IMG/VR virus record: IMGVR_UViG_3300036770_003657
Location: 310,001 to 374,000 of that record
Strand: one strand, 5' to 3'
Length of the DNA stretch: 64,000 bases
Shown: one piece after another, positions 1 to 64,000 of the stretch
Layout of the letters: each line of letters starts with the position of its first letter
Numbering within the stretch: position 1 is the first letter of the stretch
The notes under the pieces: model-generated
Told to the model about the DNA's origin: nothing
The model's input: the letters and a program-made list of their open reading frames with translations, nothing else
Database searches by the model: none
Position numbers and translations under genes: made by a program

Positions 1-189
1 TCTATGATAGCCTATACTTATTCCTAACAAGGTTATACACACATACCCAATTATTGAATATAGGAACCACCATTCTGTAGTATTATTGGTGCCTATATTG
101 AAAATAGCCAAAGCTCCTATTACTTGCATAGGAACTATACTAGCCCATAAATTTTTGAGTTTAAAAAAATTTATAATTTTCTTTTCCAT
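1..189 (-). CDS. Fatty-acid (delta-9-type) desaturase, N-terminal part; runs off window start
   Basis: Hand translation from ATG at 189: MEKKIINFFKLKNLWASIVPMQVIGALAIF...YVCITLLGISIGYHR. Hydrophobic helices followed by G-x-x-x-GYHR, the start of the first His box of membrane desaturases. Not in ORF track. Confidence 0.65.
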   Translation of the reverse strand, partial: MEKKIINFFKLKNLWASIVPMQVIGALAIFNIGTNNTTEWWFLYSIIGYVCITLLGISIGYHR

Positions 190-728
190 TTTTTTAATAA
201 ACTATACTTCCCTTGATAAATTATTTTTTGCCAACAGGTATTATCTGTTTCGTTAGGGCAGGTCAAGTAAAAATACTTATCAGTTTTAAAATCAAGTCCA
301 TAAAAATTTAAATTCGATGATAACCACTCGTCCCAATTAAGTGTTTGTCTACTAATAAATGAAATTTTACTGTCAGTATTTTCTTTAAGCCACGTTAATT
401 GACTTTTTGCAGTTTCGGCTATAGATTGGCTCAGCCTTCTTGAAAACCTTATCTTCTCGTTGGGCTTCCAGGTTCTATTTAAGATTCTATAAAAGTCAGT
501 TGGCCAACAATCTCTATAAGATATACTTGAACATATTATTGGTGTTTCATTATCAAAGCAGATGGTTAGTGCTAGACAATATTTTAGGAAATCTTTATCG
601 TAATTTTTCCATAACCTGTGAGTTCTGTCATTAAATTGTATGATTCGTAATTCGTCAAACAAACTATCTAAGTAATTGTCTGCACCTGGGGACCATGTAA
701 CAGTATTCATTACGCTATTTTCATCCAA
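171..728 (-). CDS. Hypothetical phage protein (start may be at 710)
   Basis: 185-aa ORF packed between neighbours; no clear motif. Confidence 0.6.
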   Translation of the reverse strand: MDENSVMNTVTWSPGADNYLDSLFDELRIIQFNDRTHRLWKNYDKDFLKYCLALTICFDNETPIICSSISYRDCWPTDFYRILNRTWKPNEKIRFSRRLSQSIAETAKSQLTWLKENTDSKISFISRQTLNWDEWLSSNLNFYGLDFKTDKYFYLTCPNETDNTCWQKIIYQGKYSLLKKWKRKL

Positions 729-1150
729 TAAAATTTTTCTTTTCTTTTATCAAGCCATTCTAAATACCCATGCGGTTCTATTGATGATGGATCATCTACT
801 GATTCATGTATACTATACAATAGTTTTTTATACCCTTGTTTCCTTAAATAGTCACAAAAAGACGCAATTAATGATCTTGTTAAAGATCCATGCCTATACT
901 CTTTGATAACATATATCCATGTTGCTAATGGGATAGTATTTTGAAAAATATAATCCCATGTTATCATACCGCATATATTAGAATCTATCTCTGCAATTAA
1001 AATTCTTTTACCTTCTATGGCTTCTCTTAACCATATATCTATATCATGTGTATAGATTAGTGTGTTACATTTGCTTAATTCTTTAATAATAAAAGATTCG
1101 GATTGAGTAGGAAACCTTATTATAAGATCAGCTATGCTATTATTGTTCAT
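710..1150 (-). CDS. GNAT-family acetyltransferase-like protein
   Basis: ILIAEIDSNICGMI...WIYVIKEYRHGSLTRSL matches the GNAT motif A-like V-x-x-x-Y-R-x-x-G pattern. Confidence 0.6.
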   Translation of the reverse strand: MNNNSIADLIIRFPTQSESFIIKELSKCNTLIYTHDIDIWLREAIEGKRILIAEIDSNICGMITWDYIFQNTIPLATWIYVIKEYRHGSLTRSLIASFCDYLRKQGYKKLLYSIHESVDDPSSIEPHGYLEWLDKRKEKFYWMKIA

Positions 1151-1176
1151 AAATTTTCAATAAGAAAATATTAATT

Positions 1177-1761
1177 TTAAAAATGTTTGATATCGTCTAA
1201 TGACCATATGGATCCTGTAATAGAAATACGGGAATGTTTTAAATGATCTACATCATGCATAACTAATCCATTTAATAATACCCAAGTACATTTTTCGAAT
1301 TTTATAGAGCCAATATTGACCAAAGAATTATAATCATTAGCAACGTCACCATATTCTCTCAATATAGGTTTATCTTCTTCTTGATAAAAATTAGTAAATA
1401 TACCTTCACCACCTAAATCTAAAATGTAAAGAATAGTCCATCGTCTAGGTTCCTTATCACAATGTGCTAGTAATTTAGTTTTTTCAATTACAGGCTCAAT
1501 TTTTTGAATTCCTACTTGGTTAAAATTACATGGAATATTTTCTTCTATCCAAGTGCTAAGAGGAGAAAGTAAAGGCCACCTTTTATATAATGAATTTTTA
1601 TACTTAATATCTTTATAATGTCCAACTCTTAATCCTTTACCCTCATATTGCAGTTCATCATTATTATAGTTAGAAATATCTAACAATAAATTATCAGGTA
1701 TTTTTGGCCAATCTTTTAATATAGCCCATAAAATTACGTCGTTATATCGAATAGTGTTCAT
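1177..1761 (-). CDS. Putative Fe(II)/2OG-oxygenase-like (DSBH) protein
   Basis: HCD...HDV...R arrangement. Confidence 0.5.
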   Translation of the reverse strand: MNTIRYNDVILWAILKDWPKIPDNLLLDISNYNNDELQYEGKGLRVGHYKDIKYKNSLYKRWPLLSPLSTWIEENIPCNFNQVGIQKIEPVIEKTKLLAHCDKEPRRWTILYILDLGGEGIFTNFYQEEDKPILREYGDVANDYNSLVNIGSIKFEKCTWVLLNGLVMHDVDHLKHSRISITGSIWSLDDIKHF

Positions 1762-1781
1762 ATGTCCTTAATAAAAAATAT

Positions 1782-1854
1782 TGGAGCGGGTAGTCGGATT
1801 CGAACCGGCTTCATTAGCTTGGAAGGCTAAGTCCTCTCCCAGGAGAATACCCGC
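1782..1854 (-). tRNA. trnG: tRNA-Gly(TCC)
   Basis: Acceptor GCGGGTA/TACCCGC, anticodon arm TTAGC-CTTCCAA-GCTAA, GTTCGAATC T-loop, encoded CCA; atypical D-arm. Confidence 0.9.
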
Positions 1855-1856
1855 AT

Positions 1857-1978
1857 ACTTTATTAAAACACACTACCACCGAACTTTTTCACCTAGGGTT
1901 ATTAGTTTGTCTGCTAGGCAGAACATTGACTACGTACCGTCGGGCTTTGACTAGTCTTCAAGTGTGCTTTAATAAAGT
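1857..1978 (-). ncRNA. Long-stem hairpin RNA (family member 1)
   Basis: 18-bp terminal stem ACTTTATTAAAGCACACT/AGTGTGTTTTAATAAAGT with one G:U that only pairs on the minus strand; interior carries TGCCTAGCAGACAAA. Confidence 0.65.
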
Positions 1979-2295
1979 GTAGGCCACTAGTTCCCACTAG
2001 CCCCTACTTGAGTTGTTACCCTGTCCGTGCCTTTTTACCAAGAGGCAACCTCCACACATACTTTTACCCTACCGGATGAATGGCCCGGAGGGAGGTAGGT
2101 ATGTTCTCACCTAATATGGTTCACGCACATATAAGACGCCTACTCGCTAACCGGCGTAGGGCCGGGGATTCTGTTCAGGGACGCAAAGTTGCTGTCGTTT
2201 AAGAGTTAGCGTAGGCTTCGGGTCTCCGCTTGTCGTTAAGTCTAACTACTACTCTCCCTCTATTGTGTCGCCCAATCCTGGCGATCAATACTTAA
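1979..2295 (-). ncRNA. Unassigned structured non-coding RNA (~310 nt)
   Basis: GC-richer, ORF-free, several hairpins (TCGCC/GGCGA, CCTAC/GTAGG, CCGG/CCGG, TGCCT/AGGCA, CTAGT-GGGA-ACTAG); lies between a promoter and tRNA-Gly. Confidence 0.55.
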
Positions 2296-2308
2296 TTTTC
2301 TAATAATT

Positions 2309-2337
2309 ATTTTACAGTACTTCTAATAAAAAAGCAA
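2309..2337 (-). promoter_or_regulatory. sigma70-type promoter for ncRNA/tRNA-Gly unit
   Basis: TTGCTT-17 nt-TAAAAT, with TG immediately 5' of the -10 hexamer. Confidence 0.6.
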
Positions 2338-2425
2338 CTAATAATTTTATCATTTTCTAATTCTTTATGAGTAATTTCCATACCCTATTTATATTAGATA
2401 GATTTTAAAAAAAGAGTTAAATAGT

Positions 2426-2902
2426 TTGAAAATTATGAAATACTTGACGCATTTAGATTTTCCTTATGATAAAGAACAATTAATTTCCATTGCTGCTTTA
2501 GCTAAAGAATCAGCTACATATTACACTGACGATCGTTTTCCAAACTTAAATCTCACGTCTCATCTTATAAGTTACTATAACAACGAATATTTGGAGTCAT
2601 TAATAAGATCTTTAGATATTTCAGGCCAACCTAGATTTTATTATATGCAACCTTATAGTTTTTTTCCCACCCATACTGATAACCAAACGAAATGTTCAAT
2701 TAATATCATATTAAGCAATGACCCTGCACCAATAACTCTGTTAGGTAAAGACCTATATTATAAGTGCGCTATTATAGATACAACTAAACCGCATTCAGTG
2801 AGAAATAACTTTAGTGAACGTGTATTGTTTAAAATTAGCATTTTTGATAAATCTTATAAATCTATACTCAATCAACTTGAACTTAGGAAATTTATAAAAT
2901 AA
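2426..2902 (+). CDS. Putative Fe(II)/2OG-oxygenase-like protein
   Basis: PTHTD...KPHSV...RVLF motif set. Confidence 0.5.
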   Translation: MKIMKYLTHLDFPYDKEQLISIAALAKESATYYTDDRFPNLNLTSHLISYYNNEYLESLIRSLDISGQPRFYYMQPYSFFPTHTDNQTKCSINIILSNDPAPITLLGKDLYYKCAIIDTTKPHSVRNNFSERVLFKISIFDKSYKSILNQLELRKFIK

Positions 2903-3028
2903 AGAAAATTTTTATTGAATATATCTTTCTTTAGCTAATAAAGATCTTAGCAACCAACTATCCTTCACAACATTTAGTACATTCTCCACAACTTCTTCCT
3001 AAAGTTTCCACGATAATGGGAATAGTTT

Positions 3029-3469
3029 TCAATCTCTTAAATCTCCGACCAAATGTAATCTCCATTGATCAGATCCATTAATTGCAGTATGATCTAAAGT
3101 TGAATCTACTAAACATATATGCCCAATTGGAATATGTTCGACCAAACCATTTTTAAAAACGAAAAAGCACTGATCATTTGTAATCAAAGGAATTTGTATT
3201 CGTTTATAGAAATCTCTGTGTAAACTATAACAGGATTTAGGACCTAACCATAACAATCTAGTTCTAAATAAATTGTATTTTTTAATATATATTTCTATAG
3301 TTGTATTATCTATTATTGATTTTATAGTATGTTCATCATCTAATTGGAGATAAAATTGCTTACTTTGAGGTACAAAATCAATCCATTCAATCTTAGGCTC
3401 TATTTGATAATAATCCTTTAATAATCTTACGTGAGTTATTGTATCTATAGTATCTAATATATCAATCAT
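3029..3469 (-). CDS. Aspartyl/asparaginyl beta-hydroxylase-like oxygenase
   Basis: YSLHRD..RIQIPL...HTAING...RLHLV is typical of the family. Confidence 0.65.
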   Translation of the reverse strand: MIDILDTIDTITHVRLLKDYYQIEPKIEWIDFVPQSKQFYLQLDDEHTIKSIIDNTTIEIYIKKYNLFRTRLLWLGPKSCYSLHRDFYKRIQIPLITNDQCFFVFKNGLVEHIPIGHICLVDSTLDHTAINGSDQWRLHLVGDLRD

Positions 3470-4046
3470 TTTTTTTAGAATAGCACAAGTTTGATATTTT
3501 TTGAATCACTTCGTCAAATGTAGGATTGCCAATTAAACGTACACTAAGAATACATCTATAACTATTGTCTAATCTACTAGTAACATTATGGGGAATATCA
3601 ACTCTAGTTATTGTTGGATAGTTATCAATATATGCTCTATCAATAATACTTGGTTTATCTTTCCAGACTACTTTATAAAATTTTGTTCCCCCAGTAGTAG
3701 AAACTGGCAATTTATAATAACTACCATCTAGCCAGTACATATAGGTTTCAGCACACCCTTCTAGAGGGAAAATTATTGAAGTATGTATTGCTCGTTTTTC
3801 TATGTTATCATAATCGACATGACATACATCACTTTCGTAGAAAAAATTTTTTCTTTTAAAGCATAAAAAATTCCATCCTGGAGTTAATCCATAGCTATTC
3901 ATTTCTTCAGCAAAAACTTCTATCAGATCTTTTGAAATTGGTATGTTTTTGATATAGATGTCTTCTGTATCAAATTTACTCATAAAATCCAATGTTTGTT
4001 TTTTGAAATGATCGAAACATTTTAATTTAAAAGAATAATGTAACAT
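3462..4046 (-). CDS. Putative Fe(II)/2OG-oxygenase-like protein
   Basis: CHVD...IPHNV...R motif set. Confidence 0.5.
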   Translation of the reverse strand: MLHYSFKLKCFDHFKKQTLDFMSKFDTEDIYIKNIPISKDLIEVFAEEMNSYGLTPGWNFLCFKRKNFFYESDVCHVDYDNIEKRAIHTSIIFPLEGCAETYMYWLDGSYYKLPVSTTGGTKFYKVVWKDKPSIIDRAYIDNYPTITRVDIPHNVTSRLDNSYRCILSVRLIGNPTFDEVIQKISNLCYSKKND

Positions 4047-4084
4047 AAGTTTATTTATTTTCTGTAGTTAAAAATAAATATTTC

Positions 4085-5053
4085 ATGAAAAAGGTTTTAC
4101 TTTTAGTTCCAAGATTAGACGTTCTGTTTATTCCAAATAGTTATATTCCGTCAATAATAGGTCCTCCATTAGATAACGGAAAAAAATTATGGGGTGATTT
4201 CTTAAAATGTTTAGAGAAAGAGTATAAAACTAGATCTGATATAAAATTTTCTAAATTAGAACTTCCTATTTGGCAATTTAGTCCCAATATGTTAAAAGAT
4301 TACGACTATGATATGGTACTAGTTCCTCATAGTGCAGACTATAATTTTAAAGTAAAAAATAAACAAGTATACTATTATATGCAAACGACTTTTCCATGGA
4401 TATTCAGTGTAGATCCAAAGGGCTGGGCAGGAGGTGCTAGTGTATATCCATATAATAGCTTATATACTGATAAAATTGATAGTACAGTTTTTAATAATTT
4501 AAGAACTAGAGCGTTAGAAAACAAAAGTAAATTTGATCAACCTAAATATACTGATATATCTTTACCTGAAAATTTTGTATTGTTTACCTGTCAAATACCA
4601 ACAGATCAAAATGTAATGTATCATAGTAAAACAAGTGTAATTAATGCACTAATTTGGACCTGTAAAGCTACAGAAAAGATAAACATACCTTTAATAGTAA
4701 AAGGCCATTTATATAGAAAAGAAACAATGAACCATCTAAAACAAATTGTAAAAACTTATAAACATGCTATTTTTATGGAAGATGTAAGTATACATCAATT
4801 AATAAGTTTATCTAAATGTGTAGTTACAATAAATTCTGGAACTGGAATGGAAGCATTGTTGCATAAAAAACCAGTTATTACATTTGGCAAAGCTGAATAT
4901 GATTGTGTAACTAATCATGCAACAAAAGATAATATCATTGAAGTATTGAAAAATTTATCTTATAATGAAAACGACGTTATTAGATTTTTTGATACTTGGT
5001 ATAACTGGTGTTATGACGTAAATAATCCAGATTCTTTTTTCAAACTGCCCTAA
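4085..5053 (+). CDS. Capsular polysaccharide synthesis (KpsS/Capsule_synth-like) glycosyltransferase
   Basis: QIPTD..V, LIVKGH, VVTINSGTGMEALLHKKPVITFG..Y. Confidence 0.7.
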   Translation: MKKVLLLVPRLDVLFIPNSYIPSIIGPPLDNGKKLWGDFLKCLEKEYKTRSDIKFSKLELPIWQFSPNMLKDYDYDMVLVPHSADYNFKVKNKQVYYYMQTTFPWIFSVDPKGWAGGASVYPYNSLYTDKIDSTVFNNLRTRALENKSKFDQPKYTDISLPENFVLFTCQIPTDQNVMYHSKTSVINALIWTCKATEKINIPLIVKGHLYRKETMNHLKQIVKTYKHAIFMEDVSIHQLISLSKCVVTINSGTGMEALLHKKPVITFGKAEYDCVTNHATKDNIIEVLKNLSYNENDVIRFFDTWYNWCYDVNNPDSFFKLP

Positions 5054-5236
5054 GCCCAACGACCAAAATCACTTAAATATTTCGTTTTAACTTTTTTGAA
5101 AGAATATCCATTTCTTAAATTAACTTTGAAATCAAATTTAATATCATTAATTTTTTTAATTTTTTAATTGTGACAGAAATTGATCAAAATCTGTACAGAA
5201 TCTTGGTTCACCTGAGATTAGAAGCGCTACTTTCAT
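5051..5236 (-). pseudogene. Collapsed remnant of a glycosyltransferase-like gene
   Basis: MKVALLISGEPRFCTDF... stops after 26 codons; another frame gives ...KYLSDFGRWA*. Looks like N- and C-termini joined across a deletion. Confidence 0.4.
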
Positions 5237-5688
5237 TTTTCAAATTCCAAAATAGCCAAAGATCGAAATAATGGATCATTACTATAAATATTTAGTTCTC
5301 CATTTTGATCATATGCAACCAAGTGTTTACCTTGCTTTGCCTGCTCTTCGGCCCATTCGTATACATATTTTTTAATTATACCTGCTGTAACTATTCTGTA
5401 GTATAGATAAGTTTCTAATTTCTTGGTTATAATTATAGCATTACATTTATCAGGTTTAAGGTTTTCTGGTAAGGAACTATTTTCAATCCAATCACAATAA
5501 AAATTTTTACATAAGGTATCTCTTACTGGGTAAATTCCACATCCAACTCTGCCTAAAAACCTACAAGAACCATTAGTTGGACTTATTTCAAAATTAAAAA
5601 CTCTGGCAATTAACCAACCTTCGCAGCATTTACTACATCCGTTACAACTTCTTCCTTTGGTTTCAACATATATAGAAAATTGCTTCAA
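5233..5688 (-). CDS. YkgJ-like Cys-cluster (CxxCxxCC) Zn/Fe-binding protein
   Basis: RSCNGCSKCCEG...CRFL...CGIYPVR..LCKNFYC. Confidence 0.7.
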   Translation of the reverse strand: MKQFSIYVETKGRSCNGCSKCCEGWLIARVFNFEISPTNGSCRFLGRVGCGIYPVRDTLCKNFYCDWIENSSLPENLKPDKCNAIIITKKLETYLYYRIVTAGIIKKYVYEWAEEQAKQGKHLVAYDQNGELNIYSNDPLFRSLAILEFEK

Positions 5689-5909
5689 TCTTTAATATCT
5701 CCTACTAAATGTAATCTCCAATCATTAGAACCATTTATGGTAGTATGTTCTAAAGTAGAATCTATTAAGTATGAAAATCCTACAGATATATGTTCAAACG
5801 GTCCATCTTTAAAAATTATTCCATAGATGTCCCATTCAATTTTAGGTTCTAAAAGGTAATAATCATCTAGTAAAATAATATGATTAATTGATTTTAACTT
5901 TTTTATCAT
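5685..5909 (-). pseudogene. Internally deleted paralog of the 3029-3469 hydroxylase
   Basis: Shares DYY..EPKIEW and DSTL.HT.INGS..WRLHLVGD but lacks the central ~70 aa including HRD. Confidence 0.6.
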
Positions 5910-6580
5910 TTTTTTGAAACTATTGCACAAGTTTGAAAATTTATAGTAAACTTTGGGTTTTTAAATTCTATATGATAATGAGGAAATAAACTAGCTAGGT
6001 ACTTTTTGTTATAAAAGGCTAAAAACATTTTATTATCGATTGGCCTATCTCCTTTTTTATTATCTATCAAATATAGTTTATCATTTGATATAATAGGGTC
6101 ACATGTACCAAAATCTTTAATTCTTTTCCGATAAAAGAAATTAGTTACCTTACTATCTTCTATATCACAGAAACTAAAATATATTTTGTTTTTACAATAG
6201 TTGAATAAATCATCAATTCTATTTTTCATCTCATCTTCTGTGGTATGTGTAAAAACACTATATGCAATAATATTATCAAAGGATTTATTCAATGATAGTT
6301 TTAAATTTTTAATTCCTGTAGGATTATACATTGCATTGTAATCATCAAAATGAAAAAATTCTGCTTTAGGGTACAAATATCTAGCCTGTTCTATAGCTTC
6401 TTTTAAAACATCTATTCCTGTATAAAGACTAATATCATAATCAACCTCTCTTGTTTCTAGAAATGAGCCAATATTACACCCGTAATCTAGTAAAGTCCCT
6501 TGAATAATTTTTTCATCTATACACTTAAAGTAAGAAAAATTTTCTTTTTTATAATTTATAATCATTGTAATTTTACCCAT
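5906..6580 (-). CDS. Class I SAM-dependent methyltransferase
   Basis: LLDYGCNIG motif I, YTGIDV, AYSVFTH. Confidence 0.8.
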   Translation of the reverse strand: MGKITMIINYKKENFSYFKCIDEKIIQGTLLDYGCNIGSFLETREVDYDISLYTGIDVLKEAIEQARYLYPKAEFFHFDDYNAMYNPTGIKNLKLSLNKSFDNIIAYSVFTHTTEDEMKNRIDDLFNYCKNKIYFSFCDIEDSKVTNFFYRKRIKDFGTCDPIISNDKLYLIDNKKGDRPIDNKMFLAFYNKKYLASLFPHYHIEFKNPKFTINFQTCAIVSKK

Positions 6581-6664
6581 TCTTTAATTATTCTCAATCC
6601 TTCTGGATCATGCCATAGTGAATGCTTGTCACTATTTAATACTTTAAATTTAACAAGAGAAATG

Positions 6665-7096
6665 TCAAATTATATATTCGTAATTTATGGTATCTACGTT
6701 TTCACGAAATATATTAGCACCATTTCTTAGATGAAACTTACGGGCCATTTCAGTTTTTGGACTAAGGGTTACAAATCTAGTGACTGTAGGATATAATTTT
6801 GGAATTTCGTCAACTACAGCAAATAATAACTTACTGGCCGCACCCGCACGATAACTCCATATGGTATAAAATATGGCAGTGGTGAGGGTTGTGTCATCTC
6901 TACTTAGATCTTCTACAGTTTGTGGAACAAAATTGTGTAGACTAACGCATATCATAGCCTCTAATTTTTCTTCAACTAGAGCACCTACAAATCTATTACG
7001 ACTAACACGGAAATCTATAGGAATGTCTGGACGTACTGGGTCATCTTTGATATATTCTAACAAAGGGTTATCTGTGTCCTTTATGAGATTTAACAT
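6665..7096 (-). CDS. Conserved phage protein, GNAT-like fold possible
   Basis: IFYTIWSYRAGAASKLL...VTLSPKTEMARKFHLRNGA. Confidence 0.5.
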   Translation of the reverse strand: MLNLIKDTDNPLLEYIKDDPVRPDIPIDFRVSRNRFVGALVEEKLEAMICVSLHNFVPQTVEDLSRDDTTLTTAIFYTIWSYRAGAASKLLFAVVDEIPKLYPTVTRFVTLSPKTEMARKFHLRNGANIFRENVDTINYEYII

Positions 7097-7139
7097 ATAG
7101 CTACTTTATTATATACATATTTATATAATAAATATTTAC

Positions 7140-7664
7140 ATGAATGATTATTACCAAAAAATTAATTGGAATTATGATAAAGAATTACTTCTAAATTTGG
7201 TCACAGAAGTAAATCATATAGGTATGATAAATTTACCTTTTCAATATGTTCGAAAAATAAAAAATACCCTTAAATTGTTCATTCATCCTTTTAGTATTTT
7301 GTATTTTAACATTGAAGAAAATGGCGTAGGAACTATTCATATAGATTATTTGAATAACATTAGTGATTGGGCACTTAATCTTCCTTTAACGGAGAATTTT
7401 GCAACAATGCATTGGTACACGCAAAATAAAAAAGATGTTGAATTTTATAACACCAGTGATAATTTTGCTGCCAGTCCTAGGCTAAATCAGGAAAATGCTA
7501 TTCAAATAGCAAGTTGTCAAATAAGTCAACCCTTAATTGTTAAAATAAATTATTGGCATAATGTAACTAATCAAACAAAAGATTTTACAAAGTTTATAAG
7601 TTTGAGATTTCTTAAAATAACATCAGATGAATTCTTATCAAGACAAAAAATAATTAAATTTTAA
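7140..7664 (+). CDS. Putative Fe(II)/2OG-oxygenase-like protein
   Basis: IHID...WALNLP...WHNV...SLRF. Confidence 0.5.
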   Translation: MNDYYQKINWNYDKELLLNLVTEVNHIGMINLPFQYVRKIKNTLKLFIHPFSILYFNIEENGVGTIHIDYLNNISDWALNLPLTENFATMHWYTQNKKDVEFYNTSDNFAASPRLNQENAIQIASCQISQPLIVKINYWHNVTNQTKDFTKFISLRFLKITSDEFLSRQKIIKF

Positions 7665-7675
7665 TAACTAATTTT

Positions 7676-7751
7676 TGGTGCCGCCTCGTGGGATCGAACC
7701 ACGTTCCTCGGTTCTTCAGACCGGTGCTATGACCACATCAGCTAAAGCGGC
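7676..7751 (-). tRNA. trnF: tRNA-Phe(GAA)
   Basis: Cloverleaf, loop CTGAAGA, CCA; C:A mismatch at top of anticodon stem. Confidence 0.9.
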
Positions 7752-7756
7752 ATATT

Positions 7757-7832
7757 TGGGGTAACCTATGAGGATCGAACTCATACTGTCTCGGTCACGA
7801 CGAGAGGTGCAGGCCACTACACTAAGGTCACC
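7757..7832 (-). tRNA. trnH: tRNA-His(GTG)
   Basis: G-1:C73 identity pair, loop TCGTGAC, CCA. Confidence 0.9.
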
Positions 7833-7838
7833 ATTAAC

Positions 7839-7913
7839 TGGTGCTGATAATAGGATTTGAACCTATGACTTCCATCTTACCAAGATGGCGATCTACCCCT
7901 GATCTATATCAGC
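7839..7913 (-). tRNA. trnT: tRNA-Thr(GGT)
   Basis: CCATC-TTGGTAA-GATGG, CCA. Confidence 0.92.
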
Positions 7914-7984
7914 AAGAAAGTTAGTTGTACAAAAGTATAGGTTTTGATCGAAACTTATCTAGTAAGTATACAAAAGGACTTACT

Positions 7985-8254
7985 ATGAGAGCACAAGACC
8001 TACTAAGAGATTATATAAACATTGTTGAAAAATGGGGCACGCCTACTACAGTCGCACCCAGCGAACGTGGCAAATATAAGGGCAAGAGTAAACAGGAACT
8101 ACAAAAAAGTTACAATTCTCTAAAAGCCAGTGGCCCACATAAAAAAGGATCAACAGAATATGGTCGTATGCGTGAACTAGCATTTGCCATACGTGCTAAA
8201 AGTGGATGGGGCAGTGTAAAGGGTGAAGGTAGTTATGAACAAGAGGAAGAATAA
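7985..8254 (+). CDS. Small basic phage protein (possible virion internal protein)
   Basis: SD AAAGGA before ATG 7985; MRAQDLLRDYINIVEKW... Confidence 0.6.
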   Translation: MRAQDLLRDYINIVEKWGTPTTVAPSERGKYKGKSKQELQKSYNSLKASGPHKKGSTEYGRMRELAFAIRAKSGWGSVKGEGSYEQEEE

Positions 8255-8257
8255 TTC

Positions 8258-8503
8258 TTGGATATAGAATTTATCTGCCTCTCAAAACTTGGTGTAGGAT
8301 CTGTTCTAGTAAGACATACGGATATTATTACTATGGAGCTTACTCCTATGGGATTCACTCGTATTGAATTTGGTTACGGTGAACATCTCATAGTGGAGGA
8401 AACACCTATTCAAATACTAAACAAGATTAGAGCAGCACAAGAACTCAGTGAGCAGTCTGTTGAATCAACAATTAAAGAACCTATTAATAAGGAGTCTAAA
8501 TAA
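8258..8503 (+). CDS. Small protein, FlbD-like fold possible
   Basis: DIITME.....TRIEF..GEHLIVEETPIQIL resembles the FlbD family pattern. Confidence 0.35.
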   Translation: MDIEFICLSKLGVGSVLVRHTDIITMELTPMGFTRIEFGYGEHLIVEETPIQILNKIRAAQELSEQSVESTIKEPINKESK

Positions 8504-9107
8504 TCTCTACACTAATTTTTTCTTTAGTTTTAGTAGGAAACAGTTGATTAGTTACATGATGCAGTCTTCTGCTTCTATCAGGATCACCAAATCCAATTCC
8601 CATTAATAAACTAGGACCGTTTGTCATTCCTAAAATTTGTTGTATCTGTGTTCCATCAAAACAGGCACAACAACCAGTTTTATAACCTAAAATATTACTG
8701 ATTAAATTAGCATAACCTGCCGCTATACCTATGGCCATGTCGCTATCTCTAGTTGAAGTAGCTTTGGAACCATTTTCATAAATATGGTTTTTTATTTTAT
8801 GTCTATCACTGGTTTCTATAGCCTCAAACACAAGTAAAAGATTAGCTAAAGTTTGACTGTTAGTTGTCCACTCTCCATTAGGTAACAAAAATCCTTCAGT
8901 AGTTGCATGTATAGATTCAATAATATTTCTATTTACTACAGCATAAACCTTATAAAAAGCATGATTTTGTTTACTGGGGCAATTAGATACAGCATGTATT
9001 ATAAGTTCTAAATCCTCTTGCGGAATATTTTTAGAAATGTCCCAATTACGCTGACAATGTTGACTTCTTATTATAGCTTTTTCAAGTTCTTGATGAGTAA
9101 TTTGCAT
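8496..9107 (-). CDS. Nitroreductase-family flavoprotein
   Basis: RSQHCQRNWD, CPSKQN, LLMGIGF. Confidence 0.8.
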   Translation of the reverse strand: MQITHQELEKAIIRSQHCQRNWDISKNIPQEDLELIIHAVSNCPSKQNHAFYKVYAVVNRNIIESIHATTEGFLLPNGEWTTNSQTLANLLLVFEAIETSDRHKIKNHIYENGSKATSTRDSDMAIGIAAGYANLISNILGYKTGCCACFDGTQIQQILGMTNGPSLLMGIGFGDPDRSRRLHHVTNQLFPTKTKEKISVEII

Positions 9108-9143
9108 AATATTGCTCCTAGTACATTATTTATACTAGAAATT

Positions 9144-9218
9144 TGGTGCCTCTTCTTGGGAACGATCCAAGGACCCCCACCTTATCAAGATGGTGCTCTA
9201 CCACTGAGCTAAAGAGGC
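9144..9218 (-). tRNA. trnI: tRNA-Ile(GAT)
   Basis: CCATC-TTGATAA-GGTGG, CCA; T-loop ATCGTTC. Confidence 0.88.
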
Positions 9219-9222
9219 ATAT

Positions 9223-9297
9223 TGGATGCGGAGGACGGATTCGAACCGCCGATCTCTAGGTTATGAGCCTAGTGAGTTTCCTCTTCTCTACCCCGCG
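9223..9297 (-). tRNA. trnM: tRNA-Met(CAT), initiator-like
   Basis: C1:A72 mismatch, loop CTCATAA, CCA. Confidence 0.85.
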
Positions 9298-9303
9298 ATT
9301 GTA

Positions 9304-9378
9304 TGGTGGACCGGCGGAGGATCGAACTCCGACTAAAGGCTTGCAAAGCCCCTGTGCTACCATTATCACTACCAGCCC
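9304..9378 (-). tRNA. trnA: tRNA-Ala(TGC)
   Basis: G3:U70, loop TTTGCAA, CCA. Confidence 0.92.
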
Positions 9379-9384
9379 ATTGTT

Positions 9385-9460
9385 TGGCTCCGGTCCAGGG
9401 ATTCGAACCCCGCTTCATGGATTAACAGTCCACCGCCTACACCTAGCTTGCTCGACCGGA
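9385..9460 (-). tRNA. trnN: tRNA-Asn(GTT)
   Basis: GTGGA-CTGTTAA-TCCAT, CCA. Confidence 0.92.
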
Positions 9461-9467
9461 ATATACT

Positions 9468-9559
9468 TGGTGGAAGGAGAGGGATTCGAACCCTCGGAGC
9501 AGGTTACCCCACTCGACAGATTAGCAATCTGCTGCCTTAAGCCTCTCAGCCATCCTTCC
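9468..9559 (-). tRNA. trnS: tRNA-Ser(GCT)
   Basis: Long variable arm, loop TTGCTAA, CCA. Confidence 0.93.
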
Positions 9560-9568
9560 TAATACTAC

Positions 9569-9652
9569 TGGTGCCCTGAGAGGGACTCGAACCCCCACAC
9601 CTTACGGCACTTGCTCCTAAGGCAAGCGTGTCTACCATTTCACCACCAGGGC
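9569..9652 (-). tRNA. trnL: tRNA-Leu(TAG)
   Basis: CTTGC-CTTAGGA-GCAAG, variable arm, CCA. Confidence 0.93.
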
Positions 9653-9659
9653 TACAACT

Positions 9660-9734
9660 TGGAGCAGGATATCGGATTCGAACCGATGACATTCTCGTTG
9701 GCAACGAGACATTCTACCCCTGAATTAATCCTGC
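9660..9734 (-). tRNA. trnG: tRNA-Gly(GCC)
   Basis: TCTCG-TTGCCAA-CGAGA, CCA. Confidence 0.93.
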
Positions 9735-9758
9735 ACTACACTACTTATATCTTGTCTA

Positions 9759-9848
9759 TGGTGGAAGCGGTGAGATTCGAACTCACGGACCGTTACCAGT
9801 CGTCTGTTTTCAAGACAGGTGCATTAAACCAGGCTCTGCCACACTTCC
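9759..9848 (-). tRNA. trnS: tRNA-Ser(TGA)
   Basis: Loop CTTGAAA, long variable arm, CCA. Confidence 0.93.
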
Positions 9849-9853
9849 TTATT

Positions 9854-9929
9854 TGGTAGCAATGGTCAGACTCGAACTGACGATAGGCACCGTATGAAGG
9901 TGCTGCATTAGCCACTATGCTACATTGCT
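9854..9929 (-). tRNA. trnM: tRNA with CAT anticodon (elongator Met or Ile2)
   Basis: GCACC-TTCATAC-GGTGC, paired 1:72, CCA. Confidence 0.85.
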
Positions 9930-9930
9930 G

Positions 9931-11226
9931 TTAATTATGTGATATAAACTTAAGACCTGCTTGAGCGGCTATTGCAGCCCAAGCATCATTATGATCTTCA
10001 TCTACTGAAAAAACTGCCGCCTTAGCATTAGTTTTTTGTAACTGGCTGTTGGCAAACCTAGCCCATTCTCTAGCAATTAATTTCCATACACCTTTATATT
10101 GGCCGCTTGATGCATTGTCCACCATAAGTTCAAGATATGGAGTCTGATCCTCCATATGGAATAGTGGAGTAACTACAAAACTACATTCCCAATTTGGATT
10201 GTCACGCATATTAAAAACATCAGGATCAAGTTCACTAAAACGAGTTTTAGGATCAGTTGTGGCCATTATCATTATATCCTCTCGCCTTATACGAATTGGC
10301 ACATTGGGATATAAACTGTTAAAGGAATTCTTAACAACCTTGGCCATATAGGCTGCGGCTTTTGGAGCCCAAGATCTCATCAATTCTTGTTCCCACTTTA
10401 ACCCTTGTTTTTGATCCATACCAGTTTGTTGAACATCTTCATCTAATTTATTATCAGAATCACTTGGAACTGTTACACCCATTGTGTTAACACGAATCTT
10501 TCCTTGTTCTACCTGATCAATTTGTGCTTGATTACCAAATGATAACGGATCCGTTATTACAAGTTGTGGTCCATATTTTGTTCTACGAAACATAAAATTA
10601 CCACCATTTAGATCTCTTTTATAACCACTTTTATAAAGATATCGTATGATATTGATTGCTTCTATCAATTGCGGATCTTTTATACTATTGCCTTTCTTAT
10701 CTTTATATTTAGGATCAAGTAAAGTTTGAGTTATAAGATAAACTAATTCTGACATTATAATAATACCTGGTCTCCCTACTGTATAGGGATATTGATCTTG
10801 GAGACTATTAAAATCAACATTCAATATTTTACTAAAAACCATAATCAATTCATCTGAGTCGAGGTCTCGCCAGTTACTTAACTTTTCTATGTCTAATTCA
10901 AAATATGGAGCACCTCTTTTAGGCTTTACTATATTGGCATTGTAGACCTGAGGTAGATAAGGATTATCGGTTTGATCCTTTAATGACATCAACTTATTAA
11001 TGTATGCGTAATAACCGTCTAATTTAGGCTTATTTTGATCAAATCTAGATACTTTCTTTGCTGTGCCAATACCCAATTCGCCTTCTGGTTGATCATAAAC
11101 TTTACCAAAATGTCCACTACCTAATTCAGGTTGTGTCTTGGATATTGCTGCCATTCGTTGCTTTTGAGTTGGGCCTTGTGTAACTGGAAGATCCTCACTG
11201 ATAATGTCTGTAATTTTCATAATCAT
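9931..11226 (-). CDS. Protein-kinase-like (Ser/Thr/Tyr or small-molecule) protein with extra C-terminal module
   Basis: Gly-rich loop LGSGHFGKVY, AKK, catalytic-loop-like RDLNGGN, ITDP at the DFG position. Confidence 0.7.
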   Translation of the reverse strand: MIMKITDIISEDLPVTQGPTQKQRMAAISKTQPELGSGHFGKVYDQPEGELGIGTAKKVSRFDQNKPKLDGYYAYINKLMSLKDQTDNPYLPQVYNANIVKPKRGAPYFELDIEKLSNWRDLDSDELIMVFSKILNVDFNSLQDQYPYTVGRPGIIIMSELVYLITQTLLDPKYKDKKGNSIKDPQLIEAINIIRYLYKSGYKRDLNGGNFMFRRTKYGPQLVITDPLSFGNQAQIDQVEQGKIRVNTMGVTVPSDSDNKLDEDVQQTGMDQKQGLKWEQELMRSWAPKAAAYMAKVVKNSFNSLYPNVPIRIRREDIMIMATTDPKTRFSELDPDVFNMRDNPNWECSFVVTPLFHMEDQTPYLELMVDNASSGQYKGVWKLIAREWARFANSQLQKTNAKAAVFSVDEDHNDAWAAIAAQAGLKFISHN

Positions 11227-11240
11227 ATTTAGTTAGGTTT

Positions 11241-11326
11241 ACCATATTGAAACACACTGATTGAACCTTTACCTCTTCCGAGTCCGTTCTTACCGTCAGG
11301 CGTTACACAATGTGCTTCAATATGGT
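11241..11326 (-). ncRNA. Long-stem hairpin RNA (family member 2)
   Basis: 16-bp stem ACCATATTGAAGCACA/TGTGTTTCAATATGGT (G:U on minus strand). Confidence 0.65.
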
Positions 11327-11449
11327 TGCCGGTTACAAAATCCGGCGTTACACTTTCGGAGTAACTGTTCTACCTATCCCGTCACCGACTTCGTTTAAGA
11401 CTCGCCGCCTTTATACACGCTGATGGCCACGTGTTCTGGTATTGCTACC
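11323..11449 (-). ncRNA. CCA-ending structured RNA with anticodon-stem-loop mimic
   Basis: Ends GCCGG-ATTTTGTAA-CCGGC-AACCA; internal GTTAC/GTAAC hairpin; not a cloverleaf. Confidence 0.5.
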
Positions 11450-11514
11450 ATATTTGAGCATACTACTCATCGGCTAGCCGCCATTTGTCTGTTCGGCAAT
11501 ATGCTCAAATATGG
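11448..11514 (-). ncRNA. Long-stem hairpin RNA (family member 3)
   Basis: Perfect 15-bp stem enclosing a core that is repeated at 12851-12889. Confidence 0.75.
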
Positions 11515-11586
11515 CAGGGGTACTCCGACTCGAACGGAGAAATGCGGGATCAAAACCCGGTGTTTTACCAATTAGACTATACCCCA
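11512..11586 (-). tRNA. trnQ: tRNA-Gln(TTG)
   Basis: Loop TTTTGAT, CCA. Confidence 0.92.
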
Positions 11587-11592
11587 ACTGAT

Positions 11593-11667
11593 TGGCGGTC
11601 CCAACGGGAATCGAACCCGTCCCTGCGGCGTGACAAGCCGCTATACTCACCGATATACTATGGAACC
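11593..11667 (-). tRNA. trnD: tRNA-Asp(GTC)
   Basis: GCGGC-TTGTCAC-GCCGC, CCA. Confidence 0.93.
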
Positions 11668-11672
11668 ATATT

Positions 11673-11746
11673 TGGCGTCCCTGCACGGATTCGAACCGCG
11701 ACTAAGAATTTTGGAGATTCACGTGCTACCGTTACACTACAGAGAC
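11673..11746 (-). tRNA. trnW: tRNA-Trp(CCA)
   Basis: Loop CTCCAAA, G73, CCA. Confidence 0.9.
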
Positions 11747-11753
11747 ATTGTTT

Positions 11754-11828
11754 TGGTGCTCTGTGAAGGACTTGAACCCTCATCGCCGGATTACAAAACC
11801 GGAATTCTAGCCTTTGAAATAACAGAGC
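11754..11828 (-). tRNA. trnT: tRNA-Thr(TGT)
   Basis: CCGGT-TTTGTAA-TCCGG (U:U at 31:39), CCA. Confidence 0.88.
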
Positions 11829-11833
11829 GTTGG

Positions 11834-11911
11834 TGGAGTTAGGAGTCGGATTCGAACCGACGGGTTGACAGTTTTGCAGACTGTTGCGTTGGGCCTCTCC
11901 GCCATCCTAAC
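11834..11911 (-). tRNA. trnC: tRNA-Cys(GCA)
   Basis: ACAGT-CTGCAAA-ACTGT, U73, CCA followed by a second CCA. Confidence 0.92.
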
Positions 11912-11914
11912 ATT

Positions 11915-11989
11915 TGGTACGGGCACTCGGGCTCGAACCGAGAACTTACTGGTTAAAAGCCAGTTACTCTACCTTTGAGTTATACCCGC
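11915..11989 (-). tRNA. trnK: tRNA-Lys(TTT)
   Basis: ACTGG-CTTTTAA-CCAGT, CCA. Confidence 0.93.
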
Positions 11990-12041
11990 AAAATAAAAAA
12001 CCCTTGGCAAAATCTATGACTTACCCAAAGGCCATAATTCT

Positions 12042-12116
12042 TGGTACACCCAACGGGAGTCGAACCCGTCTTTCCAGCTTGAAAGGCTAGCGTCCTAACC
12101 GATAGACGATGGGTGC
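12042..12116 (-). tRNA. trnE: tRNA-Glu(TTC)
   Basis: CTAGC-CTTTCAA-GCTGG, CCA. Confidence 0.93.
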
Positions 12117-12122
12117 TTTGTT

Positions 12123-12207
12123 TGGTGGAGAGCCAGGGACTCGAACCCCGTATGCCTGAGGCGTCGGATTTACAGTCCGATGCAGTAACCTGTTCTGCTC
12201 GCTCTCC
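12123..12207 (-). tRNA. trnY: tRNA-Tyr(GTA)
   Basis: TCGGA-CTGTAAA-TCCGA, variable arm, CCA. Confidence 0.93.
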
Positions 12208-12243
12208 GTATGTGTTTATAAATACTCCGAAGAGAACATCCCA

Positions 12244-12732
12244 CTAAATGTTCACATTTATGAATGGGTCTTCGTCCATTAATCCAATTGTTATTGCCTT
12301 TCTAACAGATGTTACATTTGCTACACTATGCAAAACATGCGTATTTAATATATGCCATCTGAAAGGTTCTATTTCTAATTTCATTATCGTTTCTAAATCA
12401 TCTATTGTCGGATGGCTGTATCTAGGACCAATATAAATATCTCTATTCTTGATACGATGCAGCCGTGTTACGACGTTTCCTCCTCTAGAAATAATATAGT
12501 TTAATCCCCAACGTCTGAAATCGCAGTGAGGAGCAACATTAGCTTCCATAACTTGACAGCCCATTCTGTCTTTTATAGGGCTAACATGTTTTACTAGCCA
12601 ATCTATAAGTTGTTCTGAAATGTTATATCTTGAGTAAACTCCATCTTTAAATCCTACTTTATCTGTGTAATAACAATCTACAAGAAGATTGGAGGGTATA
12701 TTAGGTAATTGATCCAAATAAGTAAAAAGCAT
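12244..12732 (-). CDS. Putative Fe(II)/2OG-oxygenase-like protein
   Basis: APHCD...WGLNYI...WHILNTHVLHSV...RKAIT; paralog of 1177-1761. Confidence 0.55.
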   Translation of the reverse strand: MLFTYLDQLPNIPSNLLVDCYYTDKVGFKDGVYSRYNISEQLIDWLVKHVSPIKDRMGCQVMEANVAPHCDFRRWGLNYIISRGGNVVTRLHRIKNRDIYIGPRYSHPTIDDLETIMKLEIEPFRWHILNTHVLHSVANVTSVRKAITIGLMDEDPFINVNI

Positions 12733-12776
12733 AATCTATTTATTTTAATAACAGATAATTTATCTTAAAAAAATTT

Positions 12777-12840
12777 TAACACACTCTAGCAGTTTATCTT
12801 TCTGCCCCATCTTACTAGGTAAGTGTGGACGAGTGTGTGT
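12777..12840 (-). ncRNA. Long-stem hairpin RNA (family member 4)
   Basis: ACACACTC/GAGTGTGT stem; inner GCAG-AAAGATAAA-CTGC and CTTAC-CTAG-TAAG. Confidence 0.5.
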
Positions 12841-12899
12841 AATAAAGCAGACTACTCATCGGCTCGCCGCCATTTGTCTGTTCGGCAATCTGCTTTATT
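12841..12899 (-). ncRNA. Long-stem hairpin RNA (family member 5)
   Basis: 11-bp stem AATAAAGCAGA/TCTGCTTTATT around the 39-nt repeated core. Confidence 0.75.
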
Positions 12900-12900
12900 A

Positions 12901-13018
12901 CTACTACCTTTTTACACATCCTAGTTACCGCCTAGGACTTATCATCCGGTAGTACGCCCTCGTTTGCCACATGTTTTAAGTGCATGGCAGGACCGCGTTC
13001 CCTATACACACTTTGCTA
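12901..13018 (-). ncRNA. Unassigned structured RNA directly after promoter P3
   Basis: Hairpins TGCCA..TGGCA (loop CACTTAAAA) and TCCTAG-GCGGTAA-CTAGGA. Confidence 0.45.
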
Positions 13019-13029
13019 TCTTAAACTGT

Positions 13030-13058
13030 ATTATATACAGTCTCCAGCATATTGTCAA
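13030..13058 (-). promoter_or_regulatory. Consensus sigma70 promoter P3
   Basis: TTGACA-17 nt-TATAAT; palindrome CTGTA-N5-TACAG spans the -10 box. Confidence 0.85.
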
Positions 13059-13088
13059 CTATTGCTTTGTTACTCTTTTACAACATCT

Positions 13089-13122
13089 AAAAAAAACCCC
13101 AAGGTGTTTAGTCCTGGGGTCC
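13089..13122 (-). terminator. Intrinsic terminator of attenuator
   Basis: CCCCAGG-ACTAAACA-CCTTGGGG followed by T8. Confidence 0.85.
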
Positions 13123-13157
13123 TTAAGTTGGATATACTACTATCCTACCGGGACCCC
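13116..13157 (-). promoter_or_regulatory. Antiterminator hairpin of attenuator
   Basis: GGGGTCC (inside leader ORF 3' end) pairs with GGACCCC (5' arm of terminator); inner GGATA/TATCC. Confidence 0.75.
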
Positions 13158-13255
13158 CGACAATCTGTATCATTAGCCTTAATCATTGACCAATAGGCTG
13201 GCATTGAGCCTGACTCATGGCGTTGACTAAAACTAAAATAATACTGGGATTTCAT
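13145..13255 (-). CDS. Attenuator leader peptide, 36 aa
   Basis: MKSQYYFSFSQRHESGSMPAYWSMIKANDTDCRGSR*; AAGGA SD-like upstream; below ORF-track cutoff. Confidence 0.75.
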   Translation of the reverse strand: MKSQYYFSFSQRHESGSMPAYWSMIKANDTDCRGSR

Positions 13256-13292
13256 TTAAACTTTATTTCCTTTGTTACTTACTATGCTTCAC

Positions 13293-13321
13293 ATTATACA
13301 CTTGCTAGTACAAGTTGTCAA
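13293..13321 (-). promoter_or_regulatory. Consensus sigma70 promoter P2
   Basis: TTGACA-17 nt-TATAAT; spacer contains inverted repeat ACTTG-N6-CAAGT. Confidence 0.88.
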
Positions 13322-13354
13322 CAACTTTTGGTGTTGTTTTTCTACTACATCTTG

Positions 13355-13362
13355 TATTTATA
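13355..13362 (-). promoter_or_regulatory. T4-like late promoter
   Basis: TATAAATA. Confidence 0.55.
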
Positions 13363-13383
13363 CAATTGCTTAATTCATATGCT

Positions 13384-13412
13384 ATTATATGGTGATTTCA
13401 TTGACCTGTCAA
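13384..13412 (-). promoter_or_regulatory. Consensus sigma70 promoter P1
   Basis: TTGACA-17 nt-TATAAT. Confidence 0.85.
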
Positions 13413-13708
13413 CTATGTTTGAGCATCCAGAACAGAGCCTCACCTTTTTTCCAAAAACCAAAATACCATTCTTGCCTTGTGTCTCGTTGTAGGAAGAATG
13501 CTTCCACCTTACCGTTGGCTCTATGTACTTTGTTATTCATTTCTTCCCACCAATCTGTTTTGTGTAGGAAGTCTGCGTTGAAATATTCGTGTGTCTTAAT
13601 TACTAGAATATCGGCTGGAGGATTGTTAGCATAAAGATTCTTAAACCTTTCTGCTTCGTAGTAAGGTATATGACCTTCTAACCAATCCTGCCAAGCCAAT
13701 ATTTGCAT
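13409..13708 (-). CDS. Hypothetical protein
   Basis: 99-aa ORF in operon with rbr/DUF3501. Confidence 0.6.
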   Translation of the reverse strand: MQILAWQDWLEGHIPYYEAERFKNLYANNPPADILVIKTHEYFNADFLHKTDWWEEMNNKVHRANGKVEAFFLQRDTRQEWYFGFWKKGEALFWMLKHS

Positions 13709-13715
13709 TCATTAT

Positions 13716-14294
13716 TTAAGCAAAGTCTTTAACTAATTCGTTTCTAACTTCATCTTTAAGTTGAATTTCATAAGGATAAAGATCATGCCCAATCCCTAGG
13801 TATACTTTATTGGCGGAATCCTTAAAATCTATGATTTCACCAGGTTTAAGTTCAAACCTAAGAAAATGAACCGCACTCGTTTTGGAATCTGTGCTACGTT
13901 CGAGATCTTCATCTGCAATTGCATATATACGCTGATGTCCTTGGATTCTTAAAAATACTGTATCTTCAATATTTTTAAGTTGTTCCAATTTCACTTTACG
14001 TAGATCAGGATCCCCGTATTCCAAAGTCATAGTGGCAATAAGATTCATACCGTTTGGTATTAAAGGATTATAAGCATCTAGTTCATCCTTGATACCATTA
14101 GTTGTAAATGTACGCTCAATGAACAACATTTCCTGAACTTGGTACTTTACAGTATCTCTATCTTCAAAAGCCAAAGTACAATTTGGTCCAATTGATACTT
14201 GACGTAGGCGACGATGATCTATAGCACTGCGTCTAAAGTCATCACGAACCTTACTATAATCTTCCAATGTCATTAAATCGTCTTGAGTTAACAT
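13716..14294 (-). CDS. DUF3501-family protein (rubrerythrin-associated)
   Basis: FEDRDTVKYQVQEMLFIER, ELDAYNPLIP, KTSAVHFLRFEL; follows rubrerythrin as in proteobacterial loci. Confidence 0.85.
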   Translation of the reverse strand: MLTQDDLMTLEDYSKVRDDFRRSAIDHRRLRQVSIGPNCTLAFEDRDTVKYQVQEMLFIERTFTTNGIKDELDAYNPLIPNGMNLIATMTLEYGDPDLRKVKLEQLKNIEDTVFLRIQGHQRIYAIADEDLERSTDSKTSAVHFLRFELKPGEIIDFKDSANKVYLGIGHDLYPYEIQLKDEVRNELVKDFA

Positions 14295-14305
14295 ATCTAA
14301 TCCTA

Positions 14306-14740
14306 TTATTGCTCTGCTTTAAATGCGTCAAGAGTTTTCTTGAACTTACCAGCGTGGCTACGTTCTGCCTTGGCCAATGTTTCAAACCAATCAGCAATCT
14401 CGTCAAAACCTTCATCACGAGCATCACGTGCCATACCTGGGTACATATCTGTGTACTCATGTGTTTCACCAGCAATGGCTGATTCAAGTGCTTCAACAAC
14501 TGTTTTAGCGCTCATACCAGTTTCTGGATCACCGCTTCCACCATTGATCAAATATTCCATATGACCGTGTGCATGACCAGTTTCACCTTCTGCTGTATGA
14601 CGGAAGATTGATGCTACATCTGGTGCACCTGCAATGTCTGCCATGTTTGCGAAATACAAGTATCTACGATTTGCTTTACTTTCACCTGTAAACGCATCCT
14701 TAAGATGCTGTTCTGTTTTACTACCTACTAGTTTAGTCAT
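14306..14740 (-). CDS. rbr: Rubrerythrin
   Basis: [41 protein letters not shown] diiron motifs. Confidence 0.92.
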
Positions 14741-14785
14741 TGTTTTCTCCTTGTGTGTATGACGTGTTTTATTGTACATTTATTT

Positions 14786-14815
14786 AATCTATTAATCAAG
14801 CGATTTTAATAGATT
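14786..14815. promoter_or_regulatory. Inverted repeat upstream of rbr (LysR/OxyR-like operator candidate)
   Basis: AATCTATTAA-N10-TTAATAGATT with CTAT/ATAG cores. Confidence 0.45.
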
Positions 14816-14842
14816 TTTTATGGTATTTTTTAATAAGGCTTA

Positions 14843-15655
14843 TTAAATTTTTTTATAAACAGCAATTACAGTATGCCCAATATCAAAGTTTATATTATGA
14901 TCTTTGATATCATATCTATTCTCATCAAGTAAACTACGATGAAAATCTGCTAGGGGTTCTTCGTATATTTCCACTTGTCTTAGGTCAAACAAGTTGGCAA
15001 TATTAGTCAAACATTGTTTGGTAAATCGTGTAACATGATGTGGAGGATAGTTTAGTGCCCAACCTTCTATATTGCCTAAAAAACCGTCTTCGTTTGGCAC
15101 ACTGAGTATGAGTATACCATTAACTTTTAAACAGCGTAGAGCATTGGATATAAAAGATCGTGTGTCATCTACATGTTCTAATACTTGGAATCCACATATT
15201 ACGTCATATAGGCCTTGATGTTCTTGTATGCTTTGTTTTATTACTTTCGGGTTTTGGCTGTAAGGATCTAGCCCAGTATAATCGGCTTCAACCATTTTAC
15301 CAAAGTAACCCTCTCCGCAGCCAATCTCCAGTATATTGTCATCTGATATGATGTATCTTTTGGCAAAGTCAAATTCTGGTTTGACCAATTGATAGTACCA
15401 AGGAAATGCCTGTAGTTGACTATAGAAGTTTGAACCACCCATAACAGGTGGTTTATAAAACCTAAGATCACAATCCATACATCTGTATAATTCTATATCA
15501 GAGGTAATATCTTCTGTGACATCAACTGGTGTATTATCAAACAAGGGATCTGTTTTATAAGCATTATGTATAAAATCACGGCTATACGTTTTATGTATAG
15601 CTGTGTTACTACTATGACATAAAGGACATTTTTTCATCTTTTTCCATATATTCAA
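14843..15655 (-). CDS. Class I SAM methyltransferase with N-terminal Zn-ribbon
   Basis: CPLC...CMDC, ILEIGCGEG, FQVLEHV, HHVTRF. Confidence 0.85.
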   Translation of the reverse strand: MNIWKKMKKCPLCHSSNTAIHKTYSRDFIHNAYKTDPLFDNTPVDVTEDITSDIELYRCMDCDLRFYKPPVMGGSNFYSQLQAFPWYYQLVKPEFDFAKRYIISDDNILEIGCGEGYFGKMVEADYTGLDPYSQNPKVIKQSIQEHQGLYDVICGFQVLEHVDDTRSFISNALRCLKVNGILILSVPNEDGFLGNIEGWALNYPPHHVTRFTKQCLTNIANLFDLRQVEIYEEPLADFHRSLLDENRYDIKDHNINFDIGHTVIAVYKKI

Positions 15656-16121
15656 AAAGGTTATTCCAGACTTCTTGTTTTTTCATTTCTTTAATTTCAT
15701 CGTCATATGGATGACTACCATCGAACCTATAGTGATAACGTAGAGCATCAGCACATACTATGTTCTTCTCTACAATATGTCTAAGATCTTCCCTACCACA
15801 GAGTAATCTTTCTCTACATAAGTCTACATTGTCCTGCATGAGATCAACTCCGTAAACTGTAGATAACGCCTGTTCAAAGGTTGAACCATTCTCCATCTTG
15901 CGGATTAAGACTTCGCCAAGGAACTGTCCATCACCGCAAGTAGGGTCCAGGAAAGTTTTGGTAGTATCAGTAAACACTTCTTCGGGTAATTGTGTTAGTA
16001 TTTCTTGAACAAGAGGAGTCGGGGTAAAGACTTCTCCCGTTGCCTTTACCCTTGCCTGTTCTCGCTCTACACCACTCATGTAATCACGGTCGCGGATGTG
16101 ATTGATTATGTCATTTAACAT
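15612..16121 (-). CDS. N6-adenine DNA methyltransferase-like small subunit
   Basis: RVKATGEVFTP (motif X), FLDPTCGDGQF (motif I), YGVDL; no NPPY. Start overlaps the upstream stop. Confidence 0.75.
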   Translation of the reverse strand: MLNDIINHIRDRDYMSGVEREQARVKATGEVFTPTPLVQEILTQLPEEVFTDTTKTFLDPTCGDGQFLGEVLIRKMENGSTFEQALSTVYGVDLMQDNVDLCRERLLCGREDLRHIVEKNIVCADALRYHYRFDGSHPYDDEIKEMKKQEVWNNLFEYMEKDEKMSFMS

Positions 16122-19100
16122 TGGCTTCAACATAATCGATTTCATCTTGAGTAAGGCCGAAGTGAGCATATAGTTCTGCGTCAGTCCAAACCTTACTAGC
16201 GAGTTTAGGCAATGATGACAACACTTTTCCATTAAGGAAACCGCTCCATTTACCTGTGTTTACGACAAATTTGTAAAGTTTGCTATTAAGATAACTTAGG
16301 ATATGTTGTGATTCTGCTGAGTTTGTTAAAATATATTGGCATACTTCTGAGGTTCCCAGATTGCCTTCACTATAGAAAGGTTTAAAATAACCACTTGTAG
16401 TCCAAATAATCTTAGACTTTAAAAAGTCTTTTGATTGTTTTTTACAAAATTTTGTTTGAGCATTGGTATGGAATGTTTCATACTTGTAAGTCGTGTCTTT
16501 AGTGTCAGAAAAATTCTTATGCTTATGGTCGCTATGGCACGATGTATCGCAAAGAATATCTAACTTGGGGTGAGTCGAGTTAATTACTTTATCATGTATA
16601 GGAAATGTTTTAGAAAAATTTCTCGGAAGATATTGAAGTCTAGCAAGGTCAACTTCTAGTCCGTCAATCAATGCCGTTGAGGTATTCTTATTTTTTTGCA
16701 TGATCCATGCTGTAAAACTACTACCAACCGTAAAATATTTTCCAACTTCAGTATCAACCCAAATCAGAGAGTTATCTTTAAACATTTTGAGGACTTGACT
16801 GTTTGGGCTCATCCAACTGTCAGGGGTAACAAATGCAATATACCCATCTGTGTTGAGTAGTTCAGATCCTTTGTCAACAAACTTACTCCACAAATTATGA
16901 CTCTTGGGTTGTTTTGTTCCCTTATCATTGTTACCTTGATAAGGAGGATTACCTACAATAACATCAAATTTCATATCAAACTCCAATTCTGTAAAGTCGC
17001 CTTGCATTACTGTGATGCCAGGATACTTGCGTTTAATCTGGTTGCAGAGAAAACTGTATTTGTCATTATACACAATCTTGTCTACAATAGCAACGCCAAA
17101 CATGTCCACAAGCACATCAATCTCCGATCCGTGACCACCTGCTACTACAAGGATCTGACGGCAATGCTTACTTTTGATAAAACGCTTTAGTTCTCTGTTA
17201 CCAAAAATATCAAACCAAAGTTTAAGATCATCTTTGAGAATGGCCAGGGCATTATTCTCAATGTGCTTTTGTTTATTATTATATTTACTCATCCGCACAA
17301 TCATGTCTAGCGTGGAAATCTCTAGACGACTAGCAAGACGCTTGATGGTGCCGGGATACACTCCGTAAAGTTCTGCAAACTCTCGGCTCATTTCTGCATT
17401 GACATCGATGATATCTACACACTCAAGGAAACTTTCACCTTGATAATTGCTCAGGGCCAACACAGTTGTGGCACTTCCGTTGATCATACGGATGGCTTTT
17501 TCTACGATCACCTTAAGAGGATTTTTTTTTGGTCGGCCCGATGCTGTATGACCTGAATCAAAAGTCTTGCCAGTGGCAACGACTTTGTCAATTTTAGATT
17601 TCTCTGCCTTACTTCCAGATGATCGTTTGGCCAATTCGCCAAAGGCTTCGATCTCTTCAGAAGTCAAATCCTCTAGAGTAATGCGAGTATGAGCATTGGC
17701 AATCTCCAACAGTTTATTGTTGTCTTCGAACTGCTTAATAACTTCGTCAGCATCAATCCATTGACCAGAAACCATGTCCTTGATGTTGACACTATTCAAC
17801 ACTTCTCGAACAGCGTCAGGATAGGTTTTTCCTTTTTGTCGAATCAACAGAGCCGCTTCTACTGCTACGCTCATCACAGTATTGCGAGTCTTACTTTGGT
17901 CAAAGGCAAAGTCAAAGATGTGACCAAACTTTTTGCCATAGCCGGGTGTAAGGCAACGACTGTATTTTTGCATGTAAGGATAGACATCGCCACCTTCTTG
18001 CATAAACAAGCAGGCCTGGATCTCAGGAATACTGTAACTGCGAGTGCCCATCATGTTGGTGATCACCAACAGTTTGTTGCGGCCTTCATAGTATCCGTTT
18101 TGCAAGCGGACCAGTTCTTCTTTGGTATCGCCTTCAGAATCTTTGTTGTTGGTGTGATCGCCGTGTAATACTTTTACCTTATGCTCGGGGCAGGCCTTTT
18201 CAATGACTTCGGCAAGTTGGTCCATTGCCAGTTTGGGAATATTAACAAACAGCATAGAATTTTGAATCTCTTCGCCGGCACAGTCACTTATGTTAAATCC
18301 ATAAATTGGCTGGTATCCAAAGATGTCCTGGAATAGTGCAGATATAAATTTCTGCTGGCTCAATGGCTTTGCTAGAATCTTTGTGATGTTAGGCAACAGA
18401 TCCTTATCAAAATCTTCCAGCAGTTTGTTGATGCGGCCGCTGAACAACATATTGTAGAATCTACGCACTACTACATTAGGAATACTTTTATCCTGTTCTA
18501 CCATGCAGTAAGGAACACTAATAATTTCATCGATGGCATTCTTGCCAAACGCCTTGGCTAGTCGACCGATGTTAGTTCCGCTGGCGTTGATTCGCGTTAC
18601 AGTCTTGTTTGCTAGAATGTATTCAACCTTTTCGACTTGACTGTCAGTGTGAGTGCCAAAGTCTGTTTCTTCTAGCAAGGCAATATGTGTGCCAGTAAGT
18701 TTGTTGATCCATTCGTATTTTTCTTCTGCTTCCGGATTCAGACTAACAAACACAACGGGCATCTTACCATCTGCGATAGCCTGTTGATATTGTTGTTCTG
18801 CGTCCGAATCGGCGGCATCAATAAACGTCATGCAAGCAAAATCAATATACTTGCCGATTTCATCTTTGTAAGAAGTCTTAACACTGAGCCCAACGCCGTA
18901 GGCCATAATAAACATCGACTCGTGCCCAAACTCTTCTCGCATGGTTTTTGCAAGGGACAGGAACAAGATAGTTTTACCAATTCGTGCCGCAAGTTCGCAT
19001 ACAAAATTAGTTACGATACCATTTTGGCGAAGAGCAGACAAAACTTTTTTAATAACTAGAATCTGAACTTCTCGCAAATTTGCAGCCTGCTTTACATGAT

Positions 19101-19545
19101 TAGGGTTGAGTTTTGCAGCACATCTGCGGATTTTCTCATTAAGCCAAACACGAATGGGCTCAAAATCTTTGGATTTTAGAAACTGTTTGACGAGCATTTC
19201 TTCTACAGCAATACGAAACACCTCATTCTTTTTGCCTGTGTTTGGGTCCTGTAGTTGAGCCGCAAAGGTTTGGCGGATTTCTTTATGCAGGCTGTAATCG
19301 CTATATCCTGGTGTAGGGATAGAGTCTAACAAGTAATGTTGCCATTTTAGATTTTTGGAACTTGTATGTCCTTCCATTCGACTTGCAATAGTGCTATGTT
19401 CAGCATCTTCGCGTGTCTGCCCTACACCAAATTCTAAAAAGCCAGTAGATAGCATAGCCTCAATTCGGGGTGCAGTAGTATCTATGTAAATTCCTTGGCA
19501 GTCCGTTTTAAGACCAAGTTCTACAGGACTTTTAACATAACTCAT
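16111..19545 (-). CDS. SF2-helicase / Eco57I-like DNA methyltransferase fusion (R-M-like enzyme)
   Basis: AARIGKT (Walker A-like), LLEETDFG, SGT, FDVIVGNPPYQ, FVTPDSW, C-terminal LYAHFGLTQDEIDYVE. Confidence 0.75.
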   Translation of the reverse strand: MSYVKSPVELGLKTDCQGIYIDTTAPRIEAMLSTGFLEFGVGQTREDAEHSTIASRMEGHTSSKNLKWQHYLLDSIPTPGYSDYSLHKEIRQTFAAQLQDPNTGKKNEVFRIAVEEMLVKQFLKSKDFEPIRVWLNEKIRRCAAKLNPNHVKQAANLREVQILVIKKVLSALRQNGIVTNFVCELAARIGKTILFLSLAKTMREEFGHESMFIMAYGVGLSVKTSYKDEIGKYIDFACMTFIDAADSDAEQQYQQAIADGKMPVVFVSLNPEAEEKYEWINKLTGTHIALLEETDFGTHTDSQVEKVEYILANKTVTRINASGTNIGRLAKAFGKNAIDEIISVPYCMVEQDKSIPNVVVRRFYNMLFSGRINKLLEDFDKDLLPNITKILAKPLSQQKFISALFQDIFGYQPIYGFNISDCAGEEIQNSMLFVNIPKLAMDQLAEVIEKACPEHKVKVLHGDHTNNKDSEGDTKEELVRLQNGYYEGRNKLLVITNMMGTRSYSIPEIQACLFMQEGGDVYPYMQKYSRCLTPGYGKKFGHIFDFAFDQSKTRNTVMSVAVEAALLIRQKGKTYPDAVREVLNSVNIKDMVSGQWIDADEVIKQFEDNNKLLEIANAHTRITLEDLTSEEIEAFGELAKRSSGSKAEKSKIDKVVATGKTFDSGHTASGRPKKNPLKVIVEKAIRMINGSATTVLALSNYQGESFLECVDIIDVNAEMSREFAELYGVYPGTIKRLASRLEISTLDMIVRMSKYNNKQKHIENNALAILKDDLKLWFDIFGNRELKRFIKSKHCRQILVVAGGHGSEIDVLVDMFGVAIVDKIVYNDKYSFLCNQIKRKYPGITVMQGDFTELEFDMKFDVIVGNPPYQGNNDKGTKQPKSHNLWSKFVDKGSELLNTDGYIAFVTPDSWMSPNSQVLKMFKDNSLIWVDTEVGKYFTVGSSFTAWIMQKNKNTSTALIDGLEVDLARLQYLPRNFSKTFPIHDKVINSTHPKLDILCDTSCHSDHKHKNFSDTKDTTYKYETFHTNAQTKFCKKQSKDFLKSKIIWTTSGYFKPFYSEGNLGTSEVCQYILTNSAESQHILSYLNSKLYKFVVNTGKWSGFLNGKVLSSLPKLASKVWTDAELYAHFGLTQDEIDYVEANVK

Positions 19546-19718
19546 TCTTCATCTCCAAAATCAGCGTTATCAATTTGCTCTTGCCAAAATGCACGAGCAT
19601 CCTTTTCGTTTTCAAAACTTTCCAAAACGTTCATACCACCCAAAGGATGAGGAAACCAAACTAACCAAATTTGGTCATCTTCATCATATGTACAATATAG
19701 TTCTACTGGATCTTCCAT
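19542..19718 (-). CDS. 58-aa highly acidic protein, leaderless, coupled to the R-M gene
   Basis: MEDPVELYC...DFGDEE*; TGA overlaps the ATG of 19545; TATAAT 6 nt upstream of ATG. Confidence 0.65.
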   Translation of the reverse strand: MEDPVELYCTYDEDDQIWLVWFPHPLGGMNVLESFENEKDARAFWQEQIDNADFGDEE

Positions 19719-19724
19719 GTTCGT

Positions 19725-19753
19725 ATTATAGTATAAGTCCTATATGTTGTCAA
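19725..19753 (-). promoter_or_regulatory. Consensus sigma70 promoter
   Basis: TTGACA-17-TATAAT. Confidence 0.85.
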
Positions 19754-19820
19754 GTGTTGCAATATTACTACACAATTTTTGATAAACTGTTTACAATTGT
19801 TTAACAATTTTCTTGACACA

Positions 19821-19849
19821 ATTATAGTAAATCTTGCTTTACATGTCAA
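19821..19849 (-). promoter_or_regulatory. Consensus sigma70 promoter
   Basis: TTGACA-17-TATAAT, inside inverted repeat TTCTTGACA...TGTCAAGAA. Confidence 0.8.
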
Positions 19850-19992
19850 GAATTTATATTACTCTTTGGCTGACAAAATTGTCTGCGTATAACCAATGTA
19901 GTTGCTTATGTGCGGTAGACTGCACTACAATAGTGCTACGATGTTTAACTTTTTTAATATATCTATACTGACGCATAGATAATACGGTTTAC

Positions 19993-20757
19993 GTGTCAAT
20001 TGGTGTAGATATATTGTTAAGTATTAGTACAACCAAGGAAATAGAAGTGAGTGATAAAACACAGTTTACCTATGTGATGAAATATTTTAATCCAGAAGAT
20101 TTTGAAACATTAGGATCTGCTATTAAAAGAGATCTTAACGGAGAAGTCGAAGTTTATAATGGTATCGAAGATTTATTTCCTTTACTTAGTAATCCTTTCT
20201 ATAATACTGACTATGTATTCATTGATATAGAAGGTTTTTATAGTGTAGGGCATAGTGATGTATTTGAATTAATACAGACATTAAACACCCTACTCAAATG
20301 TACAGTACATAAACAAACACCAAGTAGTAAACCAAAACAACGATCAACTAAAATTGTTGTTTTAGTTCAATCAACAACAGATCCCTGTCTCATCAAGGAA
20401 GTAATAAAAATACCTTCTATCTATGGTGTGTTGGCCAGAGTAGGTGATGGTATAAGTTATGAAAACGCTTTAGAAGATTGTAGGCAATTATTGGCTGGTA
20501 AATCCGGTCCTGGTAGGTTAGTGGTGAACCTACTTAAAAAACCTAAAGTTGTAGTTAAACCTATATCGTCGGAGATCGCAATGACTCCAAGACAAAAACA
20601 GATCATGGATCTTATCTGTAGCAAAGGTGCCAGCAATAAACACATTGCTCGCATATTGGCTATCAGTGAAAGTACTGTAAAATTACACGTGGGACATATT
20701 TTCAAAAAATATGGAGTGCGTAGTAGAACACAATTGGCAGTGTTCAATCGTAAGTAA
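19993..20757 (+). CDS. LuxR-family HTH regulator with degenerate receiver-like N-terminus
   Basis: MTPRQKQIMDL...SNKHIARIL.ISESTVKLHV..IFKK.GV.SR.Q. Confidence 0.85.
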   Translation: MSIGVDILLSISTTKEIEVSDKTQFTYVMKYFNPEDFETLGSAIKRDLNGEVEVYNGIEDLFPLLSNPFYNTDYVFIDIEGFYSVGHSDVFELIQTLNTLLKCTVHKQTPSSKPKQRSTKIVVLVQSTTDPCLIKEVIKIPSIYGVLARVGDGISYENALEDCRQLLAGKSGPGRLVVNLLKKPKVVVKPISSEIAMTPRQKQIMDLICSKGASNKHIARILAISESTVKLHVGHIFKKYGVRSRTQLAVFNRK

Positions 20758-20855
20758 AGAAGTATATTCAGTATCTTAGTATACCTTTTTAGCCATCTTA
20801 ACTCTTTAAGTACATATGAGAGGGCATGAGCCCTCCCATATATAGGAGATAAAAT

Positions 20856-21512
20856 ATGGCAGATATTTTTACAGGTACAGCGACTGGGTTTGTAAACAAC
20901 TATCCAGAAACTACCACAGCGGCACTAAGCGATATTCGCCTAGAGCAAATGAAGCAAAGCAGCGATGTGCTCGACGCTATAAAGGATGCTCGTCATGAAT
21001 TACTTGACAGCACAGGTAGTGGTACCGATCGTATCACTGACCGTGTCAATGCGTTAGATTCTAAAACCGGTGATCGCTTCTTTGATGTCGGTCGTGACAC
21101 ACAAGACATTCGTGCTCAGATTATTTCAGCACAACAGGCCATGGTTGCTGGATTCATGGGTGCATCAAAAGATGCTGAAATCAACGCACTAAAGACACAG
21201 GTTGAATTGGCCAAGCAGAGCACTTATCTCAGCGATAAGATTGATTCTGATGGTGAAAAGACTCGTGCTCTTGTAAACAGTTTGAAAGAGCAAGATTTAA
21301 ATCGTATGCTAATTGAGCGTAATACTCTATTATCAGAAGAGCGTTTTGGTCGTAGATATTGGAGTCATGGGGCTGATCAAGGTCAATGGGCTGCATTGAA
21401 TAGCCAGTTACAGGCTTTCCAAAGTCAACTACAGGAAACTCGCCAAGGTATGGTTAACTTCGGTACTATGGCAGGAGTAGGACAGACATCGACCAGCAAT
21501 AATGTAAGATAA
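20856..21512 (+). CDS. Hypothetical helical/coiled-coil protein
   Basis: Strong SD AGGAG; 218 aa. Confidence 0.7.
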   Translation: MADIFTGTATGFVNNYPETTTAALSDIRLEQMKQSSDVLDAIKDARHELLDSTGSGTDRITDRVNALDSKTGDRFFDVGRDTQDIRAQIISAQQAMVAGFMGASKDAEINALKTQVELAKQSTYLSDKIDSDGEKTRALVNSLKEQDLNRMLIERNTLLSEERFGRRYWSHGADQGQWAALNSQLQAFQSQLQETRQGMVNFGTMAGVGQTSTSNNVR

Positions 21513-21548
21513 TCTTACCTTATCTGTTCCTTATTGTCTGTAGTTGGG

Positions 21549-21571
21549 GTGGGCCGTTATGGCCCACTTTT
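21549..21571 (+). terminator. Intrinsic terminator
   Basis: GTGGGCC-GTTAT-GGCCCAC-TTTT. Confidence 0.65.
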
Positions 21572-21582
21572 ATGGAGTCATT

Positions 21583-22281
21583 ATGGATACGCATCACAGA
21601 AAACTTATAGAATTAAATCAAGCATTACTCAAATTACACTATGGTGAAAAAATATCTGACGACCTGTTACAGCAGGCTCAATATGCTATAGCAGGAGGTA
21701 TTGATACTGGTCCAGGTAATGATACTGTAATAATAAATCAAGGAGCGAATAATGGAACACAATGCGTCCAAGGAATCCAAGGTACCCAAGGACTTCAAGG
21801 TATTGGAGGAGATGCACAAGGTATTCAAGGAATCCAAGGACTTCAAGGCACCGATGGAGCACAGGGCGCCCAGGGTATCCAAGGTATACAAGGACCTGGA
21901 GGAGAGAGTGGCACGCCTGGAAGCCAAGGCCTTCAAGGACTCGATGGCCCTGTCGGACCTATTGGCCCGCCTGGAAAATGTACTTGTGAGTGCAAGGCAA
22001 TTTTGGTATCAGAAGACTACAGTGCTGACAGTACTGATTACTATATTGGCGTTAATAGTGATGGACCGACTGTTATTGAACTTCCCTGTGATGTTAGAGA
22101 TTGTCTCGAAATTATTGTAAAAGCAGAAATGGGACCACCTTTAGGTAATCGTAAGATAACAATCATTCCCTGTCAAGACAGCACAGCCTGTAAGATAGAT
22201 GGAGAGGATAGTTATGTTATTGAAGTACCTTACCAATCAGTGAATTTAATCTACCGTGGTGGAAATTGGTGGATTGTTTAG
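21583..22281 (+). CDS. Collagen-like (G-X-Y) protein with C-terminal beta domain
   Basis: QGIQGTQGLQG...GPVGPIGPPGKCTCEC; SD GGAG before ATG 21583. Confidence 0.85.
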   Translation: MDTHHRKLIELNQALLKLHYGEKISDDLLQQAQYAIAGGIDTGPGNDTVIINQGANNGTQCVQGIQGTQGLQGIGGDAQGIQGIQGLQGTDGAQGAQGIQGIQGPGGESGTPGSQGLQGLDGPVGPIGPPGKCTCECKAILVSEDYSADSTDYYIGVNSDGPTVIELPCDVRDCLEIIVKAEMGPPLGNRKITIIPCQDSTACKIDGEDSYVIEVPYQSVNLIYRGGNWWIV

Positions 22282-22289
22282 GAGCGAAT

Positions 22290-22481
22290 ATGTATTATAG
22301 AGATTACCGTAGACCGTATCATAGAGACTATTATTATAGGCCGTATTATAGGCCCTATTATGATTGGATGCTGTATGATGCCTACAGAGATAGGGATTAT
22401 TATAGAGACAAATACTTGGACGAACTATACAAAGTAAATCCATGTGATTACAGTGACCTACTATGTAGGTATAGAAGATAA
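22290..22481 (+). CDS. Tyr/Arg/Asp-rich small protein
   Basis: MYYRDYRRPYHRDYYYRPYYRPYYD...; SD AGGAG. Confidence 0.7.
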   Translation: MYYRDYRRPYHRDYYYRPYYRPYYDWMLYDAYRDRDYYRDKYLDELYKVNPCDYSDLLCRYRR

Positions 22482-22491
22482 AGGATGAATT

Positions 22492-23025
22492 ATGATCAGT
22501 ACAATAACTTTTAGAAATAATGTAAACAATTTTTGGTATAACTGGTGTGACTGGATAGAGGATTATACTAGCCTAACCGGTACTAGCAGTGATACCAGTG
22601 AGTTATATTGGAAAATTACAAGAAGCATACAGGATTTTTATGATCCAGTTAAATCAGCCTATGGAAAAATGGCAGCAGAAAATGTTTGCCGGTACCTACT
22701 AGGAATGTTTGAAGGGCTAGTTCAGGCCAAAACATTAATTGAGAATAACGTAGATCCACAGGTAATAACAGACAGAGTGGCACCTAATGTAGTAGGTGGG
22801 TTAGTTACCACCTTAAGTAGTCTTAATTCAGATTGGACCAGTGAAGTACTAACTCCTGTGTTTGTCAATATTTGGACTGCTTGGCTGGAGCATTGTACTG
22901 CTACACTGGCCAGTGATATGACAGCAGCAGATGCCGCTGAATCTAAGGCACTAATTAATTCATTAGCATTTGCCGATGCATTTGTTAATGGAACAATAAA
23001 ACAGTACAACCCAATCTTTTTTTAA
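22492..23025 (+). CDS. Hypothetical helical protein
   Basis: 177-aa ORF, SD AAGGA. Confidence 0.65.
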   Translation: MISTITFRNNVNNFWYNWCDWIEDYTSLTGTSSDTSELYWKITRSIQDFYDPVKSAYGKMAAENVCRYLLGMFEGLVQAKTLIENNVDPQVITDRVAPNVVGGLVTTLSSLNSDWTSEVLTPVFVNIWTAWLEHCTATLASDMTAADAAESKALINSLAFADAFVNGTIKQYNPIFF

Positions 23026-23038
23026 TAAGGAAATAAAA

Positions 23039-23158
23039 ATGTCAAATGAATGTGATCCAATTAGCCCACCACCCCCACCAACTCCAGTGTGTGAACCCCC
23101 ACCTCCGCCACCAGAGGAAACACCACCAGTTCCAGAACCTACCCCACAACCCAATTAA
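23039..23158 (+). CDS. 39-aa Pro-rich peptide
   Basis: MSNECDPISPPPPPTPVCEPPPPPPEETPPVPEPTPQPN*; SD AAGGA. Confidence 0.65.
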   Translation: MSNECDPISPPPPPTPVCEPPPPPPEETPPVPEPTPQPN

Positions 23159-23175
23159 ATTTTTAAGGAGCGAAG

Positions 23176-23805
23176 ATGAGTTATTTGAGCGAAGGCACTA
23201 GTAAAACCGACTACGGCGTAGTTAAAGTTGGTAATTTTATTAATGTAGATGAAGGTATAGTTAGCTTAGAACAGGATGTTAGTCCTAATGCTGATGTTAT
23301 TTTTAATAAAGTTGAAAGTATAGAAGTATACGATAGTGATGATCGTGTTGTTACTAGTGTTACTCTTAGCAGTGGTGACAATGGTATTGAAATTAACAGC
23401 AGTGTAACCACAGGGCCAACTACAAGTTTTACCATAAACAATACTGGTGTTAGAAGATTAACAGCAGGTCCTGGCATAGACCTAAGTGATAGTTCTGGTG
23501 AAATTGTAGTCAGTGCCACAGGTGCTGATCTGATCAGTGTATATGGTACAACCACAAGTTATACCGCTACAGCAGATGATGAATATATAGGTGTTAGTAG
23601 TGCCAGTGCTGTAACAATCACTCTACCTAATGCGGATCCAGGTAGAGTGTATTACATTAAAGATGAATATGGACAAGGCAGTGGAAAAATTACAATCCAA
23701 CCACAAGTTGGTACACTTATTGATAGGAAAAATAATTATATAATTAGTGTTCCTCATCAAAGTGTAGCCGTTGTGTATAGAGCAGGAGGTTGGTGGTTAA
23801 TCTAA
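23176..23805 (+). CDS. Structural protein sharing its C-terminal domain with the collagen-like gene
   Basis: DDEYIGV...TITLP...IKDE.G...ITI...ID....I.VP.QSV..VYR.G.WW. Confidence 0.7.
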   Translation: MSYLSEGTSKTDYGVVKVGNFINVDEGIVSLEQDVSPNADVIFNKVESIEVYDSDDRVVTSVTLSSGDNGIEINSSVTTGPTTSFTINNTGVRRLTAGPGIDLSDSSGEIVVSATGADLISVYGTTTSYTATADDEYIGVSSASAVTITLPNADPGRVYYIKDEYGQGSGKITIQPQVGTLIDRKNNYIISVPHQSVAVVYRAGGWWLI

Positions 23806-24323
23806 ACCGCTTTACGTTCAGCGTCTTTGATAGCCAACCAAAGAAGGTCTTCAACCAATTGATTGAGGGTGACATCACGTTCGTGTGCCATCTTCATCAA
23901 TTGGAAGACTTCCTCATCACTGAGTTCTAATGGTACACTAACTTTATTGTCATAGTCCTCATTGGCCACAATCTTACGACTCTTTTCCAACCAATCTTCT
24001 TCTACTTCCAAATCAGTGTAGTCAATACCGTCCCAAGCCTGATTCATATAGTGTGAATTATGCTCACGAGCATAATCAAAATAAGCGGCCTTGTAGTGGG
24101 GATTGACTAAACGATAGGCACGCTCACGTTTATAGTCACAACTTTCTACCATATAGACTTCTTGGGTTAGGGTATCAAAAGTAATGTTCAAACTCCAACC
24201 ATCGGTCTCTCCATTCCAGGCACTGATCGAGTAGGCTCTGTCTCCAAAACAAGGCCAACCAAAATCACTACCTTCAGTGATACGATATTGACTTACTTCC
24301 ATAAATTGTTTAATAGTGATCAT
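23802..24323 (-). CDS. Conserved hypothetical phage protein
   Basis: MITIKQFMEV..YRITEGSDFGW.CFG; own promoter. Confidence 0.7.
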   Translation of the reverse strand: MITIKQFMEVSQYRITEGSDFGWPCFGDRAYSISAWNGETDGWSLNITFDTLTQEVYMVESCDYKRERAYRLVNPHYKAAYFDYAREHNSHYMNQAWDGIDYTDLEVEEDWLEKSRKIVANEDYDNKVSVPLELSDEEVFQLMKMAHERDVTLNQLVEDLLWLAIKDAERKAV

Positions 24324-24351
24324 ATTAGCCTCTACAGTTGTTAATGTGTGT

Positions 24352-24390
24352 ATTATACAGATAAAAAAAGGGACCGTCAAGTCCCTTTTT
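24352..24390 (-). promoter_or_regulatory. Terminator hairpin overlapping a sigma70 promoter
   Basis: AAAAAGGGAC-TTGACG-GTCCCTTTTT; the loop is the -35 hexamer, TATAAT 17 nt downstream. Confidence 0.75.
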
Positions 24391-24406
24391 AACCATTTCT
24401 AACGGA

Positions 24407-25282
24407 TTAGAAACGATGTACTAGACCAATACCAAATTGGCTTTGATCTGCTGCATTTACCTTGCTGTCTACATTACGATATGCTACTACTAAGTCAGTA
24501 CGCTTGCTCAAATGATAGTCTGCACCAATAGCGTATGCGTCTACATCACGATTGGTACGACCATAACTGGCCTTTAATGTTACTGGACCACTGGTACGTG
24601 CAACACCAACTAGATCACCTTTATGTGCATAAGCACCCTTGTTATCACTATGGCTGTAGGTCACACTAAATCCAGCAACTTTAGTGGCTGCTGTCAATAC
24701 TGTGCTTTCCTCACTGCCTGCATCATAACGTGCTACTGCTGCCTGTACGGGACCAACACGACCACTGCCACTAACTACAGTGATTTCCTGTGCTAGGCCT
24801 TGTGTTTGAGTTAGCCCAAGGTTAATACCTTTAACTGGGGTAACTGTTAGATGTACGGCATCACTGACACGTAGTCCACGTAGGTTGTGAACATCACCAA
24901 CTAGTGAACCATATACTGCACCGAATACATCACTGTCTGCGATAGTATTGAATAAGCCGTGTGTGGCACGACCAAGGCTAACACCAGCAAAGTTATTGGC
25001 TACACCAACAGTCATTTGACGATCTCCTAGGCGTGTGCCTGGTGTACCAAATGTGTTGTCGCCAATGCTGGTTTCTACAACTGCTGTAGCAGTTAAGGCA
25101 CCAACCTTTTCTTTGGCTGTAATGTTAAGATTGTTTGTGGGCTCTGTTGCTGCGGCAGTAGTTGAACGTGATCCAACTTCTACGTTTTGTACATATGCAC
25201 CAACTTTACCACCTAATGTTACCTGTGCTTGTGCTGCACCGGCAACGGCCATCAACGCTACTGCAAGAATAGTTTTCTTCAT
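24407..25282 (-). CDS. Gram-negative outer-membrane porin (Burkholderiales type)
   Basis: Signal peptide MKKTILAVAL..AQAQVTL, YHLSKRT, C-terminal GLVHRF. Confidence 0.88.
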   Translation of the reverse strand: MKKTILAVALMAVAGAAQAQVTLGGKVGAYVQNVEVGSRSTTAAATEPTNNLNITAKEKVGALTATAVVETSIGDNTFGTPGTRLGDRQMTVGVANNFAGVSLGRATHGLFNTIADSDVFGAVYGSLVGDVHNLRGLRVSDAVHLTVTPVKGINLGLTQTQGLAQEITVVSGSGRVGPVQAAVARYDAGSEESTVLTAATKVAGFSVTYSHSDNKGAYAHKGDLVGVARTSGPVTLKASYGRTNRDVDAYAIGADYHLSKRTDLVVAYRNVDSKVNAADQSQFGIGLVHRF

Positions 25283-25308
25283 AAATTTTCCTTTAAAAAA
25301 GTTTCTAA

Positions 25309-26220
25309 TTAACCACCAAATGGTACGTATTCTACACCTGTGGTTTGGAGGCCTACTAAGTTGATTTGATCAAGTAGTTCTTCTCTATTAGCGGCAACCA
25401 TTAATACATCAGCCTGGCTATATCCATACTTTTCAATTACCTCTACTACTGCGGCAATCTCATCATATGTGCCTTCACGTTCAAATGTATTTTGCCAAAC
25501 ATGTTTAGCAAATATAACATTGCTTGATCCACCAGCATCTTCTAAATATTCATCACTGGTTAGAATTTTGGCTGCGATGTCTTCAATACTCCATCCCATT
25601 TGCTCTCTTAAGTACATGCCAGCACCAATATATTCTGGTGTAACATCACCATCTCCAAGAGCAGCGGTCATTAGAGCAATAATTTTACCCAAGTCACTAT
25701 CAACGGTGTCAAATGCTAGATGTTTGTCATCAAATGCTACACGTTCATGATCATGTAGGGTAAAGGTTAAATTAGTGGCAAGATCGCTGGTTGCAATAAT
25801 GTCACCATCAAGATAAGTCAGTGTGTAGTCTGTGCTATCGCCAGTAAAGGTATATGTGTCAATGTCTAATTCATCACCTTCAACATCAACTAGGATGTCA
25901 ATAACCCCATCACCTTTACGACCAGTACCTACAGTACCAAAGGTAGCAATTTTGCCACCCAAACCAACTGTGCCAACTGTTACGATTAAGTTGTTGTCTG
26001 GTGCTACTCCACCTAAATTTGTACCAGCGATAGTAATAGTATCACCTGCTACATAATCAGAGCCTTGACTGGCAGTATCCAATGTAACTGCATATGCCCC
26101 GTTAGTTTTAATAACATCAAACTCGGCACCTGTTCCAGCACCGCCACCACCAATCACTCCTGATACATTTTGGTAGGTTTCATTTATTGCTTTATCTGTC
26201 ACTGTAATTCTTACTGTCAT
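25309..26220 (-). CDS. S-layer-like protein with DUF4214-like C-terminus
   Basis: G/T-rich beta region; FA..VW.N.F.R..T..E...V..I. Confidence 0.55.
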   Translation of the reverse strand: MTVRITVTDKAINETYQNVSGVIGGGGAGTGAEFDVIKTNGAYAVTLDTASQGSDYVAGDTITIAGTNLGGVAPDNNLIVTVGTVGLGGKIATFGTVGTGRKGDGVIDILVDVEGDELDIDTYTFTGDSTDYTLTYLDGDIIATSDLATNLTFTLHDHERVAFDDKHLAFDTVDSDLGKIIALMTAALGDGDVTPEYIGAGMYLREQMGWSIEDIAAKILTSDEYLEDAGGSSNVIFAKHVWQNTFEREGTYDEIAAVVEVIEKYGYSQADVLMVAANREELLDQINLVGLQTTGVEYVPFGG

Positions 26221-26321
26221 ATTATTTTCCTTTCTGTGGGCTGTTACGCCTCTCTGTGTTTAATATATAGCAAACTAGGATAAAAAAGCAAGTAAAATGG
26301 CTAGATTTTAGTCATTAACTG

Positions 26322-26939
26322 CTAGTTTATTAGGCTATTCTTAATATCTTCAACGGTCCACAACGCCATACTCTTATCGTATGCGTCGCCCACTAAACCC
26401 TCATTTATAATGAATAATGGCTTAGGCAAGTTAAATGGCTCCGCCTCAAGATTCAATGCTCGCCACTTTCCCATTTCTATATCATTATTATTTACATGGT
26501 CTGGGAATGTGGTCATCAATACGTATTTACAATCGCTAAGACATATATTGTATAGGCTTTTGAATACTAGATCATTGGGGAAATGTACTAAACAATCCCT
26601 TATTAATACTAGGTCAGCATATGGTAGTTCACTATCTATTAAGTCTAATTCAATGAATTCTTTTTCTGGATATTTTATACGATTGTCCTTAATAATCTCA
26701 GTGACTAAATCGGCTCCAGTATAATCTATACCTGCAAGGTCAACAATCTTCATCCAATTAAAATCACCGCATGGTATATCCAATACACTGGTAATATTAA
26801 ATTGTTTGAAAAGTACAGGTAGTTGATCGGCCAGTTTACGTGTTTTTACTATGCTAGATCCTGTACCGCTACGACTTTCCTGATCACGCCAATAATTTGT
26901 ATTGTAGATATCTAAAAATATATCTGTATAATTCTTCAT
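26322..26939 (-). CDS. Class I SAM-dependent methyltransferase
   Basis: SRSGTGSS, VLDIPCGDFNW, YTGADL, RDCLVHF. Confidence 0.85.
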   Translation of the reverse strand: MKNYTDIFLDIYNTNYWRDQESRSGTGSSIVKTRKLADQLPVLFKQFNITSVLDIPCGDFNWMKIVDLAGIDYTGADLVTEIIKDNRIKYPEKEFIELDLIDSELPYADLVLIRDCLVHFPNDLVFKSLYNICLSDCKYVLMTTFPDHVNNNDIEMGKWRALNLEAEPFNLPKPLFIINEGLVGDAYDKSMALWTVEDIKNSLIN

Positions 26940-27075
26940 AAAATTACTTATACTAGTTCTAACCTGTTACAATCTTTTTTAACACACCAAAAATAATACC
27001 GATCATTGGTATGATCAATAGACTGAATCCAAATAATGCAATTAATCCTAATAAATATTTCATAAATAATTATAC

Positions 27076-27642
27076 ATGATTCTACAGATATTCACACAGA
27101 TTAATCGGCCCAATTTAGCCGATTCTTATAGTATTTGGATACCTTGCTTACGCACTGAGCCTGTAGAAATTTGTCCTATACAAACCACAAACATATTTAT
27201 TACTCATATTAATGCTGTAGAATACTGTAATCAAGACCTACACGACTATAAAATATATTGTATCGGACCCATTACTGAAGGTAGACTACGTGACAGAGGA
27301 TATAATGTACATAGACTAGCAGATAAGGCCAGTGATGTAGCACTACCCGATGAACCTATAACTTGGCTACACGGGGATACTTATAGTAGAGATTTTAGCA
27401 GCAATCATAATGTGACTAGTCTACAGGATTACACTACCGTAGTGGATGAGGAAGCTATAGATAGATTAATATATTTAGAGTATAAATTTTTACACATTTA
27501 CAGCCCTAAAGTATTACGTGCCTACGAGAGCAGAAATCCTGAGCGTAAAATTCATTTATACTATACAGATAGCTGCATACCTAATCCAGACTTATATGCT
27601 AGTATTACACGCTTTTATCCGGGTACTGATAAATACACTTAA
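27076..27642 (+). CDS. hemD: Uroporphyrinogen-III synthase-like protein
   Basis: IPCLRT, IFIT..NAV, IYCIGPIT...L...G, WLHGD; divergent. Confidence 0.5.
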   Translation: MILQIFTQINRPNLADSYSIWIPCLRTEPVEICPIQTTNIFITHINAVEYCNQDLHDYKIYCIGPITEGRLRDRGYNVHRLADKASDVALPDEPITWLHGDTYSRDFSSNHNVTSLQDYTTVVDEEAIDRLIYLEYKFLHIYSPKVLRAYESRNPERKIHLYYTDSCIPNPDLYASITRFYPGTDKYT

Positions 27643-27735
27643 CATACCCTAGGACCGTTAGGGTTATGTGGCTTACCCCAAGCCTCAGTAAAGGACTCGC
27701 TACCCTTTTACTGTAAATGGGGCCTACAAGGAGCA
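27642..27735 (+). promoter_or_regulatory. Structured 5' leader after a late-promoter motif (ATAAATA 27629-27635)
   Basis: Three hairpins: ACCCTA-GGACCGT-TAGGGT, GGCT/AGCC, CAGTAAA/TTTACTG; then SD AGGAG. Confidence 0.5.
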
Positions 27736-27738
27736 CAA

Positions 27739-28047
27739 ATGAAAATACTACTAGCGGCCCTACTCTTGATACCCGCAGTGGTATCTGCTCAACAGATCAA
27801 GCCGGTCAATAAAGTTGTTAACTGTGGCGATGCAAAATTAATAATTGGTGAACTACGCAAGGTAAAAGAAGATCCTGTATGGGTTGGTGACGTAGATGAC
27901 AATACCAACAGTCGTATGAGTCTATGGATTAGTAAAGAAAATAATACTTGGACTTTACTACAGAATAATGACAAAATAGCCTGTGTTATAGACTATGGTA
28001 ATAAGAATGTGTTTAGTTCAGAGTTGTTTGGCGGCAAAGGGGTTTAG
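27739..28047 (+). CDS. Secreted hypothetical protein
   Basis: Signal peptide MKILLAALLLIPAVVSA; two Cys. Confidence 0.7.
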   Translation: MKILLAALLLIPAVVSAQQIKPVNKVVNCGDAKLIIGELRKVKEDPVWVGDVDDNTNSRMSLWISKENNTWTLLQNNDKIACVIDYGNKNVFSSELFGGKGV

Positions 28048-28134
28048 TATAGTCACTACTAATACCCATTATTAAAAATGGAAAAAACCATAGCAGTATA
28101 AAATTTTTAACTATTTCATCAAACATTGTAATCA

Positions 28135-29676
28135 TTATACTGCTCCTTGAGGTTGTGTTGTAGTAATAGGTTGTGGAGCTACTGGTTGTGGAGCTATAGG
28201 TTGATTTGAAGTTACAGATCCAGGAATTCTAGTGCTTTGACCTTTTGTTAATTTTGGTTTAAGTTGAGGAATACGTCTTTCTAATTCATCTATTATGTCT
28301 TTTGTAGGAAGTTTTTCAACAATAATAAGTTTCATTGTTGTGTCAATAATCTTATGTAAAATCCTTTCATTATTGATATTCCTTAATTTAGCTAACTTTT
28401 GAGCCCAAGGAATAAGTTTTTCTACAAAATCGTCACTCTGTATATCTTTTGGCTTCTTAGCAAACTTACCTAATTCTTTGGCACTAACTTCACCGCCGAA
28501 TGTTGTCGGCTGTACATAGATTTGTGGATACGCGGTTCTACCAGGATCATTTACCCCAGTCAAATAGATACTGTCTGCATGGAATCTTAATCCTTGGCTT
28601 ATTAGATCTTCTGCACTATTATACCAAATTAAATTCCTATCATAAAGGTTGACAAATAGTACACCATCATCATGTTTAAGTGCCATATAGTTGTTAAAAC
28701 TGGCCTGTGAATAGGCTTGTTTAGCTGCCCCTAGATCTCCATCTTGTATGGTCAATAAAATTTCTTTTATATTTCTTTTTAATCTAGCAGTATATTCTTT
28801 TCTTTCTGTTTGAGCGTTACCAAATATTTTTTCAACAACACTTTTTAATTTCTGCATAAAAGTACTTTGAATTTCACCAGTAACATTTTGATGAAACTCT
28901 ATAGCCTGTGTAAGACTTAGCCCTGATTTAGTTAATTGAAGTTTAAAACCTTTTCTATTTTTATAAGGTCCAGTACCTCGTACAAAGTCATTTAAATCAC
29001 GAGCAGCAGGATCCCAACCTTCAATTGGCCTAACTTCCTGATCTCCAAAACGAGCTGATGCTTTACTGGATTTTTCCTTGCCAGTTTCAGGATCTACAGT
29101 GGTGGTCATACTGGCTGTTTTTACTTCAACTTGCCACATCCTACCATTCCATTCTGCTTTAAGGTCACCCTTACCATCATTAGGTTTGTTTATAGTTTTA
29201 CTAAAAACATTTAGGGCAAATTCGCCTTTACCATGTCCCAATGTAGCTACATTCATTAGAGTATCCACTAACTCAGTGGTGATTGGGTTAGATCCGTAAG
29301 TATTAAAAACTTCTTCAAAGGAAACAGACTCACCTGAAAATAAAGCGTCTTTGTTTACAATTTTATCCTGTTTCCATAAACTAAACAGTTGATTACGTTC
29401 TTCAGGAGTGCCATCTATGCTAAGAATATATCTTGTCAGATCTTTTTGTACTGCATTGACTGCAGGGTCATTAATACTTTGTAGGTCCTTTGCAATTAAG
29501 CCTTTTCTTCCACCAGCATTTACATCACGTAATAAATCCTCAATCTCTCTTAAGGTTTTAATAGTGGCATCATCAGAAGGAAGGATTTTGATTTGGCTCG
29601 CAATCTTCTCCTTCCAATTATCCACAGCATCAGCTGCCATTTCAGCCAATAGTAATCTAAATTCTTTATATCGCAT
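28135..29676 (-). CDS. Hypothetical protein with PD-(D/E)XK-like motif
   Basis: GKGEFAL...KGDL...QVEVK; Pro/Gln-rich tail. Confidence 0.5.
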   Translation of the reverse strand: MRYKEFRLLLAEMAADAVDNWKEKIASQIKILPSDDATIKTLREIEDLLRDVNAGGRKGLIAKDLQSINDPAVNAVQKDLTRYILSIDGTPEERNQLFSLWKQDKIVNKDALFSGESVSFEEVFNTYGSNPITTELVDTLMNVATLGHGKGEFALNVFSKTINKPNDGKGDLKAEWNGRMWQVEVKTASMTTTVDPETGKEKSSKASARFGDQEVRPIEGWDPAARDLNDFVRGTGPYKNRKGFKLQLTKSGLSLTQAIEFHQNVTGEIQSTFMQKLKSVVEKIFGNAQTERKEYTARLKRNIKEILLTIQDGDLGAAKQAYSQASFNNYMALKHDDGVLFVNLYDRNLIWYNSAEDLISQGLRFHADSIYLTGVNDPGRTAYPQIYVQPTTFGGEVSAKELGKFAKKPKDIQSDDFVEKLIPWAQKLAKLRNINNERILHKIIDTTMKLIIVEKLPTKDIIDELERRIPQLKPKLTKGQSTRIPGSVTSNQPIAPQPVAPQPITTTQPQGAV

Positions 29677-29686
29677 AGTTAAGTAT

Positions 29687-30370
29687 TTACCTTAACTCTG
29701 GAAACAAACACTCCTGTATGAATATACGTACATCTTCCTCATTCAATCCCAAACTGGTCATTACCTTAGGCGTATGTGGGTTCATCTTTTGGTTCTGTGC
29801 GTAAAAATTCTGTTGTTCGCTAGTATTAAGTACAGTGTTATTAGTTTCACCTACTGTGCTTAAGTAATGATCTACACCCTTGCGAGCCATTTCAAAGATT
29901 TGATCTAGTTCGTGTTCGTCCTGTACATTACCTGCTGCCACCATGCTCTTGCTGAATATACGGGTAGCCCAATCTGGTAGTGCTCTTTCCTTACGCCATT
30001 CCATCTTACTTACTTCGTTGGCAAACCATTCACACATAGGATGATTAGCATCCCCTGTAGGACTATAATCATAAAAACAGCCGGTAATTTTATTCTTACC
30101 GGCTATAACATCAAATCCAAAGATTGGGGCAGGGTTGTGTGTATGTGGAAATACGCAACAATGCATCATCCACAATCCCTTTTTCTCTCTAGCATCTACA
30201 ACATCTACGTGAGCCCTACGATATGCTTCACTGGTCCAAACACGGTTTACCCATCCTGGTTGATTAAACCTATCCATACCTGGTTCAAATGCTTCAGTAC
30301 CAGTGCGTTCAAAACTTTGCTCTAATAGGTGTTGTACATTAATTAGAGCGTCCCAAACTTTACTCTCCAT
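29687..30370 (-). CDS. Ferredoxin-dependent bilin reductase (PcyA/PcyX-like)
   Basis: RRAHVDVVD...LWMMHCCVFP...PIFGFDVIAG.NKITG.F.D.SP. Confidence 0.88.
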   Translation of the reverse strand: MESKVWDALINVQHLLEQSFERTGTEAFEPGMDRFNQPGWVNRVWTSEAYRRAHVDVVDAREKKGLWMMHCCVFPHTHNPAPIFGFDVIAGKNKITGCFYDYSPTGDANHPMCEWFANEVSKMEWRKERALPDWATRIFSKSMVAAGNVQDEHELDQIFEMARKGVDHYLSTVGETNNTVLNTSEQQNFYAQNQKMNPHTPKVMTSLGLNEEDVRIFIQECLFPELR

Positions 30371-30908
30371 TGTACAAATCCCTCATCATCTTAATGGCCC
30401 ATTCAAAGGCCACACGAGCCTCATCACCTAACTCATCTGTGAGTTCGGCTCTGATTGCTACTTTAAGTTGATCAGGATTAGTAAACTCATAGAACTTGCC
30501 ACTGCTAATGTGTGCTACTTGTTTCTTAATAATTAAGCCACCATTTAGGTCACCCATATGACGACAATACAAATGTGCCTTAAGTAAATGTCTACGTTCT
30601 AGGTCATTGGTTAGCTGGACCAAATAGTCATGATAGGCTAGGGTCTGTGGTAGCCAAACAAACTTGTGCTCTGGCCCAGCTAATTCCATAAAATCTTGAT
30701 ATATTGCTGGTAAACGCTCAATACCCTGTATGTTAGCAAAGTGTCCTAACATACGATTACCAAATTCAATTGGTCCGTATATGGGCAATAATTGGTATAG
30801 ATAATTTGCGTAATCTTCCTTACTAATTTTACCACTTAGTAATAGTTTAGCAAATTTAGTTGTTTCCGCCTCGTGATGTAAATCCTTAGTAATCTCTCTT
30901 AAACTCAT
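30360..30908 (-). CDS. Heme oxygenase
   Basis: LRE.TKDLHHEAE (proximal His), HLY.RHMGDL.GG. Confidence 0.9.
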   Translation of the reverse strand: MSLREITKDLHHEAETTKFAKLLLSGKISKEDYANYLYQLLPIYGPIEFGNRMLGHFANIQGIERLPAIYQDFMELAGPEHKFVWLPQTLAYHDYLVQLTNDLERRHLLKAHLYCRHMGDLNGGLIIKKQVAHISSGKFYEFTNPDQLKVAIRAELTDELGDEARVAFEWAIKMMRDLYNGE

Positions 30909-31234
30909 TCTTCCTCCATCTTCACTTGTAAGGGAAATCCGTTAGCCCTAGCCAAGCTAAATGTTTCACTTGATTTGACTTCTGCGATTTCATAAGTATA
31001 TGTACCTGCAATACCACTTCCAGACTCGTGAATTTGAAGCGTAATATCTTTAGCTGTTTCGGGAGTATGTTTAAAAATTTCAATTAATATACTAATTACA
31101 AACTCCATAGGAGTATGATTATCATTAAGGAAAACTACATGATATCGTTTGGGCTCAGACACCCTAATTTTAACTTTTTCATCTAGCACTACATCTGAGG
31201 TTACTTCTGTATCTACAGCCATTATTGACTCCAT
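30905..31234 (-). CDS. clpS: ClpS adaptor
   Basis: YHVVFLNDNHTPMEFV, LQIHESG..IAG.Y..EIAE. Confidence 0.92.
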   Translation of the reverse strand: MESIMAVDTEVTSDVVLDEKVKIRVSEPKRYHVVFLNDNHTPMEFVISILIEIFKHTPETAKDITLQIHESGSGIAGTYTYEIAEVKSSETFSLARANGFPLQVKMEEE

Positions 31235-31264
31235 ATAAGTGGGGGAGTTTCCTCCCCCTGTTGA

Positions 31265-31702
31265 TCAAGCTACGTTGACTTGAATCTTCCTTGGCAATAA
31301 TGCTTCTGGAACGATTCGTTCGATTACTACAGTAAGTAATCCATTTTTAAGATCAGCACTCTTAACTTCCATATGTTCTGAAAGAGCAAATGTTCTATCA
31401 AAACTACGATATGCTAGGCCCCTGTGAAGATATTCAATTTCTCCATCAGTTTCTACTGGCTTCTTTTCACCAGTAATGATTAACTGGTCCTGATCAATAC
31501 TTACATCAATTTCATCTCTACTAAAACCTGCTACTGCTAGGGTAATAGTGTAGATATCACCTTTGCGTTCTAGGTTATAGGGAGGATAGTTGTTATTGGC
31601 CATACTGTTCCCCCAACTACGTTCCATAGTGTTAAAAATACGATCAAAACCAATCAGCGCTCTATTCAAAGCCGCTGTATCCATTCTAGCTAATTGTGTC
31701 AT
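31265..31702 (-). CDS. ibpA: Small heat-shock protein Hsp20/IbpA
   Basis: NYPPYN, LAVAGF, YLHRGLA.RSF, A.L.NGLL. Confidence 0.93.
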   Translation of the reverse strand: MTQLARMDTAALNRALIGFDRIFNTMERSWGNSMANNNYPPYNLERKGDIYTITLAVAGFSRDEIDVSIDQDQLIITGEKKPVETDGEIEYLHRGLAYRSFDRTFALSEHMEVKSADLKNGLLTVVIERIVPEALLPRKIQVNVA

Positions 31703-31709
31703 AAAATTT

Positions 31710-31726
31710 CTCCTTTATTAAGCAAG
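31710..31726 (-). promoter_or_regulatory. ROSE-like RNA thermometer hairpin (hsp20)
   Basis: CTTGCT-TAATAA-AGGAG: UUGCU pairs with the SD, G bulged. Confidence 0.7.
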
Positions 31727-31771
31727 ATGCGTGTAGCCTCACCTGAGCACTACACGACTATTTATAAGGCA

Positions 31772-33649
31772 TTAGGCTGCGTTTTTAACTTCTGTAAAAT
31801 CTACATCCGTAATGTCCTTATCCTGTTGTTGAGGCTGTGCGTTTTTAGCAGTGTAAATAACCTGTGCCGCAGCAGCTAGGTCACTCATCTTCTGTGTTAT
31901 TGATTCCTTAGTACCTGTAGCAATCTCAGTTAATAGTGCTGTGATACTAGTTTCAATCTTATCTTTATCATCACTGCTAATCTTATCCTCAACTTCCTTC
32001 AAATCCTTACGAATTTGATGGACTTGTCCGTCTACGCTATTCCTTAAATCAACAATCTCACGCTGTTTGCGATCTTCCTCAGCGTTGGCTTCAGCTTCAC
32101 GGATCATTTTTTCAATTTGATCCTTACTTAAACCACCATCTGATTTAATAGTGATCTTGTTTTCTTTGCCTGTAGTCTTATCCTTGGCACTAATTTTCAT
32201 AATACCATTAGCATCTACATCAAAGGTTACTTCAATTTGAGGCATACCTCTGGGCTGTGGCATAATACCTTCTAGGTTAAACTCGCCTAGTAGTTTATTA
32301 TCCTTTACAAACTCACGTTCACCTTGGAATACCTTAATAGTGACAGCAGGTTGATTGTCATCTGCTGTGCTAAATGTTTGACTAGCCTTTGTGGGAATAG
32401 TAGTATTCTTTTGAATGATCTTGGTCATTACTCCACCAAGTGTTTCAATACCAAGACTCAATGGTGTAACATCTAATAACAATACGTCATTGCGTTCGCC
32501 GCTTAGTACAGCACCTTGTACAGCAGCACCCACTGCCACTGCTTCATCTGGGTTAACATCCTTACGTGGCGCTTTACCAAATAACTTTTCTACAGCGTCC
32601 TGTACCTTGGGCATACGTGTCATACCACCAACTAAAATAATTTCATCAATATCTGCTGGTGTAACTCCTGCGTCTTTCATAGCAGTACGACAGGGAGCAA
32701 TGCTACGTTCAATTAAATCTTCAACCAATGCTTCTAATTTAGCACGAGTAAGTTTTAGATTCATATGTTTTGGCCCGCTAGCATCAGCAGTAACATATGG
32801 TAGATTAATATCTGTTTGTTGGCTGCTACTTAATTCAATTTTAGCCTTTTCCGCTGCCTCTTTAAGACGTTGTAGAGCTAATACATCTTTAGTCAAGTCA
32901 ATACCTTGATCCATCTTAAAAGTATCAACTAAGTAATCCATAATACGTTGGTCGAAGTCTTCACCACCTAAGAAAGTATCACCATTAGTGCTTAGTACTT
33001 CAATTTGTTTGTCATTACCCAAGTTAGCAATTTCAATAATGCTAATATCAAAAGTGCCACCGCCCAAGTCATATACTGCTACCTTACGATCTTTTTTATC
33101 CGTCTTATCAACGCCGTAAGCCAACGCGGCAGCAGTCGGTTCATTAATGATGCGAAGAACTTCCAAGCCAGCAATACGGCCAGCATCTTTAGTAGCTTGA
33201 CGCTGACTATCATTAAAATAGGCCGGAACAGTAATAACAGCTTGGGTAACATCATAACCTAAATAATCTTCAGCAGTCTTTTTCATTTTACGCAATACTT
33301 CTGCGCTGATTTGAGGAGGTGCTAACTCCTTGCCCTGTGCCTTAACCCAAGCATCACCACTTGAGTTTTCAATGATTTCATAGGGCATTAGATCTAAATC
33401 TTTTTGTACAGCCTCTTCTTTAAACTTACGTCCAATTAAGCGTTTGGCTGCGTATACTGTATTCTTTGGATTAGTAACAGCTTGTCTTTTAGCACTGGCA
33501 CCTACAAGAATTTCTTCATCTGTATAGGCTACTATACTGGGAGTAGTACGTGCTCCTTCGCTGTTTTCAATTACTTTGGGATTGCCGCCTTCTATAATGG
33601 CGACGCAACTGTTAGTAGTACCGAGATCGATACCGATTACCTTACTCAT
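31772..33649 (-). CDS. dnaK: Chaperone DnaK (Hsp70)
   Basis: [43 protein letters not shown]. Confidence 0.98.
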
Positions 33650-33655
33650 ATGTAT

Positions 33656-33673
33656 CTCCTTAAATTAAGCAAG
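33656..33673 (-). promoter_or_regulatory. ROSE-like RNA thermometer hairpin (dnaK)
   Basis: CTTGCT-TAATTTA-AGGAG. Confidence 0.6.
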
Positions 33674-33711
33674 AATTAAATGGTCTTAGTTAAGCACCAT
33701 TATTATTTATT

Positions 33712-34242
33712 TCAATCAAATTTTCTACCCAGCTTTTTAAACATAGTTTGAACACCAATGACCTGCCTCAGAGCATCTTCAAGAGCATGATGCTTATTGG
33801 CCTGAGGCATTTCAGGATCCATACCCAAATCAAATAGTGTGCGAGTATCTCTTACTTCCCAAAATTTCCAAGGATATGGTTTATTGACTTGTCTAAAATA
33901 GTGTTCTAATATGATAATATCAAATGTACTACCATGACTCCAAAATTTACTAGAGCCCATACAGAACTTGTAGAATTCGTCTAACATCCAACGAACGTCT
34001 ACTCTATCATTGGGATCGAATGCTTCCTCTTGAGCAGCAGGGTCTTGTTTACTCCACCACTCAATAGTATTATCATCAATAAAGCTATCCAATCCTTCAA
34101 AACTTTCTAATTCAATTTTGTAGTAGAAAGTATCGTAGACTTTGGAACTATTGGGGTCAAATGTAGCCGCTCCAATGCTCAATATAGTGGCATTAGGAGT
34201 GGTGGCTAAAGTTTCTAAATCTACCATCAGATGTTTTGTCAT
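33712..34242 (-). CDS. DEDDh 3'-5' exonuclease
   Basis: LMVDLETL, WSHG..FD, RDTRT, HHALEDA. Confidence 0.88.
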   Translation of the reverse strand: MTKHLMVDLETLATTPNATILSIGAATFDPNSSKVYDTFYYKIELESFEGLDSFIDDNTIEWWSKQDPAAQEEAFDPNDRVDVRWMLDEFYKFCMGSSKFWSHGSTFDIIILEHYFRQVNKPYPWKFWEVRDTRTLFDLGMDPEMPQANKHHALEDALRQVIGVQTMFKKLGRKFD

Positions 34243-34270
34243 AATAGTGATTATACAACTAATTTAAGAT

Positions 34271-34498
34271 TTAGTAAAGCTTTGTTGGTAATCTTTCTTT
34301 TTCTAATTTCTTTTTGTACCTATTAACAGCAGCACCATGACGACGTTTGCGTTCGGTAGTTGGTTTTTCAAAAAATTCACGTTTACGTAATTCGTCTAAA
34401 ATACCACTATCTTCTACTTTATTTTTAAACTTGCGTAGAGCACGGTTGATATCTTCACCGTCTCTTAATTCCACTTTACGACCATTAAAATTATTCAT
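34271..34498 (-). CDS. rpsU: Ribosomal protein bS21
   Basis: INRALRKFK.KV..SGIL.ELRKREFFEKPTTERKR. Confidence 0.9.
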   Translation of the reverse strand: MNNFNGRKVELRDGEDINRALRKFKNKVEDSGILDELRKREFFEKPTTERKRRHGAAVNRYKKKLEKERLPTKLY

Positions 34499-34898
34499 CT
34501 TCACCTTCTTGTGTATCATCTACTCTCTTAAAAAATGGTATGCTATCTAAATCATAGATTCTGTTTTTACTTATCAGATGCCACGGAGTTATCTCATCTT
34601 TAGTGATATAGTAAGAATCAGTCTGTGCTATCATAAATGTAACAAAACTCCTAGTAATTACATCACAATTGTCTATATCAATTATAGTAACATCTGCATA
34701 GCTATGTACACTTAATAACCAATCTAAATCCATTTCATTTTCGTCAAATACAAATACATTGAGTTCTTCAATAATTTCACAAATGTATTTTTGAAAAGCT
34801 TCTTTTACCTCGTTTGTTGGTTTAACCAAAAGTATACTAGGATTTTGATTAAACAACTTATCAGGTGGTGTAATTACGTTAATTTTTCCCAGATTCAT
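34491..34898 (-). CDS. Hypothetical protein
   Basis: 135-aa ORF in operon. Confidence 0.65.
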   Translation of the reverse strand: MNLGKINVITPPDKLFNQNPSILLVKPTNEVKEAFQKYICEIIEELNVFVFDENEMDLDWLLSVHSYADVTIIDIDNCDVITRSFVTFMIAQTDSYYITKDEITPWHLISKNRIYDLDSIPFFKRVDDTQEGEDE

Positions 34899-36399
34899 CT
34901 CTAGCTCTTATTCTTTCTAATTCATCTATTTGCCAAGGTAATCTATCTACTAAACCCATTTTTTTAAGTTTAATTTGTTGTTTGATAGTATCATTTGGAT
35001 TAGAGTCTTTCCATGCTTTCATTAAATCTTTTTCACGTTGCTTTAGTTCATTTATATATCTTGTTTCATCATCTTCAACTAAAATAACACGATCTTCATC
35101 ATCAGTAGCTACTCTTTTTTTTTCCGTATCGGTATCAGTCTCAGGCTTAGGTTCTGGAGCAGTAGCTACTGGAACAGGACTCAAATATGGTTTTTCTGTT
35201 TCTATTTTAATTTCAGTAGTATCTACAGTAATAATAGGTTGCTCTACTACTGGAACTATTTCTGGTTGTAAAACAATTGGTTCCTCTGTCTTAACTTCTA
35301 TAATTGGTTCTGGGGGAACGATTATAGGCTCTTCTACTTTAATCTCCACAACTGGCGCTGGCTCGACGACGGGCTCTTCAATTTTAACTTCTTTGGCGGG
35401 TGCGGTTTCTTCATTAGGTGCTGGACGCCATTTAAAAAATACACCAGGTTTATCAAGATAACTTAATATTTTACTAGGTTCTGCTGGCTTAGGTGCAGTT
35501 TCCTTAATTTGTTCTATGACTTCTTCAGGTAAAGGCCCATCGTCCTTTTCGTACTTAGGTTCTTCAGGAGCGGGCTCATCCTTGCCCTTGGGACGCATTT
35601 CTTCCTTGACCTTATCCCATAAACTGGCTTTTTCCTTACGTTCTTGGAAAGCCCATTGAAAACTCATTTGACTGGCTAGTAATAATAACACTGCCAAAGG
35701 ATCAAATACAAATACAATGGTAAGAATTACCCAGACTACTGCTTTTTCTAGTAAATTAGTGTCAGGGTTATCACCATAGATTAAGGCTGCTATATATTTG
35801 ATTGGGCCAACTTCTGCTTCTACAGCACGAACTTCGGCACGTATTGGAGCAGCTTGTTCATTTAATTTTTGAATAACGCCCTGTTCAGTTTCAATCTCTT
35901 TTAATAGTCTTGCTCTATCTCTAGCCTGACTACGACGTATTTGATCTGACCTAGCAGCACCTTGTTCATTGGTACTACGGCTCATTACTTGATCTACTGC
36001 TGCATCCAATTGTTTTAATTGATTTCTAGCAGATTCAATATTTTCTCTACTTATTTTGATCTTTTCGTCAATAAGGCTTATCTTGGCCTGTACGTCACCA
36101 CTGACTAGGCTTTGGTCACTATGTGCTTTACTAAGATAGCCAAAAATACCCATGCTAGTTATGAGCATTAGGGTAATGACTGCTATAGTAAGGTAGCCTT
36201 TTAAACTCCATGGAGTTCGATACCAATTAGCCTTAAGCCACCATGCTGTGACCAATTTACTAATTTCCAATACAGTGCCCATAATGATGACACTAAGGGC
36301 GGCGGCACTGAATATGCTAGCCAGCCCTAGAACCGAATAATATATAGCTATTGTTGAAATAGCTATACCTGTAAAGAATGTTAAAAATGCGAGAACCAT
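34879..36399 (-). CDS. Membrane protein with coiled coil and Pro/Glu-rich tail
   Basis: Several N-terminal TM helices, EVGPIKYIA, VFDPLAV, EEPI/V repeats. Confidence 0.7.
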   Translation of the reverse strand: MVLAFLTFFTGIAISTIAIYYSVLGLASIFSAAALSVIIMGTVLEISKLVTAWWLKANWYRTPWSLKGYLTIAVITLMLITSMGIFGYLSKAHSDQSLVSGDVQAKISLIDEKIKISRENIESARNQLKQLDAAVDQVMSRSTNEQGAARSDQIRRSQARDRARLLKEIETEQGVIQKLNEQAAPIRAEVRAVEAEVGPIKYIAALIYGDNPDTNLLEKAVVWVILTIVFVFDPLAVLLLLASQMSFQWAFQERKEKASLWDKVKEEMRPKGKDEPAPEEPKYEKDDGPLPEEVIEQIKETAPKPAEPSKILSYLDKPGVFFKWRPAPNEETAPAKEVKIEEPVVEPAPVVEIKVEEPIIVPPEPIIEVKTEEPIVLQPEIVPVVEQPIITVDTTEIKIETEKPYLSPVPVATAPEPKPETDTDTEKKRVATDDEDRVILVEDDETRYINELKQREKDLMKAWKDSNPNDTIKQQIKLKKMGLVDRLPWQIDELERIRARDESGKN

Positions 36400-36408
36400 A
36401 TCAAATAT

Positions 36409-36813
36409 TTATTTGAAAAAGCTCCACATCCTTGTACTTTCATCTAGACAGGCCCAGTGTTCTTCTGTGTTACGACTACTGGTAGTTCGTATTTCACTAT
36501 ATACTCTACGACATAGTCTACCGCTTAGACGTTGAGTCATAATAATTTCAATAATGCCGTGATTGTAACTGTCATCGCTATACCAACGTATGACCTCACC
36601 ATTGTCCAAATTACCAAGAGCGGTAAACATTGCCTGTTGATGCTTTCTACGATCATCTTCATTTAGTCCATCCAACATTCTGATTACACTATTTTTAATA
36701 GACCAAATGCTCTCAGGTAAACGAATTGTAACCTGTGCATTAGCCTGTGTGCTAGCGATTAATGCCGCGGCCGTCAATAACTTCCCAACTACCATCACGC
36801 TTTTGGCAAGCAT
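36409..36813 (-). CDS. RT0821/Lpp0805 surface-antigen-like protein
   Basis: ALGNLDNGE...W......G.......RLCR......AC....W; start uncertain. Confidence 0.65.
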   Translation of the reverse strand: MLAKSVMVVGKLLTAAALIASTQANAQVTIRLPESIWSIKNSVIRMLDGLNEDDRRKHQQAMFTALGNLDNGEVIRWYSDDSYNHGIIEIIMTQRLSGRLCRRVYSEIRTTSSRNTEEHWACLDESTRMWSFFK

Positions 36814-37084
36814 AGTTAATTCCTTCAATAATACGCCCATTGGGCAATTGTTGTTTATAGGGATGTTCAAAGCACTTTGGGGCTACTCCCATTCTTTTAA
36901 TAGGGATGGCTTCAATGGGATCGTCTGTACATCGCATAATGGTTTGACTGGCTACAGACTTACCATCTACTATAGTAACATCTTTAGTACCATAACAAGC
37001 CGGTTTAGCCGGCTGGTGAATTTGTCTAGGAACAGAACCACAGCCAGCTAAAATCACTACTAAAGGTATTAGAATTACTTTCAT
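36752..37084 (-). CDS. Lipoprotein
   Basis: Lipobox LAGC. Confidence 0.7.
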   Translation of the reverse strand: MKVILIPLVVILAGCGSVPRQIHQPAKPACYGTKDVTIVDGKSVASQTIMRCTDDPIEAIPIKRMGVAPKCFEHPYKQQLPNGRIIEGINYACQKRDGSWEVIDGRGINR

Positions 37085-37090
37085 TATAAA

Positions 37091-37852
37091 TCAACGAATA
37101 GTTGTATTCATTACTACAGCATTTGGATCCTTTAATACTTCGGCTACTCTTGCCTTTACTTTTTCATCTGTAATAGAATTAGTAATCATTCTACTTCGAT
37201 CTAAACTTGCAACTGGAGTTACTATAATTCCATTAGAATTTTCCTTTTCATTTTTAGAAACTTCTTTAGGTTTTATCTCAGGTGTTTTTACTGGTTTTTT
37301 GTCTAATTCATTAAAAGCCTCTGTTTCAGCATCAACTTCTTTAACGGGCTCTTTAACTTCGACTTTTTGTTCATCTAATTTAATAGCCATAAGAACAAAT
37401 GCTCTATAAACATTAGTGCTTTCTAGTACGACTTTTGTATCTACAAGCTCTACACCAGTAAGACTTACGTTCTCAACTTTTTTTCTAGTAGCACTTTGAT
37501 AACTTCCTACATAAGAGCCGTTTTTGTCTGCCTGGAACATTTTAGTTTGTTTATCAATTTTAGAATCCAATGTTTCTGCAATTTTAGATTGAGCAAGTGT
37601 TCTTGCTTTTTCCACAGCCATAGAATAATCTTGACTACGAGCACTTGCACTAGAATATAAAATACCTGGAGTCTTAGGCAACTTGTGCATCCATTCTGGA
37701 GAACTATCTATGGTTACGTTGGATGGATGTTTGTAGATTACTTTTTCAACTACTCTTTCAGTAACTTGTGGGACAGGAGTCTCTTTTTTAGTAACAAAAG
37801 TTTCACAACCTGCAAGAGCAACTACAATTGGCAAAATAACAAATTTTTTCAT
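37091..37852 (-). CDS. LPP20-like lipoprotein
   Basis: Lipobox LAGC, PEWM, A.EKA...A...IA. Confidence 0.7.
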   Translation of the reverse strand: MKKFVILPIVVALAGCETFVTKKETPVPQVTERVVEKVIYKHPSNVTIDSSPEWMHKLPKTPGILYSSASARSQDYSMAVEKARTLAQSKIAETLDSKIDKQTKMFQADKNGSYVGSYQSATRKKVENVSLTGVELVDTKVVLESTNVYRAFVLMAIKLDEQKVEVKEPVKEVDAETEAFNELDKKPVKTPEIKPKEVSKNEKENSNGIIVTPVASLDRSRMITNSITDEKVKARVAEVLKDPNAVVMNTTIR

Positions 37853-38055
37853 TTTGAAGCTTCCTGTAAAGTTGTCCCTGCCTTTTGGCTAATATTATCT
37901 GTAAGTTTAAGTAAACCTGATATGTCTAATTTACCTACAACGAATCCAATTAGAAATACTGCAATATAACGCATATGATCCTCTATATCTGTGGGTTAAT
38001 GTTTTACTACAAGTCAAATTATACAATCGTTCCTATATCTTGTCATTAATTTTGG

Positions 38056-38385
38056 TTATTTAAAAATGATCAATCCCATAAGTGTTGCTTGAACAAAGAA
38101 ACCAAACCCAATTGTAATAATATTGAGTAAGTCCCTAGCAATTACACTACGGAGAAAGAACATAAACAGACCTAGCCAAACCAATCCAACCAAATCTACA
38201 GGTGGCATCTTTTCTGTTAATCCTGTTAATATGGCTATTAGTGTAGGAATAGTGGCCATATGTATTAGAATTACAGCTATCCAGTTCAATGTTTCTGCAC
38301 TGATATGTCCAATATTTTCTACTAGATTATTTGCCATTTCCTTAAAATTGAACAATTCAAGTACTTTATCCCATTGTATTTTCAT
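38056..38385 (-). CDS. Small membrane protein
   Basis: Three hydrophobic segments. Confidence 0.65.
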   Translation of the reverse strand: MKIQWDKVLELFNFKEMANNLVENIGHISAETLNWIAVILIHMATIPTLIAILTGLTEKMPPVDLVGLVWLGLFMFFLRSVIARDLLNIITIGFGFFVQATLMGLIIFK

Positions 38386-38393
38386 GTTTACTC

Positions 38394-38933
38394 CTATTTG
38401 TAAAAAATATGTTGACCTATTACTGCTACTCGTTTACGATTCCACCGTGGATTCACATATTTGGCATGAAAGTACATGGCATCTTCCAAACTGGGTAATC
38501 TAAATCCTTCAAGTAAAACCATTTTGGCTACTTTTTCACTTTCCCTATATGTTTGCTCATGTTTAGGAATACGCTTAGAAGGATGTGTACAATACCAACT
38601 AAATTGGCAAAGCACTTTTTCATATACTACGTTCTTTTGGTAAACTACTTGACACAGGTCTGCTGGAAATTGTCCACTGTTGGCTCTATTCAATGTTACC
38701 TGTGCTACTGCTACCTTACCCTCAAATGGTTCTGTGCCTGCTTCATAATATACATTACGTGCCAAACACTCTAGTTGTCTACTCATTGACTCAGCTGGTA
38801 TATGTTTAAAGGAACTCATTTTGATATTGATTTCCTTATTCTCATCCAACTTGAACATAACAACTTTATAACCTACCCACCCTAAACCAATTGCGGCAAT
38901 AAGGATGGCTAGCATTTTAACAATGCGTATCAT
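38394..38933 (-). CDS. Cell-wall hydrolase (SleB family)
   Basis: CLARNVYYEAGTE...VAQVTLNR, CQFSW, YFHA.YV.P.W, IGQHIFY. Confidence 0.92.
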   Translation of the reverse strand: MIRIVKMLAILIAAIGLGWVGYKVVMFKLDENKEINIKMSSFKHIPAESMSRQLECLARNVYYEAGTEPFEGKVAVAQVTLNRANSGQFPADLCQVVYQKNVVYEKVLCQFSWYCTHPSKRIPKHEQTYRESEKVAKMVLLEGFRLPSLEDAMYFHAKYVNPRWNRKRVAVIGQHIFYK

Positions 38934-38963
38934 TTTTATCTCCTTTACGCTGGATAATTAAGG

Positions 38964-39359
38964 CTATCTACGCATACTAGCAATGTCTTTAGCCTCATCA
39001 TCTGTAAAGATGGGCACAGCATTACTCTTATGCATGGTTCCAATACCCTTAATTTTAGTGCCGGTATAGAGCTTGGGTGCTGCCTTAGTAGCGGCGGCAC
39101 TGTCTATACCTTTATTTAGGCTGGGAATACGTGGAGCATCCATTCCACGATATGTCAGTTTTGGTGGCTGATATACAGTACGATCCATGGCGGCACGTTG
39201 TTTACGTTGCTCCTGTTCAATACCATATTTCTTTTGAAGCGCATGCCAATCCGCTTCAAGTTCCCTTGCCTTCCGTGCTTCATCGGCGTTGCGGAATTTA
39301 GTTTTACCCTTACGCTTGCCTGTAGTACTGAGCCACGGACCTTCAAGATGCATACTCAT
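38964..39359 (-). CDS. Conserved phage hypothetical protein
   Basis: YTGTKIKGIGTMHKSNAVPIF, a motif I recognise from T4-like phages. Confidence 0.7.
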   Translation of the reverse strand: MSMHLEGPWLSTTGKRKGKTKFRNADEARKARELEADWHALQKKYGIEQEQRKQRAAMDRTVYQPPKLTYRGMDAPRIPSLNKGIDSAAATKAAPKLYTGTKIKGIGTMHKSNAVPIFTDDEAKDIASMRR

Positions 39360-39505
39360 TAGTCTTCCCTTGTATAGTTTAACACATTGCCAACACCATA
39401 TTGTGCTTCTCCTAGCATTTTGGCAGCATAGTCATTCTCTGCGTATACAATGGTATTCACTGTTTGATATTCATTGATACGAACCCAAAGTTTGTACTTG
39501 TACAT
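39359..39505 (-). CDS. 48-aa hypothetical protein
   Basis: MYKYKLWVRINEY...; SD AGGAGG; TTGACA-17-TACAAT promoter upstream. Confidence 0.65.
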   Translation of the reverse strand: MYKYKLWVRINEYQTVNTIVYAENDYAAKMLGEAQYGVGNVLNYTRED

Positions 39506-39568
39506 GGTACCTCCTATAGTAATTTATTTATTGTAGTAGAACTGTAATCAAATGTCAACTAAAAGCGA

Positions 39569-39904
39569 TTAAATGGCTGGCATTTGTTTACTTACTAGAT
39601 TTAGTAAGTCCTGTAGGTCAAAATCCGCTAATTTCGCCCCTAATTCTACTGGTGAGTCAGGCAAATCTTCCCAATCTTTAATACAAAGTATTTCAAATAT
39701 TTCCCTACGACTTATAGGTTCTTCTCGCATATAACTTACCCATAAAACTGTAAGAAAACTCAGTGTGAATACTGTTTCATTGTTTATAATGTCGTTATCT
39801 TCACAGTATTTTACAGTTTGGTTTAGGTAATAATCTATATCTTCAATACGATTTTCTAATTGATTAATCCAAAGTTTAGTATCGTATATATTCCAATGTT
39901 TCAT
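39569..39904 (-). CDS. Hypothetical protein
   Basis: 111-aa ORF. Confidence 0.6.
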   Translation of the reverse strand: MKHWNIYDTKLWINQLENRIEDIDYYLNQTVKYCEDNDIINNETVFTLSFLTVLWVSYMREEPISRREIFEILCIKDWEDLPDSPVELGAKLADFDLQDLLNLVSKQMPAI

Positions 39905-40077
39905 TTTTGGTTATTCACATTTTGATATACATTACCTGCTATATAAGCACTGATGGCGGCCACTGCCACAACTGAATAGACTCCTGGATCTATTTTTCCA
40001 AACCATACCAGTAATTGGTTTCCAAGAATGGCCAACACGGCTACAATAAACTTGCGTTGTCCTATTAATTTATCCAT
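39901..40077 (-). CDS. 58-aa two-TM membrane peptide (holin-like possible)
   Basis: [19 protein letters not shown]...VVAVAAISAYIAGNV; start and stop overlap neighbours. Confidence 0.55.
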   Translation of the reverse strand: MDKLIGQRKFIVAVLAILGNQLLVWFGKIDPGVYSVVAVAAISAYIAGNVYQNVNNQK

Positions 40078-40403
40078 TAAACATTAAAACTTTCGCCACA
40101 ACCACATTTGGCTTTTTCATTTGGATTGTTAAATTCAAAACCTTCGTTTAGGCCTTGTTTAACCCAATCCATTTCTAAACCATCTACATAGACTAGGCTA
40201 CGTCCATCTACATATACTTTGACACCATAGTTATCATAGACAAATTGATCTCGTGTTACAGTCGGATTATCTACATATTCTAACACATAGGCTAGTCCAC
40301 TACACCCTGTGGTTTTTACTCCAATACGTATACCAATACCTTTACCTCTACGTTCTAAATTATTTTTAACTTTTTCAGCGGCACGTTCAGTCAGTGTAAT
40401 CAT
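40077..40403 (-). CDS. iscA: Fe-S cluster A-type carrier IscA
   Basis: [20 protein letters not shown]. Confidence 0.95.
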
Positions 40404-40417
40404 AAAAATATTTATAT

Positions 40418-40443
40418 AAAAAAAGGGCCCTAAGGCCCAATTT
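40418..40443 (-). terminator. Intrinsic terminator
   Basis: GGGCC-TTA-GGGCCC-TTTTTT. Confidence 0.55.
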
Positions 40444-40456
40444 GTAAAAGGCTAAA

Positions 40457-40585
40457 TTATTTTTTAGCTTCTTTTTTCTCTTCTTTCTTATCTACCTTCT
40501 TGTCATCCTTCTTAGCATCTGCTGCATAAGCGGTACCTACGGTTAAAGCAAAAAGAGCTGTCATCATTGCTGCAACGATTTTCAT
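40457..40585 (-). CDS. 42-aa secreted Lys/Glu/Asp-rich peptide
   Basis: Signal peptide followed by ADAKKDDKKVDKKEEKKEAKK. Confidence 0.6.
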   Translation of the reverse strand: MKIVAAMMTALFALTVGTAYAADAKKDDKKVDKKEEKKEAKK

Positions 40586-40650
40586 ACATGTTCCTTTCTA
40601 GTTAGTATGTATATATATTAACGCCTGTGTGTGTAAATGTGCTGACTTAT

Positions 40651-41046
40651 TTATTGAGCAGTTTGCTCAATCATATGTTTTTGTTTGTAGTCTGTTATTG
40701 CGGCCTTAATGGCATCCTCTGCCAAAATGCTACAGTGAATTTTTACAGGTGGCAGAGCCAATTCTTCGGCTATATGCGTGTTTCTAATTTCCCCTGCTTG
40801 TTCAAGACTGCGTCCTTTGACCCATTCTGTAACAAGACTACTACTGGCTATGGCACTACCACATCCATATGTCTTAAACTTTGCGTCGGTAATAATGCCA
40901 TCTTCCACCTTGATTTGTAATTTCATTACATCACCACAAGCAGGTGCTCCCACCATGCCTGTTCCTATGCCAGATTCGTCTTTGGCAAAACTGCCTACAT
41001 TACGTGGGTTTTCGTAGTGGTCTAATACTTTTGTTGAATATGCCAT
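40651..41046 (-). CDS. iscU: Fe-S scaffold IscU
   Basis: DHYENPRNVG, GAPACGDVM, FKTYGCGSAIASSS, LPPVKIHCS. Confidence 0.97.
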   Translation of the reverse strand: MAYSTKVLDHYENPRNVGSFAKDESGIGTGMVGAPACGDVMKLQIKVEDGIITDAKFKTYGCGSAIASSSLVTEWVKGRSLEQAGEIRNTHIAEELALPPVKIHCSILAEDAIKAAITDYKQKHMIEQTAQ

Positions 41047-41169
41047 CTATAACTTTCTCCTCAATGTGTTTATGTGTTTTAGGGGTAGGTGGCAATTTTA
41101 AATTCTCAAACTTCTTTAGAAACAATAACCAAGCCTCATCATCTTTCGAATCAGCATCAATTTTTGGAT

Positions 41170-41520
41170 CTATTGACATGAAAATACGGATCCGTATATG
41201 GGACGACCGTGTTGGTCTTTAAACCAACCTTTTTCCTCTCTGAGCATGGTTCCTAATGGACAAGTCAATGTAGGAACAGCATTCATATCATAGATTACAC
41301 TAGGTTTAGGGTTCTCATTCATAATTATTGTTTGTGTATCGTTACGCTGATTGGCTATTACAGCACCAGCAATACCACCAATAATTAATGGGGCTACCCA
41401 ATGATGTGCGGGTGGACTATTCCAATGTCTATGGTGATGATGTCTGTGTCCATGATAAGGACCCGCATCTACACCAGTACTAAAAATTGTTAAAGCCAAA
41501 CCTAGTATAATCTTTTTCAT
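41170..41520 (-). CDS. Secreted His-rich hypothetical protein
   Basis: Signal peptide, HGHRHHHHRH, Gly-zipper-like GGIAGAVI. Confidence 0.65.
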   Translation of the reverse strand: MKKIILGLALTIFSTGVDAGPYHGHRHHHHRHWNSPPAHHWVAPLIIGGIAGAVIANQRNDTQTIIMNENPKPSVIYDMNAVPTLTCPLGTMLREEKGWFKDQHGRPIYGSVFSCQ

Positions 41521-41545
41521 AATCTACCCCTTAAAGGTTGTAAAA

Positions 41546-41764
41546 TTATTTATCCTTGCTTTCTTTACGTGAGTTTTTGACTTCTGTAACGTGGTTTCTA
41601 ACTTCTTTACATAATTTGGCTAATTCTTGAAGGTGTTTACGCACACGAGTTCCAGCGGCATTATTGCCTTTATTGTAAAACTTTTCAAAATCGTCCTGCA
41701 TACCTTCCATTAAGGTCTTAAACTCATTAAATCTACTTGAATCCATATAAATCTCCTTGTACAT
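41546..41764 (-). CDS. Histone H1-like (Hc1-type) DNA-binding protein
   Basis: FYNKGNNAAGTRVRK.LQEL.KL.KEVR. Confidence 0.75.
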   Translation of the reverse strand: MYKEIYMDSSRFNEFKTLMEGMQDDFEKFYNKGNNAAGTRVRKHLQELAKLCKEVRNHVTEVKNSRKESKDK

Positions 41765-41802
41765 AATTTAGCATAATCTATACTATAGTCAAAGAAAAAC
41801 GA

Positions 41803-43278
41803 CTATTCCGCATCAAAAAAGAACATATGCCATAATCTACAATTGTCCTTGTTATAGCCAAAATATTCTTTAGCTGCGTGTATCAACCCACCATCATAGA
41901 TCACAAGTCGATTATATACATTGCCTACTACATCAACGTCTTCAAATCCAGTACCATCTAAAAATGTAATTTGATTAAAACAATCCATAATCCTAGGATC
42001 ACTACAATGACGTACACGATTAGTTTTGTAAGCACTCATTCTTGTGCCTGCACTATAGGGAGCGTTTGGTGTAAGATATATTAGACCAGCAAACTTTTGA
42101 AAATCAGTGTGCCAAGTTATAGCTTCACCTGCTACATTATGTTGAAATCTGCCATTCATTCCATGGCTTTCCCAATTGGTTATACGCATACCCATAACCT
42201 GTTCAAACTTTTCTTTCATTCCTGGAAAGAAAAACTGCTGTCTAGTACGTTTACCTATAAAACCAGGATCATCAAAGTAATGTTGATTTAAAGCGAATTC
42301 ACGCACACTATCGGGATCATCATAAAAATCCTCTACAATCCATAACCTAGGCTTTTTGTTAGCTCCCATAGTTACTCCACCCATCTGTGGGAAACTCCAT
42401 ACCAAGGATTGATGAGCGCCTTCTAATGTAGGTAAAAAGAACTCATTATTTCTAACAACTTCAGGTAACTTATCTGTATTGTAGGGTTTAAGATGATGAT
42501 CACGTACTGCTACAGGATCTTGACCATTGTCCGTAGGAACAAATGTGTTCATATAACTTTTACGTAATTCGTGCCCTAATGCGCTATGTTCACTGTAAAA
42601 GTGGCTATCTTCGTACATCTTCCACTTAAGTTCACGATTTCCCATCCATTGGAATTTCCAGCCTGCGTCCTGTATTTCGTTATTGTCTTGTAGGTACATT
42701 CCAGGGAAGTCTACCCAAGTCCATTTACCGTCTCTAGTCTTTTCTCTACGAAAGTCGCTTAAACTATATATGGTAAAGTGTTCACTGCGACAAACATAAC
42801 CCTGACGATTTTGTACCATCTCTCCACTTTCTGCCTGTAATTGCCAAGCACTATGTCCGCTTAGATGTGCTAATGGTAATCTAATATTATGTACTGGACT
42901 ATTATAGCTTATACTACGATAATAATCAACAAACCCATAATTAGGTATTTCATCTTCGTAGTTTACAAATACTATGCTATTTTGTGGTATGTGTTTACGC
43001 ATACAATCAAACAGCCAATCGCTGCGTTCTTCTACGCTATGTCCAAACTTTGGTAAATCGTTACGTTTAACTTGAACAATTTGAATTTTATCTGTTGGTA
43101 ATCCAAGGTCAACTATATCTTGTTCTAGGGTAAAAGGTTTATCTTTCCCTGATAGTGCATAATCGGCTTCTGCTATAATAAACAAATCAAAGCGATCATA
43201 CAAGTATTCAATTCTTAATTTCAATAATTCCTTAACGCCAGTATAAACTGAGCAATTTACAACTGGTTTATCGTACAT
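41803..43278 (-). CDS. Glycosyltransferase family 17-like domain fused to DUF6445/2OG-oxygenase-like domain
   Basis: N-term F.IAEA....SG..KPF...DEIP, GWKF.WMG; C-term VEDFYDDPD.VR, WHTD, YLTP, YNRLVIY..H. Confidence 0.7.
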   Translation of the reverse strand: MYDKPVVNCSVYTGVKELLKLRIEYLYDRFDLFIIAEADYALSGKDKPFTLEQDIVDLGLPTDKIQIVQVKRNDLPKFGHSVEERSDWLFDCMRKHIPQNSIVFVNYEDEIPNYGFVDYYRSISYNSPVHNIRLPLAHLSGHSAWQLQAESGEMVQNRQGYVCRSEHFTIYSLSDFRREKTRDGKWTWVDFPGMYLQDNNEIQDAGWKFQWMGNRELKWKMYEDSHFYSEHSALGHELRKSYMNTFVPTDNGQDPVAVRDHHLKPYNTDKLPEVVRNNEFFLPTLEGAHQSLVWSFPQMGGVTMGANKKPRLWIVEDFYDDPDSVREFALNQHYFDDPGFIGKRTRQQFFFPGMKEKFEQVMGMRITNWESHGMNGRFQHNVAGEAITWHTDFQKFAGLIYLTPNAPYSAGTRMSAYKTNRVRHCSDPRIMDCFNQITFLDGTGFEDVDVVGNVYNRLVIYDGGLIHAAKEYFGYNKDNCRLWHMFFFDAE

Positions 43279-43319
43279 AGTAGTCCTTTAGTAGTATAAG
43301 CTATTTACTATTCTATGCT

Positions 43320-43616
43320 TTAGTCACCTGCATAAACGTTAGGACTGCCCTGTGCTGACGCACTTCCACAAGCCACAGGGTCACCTACTCTACAAACATC
43401 CAAATAATTGGCAAATACTGTTCCACTACCTTTAGCTAAATTACTAGAATGACAACTTGATCCGCAGCAGTGTACAATCCAGTGATCAGTTCTTCTATGT
43501 ACATTTAAAAAATTTGCATAAACATTAGGACTACCTTGACTATTTGGTCTTGGAGGCCAACATCCATGTCCCGTACAAACGTCGCCTAATCTTGTAACAT
43601 TTTTACTATTAGCCAT
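43320..43616 (-). CDS. PAAR-domain spike tip protein
   Basis: VTRLGD.C.GH, V.R.GD.VACG, GS.NV..GD. Confidence 0.9.
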   Translation of the reverse strand: MANSKNVTRLGDVCTGHGCWPPRPNSQGSPNVYANFLNVHRRTDHWIVHCCGSSCHSSNLAKGSGTVFANYLDVCRVGDPVACGSASAQGSPNVYAGD

Positions 43617-43617
43617 T

Positions 43618-44502
43618 TTACCATGTAGTAGTATTTTTACCACTATCTCCTATTATTTGTCCAATACTATATGCAGCAGGAGCAGCTACAAATTCCACTG
43701 GATTATTATGATGTTGTGTTACCCAATCTCTTATTCTAGTCCAGTCTTGAAATAAGCTTTGTGTAGTTGTATATGTTCTTTTAGTACCTTTATTAGTCGT
43801 TAATTCGTAGCTATATGTAATTGTGTAAGTTAAATCATTGGTCCAATAATATATTTCAGATTCAGGTCTTGTTGGACATTCAGTTATATCATACTCTGTT
43901 AAAATTCTAGGAGTAGTGTGTGGAGCAGAGTCAGAAGTAGTAGCACTTGATAAATGATCAACATATTTCATTGTTCCAGTCGGTATCATATCATAAAATC
44001 CACTGGCTTCACAATTATCTGCATTGATAGTCAATGTAATATGATCTAAAAATCTTGGGCGTCTTGGCATACTAATATCAGTACATTGTACTTCAATAAT
44101 TTCTTCATCTTCTTCATCATTATACCATAAGTAAGGTATAGGATCATAATCTGGATTTGGTACTTCTCCTGCATAATTGCCATCACCATCATATGCAGCT
44201 ATAGTTTGGGGTAAAAAATGTGCTGGGTTAGGGATATGTGGTGGTTTTACTATTGATGCTCCAACTGTAAAACTAAAATTAGCATAAATTTCTACACTGC
44301 CTCCAGAACCAGACCAATTAAAAGTATTTCTATAGTCATAGCTATAACTAACACTGTCTCCAGGTTTATCATTACTAGAAGGAGTAAATGTTTCTGGAGC
44401 ACGCCACTCTGCTCCATTTTTAAATGGAAAAATAAATGGAAAATCTGTATTAGGTGGAGGAGGTGACTGTATCAGTGTATAGCCATCTATTATCACACTC
44501 AT
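43618..44502 (-). CDS. Hypothetical virion/baseplate protein
   Basis: Translationally coupled between the giant fibre and PAAR genes. Confidence 0.55.
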   Translation of the reverse strand: MSVIIDGYTLIQSPPPPNTDFPFIFPFKNGAEWRAPETFTPSSNDKPGDSVSYSYDYRNTFNWSGSGGSVEIYANFSFTVGASIVKPPHIPNPAHFLPQTIAAYDGDGNYAGEVPNPDYDPIPYLWYNDEEDEEIIEVQCTDISMPRRPRFLDHITLTINADNCEASGFYDMIPTGTMKYVDHLSSATTSDSAPHTTPRILTEYDITECPTRPESEIYYWTNDLTYTITYSYELTTNKGTKRTYTTTQSLFQDWTRIRDWVTQHHNNPVEFVAAPAAYSIGQIIGDSGKNTTTW

Positions 44503-47500
44503 TATAGTCTCCCTACAACTACTTCAATAACGCCTTCATCACCATCAAAATCTTCTAGTGCTTTACCTATTACCATACCCATACGTGGATCATCATGTGC
44601 CTTGGCATAGCCATCTCCTGCACTGACCAACATATCACCTTTGCTTATCTTACCACGTACCTTAACTGGTACACGACCTTGTAGAGCAACTGCTACAACG
44701 TGTTCACCTTCTAGTTCACTGTTCATTAAGTGTGCTGGGTTCTTACTAACTACACCTACTACTTTACGTGTTAAATCTGTACCTATGGTAACTTCATTTA
44801 CTCCACCAATCATTAGAACTGTGCCTTCTTCGTATTTTGCATCAGCAAGATAGTTCTCTGCCAAGTCAGCATATTTTGCTTGTGTAGCTACACCATTGAA
44901 TACAGAAGCATATAATGTATCAGTAGCAGGATTACAGTATATACCACCTGTTCCATAAACACTGTTACCGCTACCCCATAGCATTTGGTATGTAGAATTA
45001 CTATCGTTATTGTAATTGATAGTAACTTGCGAGGAAGTGGAAGCTGAAGCAGCATTACCTGTACAGCTTCCTGAACTTCCACTTACATTACCTGTTACAT
45101 TTCCTGTTAGATTACCAGAAAATGTGGCAGTTATAGTACCTGCACTGAAATTACCACTTGCATCACGTTTGACTAATGTACTTGCTGTATTTGCTGTAGC
45201 ACTTGATACATTAAAGGTAGTTCCACTTAATGAAAGATCGGTTCCGGCACTGTAAGTAGTATTAGTATCTGGATTAGCTGGCATAGTCAATGTTATTGAA
45301 CTAGTTCCTGTGATGTGTCCGTTTGCATCATAAGTAACACTAGGTATTTTAAATGTACCACCAAATGCCAGTGTTCTTGTTGCTCCTCCATCACTTATTG
45401 TACCAGCTGTTACTGAATTACTATGATTAAACGTAGTTCCACTTAGAGATAATCCAGTTCCAGCACTATAGGTAGTATTAGTATCTGGATTAGCTGGCAT
45501 AGTCAATGTAATAGTATTGGTACCAGTAATATGTCCATATGCATCATAAGTAACACTAGGTATTTTAAATGTACCACCAAATGCCAGTGTTCTTGTTGCT
45601 CCACCATCACTTACTGTACCAGCTGTTATTGCACTATTGGCATGCCCTAAAGTTATTGTACCTGCTGTACTTTGATTAGCAGTAAACGTACCGGTACCAG
45701 TTAATCCATTATTACCCTGTACAGTAAGTGTACCATTGCCTATACTGACTGTAGCTGTAGCTACACTAGCAGCAGTAACGTGACCATAACCATCAAACTC
45801 AAAACTAATATCTTGTATAAATGTATTATCACTGTTATCACTGCTTAAATTACCTACACTGCTAGTGTCAGCATGACTTAGTGTAATAGTACCTGCTGTA
45901 CTTTGATTAGCTGTAAATGTACCACTACCAGTTAATCCATTGTTACCCTGTACAGTAAGTGTACCGTTACCTATACTAACTGTGGCAGTAGCTACACTAG
46001 CACTAGTAACGTGTCCAAATCCATCAAAATCAAAACTAATATCTTGTATAAATGTATTACCACTATTATCACTGCTTAAATTACCTACACTGCTAGTGTC
46101 AGCATGAGAAATATTAACAGTGACACCTTCACCACTTCCTGAAATAGTTAACCCACTAGTTCCAGTTTGACTACCTGGAGTTCCAGAACTTACTGCTGCT
46201 ATATAATTACCAGTAGTATCAGTTCCTAGTGCTACACTATCAATTCCAATAGTTGTAGTCATGCTAACATTGTTAGATCCATCAAATGTCACACTACCAC
46301 TAACATCACCAGTTAAGGCAATAGTTCTGGCTGTAGCTAATTTTGTAGCAGTGTCAGCGTTCCCACTCAATCCACCACTTACACTACCTTGGAAAGTTCC
46401 TGCGATAACAGTTGACCCTGCTCCAAATGTCCATTTATCAACACTTTCATCCCATAATAAACTTACGTTGGTATCAGTACCTCTTTCTATTTCTATACCA
46501 GCATTTTGTGTTGGTTCAGCAGTTTCGTTACTATTCAGTACAATGATATTATCAGCTAACTCAATAGTTTCAGTATTGATTGTAGTAGTTGTGCCACTTA
46601 CTGTTAGATTACCACCAATAACAGTATTACCTGTAACGTTAAAGTTTCCACCAACATTAAGGTTTTCAGTTACCGCTACTCCACCAGTAACAATTAAAGT
46701 ACCAGTTGACGTATTTGTACTGGATATATTACCTGCCATTTCAATACGGCCAGTCCCAAATACCTTAAACTTATCTGCACTGGCTAAATTAGTAGGTCCA
46801 CCATAAGTAAAGGCTATGTAGCTGGTAGTATCAGTTACCGTAATAACCTTATCTATAGCCCAATGACTCTTTAGGTTATTATCCTTTACAAACGCACTAC
46901 CATTCCAATTTAAATTAGTTAACCAACTAAATCTATTGGTTGTTCCTACACTAGTAAATCTAGTTTTAAAATCTGTAGTATAAGCACTTTGTAAAGTAAC
47001 ACTAGTTAATGCCCCACTGCCATTGTAGGTAATATTAAAAGTTGGATCATCTATAGTAGGTGCTGCTTTATAAATCACCTGTCCACCAGTAGTAAAGTTA
47101 ATAGTGCTACCATCAGTGGCTTGGAACGTCATGGTGTTACTTGCTGTTAATGTCTTAGCATTAGCCAATGTAAATGTACCTGTGCTGTTGGAAATAGTCA
47201 TTCCATTTACAGTCTTATTGGTCAATGCTTCTGTACCTGCCAATGTAGCCAATGTACCTGTCGTTGGGAAGGTTACACTGGTTGCAGCAGTCATAGTAAA
47301 TGTGCTGGCATATGCTCCTGATGTAGTTAAGTTACCTCCTAAGGTTATAGTCTTTGTACCATTGTTAACACCAGTGCCACCATATGTTGGGCTAATTATG
47401 CTGGCTTGCCAAGTACCTGTACTAATAGTGCCTACTCCAGTTAGACTACTATTGACAACACCTGAACCTAATGTTGTACTACTCAATACATCTACACCGT

Positions 47501-50500
47501 TGATCTTATAAGTTTTACCTGTGGCAAGATCCATGTTCTCACTACTGGTCCAGCTACTTGTAGATTGTATCCAACGGAAAAGTTTATCAGTGGTGCCTTT
47601 TATTGTTATACCACCTCCAGCTGCTGTAGCATCAGTAATTCCACCAGTGTTGAAAACTACAGCCACTCCATTTGGACTAATTTGATCTGGTGGTGTATCA
47701 GCTGTAAACGTAAACAAATTAGCACCATTAATAGCAGTTACTCTTGGATTGGCACCTAATTGACCACCACTTACTCTACTCAATGTCATCCCAGGAATCA
47801 TTCCTGCTGTACTAGCAGTAATTGTAGTTGTCAGTGCTCCAATAGCGGTAAAGTTAATATTGCCACTACGACTTGATATTGGTTCTACTGAGCCTAATTC
47901 AATATTGTTATCATCCATTTGGATGTCATATGCATTAAGAGTGCTGGCAGCACCGGTAATATTAACATTACCATTTACAGTGAGCCCGTTTAAGGTTATG
48001 CTGTCGGTCCAAACTGGACGTTTATTAGCACTGCCTAAACTCACTGGCTGAACATTTAACACAGAATTAGTATCACCTATAGGTAATTTTTGTATTATGG
48101 TGGAGCCACTGGCATATAACATGTCCCCGACAGTATAACTGGCAATATTAGTACCACCCTTATCTACAGGAACTTGACCAATAATATTACTTGGTGTTAG
48201 ATAATATAATCCATCTTGTCCATCTAGAGTACCTGCATCTACTACACCTGATTTAATACCAACAGCACCCTGACTACCTCCGGTACCTACTTCAAATTGA
48301 CTCTTATTAAATGACGCTACACCTAAGTTTGTATGGCCAGGGATATTTGCATTTTCCTGTCCTCCACTGACTACATCCACACCAACAGTAACTTCATTGT
48401 AGAATTCTTGTATGCCTCCAGGTCCTGGATCAAAGAATGGGCCAGTTATAGTAATAGCACTATCAACACTTGGTTTTTTGATCTTTTGTACGGCCTTGGC
48501 CCATGTACTATCGCCTCTTAAAAAGGTGTTACTATTAGCAGTACCAATAGCTAATCTAGTAGTGCTCATTATACCACTAACAATATTAGTTGTATCTATA
48601 TTACTGGCGCTTAGACTACTCCAGTTTTCTGCCAGTATACTAGCATTATCTACAACACCAATAATTTTAATGCTTTGCTTTCTAAAACTAGCAACCCCAG
48701 TACCAGTATTAGTAAAATTAAATGCACCAATAGTAAGACCTAATGTACTGGCCACTGCATCAGCTCTACCTTCATGTATAGTAAAGGTGTTAGTAGTCAC
48801 ACTTCCTACAAAGAATATGCTGTTAGTTAGTATACCGTATGGTGGATCTGCTGCAATAATTTTTACTGCATCACCAGTAGCAAATCCATGATCTGGAATA
48901 TAAACTGTATCTTTGGTGATATCTAATATAGATAATGTTAAAGTTTGATTACCTGCACCAGAGTTAACAATTGTTAACTTGGTTGATAGACTATAAGTTG
49001 TATAAAGTTCAATAGTATCAGCATCAATACTTTTCACATAATAGATGCTATTATTAACAATCCCACCTAATGGTGTTCCAAATCCTGCATTATATTGTAC
49101 AGCATCACCATCATCAAATGGGTGACCAACGATAGTTATACGACTTAGCGCAGTATTAACATTGCCTCCTGAACCTGTACTAGCAGCATTAAATGTAGCA
49201 ACTACAGTACTGTCTAATTGATCAGTTGTTTTCGTTACAACATTTGCATCTTCTGTAAATTCTGGGGCTATACTATTTGCATTAAACTTCAATGCGCCAA
49301 CAATATCAACATACACACGATTTTGTATTTGGCTAACCTTAACACTAAATGCGCTTCCACCTGTACGTCCATTCAAATTTGCATCATTTGCACTGAGTCT
49401 ATCTACTGTGGTATACCCACTTCCACCGGCAGTTAGTACTACATTAGTAACGACTCCACCACTTAGGAACAGGTCTGCCCTAGCTCCAGTTCCTGATCCT
49501 CCTGTTAAAGGCACATCAGTATAAAATCCTGAAGGTGGTTGAGTATATCCACTACCCCCTGCTAATCCTGTTACTGGATCATTGCTATTATCTAGTGCAT
49601 TAGCAACACCTTCTACAATATATTCTATAGTGCCTTGTGCTTGACTATTACTACCTGTTACACTAGTTACTCCTGTAAAATCATAAGTTTGAGTTGGGTC
49701 TAATAGTAATATCTGTTTACTATCTAATTCACTTAAAATGTAATTGGTATTTTGATCTGGAATAATACCTCCTACTAGGGTAGGTGTTAATCCAGTGCTT
49801 GCACCATTAAGAGTTATTTCTCCTACAGTATCAAATGTATCGTCAAAAAATTCACCTAAACTTCCAATGACTACAGTAGTAGAATTATTGCCACCGACTA
49901 CTCGACCAGTTGCTCCAGAACTGGCTTGTAGGATTAAGTCACCATCAACGGCCACTAATACACCATCTAGAGTCAACGATACTCCACTATATGTTTCAAT
50001 GGCTAAATCACCATTTAAAATACTAGTAGGAGGTACTGTATTGACCAAGTTTAGTCTACTACGATATCCATTACTTCTATATACTAAGAAGTTTCTTAAT
50101 GGTGGTATCTGATCAGCACTTAATTTTCCTAGTGCATTTAACTGAGGGATACCACCTGGTTGAGTAGTAGTTGTAAGTTCTTTGTCAATAAAGTCTCCTA
50201 GTCTATTTTCTAAGAAACTTCTAACAGCCAACTGTGTGCTTAATCTATTATGACTTGGTCCGCCTACTTCATTATCACCGAGATCAATATCAGCACTAAA
50301 TTCTTCAATAGTAATATTACCAACAGCCAACTTCAACGCATCTAAAGCAGCAATACTAACAGTGTTTGTAAATTGTACATTACCTGTTTTGTTTTCAGCT
50401 TTAATAAAATCACCAACTTTAAAGTCACCAAGTTCATTGGTTCCTGAACTATATACACGCCCTGGTAATTCACTGACTTGTTCATATTCAACTCTAGTAC

Positions 50501-53500
50501 GTCCACCGTTTTGTGGTAATGCATTATAGTCAGTTCCGCTACCTGCATATTCCCAAGTGTGGCTACTGCTGTTAACAATACTAGGTCTATGCAACCATAT
50601 CTGTTTACTTGGCAGTGTTTCTAAATTGATTAGTTCATTACCACTGGTAGTGGCCAATATCTTAAATGTTGCCGTGTATAAGTTATCTACGTTTTGGACA
50701 TCAGTTACATCAATATTTAAAATAGCAGGGCTACCATTGTCATATTGAATAACAGTATCTAAGGTAAAGTTATTTCTAATAAAATTTTCCCCAACTAATA
50801 CTTTTTCTACGCTAACAACTAGGCTTCGTGTTGTTGGATCCCAACTGAATATATATGCTCTATTTGGTGTTATACCACTGGTTGTACCTTCGATTACTCT
50901 ACCTGGAATAAATGTATAACTTTGTCCTATAGGAGGAGGTTCTACTTGTAATTTTTGATATACAACGTGACTTTCAGTGAGATCATCAATAAAAAATTCT
51001 TTAATATTCTTTAATAAAAGATGTTCACCTGTTGGTAGTGGAGCAGTAAATTTTGCCTTTATTTCAAAACCATCGTCCAAATATAATTCAAATTGATTGG
51101 CATTTAAAATTTTAATTACATAAGTTTGTTCGTCATAAAGACCTTTAATTAAACTATTTCCATTAGCTCTATAAACTATTTTCTCTGTATTTTGAAAACC
51201 GTGAGCAGGAATTGTTATGACATTAGTATTGACATTTATAACTGGTTCGATTTGTGCAGGACTAGTTCCTGGAATGGTGACATTATTACTTGGTGTAAAA
51301 GGTACCTGATCATCCACCTGTTTGTAACTATTAGTTACATCTCCAATATTACTATAGTCAACTATTTCTGGAACATTAATGATACTGTCAATAATATCTA
51401 TAATGATATCAAATAAATCACCAACTCTACTCTGTGCATCAGGATGTACTAGCGCAATAGTTAACGATTTTAGTTCTTGGAAGGCAGCAATATTTTGAGT
51501 TCTTTGATTTATTAGAGCTGCCACAGTGCTTGTAGAATAGGCTACACCAGCTTCAACGCTTTTACTATTGCCTCCTGTTAGTACATCATATGCTACTGCC
51601 TCTAATACTAGTAAAGTATCTCTTCTACAAGTATCTTGATCATATGTAAATCCTGTATAATATGGCGCTGTGTTGGCAGTTACTTGGCTGTCAATCCAAG
51701 TTATTAGTGCATCTCTTAATTCTTCTTTGTTATTTAAAATTGTACTATATGTTTCTCTATATACAGGATTTCTAAATCTTATTACATAGTGCTGTACTGG
51801 TAGGTCCCCAAAACCAATAGCAGTAATAGTTTGTTGTGCTCCTGCGCTGCCTGTAGCAACTACAATACCTTTATTAAAATCAAAAGCATTAGGACTATAA
51901 CCATTGGCCCTTAAAGCAAATTGACCAAAGTTAGTAGCACTATTGGTAATACTTAGATATCCACCGCTTTGACAATAACTACCATTTAAACAGAAGATCT
52001 GGAAACAGCTAACAATCTGTGCATATGCATCATTAATAACACGATATCCTGTACCCCCAAAGCTCAACATAGTAAATGCATTACCTACCATTGATTTACC
52101 TTGTTGCGGAGCAGGTCCTTCTACTGGGTTCTCTGCTTCAATTTGATTAACAGGTATATTTGGTGTACGTACTTTACTACCATCAACCAATACACCATTA
52201 CCACCTAAGAAGCTGATTATACTACAGTTCTGCACATATGGGCTAATACTAATAACTGGTTTATTATTTGGTAGTCTAGTATATCCTACACGACTACATT
52301 CTGGATCAGCTGGATCATCAAACGCCACTGCATAGTCAAATGTAAAGCTAGGTATATTGTTTACATCCAGTGCATCTCTGAAAGTTATCTCTGTAAAATA
52401 ACAGCCATTACGTACACGTAGCATATCCTTACCAGCATTAAGTGGTCTAATATTACAGGCACGTAGACCAGCTCCTACTACACTAACGTTATCTGGAATA
52501 ATAATTGGATTATCTTCGTAATAGTCTCCACTAGCAACTGCTATAACAATACGCTTTTCGTTTGGAATGTAGTCAGCAACAAAAGCTACAGTTTCGGTTT
52601 GAATGATTTCCTTGTCTGCTAGTAATGCTGCTCTAGCATCACTCTTAGTTGGACTTATTGGTGTAGCATTAGGATATTCTGTATTTGGTGCTTGACTGGG
52701 TCCTTGATCTATAATTGTTACTACATATCCTAAAAGTTCCTGAGCTTTATCTATGGCAGCACTGCTGGCTGGATCTCCTACACCAAATGCGTTGAGATCA
52801 TTTTCTAATACTAAATTGATTATTTCTTCTTTCAAATATCTATATGTTATTGCACTGGCTTGTCTATCATTGAATATAGGTAATCCCATTCCATAACTAA
52901 AATATTTTTTAGCAGCATCTATAGTTTGACTATTGCCACCATACATTAGGTCATAGGCTAAACTGTAGACTAGATATCTTATATCACGAGCGCACTTTTC
53001 TTCATTATAAGTAAAGTTATTAAACTCAACAGTAATAAATTGACTTACTCCAGTAATAATAGCAGCTTTGTTTTCCTGTATCAGTCCAAAATTAAGTTGC
53101 GTTGTTGGATTAGCCGAACTAATGTCTGGAAATACTTTATTGTTTAAAGAACTAGTATTTTCATCTGTAATAACATCAATGATTATATCAACTAAATCTT
53201 GGCATTTGATAGTTTGTTCAGAATTAGTAGCAGGATATAATGAAGTATCTTGTGTAAGAAGATTGGTACTAGATTTAGTAATTGGTACTGCGTTAACAAT
53301 ATCACCAATAATCTCTTGTAGTCTTGTATATGCTGCTAGTGTTTGTGCCTTCTCACCAGCACCTAATTGTAGCACGGCTCCAAATATATAAGCTTCTGCA
53401 TTAGAATAGGTTGCACTATTACCGCCATATAATACATCGTATGTTATAGCATCAACTATAAATTCTACATCACGTCTACATTTATCTATTATACTTCCTG

Positions 53501-56500
53501 GGGTGCTGGCATATGATGGATAAGTATCAATTAACCAAGCAATGACTTCCTCTCTAATAAATGCTTTATTTGTTTGTAATTGATTTTTAGCATTTAAAAC
53601 TGCAACTTCTGCATTACTGGGATCAGTGAAAGACACTGCATCAATAGCAGGATAACCTTCCTCAAGAAAATCAATTATTTCCTGTACTTTATTTTTATAG
53701 CTTAAGAAGAATGTGCCACTGGTTACATATTGTTCACTTTCTCTGTATAATTGTTTTAATGCTGCTGCTGTCTGTATCTTTTGATTATAGAAAGTGCCTA
53801 ATTGATTCTGTCTATCATAACTATATTGATTTTGTCTAGTATTTAAGTTAGTTCCCAGTACTATGTCATATATAGCTCCTTCAATGACTAGACTCATATC
53901 TCTTTCACATTTGGTTACTGTGGGGCCAGTATAACTAAATCCTAAAAATGTATTATTGACATAGTTAGTACCTTGATCAACTATATATTCAATATTATCT
54001 AATAATAAGTCTTTGGCATTGACATAACCTACTGGCAATCCTGCAGGAGTTGGCATAGTAATTGCAGGTAATATTGTAGGTATTTTAGCAATACCATCTC
54101 CAGTACCAGGTACAGCGGCTACAAAGGTATCTCCTACTGTATAAGATTCACCAGTAGTACCAGCTACAGCGTTCCAATCAGTGCTTCCTAATACTTCAAT
54201 TTCATACGTAATACCCGCAACTAAATCTGTTACAGGATATGATACATCAACTACGTTGATTAAGTCACCAGCATATGTATTCGCCAGTATGTTTGTAATA
54301 CTTTGAATACTGGCAGCTACTTCAGTTGCCTCAGTTCCACTTTGAGTATCTACAGCCTTTAACAATAGATAGTTTAAAGCTCTAATGGTAATATCTTTTT
54401 GACTAATTAGTACTGCACTGGCTGTGGCATTGCTATAGGTAAATCCTGCCTTTACGCTTTGCCAATTACTGCCATAGATAAGATCATATCCAATAGCATC
54501 AATAATTAAACCAACATCTCTAAAACAAGTTTGATCATTAAATTCATTTCTTTGTTTATAGACTAAATTACTGGCTATTTGTAGGGCACGTTTAATAGTT
54601 TTTACTGGTTTATTAATGCCATCAAAATTATCATCACCATTAGTTGCACTAACAGCTACTTGTCCACCACCAAATAAATCAGCACTAACAAATTCTAATT
54701 TATTTCCATCTCGATTAAGTGATAATATTGATCCATCTACACCTAAAACTCTTGGAAATGTTAATGTATAACTGTTTACAAACTCTTCCGGTGTTGTTCC
54801 TGCTGGGGCACGTAATCCTACATAGTTATTGCCGTTTGAAGTTAACTCTTTTAATCTAATCTCGCCTTGATTATTAACATTAAGACCGTCAGTGTTGATT
54901 AAGGTAGATCTTATTGTAGATGGAGTTGTCTCACCTATCCTAGTATTATCAATAGTTCCACTGTTGATATCTACGTTGGCTAATGTGCTAGTGCCATCTA
55001 CAGTAAGATCTTCAGCAATATACACATTGTTGTTTACTGTAATATTATTTACTGTAATATCATCTAATAACAAACTGCCTAAAGTTGCTTGGCCAGTAAC
55101 ATCGAGGTCACCACCAATATTAACATTACCAGTAGTATCAAGTGTATTGGCATCAATGTTATCAGCATTTATATCATTACTTGTTATTGTGCCTGTGAAA
55201 TTACTAGTACCAGTAACATCTAGATTGCCACCTACATGTAAGTTTTCGCTTATTCCTACACCACCTGTTACTACGACGGTTCCAGTAGTTGTATCGGTAG
55301 AACCTATATTAGCCTTTGCATATACCTGTCCATCTAAATTAGTCTCTAAATTAACTGTTAAGTTTTCAATAGTAGCATTATCAAGTACATCTAATATATC
55401 AGTTTCTATATTAGTGGCATCAACGTCACCAGTCAAATCACCTGTAACATCACCTGTAACATTACCAGTATACATAGCATCGGTACCTGTAGTACCTCTA
55501 TCCAATATTACAGTTTCAGTGACTACACCACCAGTGTCCTTATAAAGAATAATATCTGTGTATGCTTTTGCATCAAACCCATTAGTACCATTTTCAAAAA
55601 CTTTTACACTTACATTTTCAGCAAATATATCACCAGTGCTTGGTCCAATAATAGTACCTTCAAACTCACCAATAAATCTTTCAGTGGCTTCGATTATTGT
55701 TCCTGTTATGGCTCTAGGTTCTTCTGCTCCAATTACAGTGGCATCAATATTCCCACCATTTATATCAACTTGATCTAACCTACTAAGCCCATAACTGGTT
55801 ATATTACCACTTACCTTACCGATAAACTCAGCTTCTACATAACCTGAATCTAAGGGTGCTCCACCTGTACCATTCTCCAATACTTTTGTAATACCATCTT
55901 CAGCATAGATATCACCAGCAAAATTTCCGCTTATGCTACCTTCAACATTACCATAGAATACAGGTGGTTGATAACTTAATACATTTGTTGGGCCACCTGT
56001 TCCATTATCTAATATTTTAGTAGTGCCATCAGCAGCATATAAATCACCAACTACATTACCTTCTAGTTTACCAACAAATTTTACACTGGCAGTAATTACA
56101 GTTCCTGTGATTAAGGTAGGACCGCTATTACCAATTATAGTGCTGTTAATAAATCCACCGTTTAATAACAAACTACTTATTTGACTGGTTCCAGTAGTTT
56201 GAGTTATTCGACCTAACAATTCACCTGTAAAAGTTGCATCTGTTCCATTGGTGCCATTCTCTAAAACTTTTACTCCACTATCGCTATAAATATCACCAAA
56301 AACATCACCAAACAAGTTACCAGTAATATTGCCTTGAATGTTAGCTAGAATTTCTTCTTCTACATTTATACTATTGGCTACTATATCGCCAGCTACATTA
56401 AGATCGCCTCCAATACCTACTCCACCAGATACAATCAATGTTCCTGTATATGGGTCTAAACTAGGCGTATTATCAGAAAGTATTGTTTTAACATTAACAG

Positions 56501-56786
56501 TAATTATTTCTGGATCAGCTACTAGGGTTTCTACAGTATTGTTTGTCATGACAATACTATTGATTCTATCTTCAGGGCCAATGCTTAGAAAAGTATAGGG
56601 ATTGAATTCGGAAACAACTTCACCTAAAGTAACAATATAGGATAAGTTGTTCCACCTAGTAAAACCATCACCTATTTTAAAGTTTTTTTGATCTAGGTCA
56701 ACCCCAATCTCGCCCTGTGCAAGAATCGGGTTAATATCTATCCAGTTTTGTCTTGAATCTCTTCTTAATTGAATCCTTTTGGCCAT
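44502..56786 (-). CDS. Giant (~4.1k aa) tail fibre/virion structural protein
   Basis: N-term RIQLRRD...NPILAQGEIG...FKIGDG (Mtd N-like); C-term YADLAENY...VALQGRVPVKV...IGKALE (tail-fibre/peptidase G2-like); many internal repeats. Track start 56831. Confidence 0.85.
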   Translation of the reverse strand: MAKRIQLRRDSRQNWIDINPILAQGEIGVDLDQKNFKIGDGFTRWNNLSYIVTLGEVVSEFNPYTFLSIGPEDRINSIVMTNNTVETLVADPEIITVNVKTILSDNTPSLDPYTGTLIVSGGVGIGGDLNVAGDIVANSINVEEEILANIQGNITGNLFGDVFGDIYSDSGVKVLENGTNGTDATFTGELLGRITQTTGTSQISSLLLNGGFINSTIIGNSGPTLITGTVITASVKFVGKLEGNVVGDLYAADGTTKILDNGTGGPTNVLSYQPPVFYGNVEGSISGNFAGDIYAEDGITKVLENGTGGAPLDSGYVEAEFIGKVSGNITSYGLSRLDQVDINGGNIDATVIGAEEPRAITGTIIEATERFIGEFEGTIIGPSTGDIFAENVSVKVFENGTNGFDAKAYTDIILYKDTGGVVTETVILDRGTTGTDAMYTGNVTGDVTGDLTGDVDATNIETDILDVLDNATIENLTVNLETNLDGQVYAKANIGSTDTTTGTVVVTGGVGISENLHVGGNLDVTGTSNFTGTITSNDINADNIDANTLDTTGNVNIGGDLDVTGQATLGSLLLDDITVNNITVNNNVYIAEDLTVDGTSTLANVDINSGTIDNTRIGETTPSTIRSTLINTDGLNVNNQGEIRLKELTSNGNNYVGLRAPAGTTPEEFVNSYTLTFPRVLGVDGSILSLNRDGNKLEFVSADLFGGGQVAVSATNGDDNFDGINKPVKTIKRALQIASNLVYKQRNEFNDQTCFRDVGLIIDAIGYDLIYGSNWQSVKAGFTYSNATASAVLISQKDITIRALNYLLLKAVDTQSGTEATEVAASIQSITNILANTYAGDLINVVDVSYPVTDLVAGITYEIEVLGSTDWNAVAGTTGESYTVGDTFVAAVPGTGDGIAKIPTILPAITMPTPAGLPVGYVNAKDLLLDNIEYIVDQGTNYVNNTFLGFSYTGPTVTKCERDMSLVIEGAIYDIVLGTNLNTRQNQYSYDRQNQLGTFYNQKIQTAAALKQLYRESEQYVTSGTFFLSYKNKVQEIIDFLEEGYPAIDAVSFTDPSNAEVAVLNAKNQLQTNKAFIREEVIAWLIDTYPSYASTPGSIIDKCRRDVEFIVDAITYDVLYGGNSATYSNAEAYIFGAVLQLGAGEKAQTLAAYTRLQEIIGDIVNAVPITKSSTNLLTQDTSLYPATNSEQTIKCQDLVDIIIDVITDENTSSLNNKVFPDISSANPTTQLNFGLIQENKAAIITGVSQFITVEFNNFTYNEEKCARDIRYLVYSLAYDLMYGGNSQTIDAAKKYFSYGMGLPIFNDRQASAITYRYLKEEIINLVLENDLNAFGVGDPASSAAIDKAQELLGYVVTIIDQGPSQAPNTEYPNATPISPTKSDARAALLADKEIIQTETVAFVADYIPNEKRIVIAVASGDYYEDNPIIIPDNVSVVGAGLRACNIRPLNAGKDMLRVRNGCYFTEITFRDALDVNNIPSFTFDYAVAFDDPADPECSRVGYTRLPNNKPVISISPYVQNCSIISFLGGNGVLVDGSKVRTPNIPVNQIEAENPVEGPAPQQGKSMVGNAFTMLSFGGTGYRVINDAYAQIVSCFQIFCLNGSYCQSGGYLSITNSATNFGQFALRANGYSPNAFDFNKGIVVATGSAGAQQTITAIGFGDLPVQHYVIRFRNPVYRETYSTILNNKEELRDALITWIDSQVTANTAPYYTGFTYDQDTCRRDTLLVLEAVAYDVLTGGNSKSVEAGVAYSTSTVAALINQRTQNIAAFQELKSLTIALVHPDAQSRVGDLFDIIIDIIDSIINVPEIVDYSNIGDVTNSYKQVDDQVPFTPSNNVTIPGTSPAQIEPVINVNTNVITIPAHGFQNTEKIVYRANGNSLIKGLYDEQTYVIKILNANQFELYLDDGFEIKAKFTAPLPTGEHLLLKNIKEFFIDDLTESHVVYQKLQVEPPPIGQSYTFIPGRVIEGTTSGITPNRAYIFSWDPTTRSLVVSVEKVLVGENFIRNNFTLDTVIQYDNGSPAILNIDVTDVQNVDNLYTATFKILATTSGNELINLETLPSKQIWLHRPSIVNSSSHTWEYAGSGTDYNALPQNGGRTRVEYEQVSELPGRVYSSGTNELGDFKVGDFIKAENKTGNVQFTNTVSIAALDALKLAVGNITIEEFSADIDLGDNEVGGPSHNRLSTQLAVRSFLENRLGDFIDKELTTTTQPGGIPQLNALGKLSADQIPPLRNFLVYRSNGYRSRLNLVNTVPPTSILNGDLAIETYSGVSLTLDGVLVAVDGDLILQASSGATGRVVGGNNSTTVVIGSLGEFFDDTFDTVGEITLNGASTGLTPTLVGGIIPDQNTNYILSELDSKQILLLDPTQTYDFTGVTSVTGSNSQAQGTIEYIVEGVANALDNSNDPVTGLAGGSGYTQPPSGFYTDVPLTGGSGTGARADLFLSGGVVTNVVLTAGGSGYTTVDRLSANDANLNGRTGGSAFSVKVSQIQNRVYVDIVGALKFNANSIAPEFTEDANVVTKTTDQLDSTVVATFNAASTGSGGNVNTALSRITIVGHPFDDGDAVQYNAGFGTPLGGIVNNSIYYVKSIDADTIELYTTYSLSTKLTIVNSGAGNQTLTLSILDITKDTVYIPDHGFATGDAVKIIAADPPYGILTNSIFFVGSVTTNTFTIHEGRADAVASTLGLTIGAFNFTNTGTGVASFRKQSIKIIGVVDNASILAENWSSLSASNIDTTNIVSGIMSTTRLAIGTANSNTFLRGDSTWAKAVQKIKKPSVDSAITITGPFFDPGPGGIQEFYNEVTVGVDVVSGGQENANIPGHTNLGVASFNKSQFEVGTGGSQGAVGIKSGVVDAGTLDGQDGLYYLTPSNIIGQVPVDKGGTNIASYTVGDMLYASGSTIIQKLPIGDTNSVLNVQPVSLGSANKRPVWTDSITLNGLTVNGNVNITGAASTLNAYDIQMDDNNIELGSVEPISSRSGNINFTAIGALTTTITASTAGMIPGMTLSRVSGGQLGANPRVTAINGANLFTFTADTPPDQISPNGVAVVFNTGGITDATAAGGGITIKGTTDKLFRWIQSTSSWTSSENMDLATGKTYKINGVDVLSSTTLGSGVVNSSLTGVGTISTGTWQASIISPTYGGTGVNNGTKTITLGGNLTTSGAYASTFTMTAATSVTFPTTGTLATLAGTEALTNKTVNGMTISNSTGTFTLANAKTLTASNTMTFQATDGSTINFTTGGQVIYKAAPTIDDPTFNITYNGSGALTSVTLQSAYTTDFKTRFTSVGTTNRFSWLTNLNWNGSAFVKDNNLKSHWAIDKVITVTDTTSYIAFTYGGPTNLASADKFKVFGTGRIEMAGNISSTNTSTGTLIVTGGVAVTENLNVGGNFNVTGNTVIGGNLTVSGTTTTINTETIELADNIIVLNSNETAEPTQNAGIEIERGTDTNVSLLWDESVDKWTFGAGSTVIAGTFQGSVSGGLSGNADTATKLATARTIALTGDVSGSVTFDGSNNVSMTTTIGIDSVALGTDTTGNYIAAVSSGTPGSQTGTSGLTISGSGEGVTVNISHADTSSVGNLSSDNSGNTFIQDISFDFDGFGHVTSASVATATVSIGNGTLTVQGNNGLTGSGTFTANQSTAGTITLSHADTSSVGNLSSDNSDNTFIQDISFEFDGYGHVTAASVATATVSIGNGTLTVQGNNGLTGTGTFTANQSTAGTITLGHANSAITAGTVSDGGATRTLAFGGTFKIPSVTYDAYGHITGTNTITLTMPANPDTNTTYSAGTGLSLSGTTFNHSNSVTAGTISDGGATRTLAFGGTFKIPSVTYDANGHITGTSSITLTMPANPDTNTTYSAGTDLSLSGTTFNVSSATANTASTLVKRDASGNFSAGTITATFSGNLTGNVTGNVSGSSGSCTGNAASASTSSQVTINYNNDSNSTYQMLWGSGNSVYGTGGIYCNPATDTLYASVFNGVATQAKYADLAENYLADAKYEEGTVLMIGGVNEVTIGTDLTRKVVGVVSKNPAHLMNSELEGEHVVAVALQGRVPVKVRGKISKGDMLVSAGDGYAKAHDDPRMGMVIGKALEDFDGDEGVIEVVVGRL
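45241..45650 (-). repeat. Two ~216-nt tandem repeats in the fibre gene
   Basis: GTAGTATTAGTATCTGGATTAGCTGGCATAGTCAATGT at 45256 and 45472. Confidence 0.85.
45650..46110 (-). repeat. Two ~231-nt tandem repeats in the fibre gene
   Basis: CTGCTTAAATTACCTACACTGCTAGTGTCAGCATGA at 45841 and 46072. Confidence 0.85.
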
Positions 56787-56870
56787 TATTGTCTCCAACT
56801 GTAGTTTGGAGATAGCCTCCAAACCGCCCATAATAGTATTTATTAGGAACGATTTGGATAGTAAACTAGT

Positions 56871-57161
56871 TTAATTCAATGCGATTCCTGAGGTTTTACT
56901 TAGATATTGCTTGGCAATCTCTGTGTCTGTTATAGCATGTGTGATAATTCCACTTTTATTAATTGCATATTCATCATCTGGATTTACTGTAAACATAAAA
57001 GGAACCATGCCCATTCCTTGTTGATTCATCATTAATACACTGGGTTTAGTTATGTACATTGTAGTGTCATCCTCACGTACAAACCTACCTAATATTTCTT
57101 CACCGCTGCTTAATTTAAAGCTTACTACGTCATTATCTTTGTATTTTTTTGCTAATAGCAT
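56871..57161 (-). CDS. Conserved small phage protein (Sm-like fold possible)
   Basis: VSFKLSSGEEILGR...P.VL......M.P. Confidence 0.65.
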   Translation of the reverse strand: MLLAKKYKDNDVVSFKLSSGEEILGRFVREDDTTMYITKPSVLMMNQQGMGMVPFMFTVNPDDEYAINKSGIITHAITDTEIAKQYLSKTSGIALN

Positions 57162-57391
57162 TATGCCGCCTTTTGAAAGTATTTTGCTAGTTCATTATAA
57201 CCACCAATATGTTGTTCATCTAAAAATATTTGTGGTACCGTACGAGCTGTTGGTACTGCTTCTAATAACTCTTCCTTAGTCCATCCATCACCAATTTTAC
57301 GTTCTTCAAACTCAATGCCTTTTAATTCTAATAGGCTCTTGGCCTGATCACAATAGGGGCAATGATACTTACTCCAGATAATAGCCTTCAT
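57161..57391 (-). CDS. Glutaredoxin
   Basis: CPYC, RTVPQIF, IGGY. Confidence 0.95.
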   Translation of the reverse strand: MKAIIWSKYHCPYCDQAKSLLELKGIEFEERKIGDGWTKEELLEAVPTARTVPQIFLDEQHIGGYNELAKYFQKAA

Positions 57392-57403
57392 CTTAGTTCC
57401 TTT

Positions 57404-58501
57404 CTAGAATTGAGGAAGTTCATCATAGTTAATAGCATCACTCATGACACCAATAACATAGTTAGTTGATTCGTTTTCCTGTAATGCTGTTTGTTTCTTA
57501 CTAGTATCGCTATGTTTGTTAAACCACGGAATAGGATTGGTCTTGATGTGTGTAGCATATTTTAATCCTATTTCCTTTAGTGCTGATACTGCTGTATAAT
57601 CAACAAAATCCTTTAGAATGTTAGCATTAAGTCCAATAACAGGTCCACGCTTAAACAAGTAGTCAGCCCAAGCCTTTTCTTCTCGTATAACATCCATATA
57701 TAAGGCATAGACTTCTGCTTCACATTCTACTTTGGCCTGTGCGAACCTTGGATCTTCCTTGACCACTTGATTGATCAACCAGCCTGTCCATCCCTTGTGT
57801 AATAATTCATCCTGTAGGATAAGACTGATAATGTTGCCATTTCCAATAAAGATCTTGTTCTCTACCATGGCTAGGCTAGTAGCAAAACTTACCATAAATC
57901 GTAGTGCCTCAAGAGCATAACTGGCATTAAGTGCTAGCCAAATTGCTTTGATATGATGGTCTACAGCGACTTCTGTACCTGTTTCTTTGAAGCAATTTAA
58001 TTGATGTAACTGCTCATAGTATCGACCTACACTAGCAGCCATATCCACAATCTCTTGTGTGTCATGTATGGTGTTAAACACATCTTTAGGTACATTATAA
58101 ATGTTACGAATGATATGACTGTAGCTACGACTATGTATATTAGTCTCGAAGAATGTCCAGTTGTACACTAATGCTTCTAGTTCAGGTAAACTTACTACTG
58201 GAGTAAAGATTTGACTGGGCCCACGTCCTTGTAAACTATCCAATGCTGTTTGACGCAATAAGTTACTAGTGAAAATATGTTTTACTGCTTCACTGGCTTC
58301 TTTAAAATCCTGAGCATCTTTAACTAGGCTGATCTCCTCTGGTACCCAAAAGAAACCACGTGCTGTTTTTTCAAAGTCTGCTATTTTATTATATTTGACT
58401 TCTTCAAATCGTTGTATTGTCACTGGACCTGCTGGGTCAAGGAACATTTTACGATGTAGGTAGTCTGTCTTTGTGTGTAAGTTATATTGTTGTTTGCTCA
58501 T
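57404..58501 (-). CDS. nrdB: Ribonucleotide reductase class Ia beta subunit
   Basis: FWVPEEI, ETNIHSRSY, LEALRF, DELLH, ALQENE. Confidence 0.97.
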   Translation of the reverse strand: MSKQQYNLHTKTDYLHRKMFLDPAGPVTIQRFEEVKYNKIADFEKTARGFFWVPEEISLVKDAQDFKEASEAVKHIFTSNLLRQTALDSLQGRGPSQIFTPVVSLPELEALVYNWTFFETNIHSRSYSHIIRNIYNVPKDVFNTIHDTQEIVDMAASVGRYYEQLHQLNCFKETGTEVAVDHHIKAIWLALNASYALEALRFMVSFATSLAMVENKIFIGNGNIISLILQDELLHKGWTGWLINQVVKEDPRFAQAKVECEAEVYALYMDVIREEKAWADYLFKRGPVIGLNANILKDFVDYTAVSALKEIGLKYATHIKTNPIPWFNKHSDTSKKQTALQENESTNYVIGVMSDAINYDELPQF

Positions 58502-60831
58502 AATACGCAGGAATCGCAGTCCTCCTCCATTTCTATCTCTGTGTAATCCATTTTACTTTCTATACTAGCACCATTGGTATACTTAATATCTGCCTTGGCG
58601 CCTTGTTTATCTATTAGGCTGTAATAGAATGTTTTGATTCCCCAAATATGTGCCTGCATAAGGTTTTTCGCTATCAATGTACTAGGTACTTTACGATCAG
58701 GAAAATGTTTGGGACTATAAAATGTGTTTGTACTAATGCTTTGATCCACATAGGCTGCTAGAACTGCTGCTGTTTTAATATAGCCAACGCAGTCTGTTTG
58801 TTCCCACATTAGTTGATACTTGTTTTTAAGTTTGTGGTATTCTGGAACTACCTGTGTAAAACTACCTGCCTTACTTTCCTTAGTACTAATAAGGCTCATG
58901 GGTAATTCTATACCATTAGTGCTGTTGATTACTACACTGCTAGATTCAACAGGAGCAATAGCCATTAAGGTAGCATTACGCACACCATACTGTATCATAT
59001 TTTGTCTAAGTGGTTCCCAGTCTAGTTCTGGAGTAAAGTCTGCTAGTTCATTAACACCCTTGGCTCTACGCTCCCACGGAAAGACTCCTTTGCCATAGTG
59101 GGTTAGTCTACTATCCTTGCATGGACCACGTTCTTTGGCTAATTCAACTGTGGCTTCTGTTAGATAAAATGCTTGATGTTCCATCCAACTTTTAACTTCT
59201 GCTAGAGCATCCTTATCACCATACTTTAGGCCACGTTTGGCATGCCAGTAGGCCAAATTAGTAACACCAATACCTAATGGCTGTATTTCATCATTGCTTA
59301 ATTTGCTCTGTATGCTTAAGTAATCTTGGTAATCAAGAATGTTACAAAGGCTACGCTGGAGTATACGGCAAGCACGACGCATATCCTCAGGGTTGCGGAA
59401 GCAGCCCCAGTTAATTGACCCCAAGGTGCATAAAGCGATGCGGCCTTCTTGATCATCAAGTCTTTTGAATGTGCGTGTAGGAAGCAGGATTTCACAGCAT
59501 AAGTTACTTTGGTATATGGGATGATGCAGGGGATCAAATGGTCCTTGGTTCAATACGTTATCTATGAACACAAGGTATATGCGTCCTGTATCAGTTCGTT
59601 CCTTAAGTATGCCTCCCTTAAATACTTCCTCGGCACTCATAGTCTTTTTGCGTAGACCTGGTGTCTTCTCGTATTTAACATACAATTCTTCAAATAGTTC
59701 AACATCTCTATAAAATGCTTCATAGAGATCTGGAACTTCATTGGGGTCAAAAAATGTTATGTCTTTTTGTTCTCTGAATCTTCGCCAGAAGAAACTCGAA
59801 AGCACAACCCCATAATCCATATGTCGTACCCTGGTTTCCTCTGTTCCTTGGTTGTTTTTGAGAACAATGAGATCATCAAACTGATGATGCCAAATAGGAT
59901 AAAACACAGTGGCACTAGCATTGCGTATTCCACCTTGACTGCAACTCCTTAAATCGCCGAACCACTTTTTGAGGAAAGGTAGCATGCCTGTATGCATGAT
60001 CTCTCCACCCCTAATCGGACTACCTAATGGTCTGAGGCGTCCTATTTCCAAACCTATACCAGCACGTTTGCTGGCATATTTAGCCATCATTTCGCCGCTA
60101 GCAAATATACTGTCAAGATCATCGTCACTGCGGATAAGCACACAGCTAGAAAACTGTTTGGTAGGAGTACCAAGACCAGCAAGCACAGGAGTGGCAAGAG
60201 TAAAGAGCCCATCAGAGGCAGCATTGTAATATTCCCTTATGTAACGCATACGAGCAGTGTTAGGTTCTTCCTTATGAAATATAGTGGCAGCGGCTACCAT
60301 ATAACGTACTTGTGGAGTTTCGTAGGTTTCTTTTGTACTACGATTCTTTACAAGATACTTTTCAATAAGTTGTTCAATAGCAGCATAGCTATATTGGAAG
60401 TCTTTGTCGTGATCAATCATATCATTCATACGATTCCAATCAGCTTCAGTATACCACTCTAGTAGTTCTTTAGTATACAGACCAGTAGCTATGTTGCGTT
60501 TAATGATTTCATAAAGATGAGGTATTTCGCTACTACCATATACATCTTTACGTAGCATATGGTATCGTTGACGACCTGCTACATATTGATAGTTAGTGTT
60601 ACCAATGTCTGGATTTGACTCCACATCAATAAGATCAACAATAGCACGTAAGGTAATTTCATCTATCTCTCTAGTAGTAATACCATCATAGAAATGAGGG
60701 TTACTACGTATTTCAATCATACTTTGGCTTACATCAGCAATGCCATTACATATTCTTGATACTTGGGCTTGCCATTTTGTGAGATCTAAAGGCTCTCGGC
60801 TACCATTACGTTTTACTACAGTTATATTCAT
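58498..60831 (-). CDS. nrdA: Ribonucleotide reductase class Ia alpha subunit
   Basis: ATP-cone VVKRNG, FSSCVL, SNLCCEI, C-terminal CDSC; no intein evident. Confidence 0.97.
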   Translation of the reverse strand: MNITVVKRNGSREPLDLTKWQAQVSRICNGIADVSQSMIEIRSNPHFYDGITTREIDEITLRAIVDLIDVESNPDIGNTNYQYVAGRQRYHMLRKDVYGSSEIPHLYEIIKRNIATGLYTKELLEWYTEADWNRMNDMIDHDKDFQYSYAAIEQLIEKYLVKNRSTKETYETPQVRYMVAAATIFHKEEPNTARMRYIREYYNAASDGLFTLATPVLAGLGTPTKQFSSCVLIRSDDDLDSIFASGEMMAKYASKRAGIGLEIGRLRPLGSPIRGGEIMHTGMLPFLKKWFGDLRSCSQGGIRNASATVFYPIWHHQFDDLIVLKNNQGTEETRVRHMDYGVVLSSFFWRRFREQKDITFFDPNEVPDLYEAFYRDVELFEELYVKYEKTPGLRKKTMSAEEVFKGGILKERTDTGRIYLVFIDNVLNQGPFDPLHHPIYQSNLCCEILLPTRTFKRLDDQEGRIALCTLGSINWGCFRNPEDMRRACRILQRSLCNILDYQDYLSIQSKLSNDEIQPLGIGVTNLAYWHAKRGLKYGDKDALAEVKSWMEHQAFYLTEATVELAKERGPCKDSRLTHYGKGVFPWERRAKGVNELADFTPELDWEPLRQNMIQYGVRNATLMAIAPVESSSVVINSTNGIELPMSLISTKESKAGSFTQVVPEYHKLKNKYQLMWEQTDCVGYIKTAAVLAAYVDQSISTNTFYSPKHFPDRKVPSTLIAKNLMQAHIWGIKTFYYSLIDKQGAKADIKYTNGASIESKMDYTEIEMEEDCDSCVL

Positions 60832-60872
60832 AATTTATTTTAACAACTTTACTAGTATAATACAAGAACAAA

Positions 60873-62612
60873 TTAAGTCAAAACCTTATATGTATAGGTC
60901 AATGTGCCTTCTTCAAAAGGTTGTTGATCAACACTAAGTGATTGATGTTGGTATGTCAATACAATTTCCTTTTGGTTCTGTATTGAATTTATCTGTTCTA
61001 CAGCCCTAAAGATTAATTTTTCATCCTCAGGAGTAATATTTCCAGTAGCGTTAGTAGTTAATCCATACCCTATATATTCATAATCATCGTATAAATTAAT
61101 AATAGGAAGCGTCAAAGTGTTAGCTCTAAAATCTACAATTACTGTAAGAGTTCCTTTTCTTATTCTTCTTGATTTTTCATATATTGCAGGACTACCTGAT
61201 GTGGTGTCAAAAGTTTTACTTTGATACAAATAATCTATTTCTATACTCATAGATTCTGGACCAATACCAGTGGTATTGCTCAAAGGAATAGGAAATCTTA
61301 CAAAATTAACAGGATTAGTAGAATAGGTAATCTTTTTTGTTTGGGTAATAAAGTTTTGATTTAATCCATAGCCAGTAAATTCACTAACATATGGTCTAGT
61401 ACTTAGACTGTTGGCTCCGTATTTTGATAATTCTTTATGTCTTAAACTGCTATAATCTAAATTAATATTTCCTGGTACGTCAAATTCAATTTGTCCGTAA
61501 GCAGCATTTTGTATTCCACCATATATATTTCCCACACTTAGAAGATTATTGCTAGAACACATATTACTATATCCTTGTCTAATCTTCACAGCCTGTTTTT
61601 CAATATTGTCAAAGAAGCATGATTTTATTAAATTATGTCTAGGACCTTCATTTGAATTTGCAGATCCTAAAACAACACCTTGACTTAGCGTGATAAATCG
61701 ACTTTCTGATATTGAATTTTTATTGATTGGTCTTGAAGCATAAAACCCAATTTTAAAATTTTTAAATGTTACATTATTTATAGAGCATAAATTAGTATAG
61801 GTAAAAGGTGATAGATCATTTACGTTTCCATTTCTAGGTTCATCAACTCGAAAAGCTATACTATCTATAGCATCTGGAACTACTGCACTTGTTACTAACG
61901 GCCCAATCAGTTCTAGATTACTAAATTCACATTTGGTTACACCGTAAAGATCAAATATTACTGATGGAGTATCAAGATACGATTGAGTTATTGGGTTTGG
62001 TCTAACAATTTCAATAGTTAAATTTGAAATACTTAAATTTCTACATTGATTTACTATCTCAATAGCATTGTTATCATCATGTATACTTTCAAATACATTT
62101 CCTGAACCTATGTATTTTAATATAGTATTTCCTTTTCCTGCACCTTGAATTCTAGTAAAGCTTGGTAATTGTACTGTACTATCAAATATAAAAATACCTG
62201 GACCAATATCTATAACATTTTTACTATCATTTGATGTACCTATGTATAATTTTTCCATTAAAGCATTTAATACATCAGTATTTCTTGATGCATAACTTAG
62301 GTTATCTCCTTCTAATAATCCAAAGTCATTGGCACTTACTCTATCTTCTAGTCTATCAGTAAAACTTCTAAAGATTCCATTATTTTTATAGGTATATCTT
62401 CCTAGGCTAAAGATATCACTATTCTCTGTTAAAATTTCAACATTTTCTAATTGACTAGCACTTCCAATAATGGAAGATCCTATATATAACTGTTTGGTAT
62501 CTATACACCAAGCGAACTCACCGTTGCTTAACTTGATAGGAAGATCACTACTAGGGCTAGCATCTTTAATATCTCTACGTATTTGTATTTTACTTATTTG
62601 AACTACGGCCAT
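60873..62612 (-). CDS. Virion structural protein with beta-helix domain
   Basis: MAVVQISKIQIRR...GEFAW.ID..QLYIG; SANDFG..GD pectate-lyase-like start. Confidence 0.7.
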   Translation of the reverse strand: MAVVQISKIQIRRDIKDASPSSDLPIKLSNGEFAWCIDTKQLYIGSSIIGSASQLENVEILTENSDIFSLGRYTYKNNGIFRSFTDRLEDRVSANDFGLLEGDNLSYASRNTDVLNALMEKLYIGTSNDSKNVIDIGPGIFIFDSTVQLPSFTRIQGAGKGNTILKYIGSGNVFESIHDDNNAIEIVNQCRNLSISNLTIEIVRPNPITQSYLDTPSVIFDLYGVTKCEFSNLELIGPLVTSAVVPDAIDSIAFRVDEPRNGNVNDLSPFTYTNLCSINNVTFKNFKIGFYASRPINKNSISESRFITLSQGVVLGSANSNEGPRHNLIKSCFFDNIEKQAVKIRQGYSNMCSSNNLLSVGNIYGGIQNAAYGQIEFDVPGNINLDYSSLRHKELSKYGANSLSTRPYVSEFTGYGLNQNFITQTKKITYSTNPVNFVRFPIPLSNTTGIGPESMSIEIDYLYQSKTFDTTSGSPAIYEKSRRIRKGTLTVIVDFRANTLTLPIINLYDDYEYIGYGLTTNATGNITPEDEKLIFRAVEQINSIQNQKEIVLTYQHQSLSVDQQPFEEGTLTYTYKVLT

Positions 62613-62637
62613 TGACTTTCCCCTTATCGGGTATTTA

Positions 62638-63354
62638 TCATAGGCTGGTGTAGTATTGCTCTACCCTATCAAACCAACGATGGCTCCAATAATCAAAGTC
62701 CTTAGCCCCTAGTATAAACTGTTGATATACAGGCTCACCCCATTGTCCAGGACTTGTTTCAGGGGGTCTAACACACATCATAATAACACCTTTACGTATA
62801 TCAGTACCATATACAGCATTATGAGCCAGTGCGTAGGCAGTGATCTGTAGGTAATAATCCTCAATCCATTCTAGCTTTTTAGGCTTATTGGTCTGCTTGA
62901 AGTCTAATATACTAGGCTCACCATCATGTAATCCTACGCAATCTGTAGTACCTGCATACATTTCAGGATAGTATAAGGGAACTTCATTGCCCCATATTTC
63001 ATTAATGGCACCAAATCCTTCATCAATTACCTTACGTGCCATTAATAGGCTTTGTTGAGCATATGGGTTACTCACACTGTCCTTGATGCCTTCACCCTTA
63101 ATGTAGCGTTCTAGGAAGGTGTGCATCCTTGTGCCACGAGCAGCGGCTTCTGTAGTAATGGCCTGTGCCTGTGCATGTCCCACACGATTACGCCATTCCT
63201 TCAATGCCTGTTTGGCTTCTTCTGGTTTGGTACGATCAAGTATAGTAGTTACACTGGGTACACGATGTCCATCTGGTGTGGCGTATAAGCGTTTGCCTGA
63301 TGATTCATCTCTGGTTAAGTTTTTATATTGGAATTTTTCTATTAGTAGTGTCAT
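62638..63354 (-). CDS. PD-(D/E)XK exonuclease
   Basis: PSVTTIL, RGT.MH..LE, YAGT.D, ILDFKQ, Y.LQ..AYA. Confidence 0.9.
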   Translation of the reverse strand: MTLLIEKFQYKNLTRDESSGKRLYATPDGHRVPSVTTILDRTKPEEAKQALKEWRNRVGHAQAQAITTEAAARGTRMHTFLERYIKGEGIKDSVSNPYAQQSLLMARKVIDEGFGAINEIWGNEVPLYYPEMYAGTTDCVGLHDGEPSILDFKQTNKPKKLEWIEDYYLQITAYALAHNAVYGTDIRKGVIMMCVRPPETSPGQWGEPVYQQFILGAKDFDYWSHRWFDRVEQYYTSL

Positions 63355-63384
63355 TAAGGAATTATAGCAGAAATTTTTATAATG

Positions 63385-63708
63385 TCAACGTCTTCGGTTA
63401 AGTGCGCTCTTTGCCATACTTTTTGTAAGATTGCCTTTTCCAGGATCACCACCTGACTGTTGTGGTTCTTCACTGGCTCTTGTCTTAAGACGTACACCTT
63501 GTGGGTCAAAGCTACAAATTTCAGCAAAGCTTGGATTGGCTTCAAAGCGTGGACCAAATTTGCTAGGGCTGTCTATACGTTGCCCTAGCACATTTTGTGT
63601 TATATCTCCAAAAGCGGCCCAGTTAATAACTTCTGGGTTGTCTGCACTATCAGCAGAGTTACGCTTGGCTACTAGTAAATCAAATAACTTATCTTGGTTT
63701 TCAGTTAC
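63385..63708 (-). CDS. ORF without a proper start; probably reached by -1 frameshift
   Basis: Open from the A9 run (KVTENQDKLFDL...NRRR*); first in-frame start is GTG at 63591. Confidence 0.5.
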   Translation of the reverse strand, partial: VTENQDKLFDLLVAKRNSADSADNPEVINWAAFGDITQNVLGQRIDSPSKFGPRFEANPSFAEICSFDPQGVRLKTRASEEPQQSGGDPGKGNLTKSMAKSALNRRR

Positions 63709-64000
63709 TTTTTTTTTGTAAGTATGGCAGCAAGTCTACGGCTATAAGCAGCAGTTTCTCTCATAGCACGACCTGCTGGTTCCGCTGCCCCTGCTGCACC
63801 AAGTTCATCTTCCATACCTGCTGCTGCTTCTGGAGCACCTACTTCTGGAGCACCCATACCACCCATACCCATGCCTGCGCCACCTGGAGCTTCTGTGCCT
63901 GTTAATACTGCTACTGCCTGTGCTAGTGCTTGACGATTTTTCTCTAAGGCCAAATATATTTCATCTAGAGCAGGACGAACTGTTTGTTCAAAACTGCTAC
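63705..64000 (-). CDS. C-terminal part of a probable head core/scaffold-type protein; runs off window end
   Basis: Open from window end; Gly/Met/Ala/Glu/Pro-rich linker, ends ...RRLAAILTKKK*. Confidence 0.6.
   Translation of the reverse strand, partial: SSFEQTVRPALDEIYLALEKNRQALAQAVAVLTGTEAPGGAGMGMGGMGAPEVGAPEAAAGMEDELGAAGAAEPAGRAMRETAAYSRRLAAILTKKK

What the first reader, a model, noticed from the sequence alone, without database searches (positions are those of the whole stretch)
13030..13412. Three perfect sigma70 promoters plus a T4-type late promoter stacked ahead of the tRNA/ncRNA array
Seen: exact TTGACA-17-TATAAT at 13412-13384, 13321-13293 and 13058-13030, plus TATAAATA at 13362-13355, all on the minus strand. 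Each overlaps or abuts a palindrome (TTGAC-CT-GTCAA at 13401-13412, ACTTG-N6-CAAGT, CTGTA-N5-TACAG, TTGTA-TTTA-TACAA). Inference: rrn-like tandem promoters giving early and late drive. Three of the four pass through the attenuator and P3 bypasses it, possibly under operator control.
Basis: partly seen in the sequence, partly recalled or inferred. Interest (0 to 1): 0.6.

Follow-up and report, generated by a model that had tools for sequence, protein, structure and literature searches.

The report
Conserved promoter stack before phage tRNAs
A 400-kb freshwater jumbo phage keeps three textbook-perfect host-type promoters and one T4-style late promoter in front of its tRNA gene array, arranged around a conserved on/off terminator and an unknown structured RNA; the promoters are real and conserved, but the proposed operator palindromes are not.

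Summary
TTGACA-17-TATAAT lies at 13412-13384, 13321-13293 and 13058-13030, and TATAAATA at 13362-13355, all on the minus strand. The window belongs to a 399,796-bp uncultured T4-related jumbo myovirus. It has 29 perfect N17 promoters (about 0.3 expected), a gp55-type late sigma gene, and ATAAATA as its most intergenic-enriched 7-mer.

Eleven metagenomic relatives keep all four elements. Only 1 of 32 motif columns varies, against 30 of 88 neighbouring columns (p=2e-4). The four palindromes are not conserved and are no commoner than background, so operator control is not supported.

P1, the late box and P2 lead into a 36-codon ORF. Its stop codon follows the 5' arm of a hairpin that competes with an intrinsic terminator. 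This bistable design recurs, with compensatory changes, in two distant relatives. P3 lies beyond the terminator and starts a ~250-nt structured RNA that matches no Rfam family. In relatives this RNA abuts tRNA-Tyr, the first gene of the array; here a 2OG-oxygenase-like gene has been inserted between them.

Verdict: real, conserved early-plus-late promoters. The promoter types are known; the attenuator-ncRNA-tRNA module may be new. No transcript ends were mapped.

The parts
13384..13412 (-). P1, sigma70-type promoter (TTGACA-17-TATAAT). Its -35 hexamer overlaps the TGA stop codon (13411-13409) of the upstream 99-aa ORF.
   Evidence: The -35 is invariant in 12 of 12 sequences. The -10 is TATAAT in 10, TAAAAT in L086 and TACAAT in L094. 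The 5' half of the spacer varies.
13355..13362 (-). T4-type late promoter box TATAAATA (core ATAAATA).
   Evidence: Invariant in 12 of 12 sequences while the flanking positions 13363, 13352 and 13351 vary. ATAAATA is the top intergenic-enriched 7-mer (60 of 90 copies intergenic), and 54 of 90 copies lie 0-60 nt upstream of a same-strand start codon, against 19 for the antisense control. A gp55-family sigma gene lies at G000 76904-77695.
13322..13346 (-). A-rich tract upstream of P2. It could act as an UP-like element; this is inferred only.
   Evidence: Nearly invariant in all relatives that keep P2. No functional test was made.
13293..13321 (-). P2, sigma70-type promoter (TTGACA-17-TATAAT).
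   Evidence: Both hexamers are perfect in 11 of 11 sequences that keep the segment, while 9 of the 17 spacer positions vary.
13145..13255 (-). 36-codon leader ORF with a conserved AAGGA upstream. The region is also strongly structured as RNA.
   Evidence: The ORF is open in all 11 sequences that keep the segment (36-39 codons, one in-frame 3-nt indel), but the changes are mostly non-synonymous. Fold z-score is -6.6. Equivalent ORFs sharing an A/G-Y/L-W-S motif occur in G001 and G004.
13116..13158 (-). Competing (anti-terminator) hairpin: 5' arm GGGGGUCC at 13158-13151, 3' arm GGACCCC at 13122-13116. The leader stop codon UAG lies at 13147-13145.
   Evidence: Folded as part of a 50-nt segment it gives -23.2 kcal/mol, and it shares CCCC with the terminator's 5' arm. 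It forms in the nascent RNA of every lineage tested. G001 has GGGUUCC/GGAACCC and G004 has CCGGGG/CCCUGG instead.
13089..13122 (-). Intrinsic terminator: stem around CCCCAGG (13119-13113) and CCUUGGGG (13104-13097), followed by U8 at 13096-13089.
   Evidence: -14 to -15 kcal/mol here and -18 kcal/mol in close relatives (-15 to -19 across all lineages). Ten pairs are 100% paired in 7 sequences, and 3 pairs show changes on both sides. The G.U pair at 13102 is G-C in all relatives and in 4 sequencing runs. The scan missed it because the loop is 9 nt.
13059..13088 (-). Remnant left by deletion of a 52-aa ORF. That ORF lies between the terminator and P3/ncRNA in other relatives.
   Evidence: Type-B loci (L089, L091, L093, L094), G001 and G004 carry the ORF. 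A variant in run X2 has 117 nt in place of 13059-13078.
13030..13058 (-). P3, sigma70-type promoter (TTGACA-17-TATAAT), downstream of the terminator.
   Evidence: TTGACA is kept in 11 of 11 sequences that keep the segment. The -10 is TATAAT at N17 in 7 of them, and TAAAAT or TACAAT at N18 in the 4 where it sits inside the 3' end of the 52-aa ORF.
12773..13029 (-). Structured ncRNA of about 250 nt, started by P3. It matches no Rfam family.
   Evidence: Fold z-score is -4.5. The consensus structure has 71 pairs, 16 of them with compensatory changes, in 6 sequences. Rfam gives nothing near any gathering score. Covariance model R1 finds it in G001 (E=7e-11) and G004 (E=2.5e-7), beside tRNAs.
12208..12772 (-). 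Strain-specific inserted cassette: a T-run, AATAAATA (12744-12737) and ORF162 (12732-12244), which has a 2OG-Fe(II)-oxygenase-like fold.
   Evidence: The cassette is skipped in contigs of 4 runs (joint from 12207 to 12774-12778). It is also absent from the metagenome loci that extend this far. The protein atlas places ORF162 in a viral family with an Asp_Arg_Hydrox/2OG-oxygenase-like structure. Pfam and PHROGs gave no hit.
7676..12207 (-). tRNA array of 20 genes in three blocks, beginning with tRNA-Tyr at 12207-12123; protein-coding ORFs separate the blocks.
   Evidence: No other sigma70-like site of 11/12 or better lies on this strand between 19.7 kb and the array's last tRNA. In the relatives that reach this far, a tRNA array follows about 580-750 nt after the 99-aa ORF; it begins with tRNA-Tyr in all but L085, where tRNA-Glu is the first gene found.

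Best explanation
The 383-bp segment is the conserved transcription-control region for the stable-RNA locus of an uncultured freshwater T4-related jumbo myovirus that relies on host RNA polymerase.

P1, P2 and P3 are strong early promoters read by host sigma70 holoenzyme. The TATAAATA box between P1 and P2 is a late promoter read through the phage's gp55-type sigma. Together they would keep the locus transcribed both early and late.

Transcripts from P1, the late box and P2 enter a 36-codon leader ORF. Its last codons and stop codon cover the 5' arm of a hairpin (GGGGGUCC/GGACCCC). That hairpin competes with the downstream intrinsic terminator (CCCCAGG/CCUUGGGG followed by U8).
- If the leader is not translated, or the ribosome lags, the upstream hairpin forms first and transcription reads through.
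- If a ribosome reaches the stop codon, it frees GGACCCC and the terminator can form.

P3 lies 31 nt beyond the terminator and is not subject to it. It starts a ~250-nt structured ncRNA that in relatives runs straight into tRNA-Tyr and the rest of the array. In this genome a gene cassette with its own late-type box has been inserted between the ncRNA and tRNA-Tyr.

Shown here: the motifs, their genome-wide excess, their conservation, the gp55 homologue, the mutually exclusive hairpins and their covariation, the ncRNA covariation, and the synteny with tRNAs.

Inferred: that any of these sites fires, its timing, that the leader is translated, and the direction of the switch.
For: Motifs and their excess:
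- Exact motifs.
- 29 perfect N17 sites against 0.27 expected, co-oriented with the genes around them.
- A gp55-family sigma gene (250 bits) and a T4-type major capsid protein.
- ATAAATA is the most intergenic-enriched 7-mer and is gene-proximal in the sense orientation.

Conservation:
- In 11 metagenome loci retrieved through the neighbouring protein rather than through the promoters, 1 of 32 motif columns varies against 30 of 88 others (p=2e-4). For the most distant locus, L094, the figures are 1 of 32 against 28 of 88.

Switch and terminator:
- The two hairpins are mutually exclusive. In isolation the upstream hairpin folds at -23.2 and the terminator at -14.0 kcal/mol. The relatives' full-length folds are nearly bistable, and the upstream hairpin forms in the nascent RNA of every lineage.
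- The terminator helix is 100% paired with 3 double changes.
- The leader ORF is open in the window's clade, G001 and G004, and its stop lies 6-20 nt past the 5' arm in each.

Link to the tRNAs:
- These are the only sigma70-like sites of 11/12 or better upstream of the 20 tRNAs.
- In the relatives that reach this far, a tRNA array follows the module, starting with tRNA-Tyr in all but L085.
- Another perfect promoter abuts tRNA-Thr elsewhere in the genome.
- The ncRNA shows covariation.

Related phage: PA5oct uses host RNA polymerase and TTGAC/TATAATA promoters (PMC7318152).
Against: - No transcript 5' or 3' ends are available. The one metatranscriptome run is held as short contigs, which show neither starts nor strand and may include DNA.
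- The host is unknown.
- The leader peptide has no run of regulatory codons. Its substitutions are mostly non-synonymous, the conserved GCCTATTGGTC block keeps its third codon positions, and the spacing from AAGGA to ATG is long (11-12 nt). The element may therefore act as RNA without being translated.
- In G004 the competing hairpin is weak (-14.4 kcal/mol, and not the minimum-energy fold).
- A T4 gp45 clamp profile found nothing in this genome (inconclusive).
- In this genome the inserted cassette may partly uncouple P3 from the tRNAs.
Confidence: 0.7

Rival explanations
1. The promoters belong to independent cassettes rather than a coordinated stack. P1 and P2, the 36-codon ORF (or the ~200-nt RNA) and the terminator form a self-contained early gene that ends at the terminator. 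Only P3 serves the ncRNA and tRNAs, and the competing hairpin is incidental.
For: The genome is full of small units, each with a perfect promoter and a small ORF, especially at 10-19 kb. The P2-to-terminator RNA is very stable (z=-6.6). In most close relatives the full-length fold favours the terminator state. P3 or an equivalent promoter follows the terminator in three of four lineages.
Against: The competing hairpin and its overlap with the end of the ORF are kept, with compensatory changes, in G001, which has no detectable DNA similarity to this locus. G001 has no site of 10/12 or better between the terminator and the ncRNA. Its ncRNA and downstream tRNA would therefore depend on read-through.
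Confidence: 0.2
2. One reading: the palindromes that overlap each promoter are operators for a phage or host repressor, which gates the stack and in particular P3.
For: All four palindromes exist. Inverted repeats with 6-bp arms are slightly commoner at perfect promoters (9 of 36) than at random windows (14%). The early-cluster promoters have their -35 hexamer bracketed by AAGACC/GGTCTT.
Against: The arms are lost in relatives without compensation. ACTTG/CAAGT at P2 is kept only in the window, L085, L086 and L089. The TACAG arm at P3 is lost in L088, L090, L095 and L092. GTCAA at P1 is lost in L085, L086 and L094. TTGTA/TACAA at the late box is lost in L094. The hexamers stay invariant in the same sequences. 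The background frequency of 5+5 palindromes is 38-45%.
Confidence: 0.05
3. The sites are mainly PeSL-like terminator-promoter modules, kept because they travel with gene cassettes and mediate modular shuffling. The local pile-up is then a by-product of repeated insertion and deletion, not a design for tRNA expression.
For: A terminator followed 31 nt later by a perfect sigma70 promoter matches the composite terminator/promoter layout of PeSLs (PMC4122927). Indels lie at the module's edges: the 52-aa ORF is present or absent, homology in run X2 resumes exactly at the -35 of P3, and ORF162 is inserted.
Against: The positions and order of P1, the late box and P2 are fixed in the ten relatives that keep the whole segment (L087 diverges before P2), with 91-92 nt between P1 and P2. 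P3 drives an RNA gene, not the Shine-Dalgarno sequence and ORF that follow a PeSL. This view can also hold alongside the main explanation rather than exclude it.
Confidence: 0.05

Closest known systems
Early promoters of T4-type phages and PeSL (promoter-early stem-loop) modules (Hinton 2010, PMC2988021; Comeau et al. 2014, PMC4122927)
   Same: Near-perfect or perfect TTGACA-N17-TATAAT sites are read by host sigma70 polymerase. They are numerous, often tandem, and often sit just after a stem-loop or terminator. Indels between close relatives lie at their edges.
   Different: Here two of the promoters feed a leader ORF with a bistable terminator, and the third starts a structured RNA and a tRNA array, not a Shine-Dalgarno sequence and ORF. 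No TGn extended -10 element is present.
T4 late promoters (TATAAATA, gp55/gp33/gp45-dependent)
   Same: The box is identical. The genome encodes a gp55-family sigma, and the motif is depleted in coding sequence and enriched just upstream of genes.
   Different: The functional core in this phage appears to be NATAAATA, with A, G or T as the first base. This copy lies about 100 nt upstream of the next ORF and inside a stack of sigma70 promoters. A gp45 homologue was not detected with the T4 profile, and gp33 was not tested.
T4 tRNA region: 8 tRNAs, stable RNAs rnaC and rnaD, and the segB homing endonuclease (record NC_000866). From my own knowledge and PMC2988021, T4 tRNAs count among the middle genes, which are reached partly by extension of early transcripts.
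   Same: A phage tRNA cluster is co-located with small stable RNAs of unknown function and interrupted by an inserted gene.
   Different: The ncRNA here lies at the 5' end of the array. It is unrelated to rnaC and rnaD (best score 5 bits with model R1). The inserted gene looks like an oxygenase, not a GIY-YIG endonuclease.
Ribosome-mediated (leader-peptide) transcription attenuators of the trp, his and pheA operons
   Same: A short ORF precedes an intrinsic terminator. An alternative hairpin shares a strand with that terminator. A ribosome at the stop codon would cover the 5' arm of the alternative hairpin.
   Different: There is no run of codons for one amino acid. The downstream genes are an ncRNA and tRNAs, not a biosynthetic operon. 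It occurs in a phage. Translation of the leader has not been shown.
Transcription of Pseudomonas phage PA5oct (Lood et al. 2020, PMC7318152)
   Same: It belongs to a related jumbo lineage (68% major capsid protein identity). It depends on host RNA polymerase, has 32 TTGAC/TATAATA promoters, and carries tRNAs and highly transcribed ncRNAs of unknown function.
   Different: The ncRNA family found here is absent from the PA5oct record, and the locus shares no DNA similarity with any record in the phage collection.

Membership tests
sigma70-dependent -35/-10 promoter | TTGACA and TATAAT hexamers separated by 17 +/- 1 bp | tested here: met
   12/12 matches with a 17-nt spacer at all three sites.
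sigma70-dependent -35/-10 promoter | Non-random occurrence, co-oriented with genes | tested here: met
   29 sites against 0.27 expected, and 1 hit for the reversed-pattern control. Strand follows the local gene orientation.
sigma70-dependent -35/-10 promoter | Purifying selection on the hexamers relative to spacer and flanks | tested here: met
   1 of 32 motif columns varies against 30 of 88 others (p=2e-4). P2 and P3 spacers vary while their hexamers do not.
sigma70-dependent -35/-10 promoter | A mapped transcription start 6-8 nt downstream of the -10 hexamer | not testable with these tools
   Only contigs of a metatranscriptome run were available.
T4-type late promoter (gp55-dependent) | A TATAAATA box | tested here: met
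   Present at 13362-13355 and invariant in 12 of 12 sequences.
T4-type late promoter (gp55-dependent) | The phage encodes a gp55-family sigma factor | tested here: met
   phrog_12791 scores 250 bits and phrog_234 scores 86 bits at G000 76904-77695.
T4-type late promoter (gp55-dependent) | The motif is used genome-wide in front of genes | tested here: met
   60 of 90 ATAAATA copies are intergenic. 54 of 90 lie within 60 nt upstream of a same-strand start codon, against 19 for the antisense control.
T4-type late promoter (gp55-dependent) | gp33 co-activator and gp45 sliding-clamp activator | tested here: inconclusive
   The T4 gp45 profile phrog_223 found nothing, and it also found nothing in the control genomes. 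gp33 was not searched.
PeSL (promoter-early stem-loop) module | A stem-loop or terminator immediately upstream of a sigma70-like early promoter | tested here: met
   The terminator U-run ends at 13089 and the -35 of P3 starts at 13058.
PeSL (promoter-early stem-loop) module | A Shine-Dalgarno sequence and the start codon of an ORF at the 3' end of the module | tested here: not met
   P3 is followed by a structured ncRNA. The 25-aa frame there is not kept as a gene.
PeSL (promoter-early stem-loop) module | Indels between close relatives at the module's boundaries | tested here: met
   The 52-aa ORF is present or absent, and a 117-nt replacement ends at the -35 of P3.
Leader-peptide transcription attenuator | An intrinsic terminator and a mutually exclusive alternative hairpin | tested here: met
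   The two share the CCCC segment at 13119-13116. Energies and nascent-RNA folds are; terminator covariation is.
Leader-peptide transcription attenuator | A short ORF whose terminating ribosome would cover the 5' arm of the alternative hairpin | tested here: met
   The stop codon lies 6 nt past the arm in the window's clade, 20 nt in G001 and 10 nt in G004.
Leader-peptide transcription attenuator | A run of regulatory codons for the sensed amino acid | tested here: not met
   No tandem codon run. Only an A/G-Y/L-W-S motif is shared between lineages.
Leader-peptide transcription attenuator | Translation-dependent termination shown by experiment | not testable with these tools
   This needs in vitro coupled assays or reporter fusions.
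rrn-type tandem P1-P2 promoters | Tandem promoters ahead of stable-RNA genes | tested here: met
   P1 and P2 are 91 nt apart, with ncRNA and tRNA genes downstream.
rrn-type tandem P1-P2 promoters | A GC-rich discriminator, the hallmark of stringent control | tested here: not met
   The discriminators are AGCATAT, GTGAAGC and ACAGTTT.
Any Rfam family (for the RNAs downstream of P2 and P3) | A score at or above the family's gathering threshold | tested here: not met
   The best hits are sok at 22 bits (threshold 59) and NsiR1 at 18 bits (threshold 39).

The most novel reading that the evidence does not exclude
The leader ORF and its bistable terminator may be a ribosome-sensing attenuator conserved across a clade of uncultured freshwater jumbo phages. 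It would couple transcription of the phage's ncRNA and tRNA array to the infected cell's translation capacity: slow or absent leader translation gives read-through and more tRNA. The constitutive promoter P3 and a late promoter would provide a floor of expression. This would be a leader-peptide attenuator governing tRNA genes rather than an amino-acid biosynthesis operon, and it would sit in a virus.
Probability: 0.3. Interest if true: 0.7.

Novelty: new variant of a known kind. Interest (0 to 1): 0.42.

Why it matters
Large phages carry big tRNA arrays, but how those arrays are transcribed and regulated is largely unknown outside T4. This locus gives a compact, conserved and fully specified control region of about 650 bp: three consensus early promoters, one late promoter, a switchable terminator with a leader ORF, and an unknown structured RNA. 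The region can be synthesised and tested in E. coli or in vitro without a cultured host.

If the switch senses translation, it would be a feedback loop by which a phage tunes its own tRNA supply. The promoters themselves are ordinary for T4-related phages. The comparative data also show that short palindromes at promoters should not be read as operators without checking their conservation.

Tried and rejected
Searches that found nothing:
- Megablast and blastn of the locus against 50,697 phage records.
- Related loci in IMG/VR through ORF162 and through the 99-aa ORF.
- DNA search of the locus in five large related IMG/VR contigs. The covariance model later found the ncRNA in two of them.
- Rfam at permissive thresholds, once on 8 kb and once on 561 nt; nothing came near a gathering score.
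- ncRNA model R1 in the T4 tRNA region (best 5 bits) and in PA5oct, Vibrio phage 2.275.O, Sinorhizobium phage Phosso and Yersinia phage fHe-Yen9-04.
- Pfam and PHROGs for ORF162, the 99-aa ORF and the 36-aa ORF.
- A literature search for a leader-peptide attenuator at jumbo-phage tRNA genes; none of the listed papers mentions jumbo phages. That library is incomplete.

Inconclusive:
- The T4 gp45 clamp profile found nothing in this genome, and nothing in the control genomes either.
- The terminator scan did not list the terminator because its loop is 9 nt; folding and covariation recover it.
- Metatranscriptome run X20 has short contigs over 12865-13058 and 13205-13354. Contigs show neither starts nor strand, and DNA carry-over is possible, so this is not evidence of transcription.

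Rejected:
- Operator palindromes.
- The long-range pairing of the leader's first codons with the terminator's 3' arm that RNAalifold proposed: 5 of its 10 pairs break in L094.
- L087 was left out of the conservation counts because it diverges into unrelated GC-rich sequence after 13343; it may be a chimeric contig.

Constraints: read laying was given 3,001 letters. No alternative genetic code was used. The large HMMER protein search was not run.
Full report
OBSERVATION. Read on the minus strand, the window has TTGACA-17-TATAAT at 13412-13384 (P1), 13321-13293 (P2) and 13058-13030 (P3), and TATAAATA at 13362-13355. The consensus scan scores all three sites 12/12. No other site between 10 and 16 kb scores above 10/12. 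The four palindromes are present as described.

WHAT GENOME THIS IS. The window is positions 310001-374000 of a 399,796-bp IMG/VR virus record with 36.6% G+C.
- It encodes a T4-type Gp23 major capsid protein (328 bits).
- The nearest cultured capsid proteins are Sinorhizobium phage Phosso (75%), Vibrio phage 2.275.O (71%), and PA5oct and the 121Q-like phages (68%).
- It encodes a gp55-family late sigma factor (phrog_12791, 250 bits).
- Near-identical DNA occurs in freshwater, lake and subsurface metagenomes.
- PA5oct, a member of this broad lineage, depends on host RNA polymerase and has 32 TTGAC/TATAATA promoters (PMC7318152).

GENOME-WIDE PROMOTER CLASSES. The genome has 29 perfect N17 promoters, plus 5 at N16 and 2 at N18. 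Base composition predicts 0.27 for one spacer length, and the reversed-pattern control gave 1 hit.
- Their strand follows the local gene orientation.
- Thirteen lie at 10.3-19.4 kb in a repeated ~65-nt module.
- Another ends a few bases before tRNA-Thr at 276357.
- TATAAATA is the rarest of the 56 eight-mers of its composition (27 copies), yet 17 copies are intergenic.
- The core ATAAATA is the most intergenic-enriched 7-mer: 60 of 90 copies are intergenic, where 6.4% of the genome lies.
- 54 of the 90 copies lie 0-60 nt upstream of a same-strand start codon, against 19 for the antisense control.

Both promoter types are therefore real, selected classes in this phage. The three sigma70 sites here are the only ones of 11/12 or better on this strand between 19.7 kb and the end of the tRNA array.

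COMPARATIVE TEST. Relatives were retrieved through the 99-aa protein encoded just upstream, so the retrieval was blind to the promoters. This gave 11 metagenome loci with 74-98% protein identity.
- P1 keeps TTGACA in all of them; its -10 is TATAAT, TAAAAT or TACAAT.
- P2 keeps both hexamers perfectly in every locus that retains the segment, while 9 of its 17 spacer positions vary.
- TATAAATA is invariant while the bases on either side change.
- From 13412 to 13293, 1 of 32 motif columns varies against 30 of 88 others (Fisher p=2e-4). Against the most distant locus, L094, alone the counts are 1 of 32 and 28 of 88.
- P3 keeps TTGACA in all. Its -10 is TATAAT at N17 in seven sequences. In four it is TAAAAT or TACAAT at N18, and there it lies inside the 3' end of a 52-aa ORF.
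- Contigs from four sequencing runs agree with these variants.

PALINDROMES. None of the four is maintained.
- ACTTG/CAAGT at P2 becomes ACAAG...TAACT or AGAAG...TAGTC in most relatives.
- The TACAG arm at P3 becomes TAAGG or TACGG.
- GTCAA at P1 becomes GCCAA, GCCTG or ACCCC.
- The TTGTA/TACAA pair around the late box is lost in L094.
- A 5+5 inverted repeat overlaps 38% of random 29-nt windows and 45% of intergenic ones. It overlaps 18 of the 36 perfect promoters.

Operator control is therefore not supported. The TTGACAGG start of P1 matches the extended -35 of the early-cluster promoter family.

DOWNSTREAM OF P2: LEADER AND SWITCH. A 36-codon ORF (13255-13145) follows P2 and is preceded by an invariant AAGGA.
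- The ORF stays open in all 11 sequences that keep the segment, with one in-frame indel. Most changes are non-synonymous.
- The RNA is strongly structured (z=-6.6).
- The ORF ends in UGU CGG GGG UCC CGG UAG. GGGGGUCC (13158-13151) pairs with GGACCCC (13122-13116) in a hairpin of -23.2 kcal/mol.
- The same CCCC segment is the 5' arm of an intrinsic terminator: CCCCAGG/CCUUGGGG followed by U8 at 13096-13089, at -14 kcal/mol. The two structures cannot coexist.
- Before the terminator's 3' arm is transcribed, the upstream hairpin forms in every lineage. In the relatives' full-length RNAs the two states have nearly equal energy.
- The G.U pair at 13102 is G-C in all relatives and in all four runs.

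DOWNSTREAM OF P3: ncRNA AND tRNAs. P3 starts 31 nt after the U-run.
- From about 13023 to 12773 lies a conserved RNA (z=-4.5). Its consensus fold has 71 pairs, 16 with compensatory changes, in six sequences.
- It matches nothing in Rfam.
- In the relatives that extend this far it runs directly into tRNA-Tyr, except in L085, where no tRNA-Tyr was detected.
- In the window, 12208-12772 is an insertion absent from all of them and from four runs (joint from 12207 to 12774-12778).
- The insertion carries a T-run, an AATAAATA box and ORF162. ORF162 belongs to a viral protein family with a 2OG-Fe(II)-oxygenase-like predicted fold.
- Twenty tRNA genes follow, from 12207 to 7676.

DISTANT RELATIVES. 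A covariance model of the ncRNA finds it in two IMG/VR contigs that show no BLAST similarity to the locus. These are G001 (374 kb, E=7e-11) and G004 (E=2.5e-7), and in both the hit lies beside tRNAs.
- In G001 the order is: TTGACA-N17-TACAAT with GATAAATA inside the spacer (present twice, 313 nt apart, with tRNA-Leu and tRNA-Ile between the copies); then a 47-codon ORF containing MSAYWS; then GGGUUCC/GGAACCC competing with a CCCUAGG/CCCUAGGG-U6 terminator; then a homologue of the 52-aa ORF; then the ncRNA; then tRNA-Met.
- G004 has tandem 10/12 promoters, a leader ORF (GLWS), a weaker competing hairpin (CCGGGG/CCCUGG), the terminator, an 11/12 promoter directly after it, the 52-aa ORF homologue, the ncRNA and tRNA-Gln.
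- Across seven sequences the ten terminator pairs are 100% paired, and three pairs have changed on both sides.
- In every lineage the leader's stop codon lies 6-20 nt beyond the 5' arm of the competing hairpin.
- Because both outgroups carry the 52-aa ORF, its absence from the window is a deletion.

MECHANISM: SHOWN AND INFERRED.
- Shown: the motifs, their excess and conservation, the sigma factor gene, the competing structures and their covariation, and the synteny with the ncRNA and tRNAs.
- Inferred: host sigma70 polymerase fires P1-P3 early. gp55-polymerase fires the TATAAATA box late. Transcripts from the three upstream starts meet a terminator whose formation depends on whether a ribosome occupies the end of the leader ORF. 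P3 supplies attenuator-independent transcription of the ncRNA and tRNAs.
- The direction of the switch (translation favours termination) follows from the geometry and from analogy with the trp leader. The leader has no codon run and evolves more like an RNA than a protein, so an RNA-only switch remains possible.

COMPARISON WITH KNOWN SYSTEMS. The promoters themselves belong to known kinds: T4-type early promoters and PeSL terminator-promoter modules (PMC2988021, PMC4122927), and T4 late promoters.
- The layout resembles the T4 tRNA region in combining tRNAs, stable RNAs and an inserted gene. The ncRNA is unrelated to rnaC and rnaD, and it is absent from four cultured relatives.
- I did not find a described leader-ORF attenuator ahead of a phage tRNA array (that library is incomplete).

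LIMITS. There are no transcript ends and no known host. The comparative set contains one tight clade plus two distant genomes. The one RNA run is held only as contigs. E-values from model R1 are rough because calibration was shortened.

VERDICT. The promoter types are known. The conserved module of promoter stack, attenuator, ncRNA and tRNA array is a new variant worth a bench test.

Noticed in passing
window 12773-13029 (-): A structured RNA of about 250 nt with 16 of 71 pairs showing compensatory changes. It has no Rfam match. Homologues lie beside tRNAs in two distant jumbo-phage contigs. It is absent from the T4 tRNA region and from four cultured relatives.
   Followed up: partly
window 12208-12772 (-), ORF162 at 12244-12732: A strain-specific insertion between the ncRNA and tRNA-Tyr. 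It carries a T-run, an AATAAATA late-type box and a 162-aa protein from a viral family with a predicted 2OG-Fe(II)-oxygenase/Asp_Arg_Hydrox-like fold. It is absent from every relative and from four sequencing runs.
   Followed up: partly
window 11450-11512 (-) and 11226-11450 (-): Directly after tRNA-Gln lies a near-copy of the core of the ncRNA's long hairpin (model R1, E=6e-13). The next ~220 nt, up to the kinase-like ORF, contain no ORF and look richer in G+C than the genome; they may be another structured RNA.
   Followed up: no
G000 10312-19385 (+), outside the window: Thirteen perfect sigma70 promoters lie in a repeated ~65-nt module. In most copies the -35 hexamer is bracketed by an inverted repeat (AAGACC ... 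GGTCTT). Three tRNAs sit among them. Relative G002 has a similar terminal cluster of about 18.
   Followed up: partly
G000 276370-276398 (-), outside the window: A perfect TTGACA-17-TATAAT promoter ends 13 nt before tRNA-Thr (276357). It is followed by tRNA-Pro and tRNA-Val. This is a second case of a consensus promoter directly ahead of tRNAs.
   Followed up: no
window 19849-19821 and 19753-19725 (-): A second tandem pair of perfect sigma70 promoters, 96 nt apart. It lies ahead of a 1144-aa DNA-methyltransferase-domain ORF and an operon encoding methyltransferases, a rubrerythrin and a DUF3501 protein. That operon runs down to P1.
   Followed up: no
L089, L091, L093, L094; L096 (G001); L097 (G004): A conserved 51-54-aa ORF (motif L-T/S-x-E-Q-L/Y ... 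K ... R ... Y) lies between the terminator and the ncRNA in other lineages. It has been deleted in the window, leaving a ~30-nt remnant at 13059-13088.
   Followed up: partly
L096 (G001) 2397-2369 and 2084-2056 (-): Two paralogous TTGACA-N17-TACAAT promoters each carry GATAAATA inside the spacer. They may be composite early/late promoters.
   Followed up: no
L087 (OGVL01001061.1): This contig matches the window through the 99-aa ORF, P1 and the late box, then switches to unrelated GC-rich sequence after window position 13343. It may be a chimeric assembly or a recombinant.
   Followed up: no
window 31772-33649 (-), 14306-14779 (-), 13716-14294 (-), 44502-56831 (-): The phage encodes a DnaK/Hsp70 (65-70% identical to DnaK sequences found in records named for gammaproteobacterial hosts), a rubrerythrin, a DUF3501 protein and a 4109-aa giant ORF.
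   Followed up: no

What the first reader, a model, noticed from the sequence alone, without database searches (positions are those of the whole stretch)
13089..13321. Ribosome-sensing attenuator with a near-all-amino-acid leader peptide heading the phage tRNA operon
Seen on the minus strand: perfect TTGACA-17-TATAAT promoter, SD, then a 36-codon ORF (13255-13145) MKSQYYFSFSQRHESGSMPAYWSMIKANDTDCRGSR. It contains 18 of 20 amino acids (no Leu or Val) and 25 different codons. Its last codons (GGGGTCC) pair with the 5' arm (GGACCCC) of a downstream GC hairpin plus T8, so the two structures are mutually exclusive. Established: this is the geometry of trp/his-type attenuators, but those leaders are enriched in ONE amino acid. 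Inference: a ribosome reaching the stop masks the antiterminator and transcription ends. Stalling anywhere upstream (tRNA cleaved by an anticodon nuclease such as PrrC or PARIS, or general starvation) frees it and lets transcription enter the ncRNA/tRNA array. That would be a general translation-stress sensor inducing phage tRNAs on demand.
Basis: partly seen in the sequence, partly recalled or inferred. Interest (0 to 1): 0.95.

Follow-up and report, generated by a model that had tools for sequence, protein, structure and literature searches.

The report
Phage leader-ORF transcription attenuator candidate
A huge uncultured phage and its relatives carry, ahead of their tRNA genes, a strong promoter followed by a short reading frame and an RNA switch that probably stops transcription when the frame is fully translated and lets it continue when translation falters; this rests on sequence analysis only.

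Summary
The module is single-copy in the window. It is conserved in at least four lineages of related metagenomic phages (75-98% identity).

Findings in the relatives:
- The -35 and -10 hexamers and an AAAGGAAA motif are invariant, while the spacers vary.
- The short ORF stays open in all 18 distinct variants found (two are cut by contig ends): 36, 37 or 39 codons, ATG or GTG start, same stop position. Its amino acids evolve neutrally.
- The only two changes in the antiterminator arm are C-to-U opposite G.
- Most lineage-B variants and both lineage-C variants encode all 20 amino acids.
- In two lineages a real 51-52-aa gene starts 10 nt or fewer after the terminator's U-tract, so read-through must occur. 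The window's phage has lost that gene.

Folding with a ribosome mask gives the antiterminator unless the ribosome sits on the last codons.

My verdict is a probable ribosome-dependent attenuator (confidence about 0.5) and a new variant of a known kind. Induction of tRNAs on demand is only partly supported, because a conserved promoter, P3, lies downstream of the terminator. The main rival is a structured small RNA whose ORF is incidental.

The parts
13384..13412 (-). P1, perfect sigma-70 consensus promoter (TTGACA-17-TATAAT). Its transcripts run into the P2 leader.
   Evidence: The hexamers are invariant and the spacer varies in relatives.
13293..13321 (-). P2, perfect sigma-70 consensus promoter. 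The predicted transcription start is near 13286.
   Evidence: The hexamers are invariant and the 17-nt spacer varies in all lineages, including the 75% relatives.
13266..13276 (-). AACAAAGGAAA, a Shine-Dalgarno-like motif. A spacer of variable sequence (8-10 nt) separates AAAGGAAA from the start codon.
   Evidence: It is invariant in 16 aligned variants while both flanks vary. The GGA-to-start distance of 10-12 nt is longer than in the phage's real genes.
13145..13255 (-). Leader uORF of 36 codons plus a TAG stop. Its last codons, CGG GGG TCC CGG, are the 5' arm of the antiterminator.
   Evidence: It is open in all variants. pN/pS is about 1. The final codons are very rare in phage genes.
13167..13244 (-). 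Hairpin I, a long imperfect hairpin lying wholly inside the uORF (codons 4-30). Its role is unknown. A polymerase pause or another structural role is only a suggestion.
   Evidence: Folded up to 13165, the 5' part of the transcript has -28.4 kcal/mol, nearly all of it in this hairpin. Several pairs changed on both sides. The base helix is kept in lineage C through a two-base-pair insertion on both strands.
13111..13161 (-). Hairpin II, the antiterminator. GUC/GAC and GGGGUCC/GGACCCC form the outer stems, with an inner GGAUA/UAUCC hairpin.
   Evidence: -23.2 kcal/mol. The outer helix is 100% paired in 16 variants, and its only two changes are C-to-U opposite G. The inner stem covaries in lineage C.
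13089..13119 (-). Intrinsic terminator: CCCCAGG, a 9-nt loop, CUUGGGG, then U8. It shares CCCC with the antiterminator.
   Evidence: The core stem is -9.8 kcal/mol in the window and -12.5 in relatives, where the G.U pair is G-C. The U-tract is kept in all lineages.
13059..13088 (-). Remnant of the start of a 51-52-aa gene that follows the terminator in relatives. About 97 nt of it are deleted in the window.
   Evidence: Alignment with L049, L015, L016, L027, L038 and L044.
13030..13058 (-). P3, perfect consensus promoter downstream of the terminator. In relatives it lies inside the 3' end of the 51-52-aa gene and has a weaker -10.
12765..13023 (-). RNA B, a structured non-coding RNA of about 250 nt transcribed from P3. 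In relatives it runs straight into tRNA-Tyr.
   Evidence: -81 kcal/mol, z=-4.1. It is conserved in lineages A, B and C. No Rfam family matches. tRNA-Tyr abuts it in L011 and L044.
12244..12732 (-). 162-aa ORF inserted between RNA B and tRNA-Tyr, in the window's phage only.
   Evidence: It is absent at this place in relatives. Its only homologues sit in other contexts.
11512..12207 (-). First tRNA array (Tyr, Glu, Lys, Cys, Thr, Trp, Asp, Gln). Further arrays lie downstream on the same strand.

Best explanation
The element is the 5' leader of an early transcription unit of a family of huge phages, and it works as a ribosome-dependent transcription attenuator.

Proposed mechanism:
1. Host RNA polymerase starts at the consensus promoters P1 and P2.
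2. A ribosome loads at AAGGA/AUG and translates a 36-39-codon frame whose peptide has no function of its own.
3. The last five codons are themselves the 5' arm of a stable antiterminator hairpin.
4. If the ribosome is on those codons or on the stop codon when the polymerase reaches the U-tract, the 3' arm is free to form the terminator. A roughly 190-nt RNA is then released.
5. If no ribosome is there, the antiterminator forms and the polymerase reads on. This happens when the leader is untranslated or when the ribosome is held anywhere in about the first 25-29 codons.

What lies downstream:
- In the ancestral arrangement read-through enters a 51-52-aa gene, then RNA B and the tRNA array.
- In the window's phage that gene is deleted, so read-through only adds to transcription from P3.

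Status of the steps:
- Shown by sequence and comparison: the parts, their conservation, the mutual exclusion of the two helices, and the need for read-through in relatives.
- Inferred: translation of the leader, termination in vivo, and the coupling between the two.
For: - Parts and exclusion.
- Relatives at 75-98% identity keep the -35, -10 and AAAGGAAA invariant while the spacers vary.
- The uORF is open in all variants, with start and stop at the aligned positions: ATG/TAG in lineages A, B and D, GTG/TAA in lineage C.
- At least 35 substitution events in lineages A, B and D never disrupt the frame. P is 0.033 with random placement and 0.066 with positions fixed. There is also a 3-nt indel.
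- In lineage C the first half of the frame is rewritten yet stays open with a start codon (P about 0.04).
- The leader's pN/pS is about 1 and 8 of 35 events are synonymous against 8.5 expected. The neighbouring 99-aa gene has pN/pS 0.02-0.25 and the 52-aa gene 0.09-0.34. This fits a frame that matters only by being translated.
- The antiterminator's outer helix is 100% paired. Its only two changes are C-to-U opposite G.
- Hairpin I and the inner stem of hairpin II covary: 5 pairs changed on both sides against 1.3-2.0 in shuffles.
- Ribosome-mask folding was run in three lineages. The antiterminator has P 0.9-1.0 with no ribosome or with a ribosome at codons 5-25. The terminator has P 0.85-1.0 with the stop codon in the A site.
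- In lineages C and B2 an SD plus ATG of a gene under purifying selection begins 10 nt or fewer after the U-tract. That gene can only be transcribed through the terminator.
Against: - There is no experimental evidence of translation or of termination.
- The SD is short and 10-12 nt from the start. Lineage C uses GTG. A weakly translated leader would make a poor attenuator.
- The frame ends in codons almost unused by the phage (CGG 0.1 per 1000).
- Substitutions show no codon-position pattern. The whole leader evolves 4-5 times slower than synonymous sites of the neighbouring gene, as expected of a functional RNA.
- A 25-29-codon GTG frame in the neighbouring RNA B also stays open across lineages A, B and C. 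Open frames can therefore persist by chance in conserved RNA.
- The antiterminator and terminator stems are almost invariant, so true covariation is lacking for them.
- P3 makes the tRNA array independent of the switch.
- The evolutionary depth is small: four lineages, with signs of mosaicism.
Confidence: 0.5

Rival explanations
1. The roughly 190-nt P2 transcript is a stand-alone structured small RNA, acting in trans or as a protein-binding RNA. It has its own promoter and Rho-independent terminator. The ORF, and the overlap between hairpin II and the terminator, are incidental.
For: - The fold is exceptional (z=-6.6) and hairpin I is conserved and covarying.
- Constraint is equal at all codon positions and much stronger than at neutral sites.
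- The terminator loop and the AACAAAGGAAA motif are conserved, and either could be a seed.
- The frame ends in rare codons.
- RNA B next door also carries a persistently open frame.
- Attenuator RNAs that also act as sRNAs are known (rnTrpL, PMC6614838), so this reading and the best explanation could both hold.
Against: - The frame, start and stop are kept through at least 35 substitutions, a 3-nt indel and a rewritten first half.
- The antiterminator is more stable than the terminator, so naked RNA is predicted not to terminate. That is odd for a dedicated sRNA gene.
- In two lineages a protein gene starts 10 nt or fewer after the U-tract and needs read-through.
- No Rfam family matches.
Confidence: 0.27
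2. The antiterminator/terminator switch is real but is set by something other than the ribosome: a phage or host protein, an RNA (for example a tRNA), or a small molecule that binds hairpin I or II. Alternatively the hairpins are processing or stability sites (RNase III type) in early transcripts.
For: - Two mutually exclusive conserved folds exist.
- Hairpin I has no obvious role in a purely ribosomal model, yet its base is kept by compensatory change.
- The 3' domain is about 95% identical even in the 75% relatives. That is more than stems alone would require.
Against: - No known riboswitch or T-box model matches, even with lax thresholds.
- Conservation of the ORF, the start codon and the SD would be left unexplained.
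- The stop codon sits exactly at the 3' edge of the antiterminator arm in every lineage.
Confidence: 0.13
3. The ORF encodes a functional 36-39-aa protein, and the surrounding hairpins are ordinary mRNA structure.
For: The frame is conserved with an SD-like motif.
Against: - pN/pS is about 1, with 27 non-synonymous events against 8 synonymous, as expected at random.
- The first half is unrelated in lineage C.
- No homologue was found among 1.84 billion representative proteins. The only hits are spurious matches inside proteins of 812-1988 aa.
- The gene caller did not record it.
- Its final codons are very rare.
Confidence: 0.03

Closest known systems
Leader-peptide transcription attenuators of amino-acid operons (trp, his, leu, thr, pheA)
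   Same: Both have a promoter-proximal short ORF and an intrinsic terminator with a mutually exclusive antiterminator. In both, a ribosome that reaches the end of the leader favours termination and a ribosome held upstream favours read-through.
   Different: - There is no run of codons for one amino acid. The leader carries 18-20 different amino acids.
- There is no 1:2-type structure that enforces termination when the leader is untranslated, so the predicted default is read-through.
- The antiterminator's 5' arm lies inside the ORF rather than after it.
- The context is a phage, and the downstream genes are a small protein gene, an ncRNA and tRNAs rather than a biosynthetic operon.
uORF attenuators that sense general translation stress, such as B. 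subtilis vmlR (PMC9226507) and E. coli toiL-topAI (PMC12121999)
   Same: In both, a short uORF without a dedicated codon run reports ribosome stalling by re-pairing the leader RNA. toiL is described as a multipurpose uORF that responds to stalls at different positions.
   Different: - vmlR uses an anti-antiterminator and NusG-dependent pausing.
- toiL acts through ribosome-binding-site occlusion and Rho-dependent termination.
- Both control bacterial resistance or toxin genes.
- The phage element shares no sequence or Rfam relationship with them, and its response to any stress is untested.
Attenuator-derived small RNAs (rnTrpL of Sinorhizobium meliloti, PMC6614838)
   Same: In both, termination at the attenuator releases a discrete structured RNA that could act in trans. 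This would reconcile the attenuator reading with the sRNA reading.
   Different: No target or trans function can be inferred here. The phage RNA is much longer (about 190 nt) and contains a large extra hairpin.
Stable RNAs of unknown function encoded within phage tRNA gene clusters (T4 species 1 and 2 RNAs; from my own knowledge, not checked here)
   Same: Both are structured non-coding RNAs co-transcribed with a phage tRNA array. RNA B abuts tRNA-Tyr in relatives.
   Different: No sequence relationship was tested. This comparison concerns RNA B rather than the leader.

Membership tests
Ribosome-dependent (leader-peptide) transcription attenuator | Short ORF with a ribosome-binding site close to the promoter, maintained as an ORF | tested here: met
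   The ORF is open in all variants, with start and stop at the same places, and the AAAGGAAA motif is invariant. The SD spacing is long.
Ribosome-dependent (leader-peptide) transcription attenuator | The leader ORF is actually translated | not testable with these tools
   This needs toeprinting, Ribo-seq or reporter fusions.
Ribosome-dependent (leader-peptide) transcription attenuator | Intrinsic terminator between the leader and the regulated gene | tested here: met
   A 7-bp GC-rich stem plus U8. In lineages C and B2 the next gene's SD begins 1-4 nt, and its ATG 10 nt or fewer, after the U-tract. Termination activity itself was not tested.
Ribosome-dependent (leader-peptide) transcription attenuator | Antiterminator helix that excludes the terminator | tested here: met
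   The two helices share CCCC. The antiterminator is -23.2 kcal/mol and the terminator about -10 to -15. The helix is 100% paired in 16 variants, with two wobble-preserving changes.
Ribosome-dependent (leader-peptide) transcription attenuator | Ribosome position on the leader decides which helix forms | tested here: met
   Tested by modelling only. Masking a footprint at the stop codon gives the terminator (P 0.85-1.0). Masks at codons 5-25, or no mask, give the antiterminator (P 0.9-1.0). The same holds in three lineages.
trp/his-type amino-acid attenuator (narrow sense) | Run of codons for the regulating amino acid in the leader | tested here: not met
   The leader has 18-20 different amino acids. 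Ser is the commonest (7 of 36). The only tandem repeat is one YY pair.
trp/his-type amino-acid attenuator (narrow sense) | Anti-antiterminator (1:2) that gives termination when the leader is not translated | tested here: not met
   Without a ribosome the antiterminator forms with P about 1.0. Hairpin I does not compete with it.
Trans-acting small RNA with a Rho-independent terminator | Own promoter, discrete terminated transcript, and conservation at RNA level without codon periodicity | tested here: met
   The predicted naked-RNA fold disfavours the terminator by about 7 kcal/mol, which argues against efficient autonomous termination.
Trans-acting small RNA with a Rho-independent terminator | Base-pairing target or protein partner | not testable with these tools
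   The host is unknown and no transcriptome is available.
Any Rfam family (including T-box, known leaders, sok) | Score at or above the family's gathering threshold | tested here: not met
   Nothing but tRNAs at E<=1 in 7000-15000. With lax filters the best hit is sok at 22 bits against a gathering score of 59.

The most novel reading that the evidence does not exclude
The leader is selected to contain a codon for every amino acid. A shortage of any charged tRNA would then hold the ribosome upstream of the antiterminator. Such a shortage could come from starvation, from competition late in infection, or from cleavage by a host anticodon nuclease. Read-through would then raise transcription of the small downstream gene, RNA B and the phage's own tRNA array. 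This would be a universal tRNA-supply sensor wired to a tRNA operon.
Probability: 0.2. Interest if true: 0.9.

Novelty: new variant of a known kind. Interest (0 to 1): 0.66.

Why it matters
- Phage tRNA arrays are now known to counter host defences that cleave tRNAs (PMC11464382, PMC11555353). How phages control their expression is largely unexplored.
- My searches of the held literature found no description of a ribosome-sensing attenuator at the head of a phage tRNA region.
- A leader covering all amino acids would be a design principle distinct from classical single-amino-acid attenuators. It would be closer to the multipurpose stress-sensing uORFs recently described in bacteria.
- The element is compact (about 230 bp) and built on consensus sigma-70 signals, so it should be directly testable in laboratory E. 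coli without the uncultured phage.

Tried and rejected
- BLAST of the region against 50,697 GenBank phages, in near and distant modes, found nothing.
- The tRNA array and the kinase-like ORF found only distant phages.
- Three pattern scans of IMG/VR returned only the window's own contig.
- The genome-contig scan returned nine high-GC chance matches. None aligned to the region.
- The 162-aa downstream ORF has two relatives, in non-syntenic contexts.
- A covariance model of the 3' domain found no second copy in the window.
- The 10-bp pairing between codons 1-4 and the terminator's 3' arm (helix P0) is absent in lineage C, so I do not build on it.
- I found no evidence that selection maintains amino-acid diversity within lineage B. 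By my reading of the peptides, 2 of 13 distinct non-synonymous changes hit singleton residues, against about 27% expected. Lineages A and D lack Leu and Val.
- 28 of the 36 leader codons are readable by tRNAs encoded in the window. I computed no baseline, so no enrichment is claimed.
- The weak sok hit does not fit a type I toxin reading, because the peptide is hydrophilic.
- The 73-84-aa genes called across the terminator in some relatives look like gene-caller fusions of an out-of-frame stretch with the true 52-aa ORF.

Full report
**Source and setting.** The window is part of IMGVR_UViG_3300036770_003657, a 399,796-bp uncultured phage contig. It has 21 tRNA genes in minus-strand arrays. It also carries ribonucleotide reductase, an Hsp70, a porin-like gene and a 4109-aa ORF. 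GC content is 27-42%. No close relative exists among GenBank phages.

**Check of the observation.** On the minus strand three perfect TTGACA-17-TATAAT promoters stand in tandem. They are P1 at 13412-13384, P2 at 13321-13293 and P3 at 13058-13030. The window holds six perfect sites against 0.15 expected.

P2 is followed by these parts:
- AAGGA at 13272-13268;
- an ATG at 13255, opening a 36-codon ORF that ends with TAG at 13147-13145;
- GGGGUCC at 13157-13151;
- its exact complement GGACCCC at 13122-13116;
- a terminator of CCCCAGG, a 9-nt loop, CUUGGGG and U8, ending at 13089.

Taken alone, neither the ORF length (P=0.04) nor the count of 18 amino acids (P=0.06-0.13) is remarkable. The SD is also further from the ATG than in this phage's real genes.

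The RNA fold is remarkable: -68.1 kcal/mol with z=-6.6. It consists of three elements:
- a 78-nt hairpin I inside the ORF;
- hairpin II, the antiterminator, at -23.2 kcal/mol;
- the competing terminator, with a core stem of -9.8 kcal/mol.

Forcing the terminator costs about 7 kcal/mol.

**Finding relatives.** The 99-aa ORF just upstream (13708-13409) belongs to a 38-member cluster, and a second cluster is 74% identical to it. I fetched contigs through these proteins and through DUF3501 homologues. One metagenome pattern scan added more. Together these gave 18 distinct versions of the leader (two cut by contig ends), of which 16 were aligned:
- Lineage A: the window, L026 and L066, 96-98% identical.
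- Lineage D: L060, about 88%.
- Lineage B: about 88%, many variants.
- Lineage C: L044/L048 and L065, about 75%.

The same order holds everywhere: rubrerythrin, DUF3501, the 99-aa gene, P1, P2, the leader, P3, RNA B, then tRNA-Tyr and further tRNAs.

**Pattern of conservation.**
- The -35 and -10 hexamers of P1 and P2 are invariant while their spacers vary.
- AACAAAGGAAA is invariant in all 16 aligned variants. The 8-10 nt between AAAGGAAA and the start codon vary freely.
- The 3' domain, from GAUUGUCGGGGG to the U-tract, is about 92-95% identical even in lineage C.
- Synonymous sites of the neighbouring 99-aa gene differ by 0.27-0.61, with pN/pS 0.02-0.25. The leader ORF differs by only about 0.09 at synonymous sites and 0.08-0.13 at non-synonymous sites.

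The leader is therefore under strong selection at the nucleotide level, with no preference among codon positions. The 35 events fall 12, 15 and 8 on positions 1, 2 and 3. Eight are synonymous against 8.5 expected at random.

**Is the frame maintained?**
- In all 16 full-length variants the frame is open from the aligned start to the aligned stop, and it has no stop in the two cut ones. It has 36 codons in A and D, 37 in B and 39 in C.
- Lineage C starts with GTG directly after an in-frame TAA and ends with TAA instead of TAG.
- Within A, B and D at least 35 substitution events leave the frame intact. P is 0.033 if the events are placed at random, and 0.066 if positions are kept and the new base is random. 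The one indel is 3 nt long.
- In lineage C the first 20 codons are essentially rewritten. A shuffled version keeps a start codon and an open, in-phase frame in only 4% of trials.
- Multiplying these (0.033-0.066, one in three for the indel length, and 0.04) gives roughly 10^-3. This product is my own estimate, not a tool result.

One control tempers this. In RNA B a 34-codon ATG frame is broken in lineages B and C. A 25-29-codon GTG frame there stays open in A, B and C, though it has seen far fewer substitutions. The peptide search found no relatives, and the gene caller did not record the ORF. My reading is that the frame is probably kept because it is translated, not because of what it encodes.

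**Amino-acid coverage.**
- The window, L026, L066 and L060 have 18 amino acids (no Leu, no Val).
- L042, L064 and the truncated L018 have 19.
- Eight of the ten full-length lineage-B variants have all 20 in 37 codons.
- Both lineage-C variants have all 20 in 39 codons.
- A random frame of this length reaches 20 with P=0.001-0.007. None of 52 chance ORFs of similar length in the window exceeds 18.
- B and C share their C-terminal half. Given that half, the unrelated N-terminal halves supply all the missing residues with P=0.011 in B and P=0.02 in C.

It is not proof. Two lineages lack two residues, tip variants lose residues, and substitutions within B do not detectably avoid singleton residues (see Tried and rejected).

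**Structure.**
- On 14 sequences RNAalifold returns hairpin I, hairpin II and a long-range helix. On 16 sequences it returns the terminator conformer instead. Both folds therefore fit the alignment.
- For hairpins I and II, 96-97% of cells are paired. Five pairs changed on both sides, against 1.3-2.0 in shuffles and 1-2 in slid controls.
- The base of hairpin I is kept in lineage C by two extra base pairs inserted on both strands.
- The inner stem of hairpin II changes from GGAUA/UAUCC to GGUA/UACC.
- The antiterminator's outer helix shows only two changes among 16 variants. Both are C-to-U opposite G (L066 and L065).
- The terminator's one change is G.U in the window against G-C elsewhere.

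**Modelling the switch.** I masked a 28-nt ribosome footprint and folded the RNA available when the polymerase is in the U-tract. This was done for the window, L033 and L048.
- The antiterminator dominates (P 0.9-1.0) with no ribosome or with a ribosome at codons 5, 15 or 25.
- The terminator dominates (P 0.85-1.0) with the stop codon in the A site.
- With a ribosome at codon 30 the outcome differs by lineage. The window gives the terminator (antiterminator P 0.08, terminator P 0.84). L033 gives antiterminator P 0.70 and L048 gives 0.89.
- The last four codons, CGG GGG UCC CGG, are among the rarest in the phage's genes. Slow decoding there could hold the ribosome on the antiterminator arm. That is inference.

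**The decisive context.** In lineage C and in sublineage B2 the U-tract is followed within 1-4 nt by AGGAG or GGGAG, and an ATG lies 10 nt or fewer from the tract. This opens a 51-52-aa ORF. Examples are L049 2396-2554, and the genes called at L045 3641-3796 and L065 4226-4381.
- The ORF is under purifying selection within B2 (pN/pS 0.09-0.34).
- It has no recognisable family.
- There is no room for a promoter before it, so it must be transcribed through the terminator. The terminator is therefore leaky or regulated.
- P3 lies inside the 3' end of this ORF, with -10 TAAAAT or TACAAT.
- The window, L026, L066, L033 and L042 share a deletion of about 97 nt that removes the ORF. They have a consensus -10 at P3.
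- L061 has an extra HNH-like ORF inserted at the same spot.
- In relatives RNA B runs directly into tRNA-Tyr. The window alone has the 162-aa ORF and a T-run inserted there.

**Interpretation.** The best-supported reading is a ribosome-dependent attenuator whose default, untranslated state is read-through. It resembles the trp and his leaders in logic. It fails two of their defining features, the codon run and termination without translation. In concept it is closer to the uORF sensors of general translation stress, vmlR (PMC9226507) and toiL (PMC12121999).

The claim that it switches the tRNA array on when needed is weakened by P3, which is conserved in every lineage. At most, read-through from two consensus promoters would add to P3-driven transcription. 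In the ancestral arrangement the first regulated product is the small protein.

The main rival is a structured small RNA whose frame is incidental. The two readings are not exclusive, as the example of rnTrpL shows (PMC6614838).

**Limits.**
- All evidence is computational.
- The relatives span limited and partly mosaic diversity.
- The stems that matter most barely vary.
- The host is unknown.
- The literature searches cover only the held library.

Noticed in passing
window 12765-13023 (-); L011 3686-3947; L044 3801-3924: RNA B is a structured RNA of about 250 nt transcribed from P3 (-81 kcal/mol, z=-4.1). It is conserved in lineages A, B and C and has no Rfam match. In relatives it abuts tRNA-Tyr, so it is probably part of the tRNA precursor transcript. 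It contains a 25-29-codon GTG frame that stays open across lineages.
   Followed up: partly
L049 2396-2554; L045 3641-3796; L065 4226-4381; remnant at window 13059-13088: A 51-52-aa gene of unknown function sits immediately after the terminator in lineages C and B2 and is under purifying selection. P3 is embedded in its 3' end. It is deleted in the window and in some close relatives, so its presence is polymorphic.
   Followed up: partly
L061 4738-5121: A 127-aa ORF with CxxC and histidine motifs (HNH-like) is inserted between the terminator and the 52-aa gene. HNH genes also occur near the locus in L016, L044 and L066. This suggests homing-endonuclease traffic around the tRNA region.
   Followed up: no
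window 12244-12732 (-): The 162-aa ORF between RNA B and tRNA-Tyr is an insertion peculiar to this phage. Its only homologues (46-49% identity) lie in unrelated contexts.
   Followed up: partly
L012 about 530 onward: One relative is collinear through the 99-aa gene and P1 and then diverges completely into other genes. This marks a recombination junction just downstream of P1.
   Followed up: no
window 19716-19849 (-): Two more perfect consensus promoters stand in tandem here. The second has its -10 six nt before an ATG (19718), which suggests a leaderless mRNA for a roughly 58-aa ORF ahead of the 1144-aa methyltransferase-like gene.
   Followed up: no
window 9931-11226 (-): A 431-aa ORF sits between two tRNA arrays. 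It weakly matches the PHROG of the T7 gp0.7-type protein kinase and host-transcription inhibitor (E=1e-7).
   Followed up: no
window 13716-14779 (-): A DUF3501 gene and a rubrerythrin gene of bacterial type lie just upstream. DUF3501 identity among relatives (63-87%) does not track leader identity, which indicates mosaic genomes.
   Followed up: partly
window 44502-56831 (-), 24407-25282 (-), 31772-33649 (-): A 4109-aa ORF, a Gram-negative porin-like gene and a full-length Hsp70 are encoded by the phage.
   Followed up: no
window 13242-13251 with 13091-13103 (-): Codons 1-4 (GAAAUCCCAG) are 10-bp complementary to the terminator's 3' arm plus the first U residues. Variants in lineages A, B and D mostly keep the pairing (A-to-G, C-to-U), but lineage C lacks it. 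Its role is unexplained.
   Followed up: partly

What the first reader, a model, noticed from the sequence alone, without database searches (positions are those of the whole stretch)
19993..23805. LuxR-headed plus-strand cluster of collagen, Tyr-rich, Pro-rich and coiled-coil proteins (spore-coat/exosporium-like composition)
Seen: an island on the opposite strand from most genes, with strong SDs: LuxR HTH, helical protein, G-X-Y collagen with CTCEC, a YYRDY-rich 63-aa protein, a helical protein, a polyproline/Cys peptide and a structural gene. Established: BclA-type collagens and Tyr-rich coat proteins build cross-linked spore surfaces. Inference: a regulated module assembling an extra coat/fibre layer on virions or host cells. 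The function is not known to me.
Basis: partly seen in the sequence, partly recalled or inferred. Interest (0 to 1): 0.6.

Follow-up and report, generated by a model that had tools for sequence, protein, structure and literature searches.

The report
LuxR-headed fibre operon of a jumbo phage
This is a real, widely conserved gene cassette of an uncultivated freshwater T4-like giant phage: a LuxR-type regulator followed by three fibrous proteins (a coiled coil, a collagen fibre and a short beta-helical fibre, the last two ending in the same phage-type knob), so it most likely builds fibres on the virus particle and not a spore-coat-like layer.

Summary
All seven plus-strand ORFs exist as described, in a 399,796-bp T4-like (Gp23 capsid) virus genome. 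The conserved core is ORF1 (NarL/CsgD-like LuxR regulator with a degenerate receiver), ORF2 (about 200-residue coiled coil with an invariant disordered tail), ORF3 (collagen, C-x-C-x-C motif, knob) and ORF7 (short beta-rich fibre with a paralogous knob). The knob adopts the XD1 fold of CBA120 TSP4 and T4 gp9/gp10 (Z 11.4, rmsd 2.0 A). It also resembles the Pa223 capsid-spike knob. ORF2 and ORF7 each have more than 1,000 metagenomic homologues. The order ORF2-ORF3-ORF7 holds in nearly all 48 related viral loci. ORF4, ORF5 and ORF6 fill a variable slot that in relatives usually holds a Tyr-rich mini-protein. LuxR-bearing loci carry a TAAGTA hexamer, an upstream AAGTA box and a 5' hairpin. Half of the LuxR-less loci examined (some from cyanophage-like contigs) carry the T4 late promoter TATAAATA instead. 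A hairpin with a T-run always separates ORF2 from ORF3. Contigs from RNA libraries are deeper over ORF2. The best reading is a virion fibre operon with one abundant and two rarer components. No homology links it to spore-coat or exosporium proteins. It is a new variant of a known kind; where the fibres sit and what they bind are unproven.

The parts
19719..19992 (.). Divergent intergenic control region between the minus-strand methyltransferase operon and ORF1
   Evidence: Two perfect sigma-70 consensus promoters (TTGACA-17-TATAAT, 12/12) lie on the minus strand at 19849-19821 and 19753-19725. A weaker plus-strand match (10/12) lies at 19801-19828 and faces ORF1. These are consensus matches only; function is not shown.
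19993..20757 (+). ORF1: LuxR/FixJ-family regulator, 254 aa, with a C-terminal GerE HTH and an N-terminal receiver-like domain of degenerate type
   Evidence: PF00196 matches at E 1.4e-16 over residues 197-251. A profile of 14 orthologues aligns to NarL residues 64-210 at E 2.8e-21 and to VraR and VpsT. The best NCBIfam partial hit is CsgD at 1.4e-15, far below its cut-off. The column where this protein has its candidate acidic residue is not conserved among orthologues, whereas the HTH is nearly invariant. It is the only GerE gene in the genome.
20758..20855 (+). Promoter/leader region of ORF2: AGTAT repeats 20761-20783, TAAGTA hexamer 20807-20812, 5' hairpin 20814-20841, Shine-Dalgarno site 20844-20849
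   Evidence: A TAAGTA hexamer followed by a hairpin recurs in 13 of 14 LuxR-bearing relatives; the closing pairs of the hairpin stems co-vary. AAGT[AC] sits 47-48 nt upstream of the hexamer in 8 of 12 loci, and a related box sits about 10 nt further upstream in 3-4 others. TRF reports AGTATATTC x2.7 at 20761-20783. Contigs from RNA libraries begin at 20825-20832. The extended motif occurs once on this strand in the window.
20856..21512 (+). ORF2: 218-aa extended coiled-coil protein with an invariant disordered C-terminal tail; probably the abundant component
   Evidence: It has 1,100 homologues at 52-100% identity. AF2 models helices 18-101 and 104-206, with the tail 205-218 disordered. Only generic coiled-coil fold matches were found, Z 7.3 or less. 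The N-terminal half varies by indels and the C-terminal half is conserved. Contig depth in four RNA libraries is highest here.
21549..21573 (+). Terminator-like hairpin (7-bp GC-rich stem, 5-nt loop) and T-run between ORF2 and ORF3
   Evidence: The sequence is. A GC-rich hairpin, mostly followed by a T-run, occupies this position in all 20 loci examined, and the stem sequences are unrelated to each other. RNA-library contig depth drops after ORF2 in 3 of 4 runs.
21583..22281 (+). ORF3: 232-aa collagen-like fibre made of an N-terminal helix, 22 G-X-Y triplets, a C-x-C-x-C motif and a C-terminal XD1-type knob
   Evidence: Pfam Collagen is hit above its cut-off and PHROG tail-fibre families are hit through the collagen part. 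The knob is 39% identical to the ORF7 knob at E 2e-13. Orthologues share this architecture, with variable collagen length and a conserved Cys motif.
22290..22481 (+). ORF4: 63-aa Tyr/Arg/Asp-rich mini-protein in the variable slot
   Evidence: Its composition is. It is 71% identical in L042. Tyr-rich or Tyr/Trp-rich small ORFs occupy the same slot in at least 10 relatives.
22492..23025 (+). ORF5: 177-aa lineage-specific helical-bundle protein in the variable slot
   Evidence: Only 7 homologues were found, at 43-67% identity. It is 42% identical in L042, where the flanking genes are 71-89% identical. The ESM Atlas model has pTM 0.84 and resembles four-helix sensor bundles at TM about 0.5, which is not diagnostic.
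23039..23158 (+). ORF6: 39-aa Pro-rich (49%) peptide with 2 Cys; unverified gene
   Evidence: It has a Shine-Dalgarno site and an ATG. It has no homologue and is absent from L042. Similar Pro-rich stretches end the Tyr/Trp-rich proteins of L011. An RNA-library contig spans it with no mismatch (X16 record 13).
23176..23805 (+). ORF7: 209-aa short fibre with a conserved N-terminus, beta-strand repeats whose copy number varies among homologues, and a C-terminal XD1-type knob
   Evidence: It has 1,033 homologues, nearly all 208-209 aa and 58-99% identical. Some homologues carry an extra 25-residue repeat unit. In the AF2 model residues 128-209 have pLDDT about 90. Fold matches: CBA120 TSP4 82-175 (Z 11.4, rmsd 2.0, 88 aa), Solidus gp83 (Z 10.1), KP1 baseplate (Z 9.9), Pa223 capsid-spike knob (Z 9.2), CpaA (Z 8.1) and StcE (Z 7.0). 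BFVD gives 222 viral matches at E 0.001 or better, including Gp9/Gp10, collagen and tail-fibre proteins.

Best explanation
The locus is a self-contained fibre operon of an uncultivated freshwater T4-like jumbo phage. Shown: ORF3 and ORF7 are fibre-type proteins (a collagen triple helix and a beta-strand-repeat shaft). Both end in paralogous knobs of the XD1 beta-sandwich fold found in T4 gp9/gp10, CBA120 TSP4 and the Pa223 capsid spike. ORF2 is an extended coiled coil. The three genes keep their order and are co-conserved in many phage contigs. Inferred: the products assemble in the cytoplasm as homotrimers and are mounted on the virion. Capsid and tail are both possible locations. ORF2 would be the abundant component, and the two knobbed fibres would be rarer because a leaky terminator follows ORF2. 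The near-invariant knobs point outward or dock a conserved partner; candidates are a common glycan (the same fold binds glycans in StcE and CpaA) or the invariant ORF2 tail. ORF1, a NarL/CsgD-like regulator whose receiver no longer looks phosphorylatable, is made from an early-type promoter. It then activates the single TAAGTA promoter in front of ORF2 through the upstream AAGTA boxes. In this clade that promoter replaces the T4 late promoter (TATAAATA) that several LuxR-less relatives have at the same place. ORF4, ORF5 and ORF6 are lineage-specific accessory proteins in a fast-changing slot, and their role is unknown.
For: The knob fold matches several solved phage structures well above background, and its meaning is taken from PMC8825819 and bioRxiv 10.1101/2025.06.11.659172. 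BFVD and ESM Atlas neighbours are almost all phage fibre, baseplate or collagen proteins. The knob profile finds 7,807 representative proteins; the sampled hits are mostly 150-250-aa proteins with a collagen or beta-repeat shaft ending in the knob, and some carry the domain in tandem arrays. The genome has a T4 Gp23 capsid gene. The order ORF2-ORF3-ORF7 holds in nearly all of the 48 loci that reach far enough. A LuxR gene lies directly upstream in 17 of 29 loci with enough sequence. LuxR-bearing loci have TAAGTA in 13 of 14 cases and TATAAATA in 0 of 14. LuxR-less loci have TAAGTA in 0 of 8 and TATAAATA in 4 of 8. The AAGTA box is positioned consistently. The leader hairpin and the post-ORF2 terminator are conserved as structures, not as sequences. 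TATAAATA occurs in front of several other genes in the window but not in the cluster. Contigs from four aquatic RNA libraries (three studies) cover the cluster, start at 20825-20832, and are 4-10 times deeper over ORF2 than over ORF1 or ORF7. No leader peptide or membrane segment is present.
Against: There are no virion proteomics or imaging for any phage that carries the module, and GenBank phages hold no ORF2 or ORF7 relative. The neighbourhood is non-structural: methyltransferases, a porin, a bilin reductase, Hsp70 and ribonucleotide reductase. The ORF2 fold is a generic coiled coil, so it could equally be a chaperone or a scaffold. Near-invariant knobs are unusual for receptor-binding tips. 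The RNA evidence comes from assembled contigs. The LuxR-promoter link rests on co-occurrence across related loci, not on binding data. Most relatives have a papain-like peptidase just after ORF7, which this genome lacks and which the model does not explain.
Confidence: 0.55

Rival explanations
1. Tail or baseplate host-recognition module. On this reading ORF3 and ORF7 are accessory tail fibres or baseplate-attached receptor-binding proteins, and ORF2 is their connector. This is narrower than the best explanation because it fixes the location (tail) and the role (primary host recognition).
For: The best fold matches are to baseplate and tailspike anchor regions: T4 gp9/gp10, CBA120 TSP4 and the KP1 baseplate. 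The collagen part hits PHROG tail-fibre families.
Against: The knob is C-terminal and nearly invariant over more than 1,000 homologues from many habitats, whereas receptor-binding tips usually diversify. In solved phage proteins XD1 acts as an internal spacer, not a tip (PMC8825819). The only solved protein with the same order of parts (N-terminal anchor, beta-helix, C-terminal knob) is a capsid spike. No baseplate genes lie nearby.
Confidence: 0.2
2. ORF2 is not a structural fibre. It is an abundant coiled-coil assembly chaperone or scaffold, comparable in role to T4 gp57A, that folds the two trimeric knobbed fibres and is not itself in the particle.
For: It has a generic coiled-coil fold, strict co-occurrence with the two fibre genes and apparently higher expression. 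Loci with two ORF2 paralogues also have extra knob genes (L013 and L028).
Against: At 218 aa with an indel-variable N-terminal half, it looks more like a fibre shaft than a compact chaperone. It lies upstream of the fibre genes, not downstream as most fibre chaperones do (background knowledge). Its invariant tail is shared with Tyr-rich mini-proteins in relatives, which fits a docking peptide better than a chaperone.
Confidence: 0.15
3. The module works inside or on the infected cell and not on the virion. Examples would be a coiled-coil scaffold with adaptor proteins, or a spore-coat/exosporium-like cross-linked layer.
For: The composition (collagen, a 30%-Tyr peptide, a Pro/Cys peptide) resembles cross-linked surface layers. 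The genes sit among host-takeover and auxiliary genes and next to a phage-encoded porin. They have a dedicated regulator instead of a late promoter.
Against: There are no export signals, no homology to BclA or Cot families, and no cross-linking enzymes were seen nearby. The knob fold is typical of phage virion proteins. LuxR-less relatives place a T4 late promoter, which in T4 typically drives virion genes, in front of the same operon. The Tyr-rich and Pro-rich genes are not conserved core members.
Confidence: 0.1

Closest known systems
XD1 domain of T4 gp9/gp10 and CBA120 TSP4 (PDB 7REJ, 1QEX, 5IV5)
   Same: The beta-sandwich fold is the same: ORF7 residues 120-209 align to TSP4 82-175 at Z 11.4, rmsd 2.0 A, over 88 residues. 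It occurs in trimeric phage fibre or spike proteins.
   Different: Here the domain is the C-terminal end of small (about 210-230 aa) proteins, not an internal spacer near an N-terminal anchor. Sequence identity is about 17%, and there is no Pfam hit to T4_gp9_10_N. The paralogous pair follows a collagen shaft in one gene and a beta-repeat shaft in the other.
Pseudomonas phage Pa223 capsid spike gp52 (PDB 9NY6)
   Same: The order of parts matches ORF7: a short N-terminal attachment segment, a beta-helical shaft and a C-terminal knob. It is the top Foldseek hit, and the knob scores Z 9.2.
   Different: The sequences are unrelated (16% identity) and the host phage is a small podovirus. The gp52 shaft is a wide triple beta-helix, while the ORF7 shaft is modelled with low confidence. 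The function of gp52 is itself unproven.
Bacterial and viral collagen-like surface fibres (BclA, Scl1/Scl2, Lcl; PRD1 P5)
   Same: ORF3 shares a G-X-Y triple-helix shaft capped by a globular trimerising C-terminal domain. Partial NCBIfam hits to Lcl and Scl come through the collagen part only.
   Different: It has no exosporium-targeting N-terminus, no LPXTG motif and no signal peptide. The cap has the phage XD1 fold. All scores are far below the family cut-offs.
CsgD / VpsT / NarL class of LuxR-family regulators
   Same: They share a receiver-like N-domain plus a GerE HTH. Like CsgD with the curli genes, ORF1 sits beside and probably controls a fibre operon.
   Different: ORF1 is phage-encoded. 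Its acidic acceptor position is not conserved among orthologues. It scores far below the equivalog cut-offs (57.6 against 250 bits). It has no autoinducer-binding domain. DNA binding has not been tested.
T4 fibritin (wac)
   Same: Both are long alpha-helical coiled coils ending in a short, conserved, non-helical C-terminal element, in a T4-type phage.
   Different: There is no sequence or profile similarity. In ORF2 the conserved end is C-terminal and the N-terminal half is variable, and its oligomeric state is unknown.

Membership tests
LuxR/FixJ (GerE) HTH regulators | C-terminal four-helix GerE-type HTH domain scoring above the Pfam gathering threshold | tested here: met
   PF00196 scores 60.3 bits against a 23.5 cut-off over residues 197-251. 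The NarL DNA-binding domain matches at E 8e-10.
NarL/FixJ two-component response regulators | Receiver domain with a conserved phospho-acceptor Asp | tested here: inconclusive
   The orthologue profile aligns to NarL from residue 64 to 210, so the second half of a receiver fold is present. No acidic column is conserved in the N-domain across the 14 orthologues. No structure model of ORF1 was made.
Quorum-sensing LuxR receptors (AHL-binding) | N-terminal autoinducer-binding domain (PF03472) | tested here: not met
   No such hit at E up to 1. LasR, RhlR and SdiA match only through the HTH.
Collagen triple-helix proteins | Uninterrupted G-X-Y repeats scoring above the Pfam Collagen threshold | tested here: met
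   PF01391 scores 35.4 bits against 27.2. There are 18 uninterrupted triplets plus 4 more.
BclA-type exosporium collagens and spore-coat Tyr-rich proteins | Sequence membership in the BclA/BclB C-terminal domain, exosporium-targeting N-terminus or Cot families | tested here: not met
   No such family appears in Pfam, NCBIfam or PHROGs for ORF3, ORF4 or ORF7. The globular domain matches phage XD1 domains. One BFVD neighbour is labelled 'BclB C-terminal domain-containing' (rank 50), which is only a lead.
T4 gp9/gp10-like XD1 domain | Nine-stranded mixed beta-sandwich superposable on TSP4 XD1 or gp9 | tested here: met
   Z 11.4, rmsd 2.0 A, 88 residues on 7REJ. 1QEX and 5IV5 are also listed by Foldseek with probability 1.00. 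This rests on a predicted model with pLDDT about 90 in this part.
T4 gp9/gp10-like XD1 domain | Sequence membership (Pfam T4_gp9_10_N) and a baseplate location | tested here: not met
   There is no Pfam hit. Location cannot be tested here.
T4 late genes | TATAAATA late promoter shortly upstream | tested here: not met
   There is none in 19540-23900. It is present 63-246 nt upstream of the ORF2 homologue in 4 of 8 LuxR-less relatives.

The most novel reading that the evidence does not exclude
The fibres are an optional virion ornament. The phage-encoded pseudo-receiver LuxR protein would sense a host or environmental cue and so decide, infection by infection, whether progeny particles are dressed with adhesive fibres. 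That would be a regulated, condition-dependent virion phenotype, achieved by replacing the constitutive T4 late promoter with an activator-dependent one.
Probability: 0.12. Interest if true: 0.75.

Novelty: new variant of a known kind. Interest (0 to 1): 0.45.

Why it matters
The cassette is among the better-conserved unknown gene sets of a large group of uncultivated freshwater T4-like phages, with more than 1,000 homologues each for ORF2 and ORF7. That group includes 230-510-kb contigs and cyanophage-like contigs. If the products are virion fibres with near-invariant knobs, they point to a common adhesion target or a conserved docking system on these particles. The apparent swap of a T4 late promoter for a promoter paired with a dedicated LuxR-type regulator would be a clear, testable case of a phage placing a structural operon under its own transcription factor. 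The small size of the proteins makes expression, structure determination and binding assays straightforward.

Tried and rejected
- A complex-prediction run of the ORF7 knob (residues 100-209, three copies) with the ORF2 tail (residues 160-218, three copies) returned 'no answer' (score 0.00). It counts neither for nor against binding.
- tblastn of ORF7 and ORF2 against 50,697 GenBank phage records found no match. blastn of the whole cluster found only a 100-nt collagen-repeat match.
- ORF5 has no relative in IMG/VR by pattern scan, only 7 homologues overall and no diagnostic fold.
- ORF2 gave no Foldseek PDB match, only generic coiled coils by VIA and nothing named in the ESM Atlas.
- A scan of bacterial genomes with the porin found no relatives, so no host could be inferred.
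- A scan of bacterial genomes with the ORF7 profile found only distant knob domains in six MAGs.
- Literature searches for jumbo phages with collagen-like or LuxR genes found nothing relevant.
- Unpositioned k-mer enrichment in the promoter regions was not significant, and the composite AAGTA/TAAGTA pattern is not rare by chance genome-wide. The evidence is its fixed position across loci.
- A c-di-GMP (VpsT-type) motif in ORF1 was considered. The YWPKH motif conserved in some orthologues is absent from this ORF1 and does not match the VpsT motif as I recall it, so the idea was dropped.
- Only genetic code 11 was used.

Full report
WHAT IS THERE. The window is bases 310,001-374,000 of a single-contig, 399,796-bp IMG/VR virus record that CheckV rates as complete. 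The genome encodes a T4-type major capsid protein (Pfam Gp23, E 1e-98), so it is a T4-like jumbo phage. DNA runs that hold the cluster are mostly labelled freshwater or aquatic metagenomes. Nearly every other long ORF in the window is on the - strand. GC skew is positive only in 20-24 kb. Refined coordinates:
- ORF1: 19993-20757.
- ORF2: 20856-21512.
- ORF3: 21583-22281. The upstream TTG at 21544 lies inside a hairpin, and a GGAG site precedes ATG 21583.
- ORF4: 22290-22481, 63 aa.
- ORF5: 22492-23025.
- ORF6: 23039-23158.
- ORF7: 23176-23805.

Shine-Dalgarno sites and gaps of 8-17 nt link ORF3 to ORF7. None of the seven proteins has a hydrophobic leader or membrane segment.

THE TWO KNOBBED FIBRES. 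The last ~85 residues of ORF3 and ORF7 are paralogous (39% identity, E 2e-13). An AlphaFold2 model of ORF7, built on 34 homologues, is confident only in this part (pLDDT about 90). That part superposes on the following:
- the XD1 domain of CBA120 tailspike 4 (Z 11.4, rmsd 2.0 A, 88 residues);
- Acinetobacter phage Solidus gp83 (Z 10.1);
- a Klebsiella phage KP1 baseplate protein (Z 9.9);
- the C-terminal knob of the Pa223 capsid spike (Z 9.2);
- at lower scores, the glycan-binding modules of CpaA and StcE.

Foldseek also lists T4 gp9 and gp10. PMC8825819 describes XD1 as a nine-stranded sandwich shared by gp9, gp10, TSP4, CpaA and StcE. [quoted passage not shown] ORF7 appears to follow the same order: a conserved N-terminus, then beta-strand repeats whose number varies among homologues, then the knob.

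ORF3 has an N-terminal helix, 22 G-X-Y triplets, a conserved C-x-C-x-C motif and then the knob. A profile of the knob finds 7,807 representative proteins. The sampled hits are mostly 150-250-aa proteins with a collagen or beta-repeat shaft ending in the knob, and some carry the domain in tandem arrays. BFVD and ESM Atlas neighbours are almost all phage proteins, annotated as Gp9/Gp10, collagen repeat or tail fibre. I therefore regard 'trimeric phage fibre proteins with an XD1-type knob' as well supported, at about 0.85. Trimerisation itself is inferred from the collagen shaft and from the solved relatives.

ORF2. This protein has 1,100 homologues. Its N-terminal half varies by insertions and deletions. 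Residues 80-218 are strongly conserved, and the last ~20 residues are nearly invariant. The model is two long helices with a disordered tail. Fold searches return only generic coiled coils. In several relatives, the Tyr-rich mini-protein encoded between ORF3 and ORF7 ends in a ~30-residue segment significantly similar to the ORF2 tail (0 of 2,000 shuffles reach the score). This suggests a shared docking or co-assembly element. The window's own ORF4 lacks it.

CONSERVATION AND SYNTENY. ORF7 has 1,033 homologues, nearly all 208-209 aa and 58-99% identical. In the 48 IMG/VR loci recovered with the ORF7 profile, and in three long metagenome contigs (up to 512 kb), the order ORF2-ORF3-ORF7 is kept wherever the contig reaches far enough. 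The space between ORF3 and ORF7 is variable. It holds Tyr-rich or Tyr/Trp-rich small proteins, sometimes with Pro-rich ends, sometimes a 148-156-aa helical protein, and once an extra fibre-like gene. ORF4 and ORF5 are found only in the closest relative, L042, at 71% and 42% identity, where flanking genes are 71-89% identical. ORF5 has just 7 homologues. ORF6 has none.

About 30 of the 48 loci carry a papain-like cysteine peptidase shortly downstream of ORF7, directly adjacent in many (Pfam Peptidase_C1 on the L006 copy). This genome has no such gene. Here ORF7 instead abuts a convergent 192-aa gene and a porin gene. Relative to L006, the cassette is inverted with respect to the conserved 303-aa and methyltransferase genes. 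The genome contains no other knob gene of this type.

REGULATION. ORF1 is the only GerE-type gene in the genome. A profile of 14 orthologues aligns to NarL residues 64-210 (E 2.8e-21) and to VraR and VpsT. The best NCBIfam partial match is CsgD, far below its cut-off. The HTH is nearly invariant among orthologues, but the N-domain has no conserved acidic acceptor column. I therefore read it as a pseudo-receiver regulator.

A LuxR gene lies directly upstream of ORF2 in 17 of 29 loci with at least 1.5 kb of upstream sequence. In those loci the ORF2 leader has a conserved layout:
- an AAGT[AC] box 47-48 nt (or about 57 nt) upstream of a TAAGTA hexamer;
- 2-5 nt after the hexamer, a hairpin whose closing pairs co-vary;
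- a Shine-Dalgarno site.

LuxR-bearing loci have TAAGTA in 13 of 14 cases and TATAAATA in 0 of 14. LuxR-less loci have TAAGTA in 0 of 8, and 4 of 8 have the T4 late-promoter octamer TATAAATA within 250 nt. One LuxR-less locus, L016, also carries psbA and a 6-phosphogluconate dehydrogenase gene, so it comes from a cyanophage-like genome. In this window TATAAATA lies in front of several minus-strand genes but nowhere in the cluster. The inference, not yet shown by any binding data, is that in this clade an activator-dependent promoter replaced a late promoter. In T4, late promoters typically drive virion genes, which indirectly supports a virion role.

A GC-rich hairpin, mostly followed by a T-run, lies between ORF2 and ORF3 in all 20 loci examined, with unrelated stem sequences. 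This fits a leaky terminator that sets a high ratio of ORF2 to ORF3-7.

RNA LIBRARIES. Contigs from four aquatic metatranscriptome runs (three studies), 90-100% like the window, cover ORF1 to ORF4 and ORF7. Contigs covering ORF2 begin at 20825-20832. In one run a sequencing adapter directly precedes 20832, about 15-20 nt after the TAAGTA hexamer. Single-contig depths are 17-68 over ORF2, against 3-12 over ORF1 and 2-8 over ORF7. Depth falls after ORF2 in three of the four runs.

Three caveats come from the tool. These are assembled contigs. Depths add up related phages. DNA carry-over was not excluded. I use this evidence only as consistent with expression and with ORF2 being the abundant product.

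WHAT IT MOST LIKELY IS. The locus is a virion fibre operon with its own regulator (see Best explanation, confidence 0.55). The location on the particle and the ligand are open. The main rivals are a tail receptor-binding module, ORF2 as a chaperone, and a non-virion or coat-like structure. The spore-coat analogy rests on composition only. No coat or exosporium family is hit, there are no export signals, and the Tyr-rich and Pro-rich genes are not core members.

COMPARISON WITH KNOWN SYSTEMS AND NOVELTY. Each component belongs to a known kind: a LuxR/NarL-type regulator, a collagen-like fibre, an XD1 knob and a coiled coil. Four things appear not to have been described:
- the cassette as a unit;
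- the C-terminal use of XD1 on two small paralogous fibres;
- the tail shared between the coiled coil and the Tyr-rich proteins;
- the pairing of LuxR with a non-late promoter.

No GenBank phage record matched ORF2 or ORF7, and no relevant paper was found. I rate it a new variant of a known kind, with interest 0.45.

Noticed in passing
G000 contig C1 about 128,850-146,430 (+), outside the window; also 52,140-52,680 (-): One open frame of 6,003 aa consists largely of collagen G-X-Y repeats (dozens of Pfam Collagen hits). A separate 365-aa collagen protein lies near 52 kb. This phage therefore encodes at least three collagen-like proteins, one of them giant.
   Followed up: no
Relatives L006, L011, L016, L033, L036, L037, L043 and others, shortly downstream of the ORF7 homologue: About 30 of the 48 related loci carry a ~250-aa papain-like cysteine peptidase (Pfam Peptidase_C1 on the L006 copy) shortly downstream of ORF7, in both LuxR-bearing and LuxR-less clades. 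The window's genome has none. Its role in the module is unknown.
   Followed up: partly
Relatives L015, L018, L027, L033, L039, L052 (slot between ORF3 and ORF7): The Tyr-rich 60-84-aa proteins in this slot end in a ~30-residue segment similar to the invariant ORF2 C-terminal tail (0 of 2,000 shuffles reach the score). The window's ORF4 lacks this tail.
   Followed up: partly
window 24407-25282 (-): A phage-encoded Gram-negative porin (Pfam Porin_4, E 5e-22, with what looks by eye like a signal peptide) is 72-89% identical in the closest relatives. No close bacterial relative was found.
   Followed up: partly
window 31772-33649 (-): A full-length Hsp70/DnaK homologue is encoded by the phage (Pfam HSP70, E 1.7e-260).
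   Followed up: no
window 29687-30370 (-): A ferredoxin-dependent bilin reductase homologue is present (Pfam Fe_bilin_red, E 1.2e-15; PHROG auxiliary metabolic gene class).
   Followed up: no
window 44502-56831 (-): A 4,109-aa open reading frame is present. It was not analysed.
   Followed up: no
window 16111-19545 (-) and 19725-19849 (-): A 1,144-aa protein carries an Eco57I-type N6-adenine methyltransferase domain in its C-terminal third. It is preceded by two perfect sigma-70 consensus promoters. Further methyltransferase genes lie at 14843-16232 and 26322-26939.
   Followed up: no
Locus L016 (IMGVR_UViG_3300044609_000595), 9481-12715: This LuxR-less relative carries psbA (photosystem II D1) and a 6-phosphogluconate dehydrogenase gene a few kb from the fibre cassette. 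The cassette therefore also occurs in cyanophage-like T4-type genomes.
   Followed up: no
window 22492-23025 (+) compared with L042 1063-1593: ORF5 is only 42% identical in the closest relative, where the flanking genes are 71-89% identical. It is the fastest-evolving gene of the cassette.
   Followed up: partly
Loci L003 and L014: Two tandem LuxR-type genes precede the cassette in these relatives. The upstream copy in L003 is a 400-429-aa protein with a long N-terminal extension.
   Followed up: no
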